The position numbers and the translations under genes were made by a program. DNA of 64,000 nt, from positions 18,042,001-18,106,000 of the forward strand of contig OZ059895.1 in assembly GCA_964057225.1 (NCBI GenBank), in the 5' to 3' direction. The notes under the pieces were generated by a model. The model saw nothing but the letters and a program-made list of their open reading frames with translations. It ran no database searches and was not told the origin of the DNA. Every line of letters begins with the position of its first letter. The stretch's first letter is position 1. Positions 1-64,000 of the stretch are shown here, piece by piece. This stretch comes from Auanema rhodensis (Eukaryota > Animalia > Nematoda).

Positions 1-3000
1 TGATAATCAATATTACAAGTTATAAGCGCTGCCTTTAGAGATACAGAACACAAGCAGTACAATATACTATTGACCTGCTAGGAAGAAAAGTTAAGATCAA
101 TGAATTGGATGAGAACAGCTTAGATTATACAAATCGTCGCTAAAAAAATCTTTAAAATACATCTGGACATTAAAAAAACCTGCTATCAGAAAAGACACCC
201 AGACATTCCATGCTCAATCTTGCGATCTTTTAAACATTAAAGGACGATTGATTACGGTCGGAAATTTTTATTACTATTTTTTGTAAACCTTTCTTAACTT
301 TTAAAGAGAAAGATGATTGAATATAAAAAATCAATAGAATACGATAATATATATATATATATCAATGAATGTTTAACAATCACAACAAAGAAAAGCAAAT
401 GAAAGCTCCAACTTTGATAACATAGTATTAGAGAACATAAGCTCAATTTGAATATTATTTTTCGCTCAATTATTGTAATAGAGGCACGCTCATTCGTAAA
501 CAGAGTGCAGCTGTCTAATATCTAACCTGTATAAGACCATAGGAGCCGACTGGATGAGACATCAGGTGTTGTATGCTGCTTCAACACACACAGTTGATTT
601 TCGAAATAAAAAAATAATACTGAATAGGCTCTCTTTTAATTCTTTAAAAAAAAATCTAACTTACATTTAATACAAGCTGTTTTATCTACAAGTTATATAT
701 GGATTTTATCAGCTATTCTGAAAATAAATATTAAAGTTAGCGGAAATTTCAAAGAAATATCAATATGTTGTACAAGAGATCAAAAACAACAAGGTTTTTA
801 TTGTGATGTTCATATTTTCATCTTAATATGAACTAATGAATACCGAGATTCATGAAAGATAACAATGTTATTTACAGTAAGAAGCGTTACATTGGCATTT
901 TAAAAGTTTAAAATGAGCAGCGAAATGGTGAGATCGAAATAAAAAGTTTTTGTCTATAGCTAATTTGTCTAGGAATGCTGGATAAAAAAGTAAAAGTATC
1001 GTTTAATTGGAGACAATGTTGCCTTCAACGAAGATTAAAAAGAAAATGAAAAGTTATATCTTTATAAGGATAGTATTAGTAGCAGAGATGCAGCAGGAAG
1101 TATACAATTTAGCTCATAAGAGGTAGTACAACTTAAAAATTAAAGGACACCTCCTATCTAGATTTAATGTGCAATACAGAAAAATATTTTTTAGTTAAAC
1201 TTTTCACTTAACAAGAATTTTCAATCGATTTTCATCGTTTCAGACAATTTAGAACAATAGAATATTGAGTAGGACATATATTAGTGGGCATCTATCGATA
1301 ATGTTAAATTTTTTTATTGATACACTGTGGTCAGAATACCTGGTCATTTTGAAATTTATGCGAAAAGTTGATTATTCGCAAAACTGGTTTCAAGCATCAT
1401 AATCAGAATTAGGGCAGTATAGGTCTTCGGTAAAGGACAAAATTAATTTTATCAGGTCATAGCTAATGTGAAAAGTCAAAAAATTATCTTAATTTCAGAG
1501 AAGATAGCGTGAAAAGGTTGGAAATGCTTCTGAAAATTCTATAGCTATAGTAATGATTATATGAATGATATAACTAATATGCTGTTTCACATAAACAATA
1601 GAGAATATCTATCTTGAATATACCATTTCTTCTGTGATCCGACGTGATATAGACATAATTAGATACATCGTACGCTATTAATAAAAATTGTATTCAATTA
1701 CTCTCTCTATTCCTTTCCCTTCTCCTCTCTTTCGCTCTTACCTTTGCCTCTTTTTCTATCTGTATCATTATCTCCTTGTTTCTCTCTCTCTCTCTCTCTG
1801 TCTCTTTTATTTCTTCTGTATTTTCCTTCTCTCGATCATCACCTCCTCTTCACACAGATAAAGGTGATAGTGGTGATCGTGTAGGATTACCAAATTCTTG
1901 GGATGATCATCAGGAAAATCTTTTAAGAGGCAGTCCTGCCAGTGTGGAAAGTCAGTTTGAAAAAGAAAACCAACAAGCATATCTAAATGATAGACCAGTT
2001 TTTCTAAAGATTTATGACTTAAGAATACTTTAATGATATAATTATCATTCATTTTGGTTTTTATAAATGAATTAAATAAAACAGTTGAGCATTTTTCAAA
2101 AATAAGATGTTAGAGTATGAGCTTAATGTGGAAATGAATATCCAGCTTAGATATAAGAATACCTAGTTGCGAGTAAAATAATCAAAAAGAGAGTTTGTTA
2201 AACAAAACATAAAAATAAATGAAGAAAGCTAGAAAACTAGAAATAATTGTTACCAGCTTCAGAAGTGGGTTGATTCTCCCGAAAGAAGAATCAGATAAAT
2301 GGAAAGGGTGGAGTTATGTCAAAAAATCAAAGCAAAAGACCTTCTGAATGCATCTTGAACTTCAACAACATGTTGTATATGGCATTTTATATTATTTCTA
2401 GAATTTGTATCTGTCGGCTTCTAAAATGAAGAGAGAGGGGAGAAAGTTTGTTTGATTTTAGTTAGCAAAACGTTCTGTTCTAACTTATCATTGAATCTAT
2501 TCGAACTAAAAAAGAAAATATAGAAAAAAAGAAAAAAAGAGGAAATATTGTTGTCGAATGAAGAGAGACGGAAGAAGAAATTGTGAACGATAGAGGGAAT
2601 ACAGACATTGGTAGAAAGAACAAAAAATAATCCTGATTTCCGATGAAGTTTTTCATAAACTAATAAACTTTTATTGCCAAATCTGTTGAATAAGAAGTTC
2701 AGACATATAAAGCATATGTATTAGTATGTAGTAGTCAGGATAAAGAATGAGTTCGTACAAATATTAATCTGAAAACAAAATTTGAAATTAGAAGTATCTC
2801 TGAAAGTTCTTAGCTATAAGTGTTTCAGAAAGTACCACAAGGTAGAACATGATGACTTAATCCTTGTTCTAAACGAATTTATTCATCTTTAAATAATTTT
2901 GAAAAATGTCGTTCAGATGTTATTATACTCTTATCATATCAAATTAAGTCTGTAGTAGTCATATACCTCTGTTGGCCTTTCCTGTCTTTACAGAGTTGTT

Positions 3001-3396
3001 CATATCGTAGCATACTCTAATTCTCACTTACTATTTACTATTAATTAATTAAATTATTATTATAATAGTTATTTTATATTTTGAATTGTTCATGTTTAAG
3101 GTATTTATGCCTCATCATATATTTTCGTTTTAAATTTTATAAAACGTCCAAAATTGATCATTTTTCTAAAAATGAATATGATCAGATACAAATAAAGCTC
3201 ATATTTTTCATATAAAAAAATGTACAGATTTTGAATTAACAAATCAATTCCCATTTTTCCTTATCAGCTATTAAATCGTAATAATTATAAACGGCTACTG
3301 GCTATCATCATCAAGTGCTCTTTTCATTTTTCTAATAGACCACAGACCTGTGTATACCTGTTTTGAAATATTTATTTTTGTATATATCACTCTCTC

Positions 3397-3397
3397 T

Positions 3398-3459
<62 letters not shown>

Positions 3460-3470
3460 ATATATATATA
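3397..3470. repeat. (CT)n microsatellite followed by short (TA)n
   Basis: Direct inspection: long CT run to about 3457, then TA repeats. Confidence 0.95.
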
Positions 3471-6400
3471 AAGTATCCCTTTTCTATGTTTCTAAAGTAA
3501 ATCTACTTTTCGTCGTCGATTCTACTTTCAAACGTGCTCTGAACTAAAGAAAACTCAAATAATCCAAAATTTTTCGTTCAATCTATTATTTTATTTTGCC
3601 AACTATAATACGATATCTTCTACTTGAACATGCACGTAGCTCCGTTCCCTAGCCTGTACACATGGACATCAAATTAAATCATAATATAGCCAATAGATTT
3701 TGAACTTCAATCAAAAGAACTACAATTTTCAAAATATTGATTATATATGACGTGTTTTTTTTGTTTCTTTGATATACTGATTTATCTTGTTGACATAATT
3801 AATTAATTTTGATAATTTTTACAAATTTTGCTTGCCATGTCCTCACGTAATCATATGATTCGTAATGTCACTCCTAATGATAACATGTATATTTAGATTT
3901 GTTATCTTAAACTCATCATGTGTATTCTTACCGATATTAAGCTTTAGTAATTACTACTGAAGTAAAAAGAATTAGAACTTTCATTGAAATTTGTGTTGTT
4001 CTTCCGGTTGACGCATGATAACAGACTTGCCCTTTTGATTGATGTACCTTCCATACATACCTCACTATGTGTTCAAGCAAGCACTCTTATTACTTAAAAA
4101 AAATTTCGTTTGAAAAAGTGGTGCAATTGAATTGATGTGATTTCTCTAAATTCTAGCATAGGTTTGATCGCCTTGAACAGAAGCTCAGTCTCATTGCTGG
4201 CGATCAATTGGTGTTAAACGTGGGGGCCATCTTACACAGCTAAAACTTATTTTATTTTTTTGGGAAAACTTCGTAGTTTTCCATACCAAAACAGTTTTTT
4301 CTTTTTGAAATGATTTTATGAAACATTTTTTTTTAAATTAAAAATCCATTCAGGAAATAGGACTATGTTACTCGTGATTAAAAAAAAAAGAAACTGTAAC
4401 TAGTTCGAATGAAATTTAAAAAAGGAAAAAAATCGGTTTAGCACCCTAGCAAAAGATTTTAGAGTTTGTGATGAGCTACGTGAATGAGTTTTGTAGTGTT
4501 ATATTGGTATTTCATGGTTTATCTCTTTATAATTCCTTTTCAAATGATAAATATTTTCTCACTCTCTTCTCACTTCATTATATTTCTTCCTATCCATTAC
4601 GATTTCTCTTTCTCCCTCATGCTATTTCACTTTCACTCTCCATCGTACTTCTACCTTCTCTCATTTCACATATTGCTTAGCAAAGATTTGAGCTTCTTTT
4701 TAATACATGAGCATTAACCCTTGTAATATCTTATCTTAAACTGTTTAAGACGATTTTAAAATTACATATCAATTTCATAGAATATATGCATTAATGTATA
4801 TATACATTTTGGTTTATAAACGGATTAAACGTTTATGCTGGCTCGCTTCATCGTCAGAGAGGTGAATCGAAAGACGAATACATCAGTAGAACTAGCAGAG
4901 AACCGCTTCTGTGATTCAAAATCCAGATCCGATAAGTATCAAACGCAAACAGCAAAGTAAAAGATGGATCAAATGAAAGCAGGAGATTCAGCCGGCTAAG
5001 GATGTGACTGTGGGAGTGACAGCGACTGAGACATGGCTGAGTGCTAGTCTGTCAACCCAATAAGTCTTTCTCGACTTCCCAGTCAAGACTCTAATCAGTA
5101 TTTTGCATATTTCACAAAATATACTTCTTCGTTTGCTATGATTTTATTTTTTCGTCCTCATGCATATCCTTCTTAATGCTATTTTCGGAACAAGATGCAT
5201 ATTCATAATCTTCCTCGTGGACTCATCGACACATTCTTAACGCCATCTGATTCTTATCCTCTTCTCGCCTTTACAACATTAGAAAACAAAAAAAAACGAA
5301 ATTTCCCTTTTCACCTCTCATGGTTTTGCTTTCACGACTTGCCGAACGGTTTTGGAAAAAACAGTTTTAATGCTTTTAATATCTTACACGGAATGATGTA
5401 ATCTTCTATGTGTTGATGATAAGATGCATAATATCAAAGATATATTTCTTATTGTCGTTCAAACACTGAACTTTCACTCATTACCAACCCTTCCCTCCTT
5501 CCTTTTCTTTCCAGCTCTCACCTTCTCACTTTCTATCTCACTTACCATTCTTACTTCTTTTCTTTTTTTTAATTGAAACCCTTCTGACGATATTGTACAT
5601 TGTTCCACAAAAACTCTTTCTTCATCAGTTTTTTATGAATATTACATTTTATTGTATTAAGATGTCAAAAAGTCGACCTAATACGAATAACACCCGATAA
5701 GTAATTGGCAAAATCAAAATGCAAACGCTCGCTTTGATATGAACTTGATGTAGTCAATGAATCCTTATATAATCACTTTATTAAATAACACACAATACCT
5801 ATATTGTCGTTTATTTTTCAAGTTTCAAGCTATTTGATCTTAGTTCATATAGTTTTAAAGCTATATGAGCCATTTCTGTATTCTATAGAAAACGCCTGTT
5901 GAGCAATCTGTGTTGTTTGTAATTATCTGTGAAAGTAAGGAATGTGCTTGGCATAACAAAGTATCGAGAAAATCATAAAAATGCTTTTCTGACTCATTTC
6001 TTTCTTTCGTATTTATTCAAAAATTTATTTTTTTCCACAAAAGAACACGTTTATTTCTATATTGTCTTTGCTTCTTCGCCCTGTTTTAATTCTTTCTTTT
6101 TTTTGTTCAATTTTCGAAGCAAATGGTGTGTTTTGCTTGTTTTTGATGTTTTTATCTACCTGTAACCTCAACATAGCTTAAGTTCCCCAAACAAAAATAT
6201 GGATGTGAACTGAATATGCTATAATGATACAATTCTTCTGTCTATGAAATTCAAAAAGGGCGAAGTAAGATAATTAATAACTAAGAGAAATTACATAAAG
6301 AACCAGGTTCACAGGAAAAGAGGGTTGGAGAGTGAAGAAAACGTAATTTCTGAAAGTTTTGGTTAACACTACTCAAGGCTTGGAACTGAACCCGTTAACA

Positions 6401-8215
6401 GTTCTTTGTTATCTTATCAACTTGAGCGTGTAGACCACAGAAGGCAGGCCATATCAAGTTATCCGGGCACTTCTTAACTCAGTTGTTCACATTTCCAGGA
6501 ATGATTGGAATTGTATGTTTTGTGATTGTTCAGTTTATGTCTAAAAAGTTCTTTACAATCATACTCTGAATAAATCGCTCCAATACACAATAATCGAATG
6601 GAGGTATGAGAAGATACTGTATAAAGAGAACTAACGATCATGAAAATCTATCGTCGGAGGGTCGGGTCAGTAATGCTGTCGCTTCACTAAACGACGATCA
6701 TCATACGTCGTTCTTCTCCAACATTTTTTTCAATTGTAACAAACGATCTGCCTGAACTTGAAAATGACGTTTGAATAGTAATCACGCTCAACTTGACCGC
6801 TACTTCTGTATAAAATCAGACTTTTATCGAATTTCTCCCCTTTATATATCACTATGACTTAATATTATTGCAAATTGCAATCAGAATTCTGTAGAGGAAT
6901 AGTATTCATTCACTTTATCTCTTACCCGTTCTTTCATTCACTCAACTTCTAAAAAATTTAATATAAAGCAGTAATGATTCAATTAGTAAGCAACGTCATA
7001 ACATTCTACATTGTAACTGTAATGAAATGGTATATTTGTTCTTTTCAAATGTTGCTTTTGCTGTACTATTCTCTTATTACTTAGTAGTTCGTACTGAAGC
7101 AAGATTATGATTTTTCTTCTTACCAAGTATTTATAAACTTGAGTTTTGAACTCAAACTCTGAACAACATGATTTTTAAAGAGTGATCTCATACCATATTT
7201 GTCTCTTTCGCCTTCTTTTGAGAAACAAGAGATACTCGTTGTTTCGTTCATCAGATAACCTTTTCTCTCTCTCTCTCTCTCTATTCCCCTGTCTTGAATA
7301 ACGTCGTTCTAACGTTCTGCACGACGATGATGATCAGCATCACCCACGACGACGACTACGATGTCGACGACGACACCGGAGTTGACATCCATGTGGCCGC
7401 ATACTATGACAATGTTAACGTTTTCTTTCACATACTTGGTTGCCCTTACGATCAAAACAACGTTTATTGAACCAGGACTCATGAATACTGCACAAAGACT
7501 CTCATGTGGCGAAAAAAAGAAAAAGGAAAGTAAGATGCTTAATCTTCAAAACCACTATAATCCGTGTTCCGTATCTATGAAATAGTTTGGAGTTTGTTGT
7601 TACAAACTAAATAAATTCTATTCGTTAAATCGTATATAGCTGTATTGAACAAATTCTTAGCATCTAATACGTTTAAAATATCATCACATGTACAAATGGT
7701 CATAATGTTTCTTCGACGAAAACGGGAGAGACCGAAAAGCGAATGAGACAGAGGTATTGAGAAAGTCAGTTAAAGGGGAAGGTAAAGAGAAAGACGAAAG
7801 GTTTTAAATCAGTGAGGAGAAAGAGATAAAGAGAGAAGGTTAGAGAAAAAGTTCAATACAAGGGAATAGAGAATGGGCCCGTAGATGAGAAGTCAATCGA
7901 GATGAAACAGAAGAGATGGATGGTCCTTCCTCCCATATTTGTCTTCATTCAACACTGAGCACAAACATTCAAATGAAGACGAAATATCACCAATTCTATT
8001 TTAGAAAGCATAAGTTAAAAGTTCTTTCTATGTTATAGTTTATGCTTTGTTGTCTTGTCTCAAAGTTCTTCAAAAAAATCATCACAAATTGCCGTATTAA
8101 CGTGAGAAAAGGGCGGAGCAGTTTCTTTTTATAGAGGGGAGGTGTTGTAGAAACGTGTGTAGTTATGGTTGTATGTTGTATGTTAATTTGTACGTGAGTT
8201 AGGTTCTATCTATTT

Positions 8216-8247
<32 letters not shown>

Positions 8248-8992
8248 AGTGCGTGTGTATGTATTTCTCTCTATATTACTCTTTTGGTGTGTTGTGCTAT
8301 GATAAGATCCATTGCGATGCACAGACATACACACTAACACTCACTTCTATACATCTCTATATATACAATCAAATATCGATAGTATTCTGTTGTTTTGTGT
8401 GTTTTCTTCAGCTTTTAACAATTATTTTCATCCATATTTTGTCTATTTTTATCCTGCGATTCATGTGTCCATTCATTCGTCATCAATTTTATCCTCTTCT
8501 GATTTATAGTTCGCACCTTCATACCTTCATCAATCATCATTCTAAATCCTCTTGTTAACTTTAAATGTTGTCATAAAACATGTAAAATGACTGGCATCGT
8601 TCACAAAAAAACCAGAGGGAGGTGCTTCTCTGTAGGCGCATAAAAAGACCAAAATTTTTATATTTTTCTTTAAAAAACTTTTTCTTATCCATGTCGCTGA
8701 GCTGCAAAGTGCTCATCTGATATCACGAATCATCATCTAACTTTCCAGTTCTTGTTCGTCCATCAAGACCGGAAGTTTGCAAAGACAAATTCATTTAATA
8801 AAGCTAGTTTCTCTTTCTCACAAGTATGTGCGTATAAAAATTTTATTTGTTCATTATTTATATATTTATATATACGTGTGTCTTCCTGATTTCATGTTCA
8901 TTTTTATCCAATTTTTAATGTCTTCACTGAAAATATAAACGCTTTTTCCTAAAATTTAATGATTTATTAAGGACAGAACAGTGTGATTTACC

Positions 8993-11900
8993 ATGAATTC
9001 AGCTGCGCTTCAAATCATTCTGGCAGTAGCCATGTTTCTAACTACTGCTATTGCAGGTTTTATCCCAATCAAGGTAAAAACAATAATTACATAATCTTTA
9101 ACAAATCAAAAAACTTTTTTTTTCATTCTTCAGTTATTGCGTGTCCTGGAAAAAAAGGATAATAAGGGTAAAAGTGCTAAATGGCTATCAATGTTATCAT
9201 GCTTTTCTGGTGGTGTATTCATGGGCACCTGTTTTTTAGATATAATACCACATATCAAGTTAGTTAAATTCTTCTTCAATTCGTTTTTTAAAAATATATT
9301 TAATGCTTTTGTTTTTTTAATTCTTATTTTTCAAAATTGATTTGATATAATTAGATTACGTATTTTACAGTGAAAATTATGAACGATTTCTTCATGATTC
9401 TGGTGCCCATATTGAATTTCCTCTGCCGCAATTCTTTACCTGTTTCGGATTTTTTCTCGTATACTTAATTGAAGAAATATGTATCAAGGTAAATACCTGT
9501 TTTCTATGTCTCTTTCTTTTTTAATCATTATTTTGTTGGTTTACTTTCAAACTTTTTTAAAGGTTTTTGCAATGCCACATGGCGGACATGATCATGAGCA
9601 TGGTCACTCTCATTCTCATTCTCACAAAGAGCGCAAAGATAGTTTAAATCTCAGAAAGTAAGTTTTACAGGGAATTGGGGCTTACTATTTATGTAATTGA
9701 TCAGAAAAACCATCTATAGCACATATCCTTGCACAATTTTGCATGTGTTTTAATGTCAGTTCAAGAAGTTATGCTTATAATCTGAACTAGCTTTCTCCTA
9801 CTTGATTGCTTCCAATCACTTTTCACATCCCATAGCACCATTCACTATGTCCCATTCCTTCACCTTCAACTCCTATTCGGAGCAGTTTGCATGATGCATG
9901 GCTTTCAGCATTGACACACTTCTTGAAAACAAAAACCGGCAAGAAAAATCCGACAGAGCTACATCACTCTCGTTGCACGAGTAAGTTTCATATTTTAAGG
10001 CAAATTTTTAACGTTTATCTTTAATTTTAATTTTCTTTCTCTTTTTTTGGTTATATGCATGTTGTTTTGGTCATGTTCGCGCCAGATAACTAACCGGTTC
10101 TATTTCAATTCACATGTTGACAAGTGCTTATTAATATTATGATTATCTACATTATGAACTTAGAAAACGAAAACGATTTTGGTGACATAATTCAAGAATT
10201 TAATTATTAACTCAACAACCATGATATCATAGTATAAAACAGTATATCTGATAAGTAAATTCTTGATTTATGTATGTATATCTCTTTGTATTTATACAAA
10301 CGTATAGTAAACCTGCATGCATATGATTAACAGATCAAGAACAGCTTAGAGGACTGGTGGTAGTTTTTGTTTTCCGCACCATCACAGTAATTCGAAATAA
10401 TATATAGTGCAAAGGGAATATTTAGTTTTTAGAGAAACTAACTAAAATAAACAAAATTAACTAGTTGAATGAATCATAAAACCGTAGCTGGATAATAAAC
10501 GAAAGTTCAATAAGTTTTTAAGTAATCTCTCCTGTAAACAGGCAGATAGATGATCATAGCTAATGGTGACATAAGTATGATGAGATGAAAATGCTCTTCG
10601 CACGAGTACCAAGCTACTAATAAAGAACTACGCTATCTGCTTTAAGTTGCTATGCTGCTTTCGCTCACGTTGCAATGTGTGCTAAGAAAGCGATTACCTT
10701 TGATATCAAAAACGTGATTCAATAAACAGCGAATCTGAAAAAAAAACTTAGCACATCTCAAAATACTGCTAACGTCACATCAAAAACTTGGGTTAATATT
10801 TTGACATTTAGTATGGTAATGGAAGAAACAGCTAATTATGCTGTTGCTGAAAAATCTGAAGGCTCACTCTTGAAATCGTTGACATTTGCTGTTGCGATGT
10901 CATTCCATTCTATCTTAGAAGGATTTGCCTTAGGAGTCCAGGTATTAATGAATTAGTGTTAAGTAAATTGGAAGAAGTTCTTGTTTCTAAGGATACACCT
11001 GCACGTATTGTTACTTTATTTATCTCACTTTTCCTGCATAAGGGTATTGAAGCTTTTTCTGTCGGACTTCAAATTTCTAAGGGCAATAATGACAAGGTTC
11101 ATACTCATATAACGCTATGTTCATTTAATATATACGCATGGTTTTAGATCAAAACTGTCATACTGACTATCCTTATTTATGCTTTAATGACACCAATTGG
11201 TTCTGGATTAGGAACTTTACTACAGGTTATATTTTAAATTAACTATATATGGCAGAAAAGTTTGAATATATAAATAGAAAAGAAAACGTTCTCTAAAACC
11301 AACCGTTTCCGCCCTCTACCAGATTTAAAATAAATCCGCTAATAAGTTCACGTGACCGTATTTATACACGTGAAATATTCAACTGAAAGCACAAGGGCAT
11401 TTATTTTCGTAATAATATCATAAATATTGATTCAATTAATCGGTTTAAGGAAAAAACAAATACATTACGTATTTTAGATGTCAAATATTAATCCTATTCA
11501 CAAAGACGGAGCTGTACTTATTTTGGAGGCTTTGGCATCCGGAACATTCATTTATGTAACATTTTTGGAGGTGAAATGAATGAAAAATATCACAATAATC
11601 ATAAAATTCAAATTTATATTTAGGTGCTCGCACACGAGAAAGATAATGAGTTCAATAGTCTCACTCAGCTTTTAGCTATTTTCATAGGCTTCACAGTTAT
11701 TGCTGTTCTACAATTCGCTTTCGGGTAAGAAAAATACAGCAATTTTTACAATTGAAATTTTAAAATAAAGTTATCAATAACTTGTTTTCAGCAGCGTTTA
11801 AAAATAGATTTTGCTCTACCTAACTTAACCTTTACCCTCATACAAATACGATATTACCTCTGTAGGTTACCTTTGTCAGAGCCTATTATGTCAATCTTCT

Positions 11901-12230
11901 GTCCTATGTTCACAAAAATATGTATTTGTCGTGTCTATCATGTTTTCATCAGTTTCATTGTTACACTGAATTCAGAAAAATTCAATAGATGTTTGCAATC
12001 TGAAAAGTTTAAAATGTTAATACATATCAAAGTTCTTAAACTTTTCTTCAATTAGCATGACTGATATATATATATTTTTTTTTATTCAATTTCAAATTTT
12101 CTGTTTTTTTTTATTTCAAAATGTGAATGTTCCTACTTTTTTTTTCAGAGGTCACGGACACGGAGAATCCCATCATGTCCATGAGACTGTGAACCAAGCC
12201 ATGACTACCATTTTCCCAAAAACATTCTGA
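8993..12230 (+). CDS. zipt-2: ZIP (SLC39) family zinc transporter, zipt-2-like, multi-exon
   Basis: Spliced translation MNSAALQIILAVAMFLTT...LSCFSGGVFMGTCFLDIIPH...His-rich loop HGGHDHEHGHSHSHSH...TM4 AMSFHSILEGFALGVQ, TM5 LFLHKGIEAFSVG, ASGTFIYVTFLEVL; ends GHGHGESHHVHE...KTF*. GT-AG introns keep the frame. Exact paralog not determinable. Confidence 0.93.
9740..10319 (+). promoter_or_regulatory. Cluster of RBFOX-type UGCAUG splicing elements around a 72-nt exon
   Basis: TGCATG at 9740, 9888, 9895, 10056 and 10314; ACTAAC at 10089; exon 9909-9980 is phase 2/2. Confidence 0.6.
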
Positions 12231-12699
12231 ACAATATTCCAGTAGCTTTAGGAATATAATTTTCCTTTTTTTCGATTGAATCTAGTCGGATAATGCTATA
12301 AATTGTATCTTAATAATTGTGATATTAAGATATATGACATTCCCACATATAAGCCCTCGAAGCCAGTTTTAAGAGCTTTTCAATTTAGATTGTAAATTTA
12401 TTTCTAGAATCCATTACGGTGTACTTGTTTTCTTGAACCGTGTTTTTGAAACTTTTTCTCTCTAACGATCATTATGTGGTAATATTGTTCCAGTGGCCGG
12501 GTACTTTTAATGTTTAGCAGCCGATGTTAAAGAACGTATTAGCTTTACCGTTATTTTCACAACTGTCCATTCCTGACATGAGTGAACTTTTATTTCATGT
12601 TATTGTTATGACAAGATTGTATATATAAAGAACTTATTATAAACCAGATATATTTTATTTTATACTACATTGAACATACTTAACTAAACTGATCTCTAT

Positions 12700-13428
12700 C
12701 TAAACCGATGTCTGCTTCGCTTGAGGGATTGTGGTTTGAATAGCAGCAATCTGATCATCCCAGTCCTTCTCAATCTTAGACCAGTGAGAAAGAAGTTCCT
12801 ACAAAAAAAAAACAATGCAACTCAATAAAAATGAACTCAAACCTTCTTTCTTTGTTCTCTCTTATTGAAATAGTAAGGGAATTGCTCACGCTCAGGTAGA
12901 GTCCACTGGTCTGAGTCAAGAATCTAAACAACAAACAAAGTAAAATTAATGAAACCAGTAAAAAAATACATACCACATCCGGAGATTCACGCTCACGATC
13001 GTAACTACTTCCTCCAGAGTCAAGAGCAACTAAAGAACAAAAATTAAGAAAAATATGTCGCGGAGTTACAATAGACGACAAAACTTACATCTGAATGGTT
13101 TGAAATGTCTATGCTCCCAGAGTTGTTTGCAACCATCAGCAAGAATAAGTTGGCTCTTTCTAGTGTCAATCTCGTCCTTGTTGGCATCAAAACGAGCACG
13201 GAGAATAACTTTTTGGTAACGTACTTCAAGACTATAACGAAGATTATCACAAACACCAATTAATAGTTCAAACATACTTATTTCCCCCATACCAATTGTC
13301 TACTTCACGAAGAGCACGTTTGTACAAACGACAAACCTAAATAATAGTATAAACAATATTGAAAATTATATTCAAACCTTCTGCCTGTGGTTCAAGGCTT
13401 TGGTGAACATCCATGCCGGCGCCTCCAT
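12700..13428 (-). CDS. NDUFB9: NADH:ubiquinone oxidoreductase subunit B9 (LYR family)
   Basis: MEAPAWMFTKALNHRQKVCRLYKRALREVDNWYGGNNLEVRYQKVILRARFDANKDE...HFKPFR...GGSSYDRE...WTLPEREQFPYYFNKREQRKKE; LYK motif and B22-type C-terminus; six exons. Confidence 0.93.
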
Positions 13429-13962
13429 CTCCACAGGAAAATTACCTACTATAAATAAATTCAATATTACATTTGAAAGCTAATATTATTCATAGGTTCA
13501 ACTATGAATGCCAACGAAGATCAATAAAAGATGGTAATATTTTGAGGAAGGAGAAATTTAGTTTGTTTTTTATTAACTATTAACAATTAAGTTAATAGTA
13601 GTTCAAACATTTCTATAAATTTAAATAAATTTAACCATATATAATTAAGCAAAATTCGAAAACAAACAAATTAAAATAAGATAAATAAGTGAATCTTAAT
13701 TTAATGCGCAAATTTCCAACGTAATTTTACTCCTACAATTTTTCTTTTTTACACTTTGTAAACAGCAGACAGCACTTGTAACAGTCTTGTCTTCATGATA
13801 GGAGCATTGAGAGCATTTGTTATTGTTTCGATATTATAACGATATAGCACGATTGTATTATTTCATCTTTTATTCATAAAAATAAGAAAATACAAAATGA
13901 GTTAAAAAGAAAAATAAGATTAATCATAAATAGATAGATAATGTAGAAATTTCGAAATCAAG

Positions 13963-14501
13963 TTAATCCTTTTTCTGGAATTCAATTGGAATCGTACGTT
14001 TGCCATTGAGTTGTTGAATTTTTGGAGCTTCGATAATTAATTCTCCATTGTCGGAAAGCTCCGATTTGAAATCTTCAATTCTAACATCTTCGGGAAGAGT
14101 CCATCGGCGAACAAAAGAGCTAGAAATGCAAAGGTTAATTTAAATATAATATGTTTAAAATCTTACCGCTTGACATAACTTCCTTCATTATCTTGCTCGA
14201 AATTTCCTTCAACAGTCATGATACTTCCATCAAGACTGATCTTTAAATCTTCAGGCCTGTATTTGGAAACGTCCAAAGTGATAGCGAACTTTTGAGCGTT
14301 GTTAACAACCTGAATGAATAACAAATTAAACCATATATGTTAATTAATACTTACTTCCTTGGCAGATTCCGTCTGAGATGTAGGCTGGACTACGTTTCCC
14401 ATATGCTGAACACAAAGAGGCTCAAGTCGCTCCATCTCCTTCATTATCTCCGTGGCAGTACGGAAAAATGGGCTAGCACGTAGAGGCAAGAAAACAGACA
14501 T
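13963..14501 (-). CDS. hsp-16: Small heat-shock protein (alpha-crystallin domain), hsp-16 type
   Basis: Three exons: MSVFLPLRASPFFR...VVNNAQKFAITLDVSKYRPEDLKISLDG...SFVRRWTLPEDV...SELSDNGELIIEAPK...RTIPIE (IxI motif). Confidence 0.93.
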
Positions 14502-14592
14502 TTCGATTAAAGTAGAAGAAGTAGCGAAGGTTTTAATAGCAGTTGAAGCGAATTCAAATCTTCAGTTGATGGCATACATGAAAATCGCAGGC

Positions 14593-14787
14593 TTATATAG
14601 CGCTTTGGTCGTCTTTCGAGAAGCTTGCATAATGTTCTTGGTACTTCGAGATCTTTCTCGAACATTCTGTTGTCACGTTGATGTGTTGCGAAATCAACAT
14701 GACAACAATATAATTCAAACTAAAAATAGTTCAACCCTTTATGACGTAACTAGAAGCTTCTAGACGTAACCAGCGAAGATTCTAGAA
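14593..14787 (-). promoter_or_regulatory. Heat-shock promoter: TATA box plus HSF-1 heat-shock elements
   Basis: CTATATAA on the minus strand (14593-14600); perfect HSEs TTCtcGAAcaTTC (14655-14667) and GAAgaTTCtaGAA (14775-14787); imperfect HSEs at 14615-14627 and 14753-14765, directly upstream of the sHSP gene. Confidence 0.88.
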
Positions 14788-15045
14788 AATGATTTATATA
14801 TTTTATTTCATAAAAATATATTTAGAAAGTATGGAATGGTTTGAAGTTTTTAAAATTAAAATTAAATTATATTTTACAAGCCAAAAAAGCAATTGCTAAC
14901 AAAATAAGAGGAACAATATCTGTAAAAAATGTTAATATATGATGAAGTTTATAAATTATAATTAAATTAAATAAATAAGATATTTAAAAATATATTATAA
15001 CAAACTATTGAATTTATATACTACTACATATTCATGCGGATTGTA

Positions 15046-15118
15046 GCCTCGTTAGCTCAGCTGGTAGAGCGTTAGACTTTTAATCTAACGGTCAGGGGTT
15101 CGAGCCCCCTACGGGGCT
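15046..15118 (+). tRNA. tRNA-Lys (anticodon UUU)
   Basis: Cloverleaf: acceptor GCCTCGT/ACGGGGC, D-arm GCTC/GAGC, anticodon arm TTAGA-CTTTTAA-TCTAA, T-arm AGGGG-TTCGAGC-CCCCT; T6 Pol III terminator from 15123. Confidence 0.97.
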
Positions 15119-15738
15119 AATATTTTTTAAATATTTTAAATACATTTTTCTCGGGTTTTATCTATTTCAAAATTGCTGACTAGTGCTTCTGGTTTTAAAG
15201 TTATGAAATTGCAATTGAAATCTAATTGAAAATCAATTTTTTAATTTAAATATAACAAAGAATTATATGAAAGTAGTTCAAAAAATTGTAAAACTATTAA
15301 TACAATATGTATAAATGGAATCTCTGATTATTTAAGATATCTCTATCTTCAATATCTCTCCTGTTTCCACAATATCTTTATGTTGTCAGTTGTTTTGATG
15401 TGTGTAACATTCGAAGCTCTCACGTTCTCAGTCTAGCAATCTAGGTAGCTGCTACTAAGGTGTCTGTCCGTACATCGTTTTATTGTACTATGCAAATGAC
15501 TTAAACTTCTGAATAATTGCCATGAGAATTTATTTTTGAAGGTTTTGATTTGTAAAAATTTGAAATGCCTTACAGCTTACAGCATTATATCTTTCAACAT
15601 GTTGCTGTTTCGCGCAATTCTCTTCACCATATCGTTGTAAATCGTTTTTAATATGTTTTAAACAAGAATATTTTATTATTTATTAAGTTTTTAATTGTAA
15701 TTTCTATTTCATAAGTGAATGCTAATATCAAATACATC

Positions 15739-18700
15739 ATGAGCAATTATACTTCTTTACGCACTCGTAGTGGTAGTGTTGGCCGAGGTGAACGTGATAG
15801 CGGATCATCTAATTATCGAAGTAGTTATGGACCACGAGATTTACCAGTGAGCTTCACGATTTTGTTCTATTTACGAAAAATAGCTATACTACTACTTTTT
15901 ATCTCCCAATATGTTTTATGAGGGTTTTAGAAGAACATATGGACTCAACTTTGAGTTGCAAAAGATGTTTTTTCTTTGCCTTGAAGCAGAACGAATATGA
16001 TTGCATGGATTTAGAAAGATATATTATGAACTATGTTTTGTAATAAGAAATTTATATATTTTACTTTGATATAGTAGACAAACGTTTGTGAACAAAGGTT
16101 ATTTCAGAAGCCTGTGTCTAGAATGTCTAGAGCATCAAGTTATGATCCGTTTGCTACTCGCTCTAGCTTAACTAGCTCAATGACTACCTATAATCGTCCA
16201 TCTTATAGTTCAAATTATTCACCTATGTCACATTCATATCATCCTGACTATACTTCAAAAAGTTTAAGCAAACGGTTTGTTCTTCATGAGAATCGATTTA
16301 TGTTTATATTACTTTTTGTTTATTTCAGATTTGGTAGTTCAGAGCAGCTTAATTCAACGTCATATAAGAGCATGTATTCCAATCCAGGCTTCTCATCATC
16401 TTCAAAATATCGTTCTTCTGATATGCCTTCATCAATGAATAGAGAAAGATCGACATATCGTGCTTCATCAACATTCTCTCCTAGAACACCTCGTAAGTTG
16501 TTTCATCTTCAACCACTATAGATCATTGCAATTGAAGTTGGCTCCGATAAAAAGAGTACCAGAGATTTTACACCATCTTCTCGTGACTTTTCGTCTATTA
16601 GTCTTTCTAAATATAGGCCTGATGCATCAACATCTTCTTATGGCTTTTCATCGTCATCATCGTAAGAATTTTAAATTTAAGATTTTAAAAAGTTTTCCAT
16701 TTCAAGTTATGCAAGACCTTCTAACTATTATTCATCTACATCATCTTCATATTCACCTACTGTTCGATATGATTATCGCTCTAAAACTCCAGGAGTTACA
16801 AAGTAGTTGAAAAATTTATTGTAAAATAAAGAAAAAACTTTTTTTAAGAGCCTCAGGATCAGAAAATAGATTAAGCCGATATGATCGCGATTTTCGCTCT
16901 CTATGCCCGATAGAAAAGACATCCATTAGGGAAAATGTGAGTAAATTATAATTTTTGAAGGTCATACTGAATGCTTTACCACATTCTTTGAGATTAATAT
17001 ATTTTCTATCGATTTTCTTTCTTAAATTGTGCCCCAGCGTAGAGATGTCCAGCATAGATCAGCTGTGATCTCCGGTTCTTCGGCGGGGGAGGGCTAATAG
17101 TGTAATAAAGGGAACACAAAAATAATGTTTGAACTAAAATTATTACTGTTCTAAAACCATCTAAAACTAAAAATTTCGATTTTTTTCAATACTCTGCAAT
17201 GAAAACTAATAACAATGACTTTGAATTTTCAGGACAAAGCAGTAGATGAAGTAGAGAGCACGTTTCAAAAACTATATAATCGTTATGTGAAAGATACTGA
17301 TACTGATGTTAAAAAACGTAGTTAATTAGTCTGTTTTTATTGAAAAATAGAAATAAACTATTTCAGCAGCATCTAGAAAGTTCATATCTCTTAGTGAAGA
17401 AGAAGCAACATCTGAAGATGAAATGTCAGTATCTTCATTATCAAATTCAGATAATGAAATTAAGTCAACCAGTGATTTACCAACAACCATTGTATGTATA
17501 TTTCTATATATATATATATAGAAAAACATATGCCTATGTTAACAACTAATCCTCGGTTTCAGCCAGTCCTAACTCCTAGAGCATCACCCAGTGATCTGAC
17601 ACCGATTGCATCTCCCATCATGTCTAAGAAAAATGTCTCTGAAGATGTTAAAACACTTCCCAGTGAGTCAAATTTCTTATTTGTTTTTGAATGATATTTG
17701 ATCTGAATTTTGAATTATTAGAATCCCACTTCCGTTGTTAAAAACAATTTTTACATTTTCACTTGTTGAGCACCAATTTCCCTCTGTCCGACACCTTTTC
17801 CCATTTGTGTTTTTCTTTGCAGAAACAGAAGATATTCCGAAATATGAGGAGAAAATAATGAAAAAGGAAATTTATAAAAATGAAACCAAGAAAGAAAACA
17901 TCGTAGAAGCGTCCAAATCTTCAAAAGAAAAGTTTGAAGAAAGTCATGGTGATGTAGCGATGAAACCCGGTTAGCATGCACTTTCATACCTTAGCTAATC
18001 CAAGATTCCAATTTTCTAACAATTTTATGTTCTGACTTTTAACAACAGTAAAAAATCACTTTTTTCAAAAAATAACTTAATTTTTATTACCCATGTTTAG
18101 CTGTTATCCCTACACGTAATCTGAAGCCAGCAGCTAGTGCTATGGATAAGTTACTAAGAAAAGATTCACTGACAGTAAAATTAACTGATGCTATAGATAA
18201 AAAAAAAGTATTGTTTTTATTTTTACTTAATTTTACTTAAAAATATTATCTTCAGGTACCTTCCGAATCTCCTTCTCTTCCTGAATCGAAAAAAGTATTT
18301 TTTTTGTTCTGTTCCAATTCAATCGCAACTTGCCTTTCAGGTTGATCCAATTTCCAAGCTTAAATCTGCAGCAGAAATATCGAAATCAACTGATAGCCTT
18401 ATAAAGTCGACAACTCTGAAATCTGTGCCGTCAGCAAAGACCAATTCAAACTTGAAAGTTTCTACTTCAAAAATTTCCAAATCACTCAGCCCCGCTCCTA
18501 ATACTTTTTCTTCGAGTTTGGGGAAAGCTAGCCCTGCAACGAAAGCAACTTTAAGCTCTAGTGAAAGCTCTGTAACTTCATCAGCAAAAGGATCACCATC
18601 ACCAGTCACTAATCCATCATCAACCACATCGTCAGTCAAACCTTCGACTTCACCTTCCCCATCTCCGAATGTGACATCAGCCTTAGCTTCATCGTCTCCT

Positions 18701-21700
18701 TCACCGTCATCTACTAGAGTCTCTGGGAAAGATACCGAACCTATAGCAAAAAAACTTCAAGGTTCGACAAGCAAATCAAAACCTCCCGTGTCTGCAGTAA
18801 CAAAGCTTCCACCGAATGCATCCAAATCCGCTAGTCCAGCCCCAGTGAAACAGAAGCCTGCTCTTACCATAAACGTTAAAGCAGCTGAAGAACCAACAAC
18901 AGAAGTTACAATCATGGTTCCAAAGGTATTTAATGACCATATACCATTAATGGTATTTATGCTTTCAGGCCATGAGAAGCAGATCTTCGAGCCCACAGTG
19001 TCAACGAGAATCTTCGCCTCAATATCTAACCGCTGATGGCCAAACGTCTAATCAAAGTATTTTTTTGTTTCTTCTACTATCAAAAATTGAAAAAAATATC
19101 AACATGAACCATGAAACCAACTGCAGATGTTCGTTTGAACTGCAATGTGGCAGCTTTCTCTTTATCTTTTAGTTTACAATCCCCAATCCTCTGCCACTAA
19201 ACTCTAATGTGCTTTATCCAATACGCCCAGCTATATTCCAAAAGATATGCCGATAGTTTCAGATGTCTTTTCTTTTTCCAATCATTAGAAAAACTACTTT
19301 TTTCAGTTTTCAATTAAAAAAACTAAAAAAAACTAATTTCATCTGAGTTGTTTAGAAATGCGTCGAAGTGCTAGTCCTACACAGAGCAGCATGTCCGCAC
19401 TAACAGTGGAACGAACGGATAGAGCTTTTAGTGAAGATACATTGGATAAAAAATGTTGGTGTTTACTTCAATTTATTTTTTATTTTTGTTTTTTTTTTGT
19501 TTTCACTTTATTTATTTTATTTTTCATTAAAGCTGGTAAAAAACGACGCGATCCGACTAGAACATTGGACAACCTAAGAGAAGTTTGTCTTTCACACCTT
19601 AATATTATAAAATACATTTTTTTCCAGAAATTAGAAGACGAACAAAAGAAAATGGAAAACGGTTCGGAATCACCTAGTGAAGACACTGATTCTACAGAAG
19701 AGGTAACCATCCCCCTCCTTCATCCAAACATATTTTTATTGCAATGAATATTCAGATGAAATCAACTGTCCGTCCTCCTCTTCTTCTTGTTACTCAACCA
19801 TCTATGCCTTCAACTCCAATGACAACAACGGGAACAATTTTATGGAATTCTGATCCAAATGCTGCACACGCATTCTCAGATGCTGACTGGTCCGATGGAG
19901 AAGATGAAGCAGAATGTACCAAAAATGTATAAATGAACTTTAATATTATTCTATATTCAGATGCATCAGATCCTGAATATACAATTTCTCAAACATTTAA
20001 AATTCCTGATCGTCTACCTCTAGGTAGTTCGCAAAACCTGTCAATGAGCTATGTTCATATTTTCAGGTGATTTGTATCCCTTACGTTCAGCGTCTTCCTC
20101 CAGATGTTCTCCATTCGGTTCTGATTACGACAGCGATACTAGCACTCCATTTCTGGCTGAAAGCAGGTATTTTGGTTTGTTTTGAATTGTTTTCTGATCA
20201 TAAGCACAGAGCTGGAGATTCTCGTGGACGTGTCGATCAAATTTTCGCTGTACCTCCTCCAACTTTTACATGTTCCGTATCATATGATGGGCAGGTTTAT
20301 AATATTATAAAACTGTTCTTTTATAACATTTTTGATAATTTGCAGGAAGGTTGGGACTCAGATGAAGGTAGCATTCACAGTTGTCGCGATTTTGATGATA
20401 TGTACACAGGTTTTATCTCAATTTTTAATGACTTGAACATTTTTTTATCTCAGGACGTGTTACATCATCTGGATTAGCCTATTTAACCCCAAGTGAAGAT
20501 GTAAGCTAACTTTCATACAATATTTTAAACGGAAACTATGTATACTGTATTGCATTTAGGGATCATTTTATGATGAAGATTCAATTGCTGTCGGATGTAC
20601 ATTAAAGCTTGTTGATCGAGCTGCAATGATGGAAGAAGATGATTATACCGATGATTCTGAATATTATGACGATGAAGAGGTATTTTAAATATATTTTCTG
20701 AATGATTGTGATGGATTGACTAAATTACAGTATACGGATGAAGAATATTGGGACGAGGATGAGGAATATGAAGAGGAAGAGGAGTATGAATATGAGGACG
20801 AAGAAGTTGAAGAAGAAGAAGAAGAAGAAGCAGAGTTGGAAGCCATTTCAGTTGAAGATGAAGCTGAGATGCTCAGTTTCCGCGAGGTAAGTGATTCTTT
20901 TTTATATAATACAGTTGAATTCGGATATTAAGAGTCCTGCTTTGGTTGCTAATTCTGCTGATGTTCAAGAGGAAGAAATGGAATTTGAAGAAGCTGATGA
21001 AGATTTCGAGGTATTTGCAGTGATGTCATAGAAAACTAATTTGATTCTCAGATGGAAACTTCATACGCTATGGCTTTATCTAAAGAAGTAACTCCAGATA
21101 TATCTGGTGCCGATAAATATCGCGAAGTTACTTACACTAAAGATGTGACTTTCGTTACTGAAGAAGAAGAAACCGGCCACTTGAATGTAGCACAAGATGA
21201 ATCTACCAAAGCTAAAGCAAAACGAATAACAAAAGATGGACGAACTGAAAAGGTTTCTTAAAGCTACAAGTTTGTTTTTTGGTCATAAACCAAATTTTTA
21301 AAGGCTGATAAGAATATTATTCCATTGCGAGTAAATCCTGCCGAAGAAATAGTTACTGAAGCATCTGTATTTGAATTACCTTCGGATACTTTAATGGAAC
21401 TGGATCTTCATGAGCATGAAGATTCTCGGGTAAAAATTATAATCAATTTCAACAGTCAAACTTTGTCTTCAGGGTACAATGGAATTCAATGTTATTCCAA
21501 CATATGTTAAAACACAAACTGAACGTGTTAAAGAGGTATTAAATTATATTGGCGAATTTGATTTCAAAATCGTTATTGGTTAAGGAATCTGCTAGTAGAT
21601 TTTCGGATCGTAAGCCGTCAACTGATTTTGCAAGAAAAGCTGTCATTCAACCTAATAAATTGGAAACGGTTAAAGTTCAGAAGGTTGAGACTAAGCTTGC

Positions 21701-24218
21701 AGAGACACCGTAAGACTTCATTAAACTTGAGATAATATGCATATCTTTATTGTTGTAGAAAACCTGCTCTGGAGGAAGAAAAGAAAGCAGCCACGACGAC
21801 AAAGGCAGCATCTTCTGTACCTTCAATCAGCAAAGCTGCTACTTCTACTACTCAAAACGTTGCAGCCCAAAAAACTTCATCAGTCGCAGCTCCAGCCTTA
21901 GCTTCTACTACTGCAAAGGTGAAAACAACTAAGACGGATGTCAAATCAGAAACATCTTCTAAAGCTCAAGTAAGTTTCTAAATAAATAATTAAAAGAAAG
22001 ATTGTTTATTGCAGGAGCCAGAAGACAAGAGCAATATTCGAAAATCTGCGTTGAATATGACACAGGAAGATGCCAAGAAGAAAGCTAAAACAGATGAAGT
22101 ACTTTACATTTCTAACAGATCTAGACTTTTACTATTTTTTGTTAATTATAGGAAGCAGCAAAGATTAAAGCTCGACGATTCGGAACTGTTAGTGCATTAA
22201 TGGACAAATTTAAAGAAGAACCTAAACAACCTGAACCTATAACGTATGTGCAATATTATATTATTTTTATTAATATGTGTTGTTCCATGTTTTTTAGGTA
22301 TAAGAGGTCAAGTCGTCTGACTCAGAAAGAACCTGAAGAGCGACCTCGACGAAAGTATGAAGTTATTAAACCTGTGATCAATGATGAGTTTGATAAACAG
22401 GTAGCTTACAATTACAATTGTATTCATAGATTAATATAAATTGATATAGATGGAAGAGATCAGAGCAAAAATGAAAGCTGGTCAATCACAGCTTCAGAGT
22501 GAGATGAAGAATCTATCAAAAGGAATTACAACAGCTTCTGAAGAAGCTAAGAAACGTGAATTGGAAGAAAAACATAAACTTCTTTTGGATAAAGCTTCAG
22601 GAGTGTTCAGGTGGATAGTAACAGAATAATTTTCTTAATTTTTACTTCTTTTTTTTAGTGAAGCAGATAAAGAAAAGATGCGTTGGAAAGAAAGACGAGA
22701 CGCGGAAACAGAAGTTGAGTTAGCCAGAATCGAAGCTAATAAGGGAAGTAAAGCTCAAAAGCAAGTTGTACCAGAGACAAAACCTGTTGAGGTAGGTATA
22801 ATTCTCCCGAATTTAAAATTTATGCAACTCCTAGGAACCTAAGAAAGAACCCAAGAGAACTGTTCGTAAAATTGTTCGTGATAAATCACCAGCTGTGAAC
22901 AAACCACCAGATTTTGCTACCACACCAAAAATTTCTGTAGCTGCTGCTCCAGGTAAACCTGTAGCAGCACCTTCAGCTGCAGTATCCATTCCACCACCAG
23001 CTCCACCACCAGCTCCGGCTGCTGCTACAACAGGAAAAACCGCAATATCTGTTTTGTCGACTAAGCCTCCAGTAAGCCAGGCCAAAGAAGCAGTTAATAA
23101 GGTTATTTAATTGTTGTATATTTAAAGTTTAAAATCGGGGTTTTAGGCAGCAGCGGCTACCTCAGAAAACACATCTAATACTGAATCTCCGGCTCCACGA
23201 GATATGTTCAGGAGAGAAAAAACGCCGGTTGTCAAGGTATGCTATATGAAAAGTTTAATCTTAACACATTAATGCTTACGTAAAGCCAGCGGATATGATG
23301 AAGAAACCATCAGCTCCAAAACAAGACATCATTGTCGATGAATCAAACTTTGATCTATTGCAAGCAGCCACCCAAGTAGCTACTAGAAGGTTTGAATTAA
23401 AGATATTTTCGAAAAACATGAAATGAAACTTGATGTTTTAGACGGAAGAGCATTGTTGAAATGAAGATGCAAAAAGAAAAAGGTTCACTGGCAGTTAGTC
23501 CATCACGGGTCAAAAATGATGGAGCTACATCACCAAAATTAGGACCAAAGGGAGATGGGGCAGCAGCAACAAAGATTCGAAATGTTTGTTCATACTAACA
23601 ATGATTTTACTTCTCATATACATAGGCTCTTGGTAATGTTGCCAATACAACAGTAGATTCTAAATCTCCAGCAGGTAGTGAGAAAGGTTCTTCTCGTCGA
23701 TATGGAGCTCGTCGACGAACACAAGAAATAGTCAATGAATCACAACAACCTAAGGTATTTATATGATATATTCAAATATATGCATACATGATTCATTTAT
23801 TTTCAGCGGAGAAGAAAAGAAAAACCAAGAAAAAATCGATTTATTCGTGATCCTCACGATATTGATATTTTGCTTGGCTGGGATAAGGAGAATACTTTTG
23901 AAAAAGTTGGTTAAAGATTTTCCCTTTCAGAATAAGACTGCAAGAAGAAAAACTTAAAACTTAATAAATTAAATAAATATGTGATTTAGATGGAAAAAAT
24001 GTTCCAATTGGCATCATCTCAAAAGAAAAATACGAGTGAAAAGGCGGGTAACAAGATAAGACGAAATCAGATATCATCTAAAACATGGATAAGCGAACTT
24101 ATGGTAACTATATATCATAAATTGAAAATAAATATTATTATTTGATTAATTATAGGATATTGATAAGATCTATAAGCCTTCTGAAATCCGTGATATTACA
24201 GCATCTGTTGATATGTAA
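15739..24218 (+). CDS. Large multi-exon uncharacterised low-complexity protein (Ser/Tyr/Arg-rich N-terminus, Ser/Pro-rich and acidic middle, Lys/Glu-rich C-terminal half)
   Basis: Several dozen short GT-AG introns link exons from MSNYTSLRTRSGSVGRG to KTWISELMDIDKIYKPSEIRDITASVDM*; the junctions checked keep the frame. No recognisable domain; could be several isoforms or two genes (possible internal start at 19358). Confidence 0.7.
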
Positions 24219-24438
24219 ATATAAATTTGTTTGTTTTTTTAATTATTTATTATAAAGCTTTTTTTTTATAAAAACAGCTACTGTATTAAAACAGCATGAA
24301 AACATAAAAAATTAGAATATAATCACATGGTAATGAAATGGAAATATTATTTTATTTTACATTGAGCAGTTCCACGAAGCGGTTGTATTTTTTTTTAATT
24401 TGATTTTAAAATTAACTTGTAGTTTTGAAGTTCTCGTA

Positions 24439-27401
24439 TTAACTTAAAAAACTTGGAGACGCAAATACTGTAATATTTTTGGGGGTTGATTCTATAGACG
24501 GGGAAAGAGCATAGGGAGAGAGTATAACGGCTGTAAATGAAGGAGGAGAATACACTGATGGTGATAAGACAAATGGAGATAAAACAAGAGGAGATAGCAT
24601 AAATGGAGATAATACACCCGGAGATAAAGCATATGGACTGAGAATAATTGGAGTCATTACCTATAACTTGCTTTGTTTCAAACAGGATAATAACAAATAT
24701 TAAATATACCTGCGGAGATAATACAAATGGAACCATAACAAATGGAGATAAAACTAATGGATTTCCTATAAAAAAGTTTGTTCTATATATCAAATTCTGA
24801 AATTGTTGTTATTGAAACATACCAACTCCAGGGGACAAGATTACAGGAAGCATGACCAAAGGCGATAGTATGATAGGAGCGAAGAGGAAGGGAGATAGAA
24901 TTACCGGTGATAAAGCACGAGGCGATACAATAACAGGGACGAATACCTAAAGAAGAAGAACCTTCGAAGAACTGAAGCATATATGTAAAACATACCCATG
25001 GACTGAGGATAACACTAGAGAAGATAGCAGGAGACCGAACAAGAGCAGATAATAACACAGGAGATAGAATAATATTCTCAAAAACATTAAGTTAAAAACT
25101 AAGATGTTTTTAATGAAATACCTGACTGGCAGCTTCTGGGGCTCCCACAATAGCCGCAAAGAGGAATGGAGACAAGATATAATCTTTCATTCGTTGATTC
25201 TTTCTCATAATCTGTGCTTCTCCTGTAGAAAGTTGCTTGATTGTCTAAATATTTATATATTTCTTGTGTTAATTTACGGTATTACTCTACTTGATAAATA
25301 TGTTTTCGAGTATCAGGCAAAGATCGATTCAAACTGTTCGATAAGATGGCTGGATTTTCATAAATACCGTTTTTTCCATATACCATATGAAGTTGTTTAT
25401 CAGTCATCTGAGCATATCCATACTCTTTGAATTGTCTCATCTATGTTTTGAGTTTAAATAATAAAATTTATCATCAACAGTCGTTTACAAACCTGTTCAT
25501 CGTTATACATACTATTTAGTTTTTCAAACGCTTTTAATGTTCGATATCCTTCTGTTCCATAAATTTCTGTAATGTTTTCACTTGAAAGCCGAACTTCTTT
25601 GCCTTCTGAGTTAACAAGCATTCCATCTTCTGCAGTTATTTTCTCCATTACTTTCTAATATCGAATTAAATAAGTTTCTCGATGTGTTCAAAACCTTTTC
25701 AGCATCTTCCAAAGCTTCTGTAATTCCAGTAGCTTCCGTTATCAGATCCATGAACAAATCTTTATCATTTTTATCAAAAACTCCTAGCAAATTTGACAAT
25801 GATGTAGCTTTTTCGATTCCCTGACCTTCCGAATGTAGTGAAAATAATGATGGCGATAGAACATCAACCTATAATGTATGTTTTACAGGTTTCAAATAAA
25901 GGTATTGATGTCGTACGGTATCATTGGACGCGTTTGTGTCTTCTGGGACAATTGACAGTAATCTAGGTGAGATCAATTTGATGTTTTTTCTATCCATGTC
26001 TGTTGAATTTTGTCCAAATAGTCTTAAACCAATTTTAACTCCTTAAAATGACATAGTGAATGCTGAGTTATTTCGCAGGAAGCTTACCATCTCGTATCAA
26101 ATTCACTTGCTCCATCATTCCTTTCTCTTTCGCGTTCATCTTGCGTTTCCCTTCACACGTCTCCTCAAGAACGTGTTTAGCAAATTCTCCAGGTTCAGAT
26201 AATTTTATACTATCTTCATCAGATTCAGTTGAATTTTCAAGTGAATCAGGCTGAACTTCCTGAAGAAAAAGGAAATACTTGAATGTTAATTTGAAAAGAA
26301 TTCAACTAACATCCGCTAATGGACGTCTATTCTGTTTCAATCTTCTAGTCAAAACATCTACATCTTTAACTTTTAAGTATTTTGGTCTTCTACTAATTAC
26401 TCGATTTGTGCCTAAAGAAAACAAAGCTTGACTTGAAAATGAAAAATGATATTATAACTAACCACTTAATGAAGCTTTCAGCATTTTTTGAACTTTATTT
26501 GATGTTTCTAACTTTTTTCCTTCTCGTTTCACATTTTTCATTATTTCTTTCCAACTGATAAACTTATTATTTTTGATTAAAAATTGAATTTATACCTTCT
26601 AGTTTCCTTTTTGTTTTTTAAAGTTCGAATACTATTAGTAATCTGTTGAGCAATCATTCCAAATGGTGATTTTTGGGCTTGCGAATTCAATTCATATGAT
26701 GATTTTCTAATGATCTGAATTCAAAATTCTTACATAAAAAGAAAAGTACAATAGATGTGACTGAACCTCTCGTTTGGACCTTAATCTGAAAGATCCGATC
26801 CATTCTTGTTCACGAGATCCAATTCTCCCGGTCTTTCTTTTAAGTTTTCGAACAAGATTAGCCTCTAAATTATGGCAAAATTACTTCATTTCAGAGTCAT
26901 TTAGAAATATTCTTTTTAAAAGTTACTTTTTTTCATTTTAATGAAAGTTGCTGAAGCATATCTCTTCTCAATATCCAACAGTTGTTGCACACATTGTGCA
27001 TGATCTTTAACATTATGAGCATTTTTTGAGCACTTTTCGTGTTGTTTAGCTACACGATCTGGCACTGTAGCTAACCTTCAAAGCAAATTTAAAATGATTA
27101 AGATAGATAAGTAGAAGCAGCTTACTTCTCATTAGCTACAGCAGCTATGAGGGCAGAAACTGCTTGAGATGACCAATGTAGATGTAAATCTTCACCAGCT
27201 GATTTTGTAATTTTCACCTTAATATAAGATTATATATGACAACGGTTAGTCGACAAATCGAACCTTTACAGGATTACCCAAAACCTTCTCAGCAGCAACA
27301 ACATTGACAGCATTTTCAAGCTTTGAAGTTTTTAGACTCAAAGCACAGTCGAACAAGGAGAAGACAATATAGCAGACAAATTGAATATGGTTTAGGTTCA
27401 T
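24439..27401 (-). CDS. MLT-10-like (moulting cycle, mltn family) secreted protein
   Basis: Signal-peptide-like N-terminus [22 protein letters not shown]; [12 protein letters not shown] furin-type site; [12 protein letters not shown] and [10 protein letters not shown] motifs; C-terminal tandem hydrophobic (I/V)LSPxxLSP repeats ending FASPSFLS*, typical of the MLT-10 family. Confidence 0.88.
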
Positions 27402-27900
27402 TATGAATTTTTCTTCAAGAATATTGGAAGAGACCGAAGAACACACTGATTTTAGTCCTGTCTTTATATGGGATATGAAGTACCTTCTAAATGTTACGGT
27501 ATGCTCCGCCTTCAAAGTGCGAACATACCCAATTTGGGTTAGACCAACAAAAAAATGAAGATGAAATTAAGAGAAAAAACCTAATGAATTTGTTCATTAA
27601 GTGCTTCTTTTATATAACAATCAAAGTGCGTAATTTAGCAGTAGTCTGAATTCTTTTTTTTAACATCACGCTATAAAAAATGTCCTGATCAGACTAACAA
27701 TTACCCTATCTTTCTAATAATTAAGAAAATATGAGCAGATGTTTCACTTTTTTAGGAAAATTCGGAATTTATGCATTTGAATAAATACAGATTCCGATGT
27801 AACTATTGATGTTGATGTTTTTGCAACATCAACTTCCATTAACTTGTCTCTCTAATTCCAAGAAACTACATGTTCTTAGTTCCTAGAATATAAATTGATT

Positions 27901-27903
<3 letters not shown>

Positions 27904-27942
<39 letters not shown>
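27904..27942. repeat. (AT)n microsatellite
   Basis: Uninterrupted AT dinucleotide run. Confidence 0.95.
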
Positions 27943-27947
<5 letters not shown>

Positions 27948-29078
27948 GTATATGTACATATATATTATTGTAGTACTCAACATATGGTTATATTAAAGAT
28001 CACAAATTAGTCTGTTAATGGACCCACATTTTGGTCGAAGAATAGTATTATGTTCTTGAAGTTTAATGAACTAAATAAGAAATGTATCACAAGTGAGACT
28101 AATGAAAGAAAAATACCGCATGTGCGTACTTTAACAAGATTAACCTTCGGTGGCTAAACAAGAAGATGGCCAATATAATAAATCCTATTAAGCGCATTGT
28201 TTCAACTTATTTCAAGAACAAAAATGTGGTCATTCCATGCACCCGTACCGTTCTTAATTCTTTTAATATTTGACCTAGTCATTAGTTACTGAATGAATAA
28301 TTGAAAGATAATTTATATTATATTACTTTCATAGCTTCATAAATTGAAGTATCACTTAAATTTCGTACAATGTGAAATATGTGATTTAAAAAGGATACAG
28401 TATATGCACTGATAGTATTAACGTACAGGAAATGGTGAACATTCCTAATCCTCAGAATGTCCTTCTCAAATTTTCTATGAGAGAACCAGAAACATATTGT
28501 CTAAATCAATTTAAATTTTGAATGTTCTTTAAAAAAGAAACCTTGAAAGGGATTTTCACTACAAATCCTTATACCTTCCTGCGTATGTGGGAAAAAATGA
28601 AACATTTCGCATTGTATAAAAATTATGCTAATATACTATCCATTGAAAATATGAAAGTAAACATTTACATGAGTACTTCCTCTCTCCTTTTCCAACAGAA
28701 GACACTAAAACATTTTAGTATGCTTCTACTTTTTTTATTCTTTGTTATGAAATGTGTATTTAATTTGTAATATAGATAAGAATCAGTTCAATTCCATTTC
28801 TTATCTGTTTAACAAACATTGTGAAATTAAAAACACATCGAAAATATTACTTTGTGCCATTTCTAGACAATCTTTCCTATTGGCATTCACCATAATTTTC
28901 GCTAGAATTGGTCTTAATATAGTCGAACGAAAGCAACTCCTCGTTTAACGGTTGTAAAAAGAGTGCAGCTGAACCGTTTACGACCTCCAAACCTCCCATT
29001 GGCACGAATTTGGTACGTTTGAGAGTTTGCAACATAATAAAAAGAACTTTAACGTGAAGGATTAAATAAGTTAGAAAT

Positions 29079-31448
29079 ATGGATAACGGGTCCAGGAGTC
29101 CCAGTGCCTCAGAGACAGAACTCACTCTAACCCAAGTATCATTAGGATCTCCTTTACTACATGTTGTAAGTCCAATCTACTTCACTTATTCAAATTATCA
29201 TTAATTATCCAGAGCTCTGTGCATGGTAGAATGTTGTTAGCGCAGTTAAATGTTCTAAGAGAAGATTCACAGTTTTGTGATGTTGTTTTTCTTGTTGGTA
29301 ACACCAGAGTCCATGCACATCGCTTAGTTTTATCGGCATGTTCGAGCTATTTTCGCGCAATGTTCACAAATGCAATGATAGAAACTCATCAAAGTAAGTT
29401 TTGCAAATGTTGTTATTAAGTATAAATATATTTATTTTAGAAGAAATTCCAATGTCAGAAATTTCTGCTCCATCTTTAGAATTATTAATAAACTTTTGTT
29501 ATACTGGCGAAATCAAGATAACTGAAGAAAATGTACAGTCACTTCTTCCCGCAGCATGCTTATTACAACTCATTGAAGTTCAAGTATCTATATATTTTTT
29601 TATTTTTTTTTGAAAACATAATTTTTCTAGGAAGTTAGTTGCGAATTTTTAAAAAAACAGTTAGATGCCAGTAATTGTCTCGGAATTCGAGACTTTGCTG
29701 ATAGACATTCTTGCCGGGAATTGTTACGAAGTGCTAATAGATTCACATTACAAAACTTCCAAGTATGATATATTAGGTTAAATGATTTATATAAATTTTA
29801 AATTTAGGAAGTTGTGAACACTGAAGAGTTTTTATTGCTGCCTTCCACTCAGCTTATTGATATTATTTCTAGTGAGGAATTAAATGTAAAATCTGAGGAA
29901 CAGGTTTGCTTATTAACTTTTACTCAAGCTCTTCTTAAATTATTTTTTTAAGGTTTTTGCTTCCGTCATTAAGTGGGTTAGACATGATTTAGGTTCACGG
30001 AAAGCTTTATTATCCGAGGTTTCTTTATAATAATTAATGGTCATTAAATTGAAATTTATTTTAAGATTTTACAACATGTTCGTTTGCCTTTGTGTCCTGC
30101 AAAATTTTTAGTTAGTATTGTTAGTGAAGAGCCCCTCATTAAATCCGACGCTCTTAGTCGTGATCTCGTAGATGAGGCTAAGGTTAGTCTTTTATGTTAC
30201 ATATTATTAATCAATGATTATAGAATTATTTGCTTCTTCCCATGGAACGTGTTCATATGCAGGGGCCGCGTACTCGATCCCGAAAACCTATTCACTACGG
30301 GGAAATTTTATATGCAGGTTTGATTAATGCTATTTTAATGATATCATGATGATAACTGTATTTTTAAGTTGGTGGCTGGTGTAGTGGAGATGCTATGGCT
30401 TCTGTTGAACAGTTAGATCCTAGTAAACCCATGCCAGTTTGGAAAACTGTCTCTTCCATGGGTAAGCGAAGATGTGGAGTTGGGGTTGCCGTCGTTGACG
30501 ATCTTGTATATGCCGTTGGAGGTCATGACGGTCAAAGTTATTTAAATAGCGTTGAAAGGTTACTTTTGATATTAGTTATAGTTTATTTTTCTATTCTTAG
30601 GTACGATCCTGTAACAAATCGTTGGCTTTTTGATGTTGCTCCTACATCTACATGTCGAACTTCTGTTGGGGTTGCAGTTCTGGATGGTTTCCTATACGCC
30701 GTCGGTGGTCAGGATGGAAAAAGCTGCCTCAACGTTGTCGAGCGGTAAATGTGTGTATATTTTTGAGTTTCATGAAACATTTTTCAGCTATGATACTTCA
30801 CGTGACGAGTGGAACAAAGTTGCACCAATGGGAACACGGCGCCTCGGCGTGTCAGTATCTGTTCTCAATGGTTGTTTATATGCTGTTGGAGGGTCTGATG
30901 GTCATACTCCTTTAAGTACTGTAGAAAGGTGAATTATATTTTGAAAGGAGTCCAGTATTAATATCTCTTCAGGTATGACCCACGTGTTGGACGATGGGAT
31001 CAAGTTGGTTCTATGTCTACTAGAAGAAAACATCTAGGTACTGCTGTTTTTGACGGACATTTATATGCAGCAGGTGGAAGAGATGATGCGTGTGAGCTTA
31101 GCTCAGCCGAAAAGTGAGCTTAACTGACTCTGTACAATATTTAATTTTATGTTAAGGTACAATCCATATACAAATGAGTGGACGCCAGTTGTAGCCATGG
31201 GCAGTCGACGTTCGGGTGTTTGTCTTGCCGTCGTGAATGAGCGTTTATATGCTGTTGGAGGCTTTGACGGTCAGACATATCTCAAATCTGTAGAAGTATA
31301 CGATGCGGATGCCAATAATTGGCGTCATCATGGTAGTATGACTTACAGAAGGCTTGGAGGAGGATTAGGTGTGGTTCGTTCACGCTATGTAGATAATCGT
31401 AATGATATTGCGACTTTACCAAGGGGTTACCCCGCAGATCTGTGCTAA
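29079..31448 (+). CDS. KLHL20: BTB-BACK-Kelch protein, KLHL20/diablo orthologue
   Basis: BTB ([29 protein letters not shown]), BACK, six Kelch repeats incl. [70 protein letters not shown]. Confidence 0.93.
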
Positions 31449-31742
31449 TTCCTAGAAACATTTTAAGTTTTAAACTGATGTCATATTCCTACCCTTTTAA
31501 TTGTTTACATTATATGTACAAAAAGCATGTATACTGTTACGGTATGGTACGGGTTTCGCTACAATACGTGCATGAAGATGTTGAGATTTTTATTCATGTA
31601 AAATTGTTATTTACCACAAACACAAATATAAATATTTACAACACAGTTAATTGAATGTTTTCAATGATTTTCGAAAAAAATAAATATGCAACTCGAGAAG
31701 TAGTAGTAAATTGAAATTAATGAAGCAATGCTATTTTAAAAC

Positions 31743-32306
31743 TTATCCCCACATTTCTTCGGTTCTACCGAACTTGTATACGCAACTTGAGGCAAAAATT
31801 ATGAAGTTAGTCAGGAAAAGAGCGACTCCAGGCCAAACTGGGTGATCGCCGGTTTTAAGAACGTAATCAGAGAAAAGAATCCATGTTGCAGCAACAAGAG
31901 AAGCGAAAGAGAGGACAAAGGCGGCCATTAACCAGAGTCGAGCACCTCAAAACAATAAGAAAATTAAATACAAAAAAAAATATATTTACCCTTAGTTCCC
32001 AAAAGACCTTCGTTTAAACTTTCCCCTCTTACTTGACTGTTTGACACAGCGTTCACCATAAACATTGCTAATGTACTAGCAACAGTGATAATGTAATAGA
32101 CATTAGTCCAATCAGCCTATGTGGATAATATAACTTAATAGATATTTTGTGTGCTCACAAACCTTTTCATAAACAGCTGAGGTGTCGATCATAAGCCACC
32201 AAGCAAAGAAAAACAAAGCACTTGCAGATATTGATGCAATAGCGTTTCTTTTACCCTCGAGATCGAAGTTACAATCACAGTGAATTTGATCAAAACATCC
32301 AGACAT
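31743..32306 (-). CDS. TMEM50: Transmembrane protein 50 (UPF0220/Vps68 family)
   Basis: Three exons: MSGCFD...KRNAIASISASALFFFAWWLMID...AMFMVNAVSNSQVRGE...GARLWL...VWPGVALFLTNFIIFASSCVYKFGRTEEMWG*. Confidence 0.93.
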
Positions 32307-32891
32307 CTTAAAGAATATTTCTTATGATCAACATATGTAAATTGTTGCAGGTAGTCAGATTCGTTGATAAAAACAATCAAAGAAAGATACAAGAAACAAA
32401 AAATAAAAATTCAATTATTATTTCGACTAAAAAAACTATTTTGTAGCTAAAGCATACAATACAATTATAACAGTTAACAACATATAAAATCTATTTAACT
32501 TATAACAAATTTGAAACTGATACTCCACATGATGGGCAGGCAAGTATTAATTAACAAAAGGTTCAAAAATTCAAAGATATGTAACGGGTTTGTGGTGTTG
32601 GAGCACCAAGTTTCTTCAAATGCCACGATTGGAAGGAAAATATACAAAAGAAACTTGACAATTGTTAATTTGATAATTGGCTGAACGAACTATGTTTGTA
32701 TACATCAGACGGCTTTACAATACCAGCACTTTGATATAAATCACAACAAATGCTAATAAACTACTTGACATAAATGTATGACACAATATAGTATTGCAGC
32801 TGTCATTTGAAGGTTTTGTATTTGGATAGAACTTTAATAATAGGAATATCTCTAAACTCTGGGTAACTACAAATCAAATCTAAGATTATAT

Positions 32892-35834
32892 TTAACGATT
32901 GCAGCTAGCACTACCACAACATGCTTTTAAGTCTAATTCAAGAAGCTCCTTATCGAGGTCGTCTTTTTGAACCTTTGGCTGGAAAAAAGATAGTAGTTTT
33001 AATAAGTAGATGGACGAAAAACTCACAGGTACAAGGCCAGCATGATGATTCTGGCTGTGCCATAGTTGAGCATATTTTCCATTATGCTCTATCAACTCTC
33101 GATGATTTCCTTTCTCGATTACTTTTCCAGCTTCCAGTACATAAATAATATCAGAATCAACAATAGTTGCAAGTCTGTGAGCAATGAACAAAGTGGTTCT
33201 GTAAATCTTTGATGAGAACATTTTTAAAGTAAACATTACTTCTTATCAACAGCTCCCTTCAAGGCTCTCATGATGTTAGCTTCTGTAATGGCATCCAATG
33301 ATGAAGTAGCTTCATCGTATATAACAAGAGGAGAATCCTGAGAGAAAAACATTAAACTCAAGAATAATCGAAATACTTTCAAACCTTCAGAATAGCTCTA
33401 GCAATAGCTACACGTTGTTTCTCTCCACCGGAAAGCTTCAAGCCACGTTCACCAACAAGAGTATCGTAAGCCTGTAATAAAGCAATTAAAAAAAATTTTT
33501 ATTCGTAAATACCTGAGGCATTCTCTGTACTGAATGATGTAAGTCGGCAGTTTCAGCAGCTGCTACGACGTCTTCTCTAGAGGCATTAGGGTTTCCGTAT
33601 GCTAAGTTATAGAAAATAGAATCATGGAAGAGAACTGAATCTTGGGGAACGATTGAAATGTTCTTCCTGAGTGAATCGAGAGAAGCGTTCTTAACGTCTA
33701 CTCCGTTTATAACAATAGCTCCCGATTGTGAATCAAATAGACGATAAAGCAATCGAACAATGGTGGATTTTCTACAAAACAAAACGGAAACATATCACCA
33801 AATGAAAATGTATTACCCAGATCCTGATCCTCCAACAATAGCCACCTTTTTTCCGGCGGGAATCTCCATATCAAGTCCTCGTAAAATAGGCTTATCTGGT
33901 AAATATCCGAAATGAACATTGTCAAACTGAACAAGAGTGATAAGAGAATATAAACTTTAAAACATCAATTTCCAACCTTAATTGTAATATCATTTCCCGT
34001 TACGCTTATTTCTTGAGGGTTAGGATGCTCAACAATCTTAGGCTTCAAGTTCAAAAGAGAAAACATGCTGTTCATATCAAGTAAGCCTTGTCGAACCTCA
34101 CGATAAACAGATCCTTAATTTTCATCAAGTATAAAACGGAGAAATAAAGAAGGATTTACCTAAGAAATTAAGAGGAATTGAAAGTTGGAAAAGTAAAGTA
34201 TTGGCTAAGGCTAAATCTCCGACAGTAATTTCACCTGTAAAAGCAAGGAACTGATACATAGCAAATGTAAATTTACGAACCTGTTACAATTCTATTAGCA
34301 GCCAAAGCCATAATACCAACTAAACCTACAGAGAAAATTGTATTTTGAACAAAATTCAGGAATGCTAGAGAAGTAGTAGTCTTCAGAGAAGCTGAAATAT
34401 TTTGAACAATTTGTAAAAAAAGTATCAATTAAAAACTCACCATGCTCATATTTTTTCAAAAATTGATCATATCGCTTAGCTTCGAACTTTTCATTATTGA
34501 AATACTGAAATAAAAGGTTTGAAAAAAATATTAGCTAGAATGTAGAGCTTACCTTAACAGTCTCATAGTTAATCAAAGAATCAATAGCCTTACTACCAGC
34601 GTCATTATCAGCTTGATTCATTTGATGACGGAATTTAGTTCTCCATCTTAAATCAAAGAACATAATAAACAATCAACACAAGGACAACTTACTGAGTTAT
34701 ACCTAATGTTGCAATAGCGTACATGCCAATACTTCCTAAACTCATGTATGCAAACTCAGCTCCAAGAGTGTTATAGAAAATAGATGTAACCTTAAGAGCA
34801 TTCATTTCTTACAGACTGAAAGTCTTAGTGCTAACTTACAAGAGAAAGTTCAACAGCTGTTGGCACAACATTAAAGACTAATGAAGATAAAACAAAACTC
34901 ATTCCCCTGGTTCCTCTATCTAAATTATATTACAAAATAAAATTAGGAAAATATTAAGAAAACGCATACCCATAGCCTTTGAAAGAGCTCCAGTTTGTCT
35001 ATTAAGATGGAAGGATAAGTCTAATTGGTGAAGATGAAGAAACACTTGTCTTGCAGTTTGTCTAACAGAGTTTTGGGAAACTCGAGCGAATACTGCGTTT
35101 CTCAACTCATTGAAAGCAGCTGAAGTTGACCGTGCCACACCATCTTAATTTTCATGACGAATAAGTTTTCCAGAATATTTTAAAAACGTACAAGCAATAA
35201 TTAAGCATAACCCTGTAGTCAAAATAGCATTGGCAGGAGTGTCAAAAGTAAGTTTCATAAATTCTGGAGCTGCTCCATTATAATAATTGATAATGTCTCG
35301 AAGAAAAAAGGGAACAGAAACATTAGCCAACTATATAAATATTTCAGATGAAAATAAAAATGAAGGCAAACCTTAGCTCCAATAAGTAGCATCATAGCTA
35401 TAATTACTCTTCTTTTGATATGCCAGTTACCTTTTGGCCACACTAATTTCAATAACTTTCTTAGAAGCTGCCATCCTGTTAACTGTGCACTGGACTATAA
35501 TGCAACATATTTTTATGTTGATACGACAGAAACCTACCTGAATAGGGGACAGTGTGCTTGCACCTGGATGAAAACATGTTCTTGTAGCGGATTTTAAAAC
35601 TCCCTTCTAGATATATTTAGAAAATAAGTAAGTTTGTCGAGAATAAAACATACATTTTGTCTCAAAAGTTTACTGGCTCCCCTAAGTAATGAAGGTTTTA
35701 CATTTCTACTGAATTGTCTTAATTGAATCTGAATATTATTCAATACAATATGCATATTACAATTTATTGAACCATACCCTTGATGCTTGAACAAGAGAAG
35801 ACCTTAAACAAGCTAGTCGATGTATCTGTAGCAT
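32892..35834 (-). CDS. abtm-1: Mitochondrial ABC half-transporter ABCB7/Atm1
   Basis: Basic targeting-like N-terminus; [48 protein letters not shown]; Walker A GGSGSGKST, signature LSGGEKQR, Walker [15 protein letters not shown]; Cys-rich tail CCGSASCNR*. Confidence 0.95.
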
Positions 35835-36262
35835 ATTATGTGAACGGTGCTTATTCCCTAATATACAAAAGATGATTATTGTTTTATATCATGTTACATC
35901 ATCATATATTAAAGTTAAATTCAATTTTATTGGATAATGTAGTTGAGAAGATAACAATGATTTAATATTCGAAATTTACATTCTTTTCTTAAGAAGTAAT
36001 GATATTAAAAAATATTTAATTATTAAATATAAGAAAACAGTCGAAGAGAGTGCCTACCTCTGCACGTCGTTTACACAGTTAAAGAACGTGCATGAAGCTT
36101 AGAACTTTTCATGGGGGGAAACATGGCAGGAACATTACAAGTTATATAATTTTAACAAAATTCTAATTTTCAAAACTACAATGTAAACTTTTAAGTTAAT
36201 ATTTAATTAAGGTTTTATAGATAGTGTAGCAAGATGTTTCTATTCTAAATTCAGTATAAAGC

Positions 36263-39200
36263 ATGGAAACTAAATGTGATGGGCTGACAACGAAAGAAGC
36301 ATTGGATATTTTAATAAATGAATCAAGAAAATGTGTCGAAGAATATACCCTTTCTAGTACAACATGGTTTGTTTCAACGGCTTTTTGTTAGTTTTTTCAT
36401 CCGTTATTACAGCAATAACTCGAATAATGCTGGATCTCATAAATTTGTTCATCATTACAAAAAAAACAGTCTTTTGTATATATTGGGATTAGCTGTTTTA
36501 TTTCTGATAGGTTCCGTCGATTTGTAAGTTGCATTGATGTTTTTAGGCACGAAAATGATTGATAAGAGAGGGGATTGACTTGCGAAAGGACTTAAAACTT
36601 GAAAAAAATCGATTATATACATAGTAAAGATTTGAAGACCAGGAATAAAATAATTAGTTTTATAGTACTCTGACTGACATGGTAGTACTTATGGTAAAAA
36701 TCTTATCAGATTCGAAGAACCACGTGATACGTAGAATGAAGGTCGCGCGTTTAAGCTATCTATATTAGAAAATGCCAAAGTTTCTTTTCGATCTTATCAA
36801 TGTATCATTTTTAAAAGACATGACGTATGAGATAAGAGGTACTGAATAATTAAATTTTTAGGGAAAATGAAATATCCTTTCCTCTTGTTGGATTTTCCGT
36901 CTGGTTACTTCTCTGTGTGCTAACCACATATGCTTTGCAGCAATATGAAAAAAAACAAGAAAGAACGTATATGACAACACGCATTGAAAATTTAACTGAT
37001 TATTTGCATCGAGTGAGTATTTCACATTGAATATCATAACACTATTATGTATTTTGTGCCAACTCCCCAGTTTAGTGCTTTGGCTGTCTACAGTACTCTA
37101 CCGCAATTGAGCCCATTATGGATGATATGTGGGGCCAACAATGCTTTCGTGATGGTATTGTTGTAAATGTTCCGAAAATGCTACTAGTTCGAAATGATGT
37201 TATACTTCTAAGATCAGGACAGGTATATATTCTGCTTTTTTAATAGACATCGAACAATATAGATTATTCCTTGTACTTGTCAATTAGAAGATGGTAGCAT
37301 CTTACAACGTGGGGCTAAATTTGATCCAGTAGTTGTCGTAGATCAAGATAACGGTATAGCAACTCCATTAAAGAGTCTTAAGGTTGTTAATTACTAATTA
37401 AGAGGTTAAAACAACGAATTTTAAGGCTACTTTGCAAGAAACTGTAATATCTGAACATTTAGAAACTTGTCTGTCTATAACATCTCAGCCTAGTACTCTG
37501 GAGCAGCAGGTGTCGTTTTATTTTATTTTTGGTTATGATTTTAGTTATGATTTTGAAGATTCAATCAGTCATGTCTATTATGCAACAAATTTGTTTTTTT
37601 GGTTATACTATGCTGGTAGCTTCTGCTGTTACAGTACGATACTTTTACGGAAACAGCCAATCTTATTTCGGAACTAGGTGGACAAGTGGTTAAAAAATTA
37701 TTAACTCTTTTTTTAATCTTAGATATATATTCTCTATCATGTCGTTAATTCTTATTCCGTTTACCTGCCCTTTCCTTCCTTTTATTCTTTGGATTGTTCG
37801 AAGATGGTTGAATCATAGAAACTAAGTAAAATGATATATTGCTGTTTCAGGAATAATATAGTTGTATCTCAAAGCTTGGGAGTTGAAACATGGAGTTTCC
37901 ATCTCAAAGATTGTCTTGTTACTCTTGGAAATCTCACTGGCGTTTCAGTTGTTGATAAGAAAGGAGTTCTTTCTCCTATTAACCCAAGTTTAGATAAAGT
38001 TTGTTTAAGCAAGCTTCACAATTATTCACTTGTTTCTTCAGGTCATTGTATTCCGTGAAACATCTCCAAATTCTTCTGTTGTCGTACCTGATGTTTTAGA
38101 CTTGAGTTCAGAATTGATAAATAATAAGTGGAGACTTTATTTTGATAGTCAAGCTTGGTAAAGTTTGAACAAGCATTAAATTATAATGAGCGTACCCTTA
38201 AGGCAAGATAAAATTGCTCAACTAAATCCTATAGCACTGAGCTTATCATTGAACTCATGTCAACACAATGTAGAATATTTTGAATTTTTGGATTATTTAA
38301 GTTGTGTTGCCAAAGAAGTTCCTCGAACAATAGTCACGACCAGTAAAAGGTGTATGTGTCAATTTCCTCGTGTTCTTGGGTATGATACTAAATTTATGTA
38401 GATTACCTACACTATCTTTTGCAGTTTTACTGATAATTCGGTTAGGCAATTTTTTGACGTAGAACCTCATTGGATTGGTTTATACAAACGCCATCCTGGC
38501 GACGAGCCGGTGCCAGGGTATGATGAAATTGTTCAAAGTTCTGATTTATTTATTTATTTTAGTTTGATAAAACATAGAACACCTTTGGAAATGGCAATTT
38601 GTACCGTGCATTCTGATCTTCGATCGGTTCATTCTCATGTCACTTGTCAAGGAACAGCAGGGATAGTTCTTGAAGTAAAAAAAACTTGTATGCCTTCTTC
38701 AATCTTTTTCTTCAAGGCTTGTACACATGTTTGGGACGGCCAAAATCTTTCTCCACTGACTGAACGTCTCTCAAGAACAGTCAAAGACATGTATCAAAGA
38801 AATTCAATGACAGGGTATGTACATGCAATCAAAATCAGAACTAGCGTTGATTCATTTCTAGCTATTGTTTGGTTCTGTCCTATCGACCAACCACATGTGT
38901 ACCAGATATCTCCATCAAGGGGAAATATATTGAAATTCCTGAGTTTCAACCGGATAGTAAGGAAATTAATGGACCAATTCCCCGATCTCTAAGTTATGGT
39001 ATCTATTTATATTGATTATTTATTAATAAAATTCTTCAAGATGAACTTCTTCGCGAAGAATTTTTTTCAAACAAACGTTTGAATACATCGCAGGAAGTAG
39101 TAGACAACATTTTTTCCGGACATATACTTAGCGGAATGGTTTTCATGCAATATGAAGCTTTACCCAACATTGTTCCATTGGTGGAATCTTTAGAAAGCAA

Positions 39201-41198
39201 TTGTGTTCGCTTTGTATATTTCTCAAAGGAAAATGAGTTAAGAAGCCGAATTTTTGCAGAGAAAATAGGTTTCTCATTACTTTCACGAAAGAACAAAAAA
39301 TAAACAAAATAATTATAATCAGGATTAGAAGCTGGTTGGAATTGCCATATATCTTTGGCAAATGAGGAAGAAGAAGATAAAAGAACAAATCGGGATGTTT
39401 ATATTGCGGCAAGTAAGTGTTGATATAATGCATCTGATAAATACTCTTTTTGAGATGAACAGAATAGAAAAAAATGGGATCAGGCCGTAATTAGGAAGGA
39501 AAGGCTCAGAAAAAATTATATTTCAAAGTGAAATTTTGACAATTTCTTTTTGTTAATTTTTGTATTCAGAAGTGAGATGGCTTTAGCTATGTGTGATTTT
39601 GATTTACGAATATCACCTTCAAGACAAAGATCTCATACAACTCCTGATAAAGTTGGCCCTATGCCTAATAAAGCTCAATTACCAACTGGCCTGGCAGCTG
39701 TTAGGCCTCATCTTGAAGAAGTTGATAACGTTCCTTTACTGGTTGGGCTGTTTACAGATTGTACTCCAACGGTCAATTCAGAAATGGTTAATATCATGCA
39801 GGTTTGAAATATCTCTAATGAAAACGATAGATAGTTCATTCTCAGGATTATGGAGAAGTTGTGCTTTTAATTGGATCAGCTTTAAACACGGCTAATATTG
39901 ATGTATTTGGACAAGTAACAAAGATATTTGTAGTTTCTCGTATACTAAGTTTATTTCCAGAGTGATGTTTCTATTTGTGTCACTCCTTTAGCTGATTTCA
40001 ATTGCCATCTAACTGAAAAAGCTCAGACAAGTACAGCTCAATCTGCTTGTGATGTTGCTGCCAGAATCATGGCTTTGGCCACTGATTTTCATTTTGATCA
40101 TCATCAAGTTTGAAGTTTTGAGCCTATTATTTTGTGACATATGTTCTATTTTAGATGCTTGATTTAGCTGATGCAATAATTGGCTGTAGACATCGTCTCG
40201 AGTCTATCAGAACATCGCTTCTTTTCTTTTTTTTTTCATCACTTCAGTTATCCATGCTTCTATTTCTCTCTACAATCTTATTTTTACCTCTAATCTTCAC
40301 AACTCAACAGGTACCTGAGTATCGGTACCGTGAGATAGAAATTTCAATTGCAGGTCTTCCTAACTCTGTTCGTACATCTCCCCGTTTTATTTTTTGGTAC
40401 CGTCTGGACACCATTCAATCCAAAGAAAGTTGTCATCAAAATAGCCTCTAAGGTTTTTCATTTTTTTATCTTTTGCATTTCAAATATTTTGAAGACTTCA
40501 ACTACAATAGAACGGCCACAAATAACTTCAGCTGTTTTGACATTCTGTATTCAATTCTTACCTACAACGCTCTTCCTTATCGTTTTATTCTTTTTAGCGG
40601 TTAGTGTAGTGTAGTATAGTATATTTTTTTTCAGTTTGTTAGTTTACATGTTTTACTTCTATTCTACAGCTAGTTCGAAATTCCACGATGCTTTGCTCTT
40701 TTTCGGATGCGGTGTGTTCCTTCGGAGAAGAAGCATTATTGCATCTATCTACTCATGAGATTCGACATCTACTTGGCTTATATGTGAATAATGATTCGTT
40801 GATTGTTTGAAATCTCAGTTTTTCAGATGATTTTATTCACTTCTATTACCTCAGCTTCATGGGTTTATCCTATGTCCTCTTTATGGCATCAAGTTCCATT
40901 CATATCGATTCCTTGGATTGTTTCTGTTGTGATATGTTTACTAAGTCAGGTAAACGAATTCAGAAGTTATGTATCAGAGTTGCCTTCTATGTTCCAGATA
41001 ATTTTTTCATACGCTAGTGGCGTGTTCTTACATCGAATTTTATCAATTTATATTTTAACAGTCATTATACTGTGGTGTCCTGTAGTAATAACTATTAGTG
41101 AAATTCATAAGCTTGGACATATACGGGATTTCCATCGTGTACAGCGACGTACTAAATTAGCTTTTGATACTAAGCTTGGCATGAATTCTCCATATTAA
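36263..41198 (+). CDS. TMEM94: TMEM94/KIAA0195 (P-type ATPase-like ER membrane protein) orthologue
   Basis: GLTTKEALDIL; RDGIVVNVPKMLLV; degenerate phosphorylation motif DKKGVLS; CVRFVYFSKENELRSRIFAEKIGLEAGWNCHISL; NKAQLPTGLAAVRPHLEEVDNVPLLVGLFTDCTP; C-terminus KLAFDTKLGMNSPY*. Confidence 0.92.
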
Positions 41199-42324
41199 TA
41201 TTTGGTCCTTCACCAATAATTTAGCAATCCGGCTCAGGCTTTAAGCATAATTTAGAAGCCTTTTCTTGTTATTAAAACTTGAATTAACTTGTATATAGTT
41301 AATATGCATTACATGTCTTGTTTTAATAACTGTAATATAATATTAATGTTATTATGAAACAGTTTAAATATATTTATATATAAATATTTTAAAAAATTTT
41401 TTATTAATCTTATTGGTACGCCCATGGTTGCTGCAGTTTGAAGGCGGCGTTCTACTGACATAGGCGAGTAAACACAAATATTCCCAGGAAGGAACATATA
41501 TGTATAATATGTATAATATAAAATAAATCTGAGAGACAAATAACAAGTAAAAGAGAAAAAACATAATGTGCAATGAAGGGTTTTGCGCTCGAATGAGAGG
41601 AAATTGGAAAGAAGAACAGGAGTGAAGGGGGGAATATAGTATCTAGAGCTGACTTATGAGCGACGTATCATATACATATATCTATATAGTATAATGTATA
41701 TATATATATATATATATCTAGAAAAAAACAAATTGATTATACTTAGAGCTAAATAAGGAATAACGTCAGCAGCTATATCAAACTCAACTCTGGACTGTCT
41801 TGTCTGCTGATAAAAGTCCTAGAGAAATACAGAATTTAAAAAATTTTGTCTGGCTATAACTACCTCTTATGTAAAAAAGGGCTAGCGATACACCGGTAAG
41901 GAGAAAATAGCTCAATTGAGTCGAGAAAAGGGGAAACATTGGTGTAAAATTAGAAAAGAAAAAACTTTGTAATGGTATTTACATACATTTTTACTTAGGA
42001 AACATAATTAATAGATGAGGCAATCGGGATTAAGCCAAGCAGGGACCGTTCCCAAAAGAAATTATAAGATCTCATTACCGAAGCAAAGCATGAAATGCAA
42101 AAATGTAACTGTGAGAAGAAAAGTTGGAGGGGGAGGGAGAAAAAAAAGAAATAAATGGTTCAAAGAGGCAGCATTCGGAAAAGATGAAAAGACAACGAAC
42201 GCAGAGAAAAATATAATGGACTTCGATTCATGTAATGTCTTTCCAGGCATTCTCTTTTGAAGAAATTTAAAAGCAGACTAGAGCAGCGTGACCATCTTGG
42301 CCTGTTGTGGCTCGTTGGTTGAGC

Positions 42325-44161
42325 TTATTGTACAGTGCAACAACCGCAACGCTTCCTTTTCACATGTACCAGCTCCACTTTGCCCGCAGGTGGTAAGTCG
42401 TCCGTGTAGTCGTTGGAAAGCCTAAACAGTAAAGTTAAAATTTTGAAACAATAAAGTTTGTTGATAGAGAAAGAGAAGTGGTAGGGACAATCGTGGAGTA
42501 AATCGTGAAGGTAACAGGTGTTCGAAATAGTTTAGAATAGTTCAAATTTTGAATTAGTTTTGCTACATAGATTACAAAAGAGGTTGCCTGTTTTTGTGTA
42601 ACTAAACTATTTAAAAAATGCTAAATGGTGACGTGAGTGCAACGAGCTTTGGAATAAGGTTATATGCTTTTAGTATTTTGTGGGAAAATTGCGAAAGTTA
42701 GTGGAGGCATACAGTTTTTTCAGAAAATATTTTTGTGAAAATAAGGTAAACGTGGTGTCGGTAAGGAGAGAACGAAACAGAACTGTAGCATGATTGGACT
42801 AGACTAGAGTAGTTAGTAAAATCTAATTATATTTTCTATTAAAGCAGCATTAACTGATTTATTACTTAGAAGCATTTTCTTTGAAATATTTTGAGCATAT
42901 TAAAACGTTTCAAAAAATAATATTTGCTCTTTCAAATATTTCAAAAGAAGAATCTAATTAATATACTAGCGTGTACTGATCTAGCTACTGTTCTATCGCC
43001 CATCTATGTCTAAAAGAATAGATTGAACAGCAAACCTGGCTGCTGGCAGCCTGACGGATCCTTTAAAAGACCCAAGTAAATAAAATTAGTTTTTTTTTTG
43101 TAAAAATATTTTAATTATTAAAATTTTAGTTATTTTTCATAATTATTAACTAAAACTAACTGAAAATTGCTAAGGAAAAAATTGTAATCTGCTCGCACTC
43201 GCGTTCAAAACGTTACAATTAATAATAATTTAAGTTAAAAAAACATAAAAGTGCAAAGCAAACTTGGTGATCACACATGACAACTATATAAATATTAAAA
43301 TATATATTTATAAATTTTATATAATCTATGTAGTTAAACTTACTGAGCATCTGGTGATTGTTGTCGATAGCTGTCATGGGCAACTACGGGTTCAGGGGTG
43401 GCATGCTTTTCGCTTGGAAGAAGCTGTTCTTTTGATAAACCATTTTTTAAATAAGCCTTTTCACTGAAACATTTGAAAAATTGAAGAGCCAGACGTAAGT
43501 AGCTGATACCTTTCGGTGTTTGGTTGTTTAACTGGAGTTCCTTGAGCACTGCCAGGCCTACTGGGAGGAAAGGGCTTATGAAGATATTGCTCTACGATAG
43601 GATCAACCTCGTGGTATAAGTTTTCTTCCGGTCGGAATGGATTTTCATGTTCGGCCATTTTTCTGAAATTGTAATATATCAATGTTCAGTCAACACAGGA
43701 AAGCCACATACTTTGTTGGGAGAGGTGGACTAATTGTGCCTCCTCGACGGAATTCGTCAATTTCAACAATCTGTGTTGGTGGTGGAATAGGATTAGGTGA
43801 TCCGGGCTGAACAGTATCAGTAGTTATGGTCACCACGTTGACCGGAGCGTCAGGGCTGAAAAATAGAAAATGAATAATGCGGTTATAAGTGGTAATATAT
43901 GCACACATAGTAAAATTCAAAATATGTAATTTGAGATGAATGAATGAATATCGTAGAAGATAAGAGCTAGATGAGAGTAAGTTGATTTTGCACTTTAATG
44001 ACCTGGTTAAGAGACTAATTGAAATTTTTTTTACTTTTCAACACTATGTACTAAAACATGTTTAAAGATAATGGTCCGATATGACGGTGTGCAGCTGGTC
44101 ACTGGCACAATTCAATTAGTTTTCAAGACACATATGCATATAGTCGACAAGTTCATTTAGT

Positions 44162-44217
<56 letters not shown>

Positions 44218-47200
44218 CGAGAGAAGAAGGAGGAATAAAGATGGGAAAACAGAGGATGAGTAGCAATGACAAGGCAAGTGATTGAAAAGAATCGAGTAAT
44301 GAGACAGAAGACAGGCATTCCTTATATCGCTCTAAATGGTTCAGCTGTGTATAACTGTGCTCTCGAGGGAAATTTCATTCCTCACTTTGCCATCTCAAGG
44401 AATGCAATAATCAAATGGAAGATAAAAGAGAAAAAGTTTGCAAAGATAGAGGAAGAGAGAGGAGAGATCAGTAAAAGGACATGTGTTGTGATTTCAAAGC
44501 TTGAAACACAAATGACAACTAGATACTTGTTAGGAACTCAGTTAAAACAACAAGTAAACTTTCAAAATCGATGAATGTGTATGAAACGAGGGCTAGAATA
44601 TGACACAGGAGCTAAAAGACTTACTATGCATGTGTTAGCTCACTTGATCTTGTGCAGTTTGTCTGTCACTCCTTCTTTTTTACGACAAGAAGATTTGTCT
44701 CTTTCTTTCTCTCTCATACTTTGTTTGTTTCTCTCATTCTCTCTATTCTCTATATACTATTATGCACAACTCTTTTCGTATGCTGGTTTAGCCTTCAAAC
44801 TAGGGCAAATTGGTCAAGAAAAAAAAGAACATGAATATAGATGTAATTATCGGCACCTGGTACACGTGAAAGAAAGTAATTATAGGACAGACGAGATATA
44901 CTCCAAAGAAGAAGGTTAAATAATGCTCTAAGGATATAACTAGCTTTCAAACATTTGGACATCGACTAAACTCTCAACAAAAACTTTTTTGTTCTCTAAA
45001 GTGATAGAATATTCAAAATCTATTTAAGTACAGCCGAAAAAAATGAAAAGAAAATGGAAAAAAATGAGAGGAAGACGAGTTTGTTGAACAACCGCTCTAC
45101 ACGACAGCTGGAATACGAAATGGAATTTGCTGTATAAAGCAACTGGAGTATACATGCTATACGTGAACTTTACGCCAAAGTACACGTAAATGAGAAAAAC
45201 ATTTATGAAGTATACCAGAATAATGACGTCAAATAGATCCAAGTTATACAAGAATATAATGGAGAGACATGTGGTATGATCTGATGAGCTATTGAGGACG
45301 GTAATCAGTCGTTAATCGAAGAGATGAAGCTCAATACAAACATGAGAAGGGGAGAGCAATGTATAGCAGTCAATAGCATTTCATAAAAGGATAAATGAAG
45401 CGCAATAAACAACATTTCTTCTATTTCAAGACAATGTAAAGCTAATTAGTAATAGCTTTATGAATAGCATTCACATTATTCAAAATTCTATATGAAGATA
45501 CATATATGTGTATTTACTAGCTTAAACCTTAAGTTATACTGAATTCCATCAAGCCATGAGGTTGATTATGGTGTGTTCGAATCATAAAAGTGAAATAGGT
45601 AAATCTATTGGAATTTGAATGTAGTAGTTAAACTTTTCGTATCTTCATGCAGCTATTTGGTAGAATTATGTAGCATTACTGAACAACATAACAGATTGCC
45701 TGGAGGACATAAATGAATTGAACAGATTTACTTCTAAATTCTACAAACTCTTAGGCTCTCTCTCTCTTCTTATATAAGCACAATATCATTGCTCTATCTC
45801 TCTCGTTCTCTCGAATTTCTCTCACTCTTCTCTCTGTTCGCTGTGTCTCTCTCTTTCAGCTCTCCATATCGTTTCATCTGATTCTGATCGTCTTTTCAAT
45901 GCTCTTCATTTCTGCTTCCTTCTTTCAATCGAGATAACATCTCATCATAGATGACCAAGACAGAAATGCCCATGCCTTCAAGGGTCAAGTCTACATATGT
46001 ATATATATGAATGAATTAGAAGAATTCTATTGCTTTATAGCATTATATCACTAATGTTCACATAGAATACTACAAAGCAATCATGAAAAAGTAAGAGCAA
46101 TAAGTTGAATAGCAAAAGATTCAAAACGAAAAAGTTCAGCAAAAGTTTTAGATCATATAAAGAACATTAATCTGATATATTACATAATTATTCATTCTTT
46201 CTTATAATTTCGTTCTCTTCTCAATCCATATCTTTGCAATTCTATAATGGAATACCAAAAAATACTTCAACGATGGAAGAGGATGGCAGTAACTTGAATT
46301 TGGTTATTTATCCCTGAAGGCATATTCCGGTTGATAGGCAAGATCATAGGACATATACGCAGATGAAGTACTGAGATGTGATGAACAGACGAACTGCAGT
46401 AAAACTTAGCAAATTGAAAAGGCTCTGCTAACTTATGACGTTGACGAAAACGTTGCTATGAATGAGTATGATATGACACTGAAAACGGAAGAAAACGAAA
46501 AAGTGTTCGATGCTCAATAATCATTAGAACCATGCGTATATATGGGTGTGCCTGAATATGCTTGTTACTTGGTCTTTCAGCAAGAAGCTTCCAAAAGTTG
46601 ATGCTTCTCTGCTCGTTTTCGGTAAAAGAAAATTCGATTTTCAAATAGAAAAATGGAAGCCGAAGTATGAGAAGTTAATTGAGAAAGCTAACAGAAAGTT
46701 AAGTAAATATGGTAGGAGGAAAAAATAAGAAATGATGATCTAAAATCAGTTTATTTTCATGTTTTTTTCGTATGTTTTGTCATCAAAGACCGTGATTATT
46801 TTTGAGTAGTCGATACGCGACGGCTTACATTATTGGAAGACAGTTCTGCCACATTGAGTATCAGAAGCAAGTTCATCAGTATATATTTGATGGCGAAAAG
46901 AAACATTGAAAAAACAAGTTTATCAAAAGAAAATACTTTTTTGAATGATGAATGATTGTGAAAATGACAAAAGGATACACAGAGAGCAAATTCATTGAGC
47001 AGCTTTTTTTTCGTGAGAAGAGAAATCGAGAGAAAATGAACAATTCTTCTAATGGACATGTAAGCCAAAAAGCCAGGAACAAAACGATGATAGCTATCTA
47101 CTGTAGCTAAAGACAGAGAAAAAAGAACATGGGGCATGAAAGAAGGAGAAACGAAAATGAGAGAAAGAGATAGAGAGAGAGAGAATGAAACAATTGCGGT

Positions 47201-50200
47201 AAGAGAGCCAGAGATGGAAAAGAAAGACAAAAAAAATGCGTTTCACCACGAAAGAATCATGAAATGAATTCGTCTAAAATGAACCTGATGAAGCTCTAAA
47301 GCCCAATTGAAGTAAAAGACAGATGGCCGATGAAATAGTTAGCAGCTTGAGGACACTGTTTCATCAAATTTATTAGTCCGTCTTTATTCGTTTTTTAAAG
47401 ATATTTAAAACGAGAGAATATTGAAAAGACATCTTAGGTAGTAAAACATGTACAAATATCATCTGAATTATAGTGAGCTGGTTAGGTAATGATCTTAGGC
47501 TTAGCCTGAAATCTTATGCTAGTTGCAACATTCATACCTTATATTGCTAAATCTCTACAATCGACTCATGCATGTACAATCTCAGATATCCCTCCCTCCT
47601 TCTATCTACCTTTGTTATTGTCACTTTTCTTTCTCTTCACTTCTCCTCCTCTTTTTCTCTCTCTCTCCCTTTCTCTCTCTTTCTCACTTTCTTTAATTCT
47701 GTCGTCTAAATGACTTTTTGCCTTACTTAGCTATGTATAGCTAAGTACTGAGAATATATGGGAACTTCACACAATCTCAATGAGAACTGTGTAAGATAGC
47801 CTATATTACGATGAGTCAGAAACGCATAGAAATGCAATATAAACAAACAAAAGGATTTAATGCGCATACATGCTTAACCATAATGAACTTTCAAACTTTT
47901 TACCAAACTAAATAGTTTACAAAACTAAAAATTAATTTCATTATTATTCTAACATCTCGGATTTGAGACTAAAAAATTCAGTTGTAGACACGTAAACATA
48001 AGCAATTTGGTTTTTGTTTTTAGAAAAATAATTATTATTTGATGAGAAATAAGACTAAAAAGGGTTTGTCAGTACATCGAGGAGCTGCTGCAGTTACTAC
48101 AATCGTTCATTGGCAGCAATATGCGGATCATATTTAAATTTATTTTTATGAGAATTATTGGAAAGCATATGTGAAGGGGCCTAACACATAATATCTGTAT
48201 GGAAATTTTGAAACAAGAATTGGAAATTTAACTATTTTAATAGTAAAAAAATGTGTATAACTGTAAAATATTTAGTTTGTGAAAAAAGAAAAAGCAAATA
48301 TGGTTGGTTCGCAAAAAATAAAATTCTCCAAAAAAAACTAGTTCATATAGAAATTTTTTCTTAACGTTAGAAAATATGTTAAATATAATTAAAATCTTGA
48401 GAGGGAGAGAGAGAGAGAGAGAGTGAGAAAAATGTAAGGAAAGAATTAGAGAGAAAAAGATAGATATAGCAATAGATAAAGAAATTATATCATTAAATAC
48501 TTTGTTTCAAATATGGAAAAAACAAGAAATAAATTAACAGAAAAATAGAAAATAACAGATTGATGAATGTAATTAGATATGACGAAAAAACAAATGAAAA
48601 ATAAAGAAAATAGAAAGATAAGCTAAATGAAGAGATGAAGCTTCTCCGAAAAAAACGGGATGACGGAAAAAGGCAAAGACGCCAAAGACCTCCATACTGA
48701 CTACTCTCGCTCTCTTTCCCGCTCTGCTTCTCTTTGACTCTCATCCAATTCATTGCTCTATATATCCCTTTACCCTTTCACTACTTCACCCATCTTGCTC
48801 TCTCCTTCCCTCTCTTCTCTCACTCTCTAACTCTCTCCCTCTTCACAACCTCTTTTTAGACGCATGATAGTTATTGTGAACCATATAGACCATGATGCTC
48901 CACCACAATTGCCATATGTGGTCAGCCCCCAAACTAAGGGCATTGTCCTAGAGAGGGAGAGAGAGAGAGAGAAAGAGAGGTTAGGGACGAAGAGAAGTAT
49001 AAGGGATACATAGGGAAGATCAGGGACATGAGGTCGCCATGGATGGAGCTAGCATTTCCCCTACGGCACTTTCTCTACCAAACTCGTAAACCTAAAAGGA
49101 TGGAGAAAAATGAAGAGAATGGGACGTTGAGAAGTGCAACAGGGTAATCTTCCCAAAAAATCTGAAATCTACATAAGAGAAGATATTTTAAAAGGAAGCC
49201 GAATCAATGTGCTTTAGGGAAAGAGACAAAAAAGGAGAAGGAAAGAGGAGGATGACAGCAAATAGGAATAATTAGAGGGAAAAACACCACAAGCATGGTA
49301 GTTGATTCAGCTTGAAAACCGCGGAAATCAACCGATTACTATAACCGGAGCATCAAGCAAACAGAGCGATTGAATATAATTCTGTGAAGTGATGCAGTTC
49401 CCGCCTCTTCTGCTCTTGTTAAATCATATTAAATATATAAATTTTTACATATATTTATATATAAAAATTATACAAATTATCAAAGCTATTCAATCTAGAT
49501 AGAAAGAAAGAGGGAGAAGACAGAGGGTGACTGGGATAAAGGGTGTAGGTATTGATTTTAGGCCAACTGCTACTTCTTCGTCTTCTTCGTCATCTTCTGG
49601 GACTGAACATGGGCTAGCTGTTGGCTATTTGAAGCTTCTGCTTCTTATTCATAGTTTCTCTTGTCTACACTAGCACCCCATTTTCTCTTTTTGTCTCTAT
49701 TTCTCGTCTTGTTTCTATGCATGCTCTCCATCTCTTTTTTCCTCTTTTTCATTTCCCTTTTGGTCCATGTTCTTGCTGAAACCCCAAAGACCCTGTCCTT
49801 TTAATGACAACGAACCCAAGCCGATTGAACAATAGTTGCTCATGCTTCTCAGTTACAAGTAGCCGGAGTGAGTGAGGCTTCTCGAGATTAAGCTTAAGTA
49901 ATCGAGTAGCCAAAAAAGACCAGAGAAGTCGTCATTTCTGTTTTATTTCGACGAGCGGAGTATTCCTTCTCTCACTAGTTCCAAACCCCAAGGATATTCT
50001 TCACTAGTTAATCTATAAATGGCATCAAAGAATATTTTAGATGCTTGTAAATGGTCTTAAACCGAATTTGGGCAATTACCAGCAGGTGAATGAAATGATC
50101 ATGAAATGTCAATATAATATATCCATGAGCAAGATTGAAGAATAGCTATTGAAAGGTAACTAATAAGGAGTCATTTTCTGAATTCCATTTTCGAGGTCAA

Positions 50201-51039
50201 CCTGATTTGGCTATAAGGTAGTTAAACGAGAAAGTGAGAGCGAGACAGAGAGAGATAGAGAGAGGGATATCTAGAAAGTGCCCGGAAAAAAGGAAAAGAG
50301 TGGGGGGAGTAATAGAAAAATATCCTTATAGGATAATAGATATTACTATAGAAGTATATTATATAATAAAAATTAATTATATGAACTTGAGGATATACTG
50401 TATATCGTCATATATTGAATATAAACCACTATAACTATTATTGATTATACAGTTATTTTGTCATATTTATTATTTTCAAATAAACTATTCAGAATCTTAT
50501 ATACGTATATGTATATTTCATGTAATTTGGAATAGACATGGCAGAAAAGAGGAAAAATGCACTGTGATTTTGAGTCAATATTGTGAACATGCAGCATCTA
50601 ATGATCACAATCAAATATTTGTTCATATTTAGTACCAAACTGTCAAATAAAAGCTGTCTAAATGTTAGTTTATGCCAGAAATTGTTGTCCTGCCCTTTGA
50701 GCGTGTAATATAAATGGAAAAAATGCTTGAATGGGAGAGGAAAAACAGTTGAAAGGGATTATTGTACAAGCTTGAAGTCAAAGGAAGCAGAGATGCATGG
50801 GATGCTGACTAGGAATATTTTGTCAATGGTTGACAGATGATGAGAGATACGGATATGGATAGTATGGTTGGGGAAATGGAGGAGTTTAATGATTTTAGAT
50901 GAAAGACAGGTGTCAAGATGCCATGTTCATGCAGTATGTATAGGATGAAGCAATTGACTTTACTCTGGAAATTTTAGGTGAATAGCTGATGAATCTTTAA
51001 TATTGAACATCTGTAAATTGAATGCTCAAATCATAAGGA

Positions 51040-51072
<33 letters not shown>

Positions 51073-54000
51073 TCAAAAAGTATCGAAAATAAAAACGGTT
51101 TTTGACCAAAAAGCATGAAAAGCACAAAGGTTGTGGAAGGCGAGAGAGTTATAAAGAGAACGAAAGCTTTGGAGAAGAGAGGGGTGGATTCGGGAGTAGA
51201 GGATGAGAACCAATGAAGCTGAATATATTTCGAATTTGGGGGTAAAAGCAAAGGAAAAAATTATCGTAGATAAAGGCTGCTGGGGTGAGAGAATGAAGGA
51301 TGCCTCTCTATCTGTTTTTATTGCTCTCAATCGAAAAGGTAAGAGCTATGAGTGGAATAGAATAGCTTGTTAAAACATGATTGTATTATTGAAAAACCTG
51401 TTTTCTTTTCATCCTTCTCATCATTTGACAAGTTGGCATATTGTTGTCTTCTTGAAAAAATGATTGCGAAAGGGAGCACGGGACCGAGAAATGATTGAAG
51501 AGCTTAGAGTCTGACTCGTTTCTTTATAGACGACTTGCAGCTTATAACGTTCTCTTAGAATGACGAATGTTAATTTTTAGATGCTCCAGATGCTACTGTT
51601 GTGATGGTGATGGCGGTTCTGGTGAATGTGTCAGCTTTCAGAATAGCCATTGCTGTACGTTCAGTGAGGGATGTGTCGGATGACAGGAGACAGAGACATT
51701 GAATGGATGAAGAGAACCGTACGTGTGTGCTGGCAGATGGCACACGACACAGGATGAAGCATATATGATATTGCCTATTATAGTTGATGGATGTTAGATC
51801 TTGTTAGAACCGACCAGATCTGATAAGGAAGTGATTCAATACGAAAAGATGGGGTTGGCTTACGCAGAATGAACTTCCGATGACACAAAGGTTAAGAATG
51901 TCTGTTATATGAAAAAGGCCAACACAGAGCTGGCGACGGAATCGATGACCACAAATTGGTCATGATGCCCTCGGGGTCCAGCTGCCCGCAACGCATTTAA
52001 TGACATTGGCCTCAGCTTGAAACTCTCTTTGATGGGTGGACTTGCCTTCCATCAAGAAAAACGAAATTCGGTGTAGCTATTAGCTTAAGAAATTTTGACC
52101 AATGAGCTTAGAAAAGAATTCTAATAAGATGGGAATGGTGCTCATTTTCCGGATGATACTCTTTGAAATTGTTGAGTAGTTTTATGAAAGATCAACAACA
52201 AAGCAGATTTTTACACGTGCTTTGAAGTTAATGTTTGAACTTTGAGTCATTAAAGAATTGAAACTTGAAGATTTGTCTGGAGCCCTAGCGATAAGAGTTG
52301 TCGAAACAGTTCAGCTGTTCAGAAAAAGATCACACAGTTTACAGAAACACGTAGAAGTGTCAAGTGCACAATGATCACTGAGAATCTATTGAAGTATCAT
52401 AAAGCTTCAAGGAAGTATTAGCAACTGTCTTTGGTGGTAGAAGAAAGAAGATATATAAGGAGAGAAAGAACCAATGAATTGACTCTTCAAGAACATGATT
52501 TTGCAACTTATTTCTTGGCATTCGTGCTTGTATATACGTCTATATGTGTGTGGCATCGGCTATGTGAAAGAGGAATCAAAGCTAAACTCTGTAAGCAAGT
52601 TTAAGAAAGCAATGTGTTGGTACTAGTAAAGAAAGAAAGAAAAAGAAGAAATACGAAGAGAGAGATTTTTGGAGGGGGGGGGGGGTTGGGGTTCAAGCAA
52701 CATCTCCACCCACATGGCATAGCATTCTCCCAATGGAATAGCTAAATTTTCTAAAATACACATACATACATGCGCACACAGATATACACAACTGTTTAGT
52801 GCAGAGAGCTTGAAGTTGATCAAATTACGAAACTTTGATGTTTGTAGTAAACCAAATTTGATGGTTGTTGCTGTTTTTCTTGACACGTACATCGACGTGA
52901 TGTTTTGGAGAATCTGTATTTATGTCTGACATTTCAATTGTTTGAGCTTAGTTAGATGACTTATGAGCTCAAAAATATTTGAATGTAATTCTTCACAAGT
53001 TGCTATGAAAAATCTCTTCCTAGTTTGACGTGAAAATGCATCTGACAAGTGCTTCAAGATTACATCCACAAACCGTGAGTTCAGGAATATTGGTCAGATT
53101 CGAAATGAATTCTAGTTTGAGAAATGTTTTCACTGTTTGATATTAAAAAAGTCACAGAAGTTTGAAGTTGCAACATCATCCAATAACGTGATGAAATTTC
53201 AAAACATCACGCCATTAGATTATCTCTTGTTGTGCTTTTGTTTGCCTCTGCCATTTAGAAAAAACTGCTCAAAATGTTTCAAATCTGACAGAAAAAACAT
53301 CAAACAAATGTGTTTTTACAGTGCGGATAAACAGGAAATACATTGTGATGAGTTTCAAAATCAGCTACATACATGCTAACGTCATCATTCTTATGCTGAC
53401 AACCGAATCCATTGAGGATACAGTAAACTTTATACAATAGATGAAATAACGAAACAACTAAAGCTGAATCAACATCAGTATATAAGTCTGATGATATGGC
53501 AAGTAGTGTATTGAAAAACAGCTTGATTGAATCTAGGCTTGTAATATTATGTATCCTCAGAAGCGCCCCTATCGTTTGATTCTCTCTGACTGTAGTAGTA
53601 TTATTAGTTTGAAGCTTGTGATTCAGAGTTCTATCGCTTTGAGCATAAATGATTTTTGATCGATTTGCGATCACTCTCAACCTTTTTTCTCTTATTTTCT
53701 CATTATTTCCGCAAAAATGCTAAGGCGGATGGGACAACTTGCCCGTTGAATACAAGGACAGAATACGAGTTTTGCACCAAACCAACAACTGTCATATTTG
53801 AAAGGAGAAAAGTAAAGAGAAAATGGCAAAAAAGATAGCGATAGATTAACAGAGAGAACGAGAGACAGACAGAATAACATTCTAAGACAAGGTATATAGA
53901 GAGTAACAGAAGATGGACTAGAACGACGATAGACTGAGAAGAAATCCAAGTTGAATCCAGTGTAATGAAAGACAGTCACACAGCTAGCTAACAGCCGTCC

Positions 54001-57000
54001 GACTTGGACTCTGGAATGCCAATGACCTCTGTAGATTTGAAATAACTCATTCTTCATCGGCATACAGTCGTTCTTTACGTAAAGCTATTTCATTTTAATC
54101 ATCTTTGAATGATTTGAGAGATATGTGAGACTTTTTGGGAGATGATGATGATGGTGATGATGATGATAGCTGTACAGACAGGCGTCAATAATGATAAGCA
54201 GTTGGAGGGAGGATGATTTGTTATTTCTCGCGCATCTATTTTGTATTTTTTGTCAAAATAAATAAAAATTACTATATAGTTATGATGTTTGGAATATAAT
54301 GACTATATAGTAAAATATATATTTTTATAAAATAGTATTTTCACATTTCATTATACGTAAGCTTTTCAGCGTTTCCCTCTATATCTTAAATCTGTATATA
54401 GTTGTATCTTAAGAGAAGCACATATCTAGCTTCAGCTAAATCTTCATTCAAACACAAAAGCCTATATAAAAATGCAATTATTTCTCTTCGATATTTCCCT
54501 AATATTCTTGAAATAGATGAAATGAATCAGATTTTTTTGGAGGAAAAGCTGGATGAGATAAAGTTGGCGATTAGAACAATATATTTCGAACAATTGAAAA
54601 ATATCATGTTGAAATAGCAGTTATTATAACTATATGTATAGTAATTGCACTTTTCTCGATTATAATAGGAAACTTGGTTGCCTAAACGTTGTCGTCAAAT
54701 TCATGGCCTTCTCGTTTTCTTTCTACTCTGTCATTGGGTCAGTATTTCCGATTTCAGGATGTGGTGTCCGAATAGACACAACGAAACGGCTGTTAGACAT
54801 GCAAAGCAGATAATTGAAATTCCATGCTGAAGATTGATCTAGCTTAGCAAGAGATGACGAAGGAGAAGAAGAAGCCGGCAATGAGATAGACTAGAAAAGA
54901 TTTTTTGGAATCTGTTGCTCCTGCTTCATATATGTATATAGAAATCTAACAATGATGCTAGATATGAAAAGAGAAAAGGACGAATAGAAGAGCAGAGAGA
55001 GATAGAGAGAGAGATAGATAGATCGACAGACATCGAGAAAAAAAGATAGAGGATTGGAACAAAAAACTTAATTGTCGCCTCGGGCAAGTAGATGAAAAGC
55101 ATTAACATGCTCAATTGAATTGTGGAAAAAATCAATTAAAATCAAATTGAGAAAAGAGGGAGATTAGAGAGAAAGGATTGAGAGGATAGGAACAGAGTAG
55201 TGTGAGCTAGTTAAACAACGACAATGATTGATTTAAAAACAAAAAAATGACATTAAACAGATATAAATGATGAGGAGTGTGACGGAGAATTAAATATGAA
55301 ACAAGTTGAGAGAGAAATCGTGAAGCGTTAGGTTGCTGATGTTACTTGCTGGACATATCGCTGTAATATGGCTAACAAACTAGTCCAGTCCTCCATACAT
55401 GGGCAAATATGTACAACATCTACTCTGCCATAGCCACCGGCACTGGCACAGAAAAAATCGCAGCAACAGCAGCATACCAACAGCTCTTAGTCTAATCTGG
55501 CATGGCATAGTCTGAGCGAAGCCAAACCAAGCTAAGCAATGAAAAAGCTCAGCATAGTCTGTCAGCGTGTAACAACTTGTGTATGTCCTTTTCAACAATG
55601 GAAGTGAATCAAAAAAAAGTTCTTTTTCTTGAGATTTCTACTGAAACAGCCAGCTGTTTCAACAATCCATGTATACGTAAATGATACAATACAATGAATG
55701 CATAGAACATGAACTTATAGTTGAATTGAGGAATAATGAAGCTTAATCTTTCAACTTAAGCTTATAAGGTGCAGGAAGCCAAAAACAATTGTGATAGCTA
55801 AGAACAAATCAGATAAACTATGATATATAGTATCAGATTGATGTAGTAAGGAAAAGAATATATTTTCTAAATTTAGACTAATTTCTCAAAATGGTTCACA
55901 AGCTGAAAGTGTAATTTACTGAAAACGGCAGAGAAATACATTTTTGGTTTAGTGAAACTGGTTCAATAGCTGTATGAGATGATGATGATGATGATGATGA
56001 TGCCAACAGGTGGGGAGAAGGGTGGGGGGAGTGCAACGAAGAGCGAAAAGAGAAACTGATGGTATAAGTTGAAAACAGAAAATCAATATAGTGAATAGAC
56101 AAAATATAATTGAAACATTTTTCATTATATAATTAGCATAAATTATAATTGAAAGTTAAGTATATAGTTAAATATTGATGTTTGTAAATAATTAATGATC
56201 AGTGAAAAAAAATAAATTTATGAAGGCAATTTTGAGGGAAAAAAACATTTTGTTTTGACAAAAAGAAGAAGGTTTTTGTTACTTTTATGTTGTTTAAAAT
56301 ATATTTTTTAAAAAGCTGACACATGAAAAGAAAACAAAAACCTGAAAAGCAGGAATAATTGAGAGAATTAGAGAGATTGGTAGACAATATTATTGAGGAC
56401 ATTCGTCTGCAGTACTAGTTTACATCATCAACAATATCCAGATAATCAGAAGAAAACAGCTCTCAGAGAAATATAATTTATATACACATATAGTATATAT
56501 AAATATGTTTCAAATTTTTTTATTTTATTTTATTGTTTGAATTTGAAAATTGTGTTCAATGCCACGAAAATATAAGGAAATTGACGCTGATCTGCTATAG
56601 GCAGGACATGCTGCTTGGAATTGTTGCAAAGAAAAACAAAACACAGAAATCCCTTCTCGCTTTTCCTTTCTATTTGCCATTTTGCCAAGAACCATGGCTT
56701 TCAGACGTTTTTTTCAAGTCAGTCAGTTCGTTTCAATTCACTTCGCTTCAGCTTTCTAAAGCTCCGACGATGGACATCTGGCACAAATTCAAGAAAAGTG
56801 CCAGGATGACACGAGAATGTCGACGATGACGATGGAAAAATAGAAAAAGAACAGCGTGAAAAGGAGAGTCGAACAGGGAAAATGAAGAAAAAATGAAGAT
56901 GGTTGCTGGATTTTCTCGAAGACATTAGATGAGAAAATACTAAGATAAACGAACAATGATGAAATAAGCTTCACAATGATTTCAGTTCGTTAAAGTCAGC

Positions 57001-60000
57001 TGAACTTTATAGTTTATTTTTCATTGGCTGAAAATAAAATAAAAAAATAAAAAACACTTAGAATGTTTAACTGATATTTTTAGAAAATAAGAGAAAAGAT
57101 AGCAGATAAACGGAGATAATTGAGGTAGAGGGGTAAGATGTTGAGAAGACCTGCTGTTCCAGGAGCAATCTGATATGGAAATTGTGTACGACAATCAACA
57201 GATAGAGCGAGAGAGTGAGAAACAGTTTGAAGGCATGAGAGATATGGAAAGAAAGGAAGAAGATGATGGCGAATAAAGAGAAGAGACAAGGCATGGATTG
57301 AAGCTTGTAACTCTCCTCAAGCAGTTATTAGTTGTATATAAAAGGATAGAACAAAGGTCACATATGAAAGACGTAGTACTTGTTAGGATGGGTGAGAAGC
57401 TAAAAATGATGTCCGCTCGACACAAACATTAGTTTTAGAGGTCAAAAAGGCGCTAGTTACAGAGATGAGCAAAGCTTTTTCTATCCAGAAAATGCGACAG
57501 ATTTTTTGGCTACGTGCTTTTGGATGCAAAATAAGGATATAAGACAGAACGTTTTGGATCTTAAACAGCGAAATCGAGAGACAAACAAGGGTGTTGCAAA
57601 GAGACCATGAATTTAATATAGCGATGATAAAGAAAATAAATGATTAGAAAGATTCTTGGGATAAGAAAATTGAAAAAAGTTCAAAAAGTGAGAAGAATGA
57701 ACCAAAAAAAACCTAGATAAATGATATGATGGATAGTTTCGATTGACGTCTGTGCTGATCAGAGTAGCAAACAGAACTGACAAAGAGAAAGAGGATTAAT
57801 CAGTTGATAAACTCAGATATTGAAAGTATTTGAATAGAATGAAAGATGATATACTTTGTATATAATGAGAATGATGGTATAAACATATGAAAATTGCAAA
57901 AAAAATTATTAATTGAACTTACTTGGTCATAGTTGAGAGAATAGGTTGGATGTGTATGTTTGTATGTGTGTGCGTGTTCGTTGAGTATGAAGCTGTTCCA
58001 CCTCCTATAGGCAAAGAACCTCTCTGAGAGAAAGAGGGAGGGGAGGGAGGATTTCGATGAGGTAAGGACGAGGTGTGGAGGGAAAAGGGGAGGAAGAACT
58101 GCCTTGGAGGTTAAAGTAACGATAGATAATAGACAGAGAATTAGGCAGAAGAGCTGATGAAGAGATGGAAAACGAGGCAGGGAAATGTAGACAAGGTAAG
58201 AGAGAGAGAGAGAGAGAAGGAGAGAGCCGGATGGCTTGTGAATAGCTGTGTGAGGATAGCTGTGTATGTATGCGTCTGTTCGTTTTCTGCGTTGGGGAGA
58301 GGAAAAGATGAAAGACAGAGAGACAGAGCAGCAGAGATGAGAAGAAAGCTGTGAGATAGAATAAAATATTGAGAGACAAAAAAAGCGCAAAAGAGAAAGA
58401 GAAAGAGATAGAGTTAAGCAGTTCCTCCTGCTCCAACAACCCTCAAGGCACCGCCCCACCATTCTTTCTCTTTATCTTTTGCCTCTCAATACGTGGAATA
58501 CTATTTTGTTGGTAAATTCTCTCTTAATCGTCTTATTCTAAATATATGTGGGAGGTCTCCATTAAAAACTACCGAAGATCCATGGTAGATATAAGAATAA
58601 AAGAGACTAAGTATACATGCCTCAAGGATGAGCATATGTGGAGAAAAGTAGCTAAAGAGGAAGAAAAAGACAGCAATAGCGATATAATAGCAATTTTATT
58701 GAGAGCCAAAAAAAGTGAAAAGGTCAGAGAGTAAGAGTTAAATGAGTTTTCAAAAAAACTTGAAAAGTGTAGGCTGATATGTGAAGAACCATGCTGCTTT
58801 TCAACCCTTATCTCCAATTTCCTTTTCTTCAAAGCATCTCTTCTTCTCACCTTCTCTTGTTCTTCAAACTCTCATCGTAGTCATTCATTGTATCGTCATA
58901 GTTATCGCTGTCGTTAGTACTTCTTCTATCTGCTCATGAAAGCATATCCGAGCTTGATGGTAGTTAGAAGTTGTGTATATCCTCTCTGTCTCTTTGTGTT
59001 ATCGTTGTTCATTCTCGAGATACAATCATATCAGCCATGTCTAGGCTTCTTTTCTTCTCAATATCATCCAGTTATTCTCATGACTTTTGGGAAAAAATGT
59101 GAATAGCAGAGCAGCCGTGTGGGTTGATGAATCTATTATTAGATTCAGATGTATGTTATGGAAACGATTCAGCAGGAAATTCAGCCTGAACCAGTTACAA
59201 GTTGGTTCATTGATTCAGATGACATTCATACGTTGTATCATCGTTGCAATTTTTTTAAAAGTTGAAACAAGTCATCGACTTGCTCGACTTTCATATACGT
59301 CTAATTCTTTCATCTTTGCATTAGGTTATCGGGTTCTTCTGATCGTTGAGCATGTACACATGCGCTCATATGAATGCATATGTATGTAACATACCTTCAC
59401 TAGACGAAGAAAGAAAGGTATTTGAGTAGATAGATAGATAGAGAAGGGGAGAGAAAGAGAGAAAGAGAGAGAGAGAGATAGTTTATTGAGAGAATGTGAA
59501 GAAAGTTTGATAGATGTAGACTGCAAAGTTTAGTTATAAATACACAAAGAAATAGTGCAACAGATTGAGAGATGATAGACAAGTTTTAGAAAACATAGCC
59601 AGGATGATCGAATAATTTATACAAAGCTTCATGAATGAGAGAGAGGGGGAGGGTGGTACGTGGTAGAAACGACAGAAAACCATAACGACCCGGCAGAATG
59701 AGACTGAGAGATCAAGAGAAAGAGAGGAAAAAAGAGAGAGAGATTGGCAACAAGACACGAGTGCGAAGGTAAATAGAAAAAACGAGCTGCATGTAAACTT
59801 GTGGTGAGACGACGACATCGTTTGGTGACAGATGTGATGATGTGGCATGTCATCCGAAAACTCTTTTCTCTAATTCTATTGCTTCACTTCTTATTATCAT
59901 TAACGTAGCCTCATGTTTCAACCAGCTTTGAAACATATTCTTTCTCTTGTTGGTTGAGATGTTTTTGAAAAAGAGTGAGAGCAAAATGATTGGCTATTGC

Positions 60001-60637
60001 CATCAAACTCGTGTTAGACAGATGCCAAGTTCAACAAGTTGCGGTCAATGTTGCCGTAGGGTATGTATAATGATACACGTGCAATAACTCAAATTCTGTG
60101 ATTTATGACTGGTTTGAGAGCGAAATAAATATTTTTTAGTATGATACATATAAATAATTCAAAAATCAGAAGAATGAATAGAAATGATCAAGTAATGAGA
60201 TTTTGTTCTCTCAAAAATACTTCAAGATATGAAACTAATTGGAAAAGAAAGTGATGAGACATCAATTGCTTGATTAGTTATCACACTATTCAGTGAATAA
60301 TAATAATTAATTAAATAGCAAATTGAAAAATCAATAATAAATAACAAATAAAATAGAAAAGTAATAATAAATATGAAAGAAGAAACTAACTCTGTGAAAC
60401 TTTGTCGTTGAAGTATGGGTGTTGGCTCATCAGGCTCCTTCTCATATATGAAAGTCTTGACATCATCATTACCAAATGAAACCCTAGAACGATAAAAAAA
60501 TAAGATTATCATTAATGATTTTTGTATATTTTTAAAATTTATTTCTATAGAAAATTCAATGAATTGTCCTTTTTGTTATAGAAAACCTACTTTTTACCCT
60601 CAACACGACGGCGAAAAATCTTGAATAGGTTACGCAT
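42325..60637 (-). CDS. Small uncharacterised protein with N-terminal RVxF-type motif, ENPFRP motif and C-terminal CaaX; includes a predicted 16.5-kb intron
   Basis: Exons 60637-60591, 60483-60391, then four exons between 43855 and 42325, all phase-compatible: MRNLFKIFRRRVEGKKVSFGNDDVKTFIYEKE...FTDPDAPVNVV...MAEHENPFRPEENLYHEVDPIVEQYLHKPFPP...VELVHVKRKRCGCCTVQ*. The 3' exons are solid; the join to the 60-kb exons is inferred from phase only. Confidence 0.7.
42974..43078 (-). ncRNA. Candidate structured intronic RNA (three hairpins), family unknown
   Basis: GC-richer island in an AT-rich intron; three adjacent stems whose G-U pairs work only on the minus (host-sense) strand. Confidence 0.3.
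44164..44213. repeat. (AG)n microsatellite
   Basis: Uninterrupted AG run of about 50 nt. Confidence 0.95.
55977..56001. repeat. (GAT)n microsatellite
   Basis: Tandem GAT triplets. Confidence 0.9.
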
Positions 60638-62275
60638 TGATAACGTTTATGTTGATTTTCAATCAAATATGTGAGTTTTCTCAAAAGAAATAAAATATTG
60701 TTGAATATTTGGTAAAAACGAAAATAATAAATAACGAGTGAAGTATGAAATGAAAAAGCCTAAAATGGATTGCATGAAAACTAAGAACATTGACGTCGAC
60801 CTCTAACTGTTTGGATGAAAAAAAAGGATAACCTATTATGGTATATTCTATAGCAAAACTAATCCAAGATATAAGAAAAAGGAAGAGAAAAAAACGTTGA
60901 AGTACAGAGATTTGAAGAAAGAGAATAAAAGAAAATAAGATTAGAACACGTAATACTCAAGAGAACATCTACAAAAAAGTAAAAGAAGGCGGAAGAAAGA
61001 GAGAGAAAAGAGAGAGAGAGAAAAGAGAGAGAGAGAAAGAAAAAGAAAGAAAATGCATGATACAATGCACATTTTAATGAAATTAAAAAAAAAAGAAGAA
61101 GATGATGAGTTCTTGGCTGATTTTCGAAAACGTTGAAGTTATCCTTCAACTATCCAGTCAAAGGTTATGTTGTCATCATTCTTGTTATTTCATTTAAAGT
61201 AATTTCTTCTTTTTCTTCTCAAATCGAGAATGAAATGTCCTTCAAATCAAAAGCAAATTTGGTATTGAGGTAGTGAACGAGTATAAGGAGAGTATATGAG
61301 TATATTCATGAAGATGGATGTATCTGTACGTGTGTACATGAGAGTGAAAAGAGATGAAGAGTACGCGTGTGTGTGTGTATGAGGCTGTTCAGTCGATTTA
61401 CAAAATACTAAAAGGTCGCGACATGTAACAGAATCTTGAGTCACAAACTGTTGAAAAGAGATTTTTAGTCAATAAACTAAATGGAAGTTTCGAAGAGAAA
61501 AAAAATTCGAAGAAACCGAAAACAAAGTGAAAAGGAACATTCAAACTTCAGAGAGAGAAAGAATGAAGAAAAGTATTGAAATAAAGAGAAAGTCAGTTAT
61601 AGAGAGAAACTGAGAGAGAGAGAGAGAGTGAGAGAGAGAGAAGGAACGATGCCAATGAATGTATTTAAGTGTATATGAAAAAGAAAACGGAAAACGAAAA
61701 ACAAATAAGATGATGAATGAAATTTAAAAAGAAATTTTAGAATTTCTTTTAAAAGAGCGCAGGACAGCGAAGAAAATGCTAACGGCGACATGAGGCTAGA
61801 AGATGTAGAGAAAAGACAAAAAACTATATGTTGTCTTTAAGGTTTTATTGAATCAACTGCTATGCTTTATCTATCAGGCTTCATTTAGTAAATGGATATA
61901 TTCGGAGAGTTGATCATCGATGTCTGGGAGTAAGCTGACTGAAGAATCAGGAAAAATTCGAGCAGTGAGCCGACCAGTTTCGCATTCTTAGCACTGATTG
62001 ATTATTAAAAATATTTTTTTCGCCTACATTATCTCCAATCGGATCATATTTATGAAATTTGAATTAAATACTATATATAGAAAAATATTAGTTAGTTAAA
62101 TCACCATGTAATATAACCTATATGGGATATGAGAAATGACGTTTAGGTAGATGAGACGTTAAAACATTCTCCGTTTTCGTCTTCATTCCCCTGTATATCT
62201 CCATACAAACATTTAAAAGATATTCAGTATAAGTAGCATATATATAAATATATATGTATAGAAAGAGATATATAT

Positions 62276-62343
<68 letters not shown>

Positions 62344-62357
62344 AGAAGAAGAAGAAG
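62276..62357. repeat. Compound (AG)n(GAA)n microsatellite
   Basis: Long AG run followed by GAA triplets. Confidence 0.95.
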
Positions 62358-64000
62358 GGCGATTCAAGAAAGTCAACGAAGGCAATATTCAATGAAAAGT
62401 CACATGGAATAAAGGACGAAAGGAATATGAGCTATTCAATAGTCTCAACAACCACAGCCACTACCCTTCAACCACCAAAATACTCGTAAATGGATGTTGG
62501 GTTAAAGAATCAAATGAAAAGAAAGCATAGCGTATGCTTCTCTCGATCGCGCTCAAGACAATGTAAGCAACTGGATCAGCTGGAATCCATCATCATCGCC
62601 CAACCTTGGCCAGGTGTGGGAAAAAAACATGAACACACTAAGTAAGGCCAAATGTAATTCATTATGGGAACAATGGCTTAAAAATTGGTAGCTATGCCAT
62701 GCTGCTATTCAGGTTGTATTCAAGTTCGAAGAAGACGTGGGCAAATTGCGATGGTGAGAGTAAGAAGCGTATCAATACGAATGACATATGCAAAGTATTG
62801 AAAAATTACTAGTGGTAAGGAAAAAAACAGAAGCAGAGCTTCATTCTGACTATCAGGTTTAGGGGTATGAAATTCAAAAAGTCTGAACAATAGTAAGTGA
62901 GACAGAAAAAAATACGAAAAACATTTAGAAACTTGATGAGCATAACCAATCGGTGAACAGAGTAGAATTGTTGAGACGCGTAATGTGTGTCTGACAGCTA
63001 TTTTCGAATACTTCAATACTATGAGTTTGAGAATTGTTGAGTTTAATCAGCAGCATGATGAACAGCTTAGTTACATCTGTTGCAACGTATGCTCAGCATA
63101 GTTGACATGTCGTCATAGTTGACGTTCTCTTTATCGGCGGTATGCAATTGGACGTGACGATGAATACAAAAATCGAGAAAAACAAAACATTTCATCCGTT
63201 TATGGTGCGAAACGCGCAGAAAGAACAGCAAGTGAAAAGAAGAGTATGTGAAATCGACATTCAGTAGCAGATTGTGTCCAAGTGCAATGATTGTTCATCG
63301 ACTGACTGTTGTGGCCTCAGCCTGTTAGATGCGGTGTGATTGTGTAAAGTTCATCTGGAGCTAGCTGATGCTCGGAAGTACGGGGTGGAGAAGAGATAAA
63401 TTTTGCGAGAGTGAAATGATGAGAATAGAAAAGAATGAGAGAAATAGACACAATTGAAGATATGTATATTGGACAATAGACGAGTAATACTACGTTACAA
63501 GACGTTCAAGTTGTATAAGAAAGATGTAAGAAGTCGGAAGCTGTGGTGTGGATAATCTACAGAGCTAGATGATGGAGATGAAGCAGCAGTTGCAACACAA
63601 CAACTCTAAAGGTGCTTAGTATGTGTGTAATATCACAGAAGAAAGAATAATACTCAATATAGATTAAAAAGATTTACATGAATCAACGTGTCGATTGACA
63701 CGTTTGTTAAGCTGTTGAAATAAAGTGTTTAAGTCAGAAATATAGATGCTACATGTACAAAAAAAATAAAAGAGAAAGAGAAAGAGAGAAAAAGAGAAGG
63801 TAAAGGGAATATTTGATGGTAAAGAATGCGACACGGATTTTGATACGGCTATATTCCGAGATTGAGCTGTTCTGTTAATAGAAGTCTGTGATGCTTGAAC
63901 AAGTTCCTGGCTGTTTGTTTCTTGTGCCACTTGTAAATCTTTTACTCAATTGTGCACAAGGCAAGGCAGGAAGCTTTTCCATCTATTTTCAACATCTCAA

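What the first reader, a model, noticed from the sequence alone, without database searches (positions are those of the whole stretch)
42325..60637. Candidate lipid-anchored PP1-targeting protein with its docking motif on distant exons
Seen: the C-terminus KRKRCGCCTVQ* is a polybasic stretch, two upstream Cys and a CaaX box. Two exons 16.5 kb away encode RRRVEGKKVSFGNDDVKTF and splice in phase. Known: K-V-x-F followed by a downstream hydrophobic pair is the RVxF/phi-phi PP1 docking arrangement; CaaX plus adjacent Cys gives prenylation and palmitoylation. The middle is Pro-rich and disordered except ENPFRPEENLYHEVDPIVEQYLHKPF. Inference: an undescribed plasma-membrane PP1 adaptor; an internal ATG (MAEHENPF, about 43649) could yield an isoform lacking the PP1 motif.
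Basis: partly seen in the sequence, partly recalled or inferred. Interest (0 to 1): 0.7.

Follow-up and report, generated by a model that had tools for sequence, protein, structure and literature searches.

The report
Lipid-anchored candidate PP1 adaptor gene
This is a real nematode gene, the counterpart of the unstudied C. elegans gene W05B5.1; it encodes a small, floppy, membrane-anchored protein with a conserved docking site for protein phosphatase 1 that alternative first exons can include or leave out.

Summary
The sequence observation holds. A minus-strand gene (60637..42325) has exons that splice in phase. It ends in a polybasic stretch, two further Cys and a CaaX box (CTVQ). Its far exons encode KKVSF followed by a hydrophobic cluster.

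RNA contigs from this organism confirm the three 3' junctions exactly. Upstream, however, they join exon 3 to a different first exon ending at 57923 (ATG ACC AA|gt). That transcript lacks KVSF.

Both far exons are nonetheless genuine:
- Against Auanema sp. JU1783, exon 2 differs at 16 synonymous and 2 non-synonymous codons.
- Spliced mRNA contigs from other nematodes carry R/KVSF, the NPFRP block and, in one of the two, the CaaX tail in a single ORF.

The family is the C. elegans W05B5.1 group. It is found across nematodes and reaches insects. It has no Pfam domain and no PDB relative, AlphaFold2 predicts it disordered, and I found no functional study. K-x-V-x-F, a Tyr 8-13 residues later and NPFRP are invariant in the alignment; CC..Q is nearly so.

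Best reading: a farnesylated, probably palmitoylated, disordered PP1-targeting protein, with PP1 docking switched by alternative first exons. PP1 binding and lipidation are inferred, not shown. Moderate interest.

The parts
60591..60637 (-).
   Evidence: The same exon with the same donor and phase lies about 110 nt upstream of exon 2 in Auanema sp. JU1783 (L001 from 11264, MRNILKVFRRRSDGK; 7 synonymous and 5 non-synonymous codon differences). It also occurs in C. elegans (L003 7654, MRSILKHFGLGKRKK) and in filarial proteins and an mRNA contig (MRKLFGHFGKKKLKKVSF; P0012, P0122, L004).
60391..60483 (-). Exon 2: (K)VSFGNDDVKTFIYEKE...SFT, carrying the RVxF-type motif (VSF = 60482-60474) and the hydrophobic cluster TFIY (60455-60444)
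   Evidence: Orthologue residues about 20-51 map here by tblastn (84% Haemonchus, 74% Auanema). 16 synonymous versus 2 non-synonymous codon differences against Auanema. K, V, F and the downstream Y are invariant.
57923..58264 (-). Alternative first exon '1c': long CT-rich 5' leader ending ATG ACC AA|GTAAGT (ATG 57930-57928). It splices directly to exon 3 and gives M-T-N-PDAP..., an isoform without KVSF. The 3' end is exact; the 5' extent is inferred, since contigs run 255-342 nt beyond the junction.
   Evidence: The loose-end consensus at 43855 in three runs maps uniquely at 57923-57952. Frame and upstream stop were checked. The junction ATGAC[N]AA|GT[AG]AGT is conserved in Auanema (L001 12562) and C. 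elegans (L003 9283). Analogous short products occur in A. viteae and Panagrolaimus (MK|SPDAPP; P0097, P0115).
43712..43855 (-). Exon 3: PDAPVNVVT...PIPPP...SPPLPT(K), Pro-rich
   Evidence: Junctions confirmed by RNA contigs. Conserved positions V60, P70, I73, P75, P76, S92, P93, L95 in alignment A2.
43510..43662 (-). Exon 4: near-invariant Met (ATG 43658-43656) followed by the central block ENPFRPEENLYHEVDPIVEQYLHKPF (43646-43569)
   Evidence: phmmer with this exon alone gave 51 representative clusters at E<=1e-3, the best at 1.6e-21. NPFRP, L, E, D, IV are invariant in nematodes plus insects. The only predicted helix of any length lies here (residues 119-125 of P0060).
43344..43463 (-). Exon 5: variable linker (..YLKNGLSKEQL..)
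   Evidence: Junctions confirmed; moderately conserved within Rhabditina.
42325..42421 (-). Exon 6 coding part: ..DLPPAGKVELVHV + KRKRCGCCTVQ* (anchor 42360-42328, stop 42327-42325)
   Evidence: Nearly all complete-looking family members end in a polybasic run, 1-2 extra Cys and C-a-a-Q; the exceptions are truncated models and the filarial CaaX-less isoform.
   Evidence: Contigs run 751-787 nt beyond 42200. Window 41598-41442 is 79% identical to the Auanema 3' region. The 9-mer is shared by four species.

Best explanation
The locus is the orthologue of C. elegans W05B5.1. It encodes a protein of about 170-220 residues with no folded domain, built from three conserved short-motif blocks.

Block 1, N-terminal: [KR][KR]V[ST]F followed by V-x-T-phi-V-Y-[DE]. 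This is the grammar of an RVxF (plus phi-phi) docking site for the PP1 catalytic subunit. Its Ser sits in a basophilic-kinase context, so docking could be switched off by phosphorylation, as in the glycogen-targeting subunit GM.

Block 2, central: M-x-x-x-NPFRP-x3-L-[YF]-HEVDPIVE-x-Y-x2-[KR]P[FY]P. It presumably binds a second partner, either a substrate or a localiser. An EH-domain protein is one guess, because of the NPF.

Block 3, C-terminal: polybasic-C-x-C-C-a-a-Q. I expect it to be farnesylated (X = Q), trimmed and methylated, then palmitoylated on the neighbouring Cys, which would hold the protein on a membrane.

At least three alternative first exons are used. Exons 1a and 1b splice to the R/KVSF exon. 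Exon 1c skips it and gives an anchored isoform that cannot dock PP1. The gene would therefore tether PP1 to a membrane-bound partner, and promoter choice would decide whether PP1 is brought along.

Shown: exon structure, the 3' junctions, use of exon 1c in RNA, conservation of all exons and motifs, and predicted disorder. Inferred: PP1 binding, lipidation, which membrane, the partner of the central block, and any competition between isoforms.
For: Gene model and junctions.

Exon 1c in RNA and its conservation.

Far exons are real coding exons. tblastn of orthologues maps onto E2. Codon differences against Auanema are 16 synonymous: 2 non-synonymous in E2 and 7:5 in E1b. Exon 1b is present in Auanema, C. 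elegans and filariae.

Orthologous spliced mRNA contigs carry the motifs in one ORF. L002 (1011 nt, ORF 39-674) has KRVSF, NPFRP and CGCCSVQ. L004 (1345 nt, ORF 68-715) has an exon-1b-type start plus KKVSF and NPFRP.

Family size and range: 51 representative clusters from the exon-4 search and 92 proteins in the profile search. These cover all major nematode groups, including Trichinella and Trichuris, plus three insects at E about 1e-8 with the same three blocks.

Invariant motif columns.

The motif fits the published consensus [K/R]-x0-1-[V/I/L]-x-[F/W], with preceding basic and following acidic residues and a phi-phi motif 5-8 residues downstream (PMC10731240, read). PKA phosphorylation of the Ser in GM's KVSF releases PP1c (PMC6737228).

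Disorder: AlphaFold2 gave mean pLDDT 55.6 and pTM 0.13.

No folded-domain family: Pfam; PDB sequences.
Against: No binding, lipidation or localisation data exist for any member that I could find. The only paper naming W05B5.1 treats it as a predicted mir-35 target.

RVxF-like strings are common, and here the motif also forms a basophilic-kinase site, so its conservation could serve another partner.

The spacing between R/KVSF and the conserved T-phi-V-Y varies from 8 to 13 residues to the Tyr, so the phi-phi assignment is uncertain.

In the only RNA laid for this organism, the transcript seen lacks the motif. The long isoform is supported here only by conservation and by orthologous mRNAs.

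A filarial mRNA lacks the CaaX end, so membrane anchoring is not obligatory for every isoform.
Confidence: 0.6

Rival explanations
1. The protein is a lipid-anchored scaffold whose conserved function lies in the central NPFRP/YHEV block, for example engaging EH-domain or other trafficking proteins. On this view the N-terminal KRVSF..TFVY block is a kinase-regulated site for some partner other than PP1, such as a 14-3-3-type reader or a beta-strand addition to another domain.
For: The central block is the most conserved part and is present in every isoform, including the one seen in RNA here. KRVSF is also a basophilic kinase consensus. Spacing to the hydrophobic cluster is variable. Many predicted family products start at the conserved Met just before NPFRP.
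Against: K, V and F of the motif are invariant from Trichinella to insects, with exactly the residues the PP1 pocket requires. Basic residues precede and acidic residues follow, as in known PP1 partners. No alternative reader is known for that pattern.
Confidence: 0.25
2. In this species the exons at 60.4-60.6 kb are not part of this gene's mRNA. They would be either relics or part of a separate upstream transcript, and the gene would begin at exon 1c.
For: In three of the four runs laid, the contig goes on from exon 3 into exon 1c; in the fourth it stops at the exon-3 edge. No run was laid on 60.4-60.6 kb.
Against: Strong purifying selection on E2 (16 synonymous: 2 non-synonymous) and on E1b against Auanema, intact splice sites, and phases that fit E3. 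Orthologues in many species, including mRNA contigs, join the same exon to exon 3. Contigs show presence, not absence, and one contig stops exactly at the exon-3 edge, as a graph branch would.
Confidence: 0.05
3. The family is a remote protostome relative of vertebrate paralemmin: a prenyl- and palmitoyl-anchored disordered phosphoprotein acting on membrane dynamics. PP1 docking would be a lineage addition or irrelevant.
For: The Atlas feature search lists a chordate 'Paralemmin domain-containing' cluster at 0.86, below the 0.9 level and so a lead only. As I recall it, and not tested here, paralemmin ends in basic-C-x-C-C-a-a-X preceded some way upstream by an AELVVI-like motif, resembling VELVHV + KKKKCGCCSVQ.
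Against: No member hits Pfam PF03285 even at E <= 10. Similarity could be composition plus the anchor motif alone. I could not fetch a paralemmin sequence to test this.
Confidence: 0.1

Closest known systems
C. elegans W05B5.1 and its nematode orthologues (annotated 'uncharacterized' or 'hypothetical')
   Same: Orthologous. Same exon order, same three motif blocks, same alternative first exons 1b and 1c. The nearest sequence is Auanema sp. JU1783 P0060 (98% identity in exon 4).
   Different: Nothing essential. The exon-1a N-terminus (M..SPPTSPNG..KR) of orthologues was not found within the window and probably lies beyond 64000. C. elegans has an extra 24-nt piece before the conserved Met.
TIMAP / MYPT3 (PPP1R16B / PPP1R16A), prenylated PP1 targeting subunits
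   Same: A KVxF PP1-docking motif near the N-terminus combined with a C-terminal CaaX box that gives prenylation and membrane association (PMC6737228).
   Different: The MYPTs have a MyPhoNE element and ankyrin repeats that reshape the PP1 cleft. This family has no ankyrin repeats or any folded domain, adds two palmitoylatable Cys, and is unrelated in sequence.
Disordered RVxF-phi-phi PP1 partners (PNUTS, spinophilin/neurabin, PPP1R15, GM)
   Same: An intrinsically disordered region carrying [KR][KR]VxF with flanking basic and acidic residues and hydrophobic residues a few positions downstream (consensus as given in PMC10731240). The RVSF Ser is phosphorylatable as in GM.
   Different: No Arg or Phe extension motifs are recognisable. 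The distance to the hydrophobic cluster varies. Binding is untested.
Paralemmin and H-Ras-type dual-lipid anchors
   Same: Polybasic stretch, Cys-x-Cys-Cys-a-a-X end; farnesyl plus palmitoyl logic (established knowledge, recalled, not tested here).
   Different: No Pfam Paralemmin match. X is always Q in this family.

Membership tests
W05B5.1 orthologous group (nematode, reaching insects; no Pfam entry) | Central NPFRP-x3-L-x-HEVDPIVE-x-Y block | tested here: met
   Exon 4 alone finds the family at E down to 1.6e-21; 88-98% identity to Rhabditina orthologues.
W05B5.1 orthologous group (nematode, reaching insects; no Pfam entry) | Colinear N-terminal R/KVSF exon and C-terminal polybasic CxCCaaQ exon in the same gene | tested here: met
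   tblastn of full-length orthologues maps in order on E2, E3, E4, E5, E6. The junction E2-E3 was not seen in this organism's RNA.
RVxF-type PP1-interacting proteins | Motif [K/R]-x0-1-[V/I/L]-{P}-[F/W] in a disordered region, with basic residues before and acidic after | tested here: met
   KKVSF here (E1b/E2) and KRVSF in most orthologues; K, V, F invariant. Low pLDDT. Consensus from PMC10731240.
RVxF-type PP1-interacting proteins | phi-phi motif 5-8 residues C-terminal of RVxF | tested here: inconclusive
   F-I at +8/+9 here and F-V at +6/+7 in Caenorhabditis. In Trichinella and insects the conserved T-phi-V-Y lies at +10 to +13, with another I/M-V pair at +7/+8.
RVxF-type PP1-interacting proteins | Physical, RVxF-dependent binding to the PP1 catalytic subunit | not testable with these tools
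   No multimer folding or interaction data available. No paper found.
CaaX-prenylated, palmitoylated membrane anchors | Cys at -4, aliphatic a2, X specifying farnesyltransferase | tested here: met
   C-T-V-Q here. Nearly all complete-looking members end C-[STNVAH]-[VLI]-Q. That X = Q directs farnesylation is established knowledge.
CaaX-prenylated, palmitoylated membrane anchors | Additional Cys within a few residues upstream, plus a polybasic run | tested here: met
   KRKR-C-G-C-C-TVQ here; KKKK-C-[GAH]-C-C in orthologues.
CaaX-prenylated, palmitoylated membrane anchors | Actual lipid modification and membrane localisation | not testable with these tools
   None.
MYPT3/TIMAP (PPP1R16) | MyPhoNE element and ankyrin repeats after the KVxF motif | tested here: not met
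   No Pfam ankyrin or any other domain hit on exons or on orthologues. AF2 shows no repeat fold. No further coding exon was seen in the 16.5-kb intron by homology.
Paralemmin (PF03285) | Match to the Paralemmin profile | tested here: not met
   No hit at E <= 10 in 26 + 13 members. Only an Atlas feature score of 0.86.

The most novel reading that the evidence does not exclude
An ancient, protostome-wide family of wholly disordered, dually lipidated PP1 adaptors. Conserved alternative first exons would switch PP1 docking on (1a/1b + exon 2) or off (1c). The PP1-less isoform would then act as a natural competitor for the partner of the NPFRP block, giving promoter-level control of a membrane phosphatase.
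Probability: 0.3. Interest if true: 0.6.

Novelty: new member of a known kind. Interest (0 to 1): 0.5.

Why it matters
PP1 gets its specificity from hundreds of short-motif partners. Few of these are known in nematodes, and very few are membrane-anchored by lipids. This family is conserved across Nematoda, including parasites such as Haemonchus, Brugia, Trichinella and Strongyloides, and it reaches insects. It has no Pfam domain, and I found no functional study. The work here gives it a concrete, cheap-to-test hypothesis in C. elegans (W05B5.1) and an isoform logic, with PP1 docking included or skipped by first-exon choice, that suggests how it might be regulated. It is not a new principle: prenylated PP1 targeting subunits (TIMAP, MYPT3) and disordered RVxF partners are both known.

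Tried and rejected
Searches that found nothing:
- Pfam on each exon and on 39 family members.
- Rfam over 41000-64000.
- PDB sequence search with the N-terminal segment and with the family profile.
- ESM Atlas with exon 4 alone.

I looked for ankyrin or other exons hidden in the 16.5-kb intron, in case this was a TIMAP/MYPT3 homologue. tblastn of 87 family proteins places nothing there, and the ORFs there are CT-repeat translations.

I looked for the orthologues' exon 1a (M..SPPTSPNG..KR) in 60401-64000. Regex and low-stringency tblastn found nothing convincing.

UniProt's automatic names for some members ('Miff', 'ZM', 'PAM2', '4Fe-4S ferredoxin-type' domain-containing) were not reproduced by Pfam, and I treat them as spurious.

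Searching the supplements of two C. elegans PP1 papers for W05B5.1 failed because no supplementary files are held.

Spliced model. Exons were searched one by one by reference, and full-length orthologues returned by the tools stood in for it. The exact-sequence look-up of this organism's own protein was therefore left out.


Full report
**1. What is in the sequence**

- E1 60637-60591
- E2 60483-60391
- E3 43855-43712
- E4 43662-43510
- E5 43463-43344
- E6 42421-42325

Each has a GT donor and an AG acceptor, and every intron is phase 2. The frame therefore runs unbroken from the ATG at 60637 to the TAA at 42327-42325, about 217 codons.

E1/E2 encode ...RRRVEGK|KVSFGNDDVKTFIYEKE.... E4 encodes KMAEHENPFRPEENLYHEVDPIVEQYLHKPF.... 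E6 ends ...VELVHVKRKRCGCCTVQ*.

**2. RNA evidence from this organism**

One search found four runs of one study that hold about half of the sampled words of 43300-43900. Their kind is a guess, 'RNA?', but their contigs lack the introns.

Laid on 42200-48100, the contigs are 100% identical to the window. They skip exactly 42421-43343, 43464-43509 and 43663-43711, with CT..AC ends, which is GT..AG on the minus strand. So E3-E4-E5-E6 and a 3' UTR of about 0.9 kb are transcribed and spliced as modelled.

Upstream of E3 three contigs run on for 255-342 nt. The 30-nt consensus of that overhang is not E2. It maps uniquely at 57923-57952. There the minus strand reads ...CAACT ATG ACC AA|gtaagt. The ATG is in frame with E3 (M-T-N-PDAP...) and an in-frame stop lies 63 codons upstream.

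So the transcript assembled in these samples starts from another first exon, which I call 1c, and lacks KVSF. Contigs show presence, not absence. The fourth run's contig stops one base past the E3 edge, as it would at a branch in the assembly graph.

**3. Are the far exons real?**

They are, on four lines of evidence.

*Homology of E2.* phmmer with E4 alone against 1.84 billion representatives returned 51 clusters. Many are 210-270 residues long with the block at about residue 100, and these begin M...KRVSFG.... tblastn of all fetched relatives against the window puts their residues about 20-51 on 60485-60390: 84% for Haemonchus contortus P0055, 74% for Auanema sp. JU1783 P0060, and 49% for C. 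elegans W05B5.1 (P0058).

*Selection on E2.* Against the Auanema genomic locus (L001), E2 differs at 16 synonymous and only 2 non-synonymous codons. The flanking introns do not align.

C. elegans has MRSILKHFGLGKRKK 283 nt upstream of its exon 2 (L003). The filariae Acanthocheilonema, Brugia and Dirofilaria are annotated with MRKLFGHFGKKKLKKVSF....

*Spliced mRNA contigs from other nematodes.* L002 (1011 nt, ORF 39-674) has KRVSF, NPFRP and CGCCSVQ in one uninterrupted ORF. L004 (1345 nt, ORF 68-715) has the exon-1b-type start, KKVSF and NPFRP.

The orthologues' more usual first exon, 1a (M..SPPTSPNG..KR), was not found in 60401-64000. By colinearity with L001 it probably lies at or beyond the window's end.

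Exon 1c is also conserved. ATGAC[N]AA|GT[AG]AGT is the only such site in the corresponding intron of Auanema (L001 12562) and of C. elegans (L003 9283). Short products such as MK|SPDAPP... are annotated in A. viteae and Panagrolaimus beside long ones.

The gene thus has at least three alternative 5' exons. Two lead into the R/KVSF exon and one bypasses it.

**4. The family**

Word-index searches with P0008, P0060 and the alignment A2, and a cluster look-up, show members in many nematode groups:
- Caenorhabditis, Pristionchus, Auanema, Mesorhabditis and strongylids
- Strongyloides, Steinernema, Panagrolaimus, tylenchs and aphelenchs
- ascarids, filariae and Dracunculus
- Trichinella and Trichuris

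All are named 'uncharacterized', 'hypothetical' or something similar.

The profile also reached three insect proteins at E about 1e-8: Cacopsylla, Neodiprion and Trichogramma, 370-442 aa. They carry the same three blocks: LKRVSFGSSKGSMVETLVYE, WDNPFRPDGDLSREADEIVELIKGGKP and KKKPKC[KQ]CC..Q. The ESM Atlas lists arthropod (0.91) and mollusc (0.87) 'hypothetical protein' clusters as nearest by features. These are leads only.

There is no Pfam family at any threshold and no PDB relative. AlphaFold2 on alignment A2 gives mean pLDDT 55.6 and pTM 0.13. The only helices are residues 119-125, in the central block, and a four-residue turn.

In the library, W05B5.1 occurs in one paper, as a predicted mir-35-family target whose seed-match disruption was tolerated. 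I found no functional description.

**5. The motifs**

In alignment A5 (16 nematodes and 3 insects) the invariant columns are:
- K, V and F of [KR][KR]V[ST]F
- a Tyr 8-13 residues after the Phe, in V-x-T-phi-V-Y-[DE]
- N, P, F, R, P, L, E, D, I and V of the central block

The two Cys and the final Q of the tail are at least 90% conserved.

The N-terminal motif fits the published RVxF consensus: [K/R]-x0-1-[V/I/L]-x-[F/W], with basic residues before, acidic residues after, and a hydrophobic pair 5-8 residues downstream (PMC10731240). Because the spacing to T-phi-V-Y varies, I call the phi-phi assignment inconclusive. The Ser of KRVSF lies in a basophilic-kinase context. PKA phosphorylation of the equivalent Ser in GM releases PP1c (PMC6737228).

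Nearly all complete-looking members end in polybasic-C-x-C-C-[a][VLI]-Q. By established knowledge, X = Q directs farnesylation, and neighbouring Cys plus basic residues give palmitoylation and stable membrane binding, as in H-Ras and paralemmin. None of this is shown for this protein.

A Met just before NPFRP is nearly invariant, and many database products start there.

**6. Mechanism proposed and its rivals**

The best reading (0.6) is a lipid-anchored, disordered PP1-targeting protein. The tail holds it on a membrane. The central block binds a second protein, either a substrate or a localiser; NPF suggests an EH-domain partner, which is a guess. The N-terminal block brings PP1 (GSP-1/GSP-2 in C. 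elegans). Alternative first exons decide whether the PP1 dock is present, and a PP1-less anchored isoform is what the available RNA shows.

The rivals are:
- The dock serves another partner and the central block is the core function (0.25).
- The far exons are unused in this species (0.05). This is contradicted by purifying selection and by orthologous mRNAs.
- A remote paralemmin relationship (0.1). This is not exclusive and rests on an Atlas score below threshold and on my recollection of paralemmin's C-terminus.

**7. Comparison with the known**

The protein works like TIMAP/MYPT3, which combine KVxF with CaaX. It is not a member of that family, because it lacks MyPhoNE and ankyrin repeats, which were tested and not met. 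It resembles the disordered RVxF partners (PNUTS, spinophilin, PPP1R15, GM) in motif grammar only. By homology it is simply the W05B5.1 family.

**8. Verdict**

The gene is annotated elsewhere but uncharacterized, and the PP1-adaptor reading is a reasonable, testable prediction rather than a new principle.

Noticed in passing
window 42953-43115 (minus strand; intron between E5 and E6): A 163-nt intronic block is 84% identical to Auanema sp. JU1783 (L001 19380-19539), which is better conserved than the coding exons (74%). There is no Rfam hit and no RNA-contig cover. A two-sequence consensus fold is unremarkable. It could be a regulatory element, an unannotated small RNA or a rarely used exon.
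   Followed up: partly
window 51939-52004 (minus strand; inside the 16.5-kb intron): A 66-nt element is 95% identical to Auanema L001 14913-14978. It contains the palindrome ATGACCA-ATTTG-TGGTCAT. It is probably an intronic enhancer or transcription-factor site. No Rfam match.
   Followed up: partly
window 41890-41898 (minus strand, 3' UTR); also L001 about 20382, L003 about 17706, L002 about 922: The 9-mer TACCGGTGT occurs exactly once in the 3' UTR of this gene in four species, with otherwise diverged flanks in C. elegans. The 6-mer is expected 0.04 times per UTR. CCGGTG complements nt 2-7 of the miR-35 family seed as I recall it, and W05B5.1 is listed as a predicted mir-35 target (PMC7462058).
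   Followed up: partly
L004 (Logan mRNA contig, filarial sample), ORF 68-715: This filarial transcript has the exon-1b-type start, KKVSF and the NPFRP block, but ends KKKKRTSMKGLLFIK* instead of the CaaX tail. Other filarial models end KKKCGCCNLQ. So a non-anchored isoform may exist.
   Followed up: partly
L003 15909-15932 (C. elegans W05B5.1 locus): A 24-nt piece adds eight residues (TMDLHFRK) just before the conserved Met in the annotated 226-aa product. The 218-aa relative P0059 lacks it. The matching intron in the window is only 49 nt and has no such piece.
   Followed up: no
window 42392-42728: Low-depth contigs (depth 3-5, against about 90-100 for the mRNA) cover the E6-proximal part of intron 5 in three runs. 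This suggests pre-mRNA or partial intron retention.
   Followed up: no
window 44152-44227, 47149-47194, 62260-62350 and others: There are many (CT)n/(TC)n microsatellites in the large intron and upstream. They produce the long 'SLSLSL' ORFs in the mechanical ORF list and the many spurious matches between the window and the Auanema locus.
   Followed up: no
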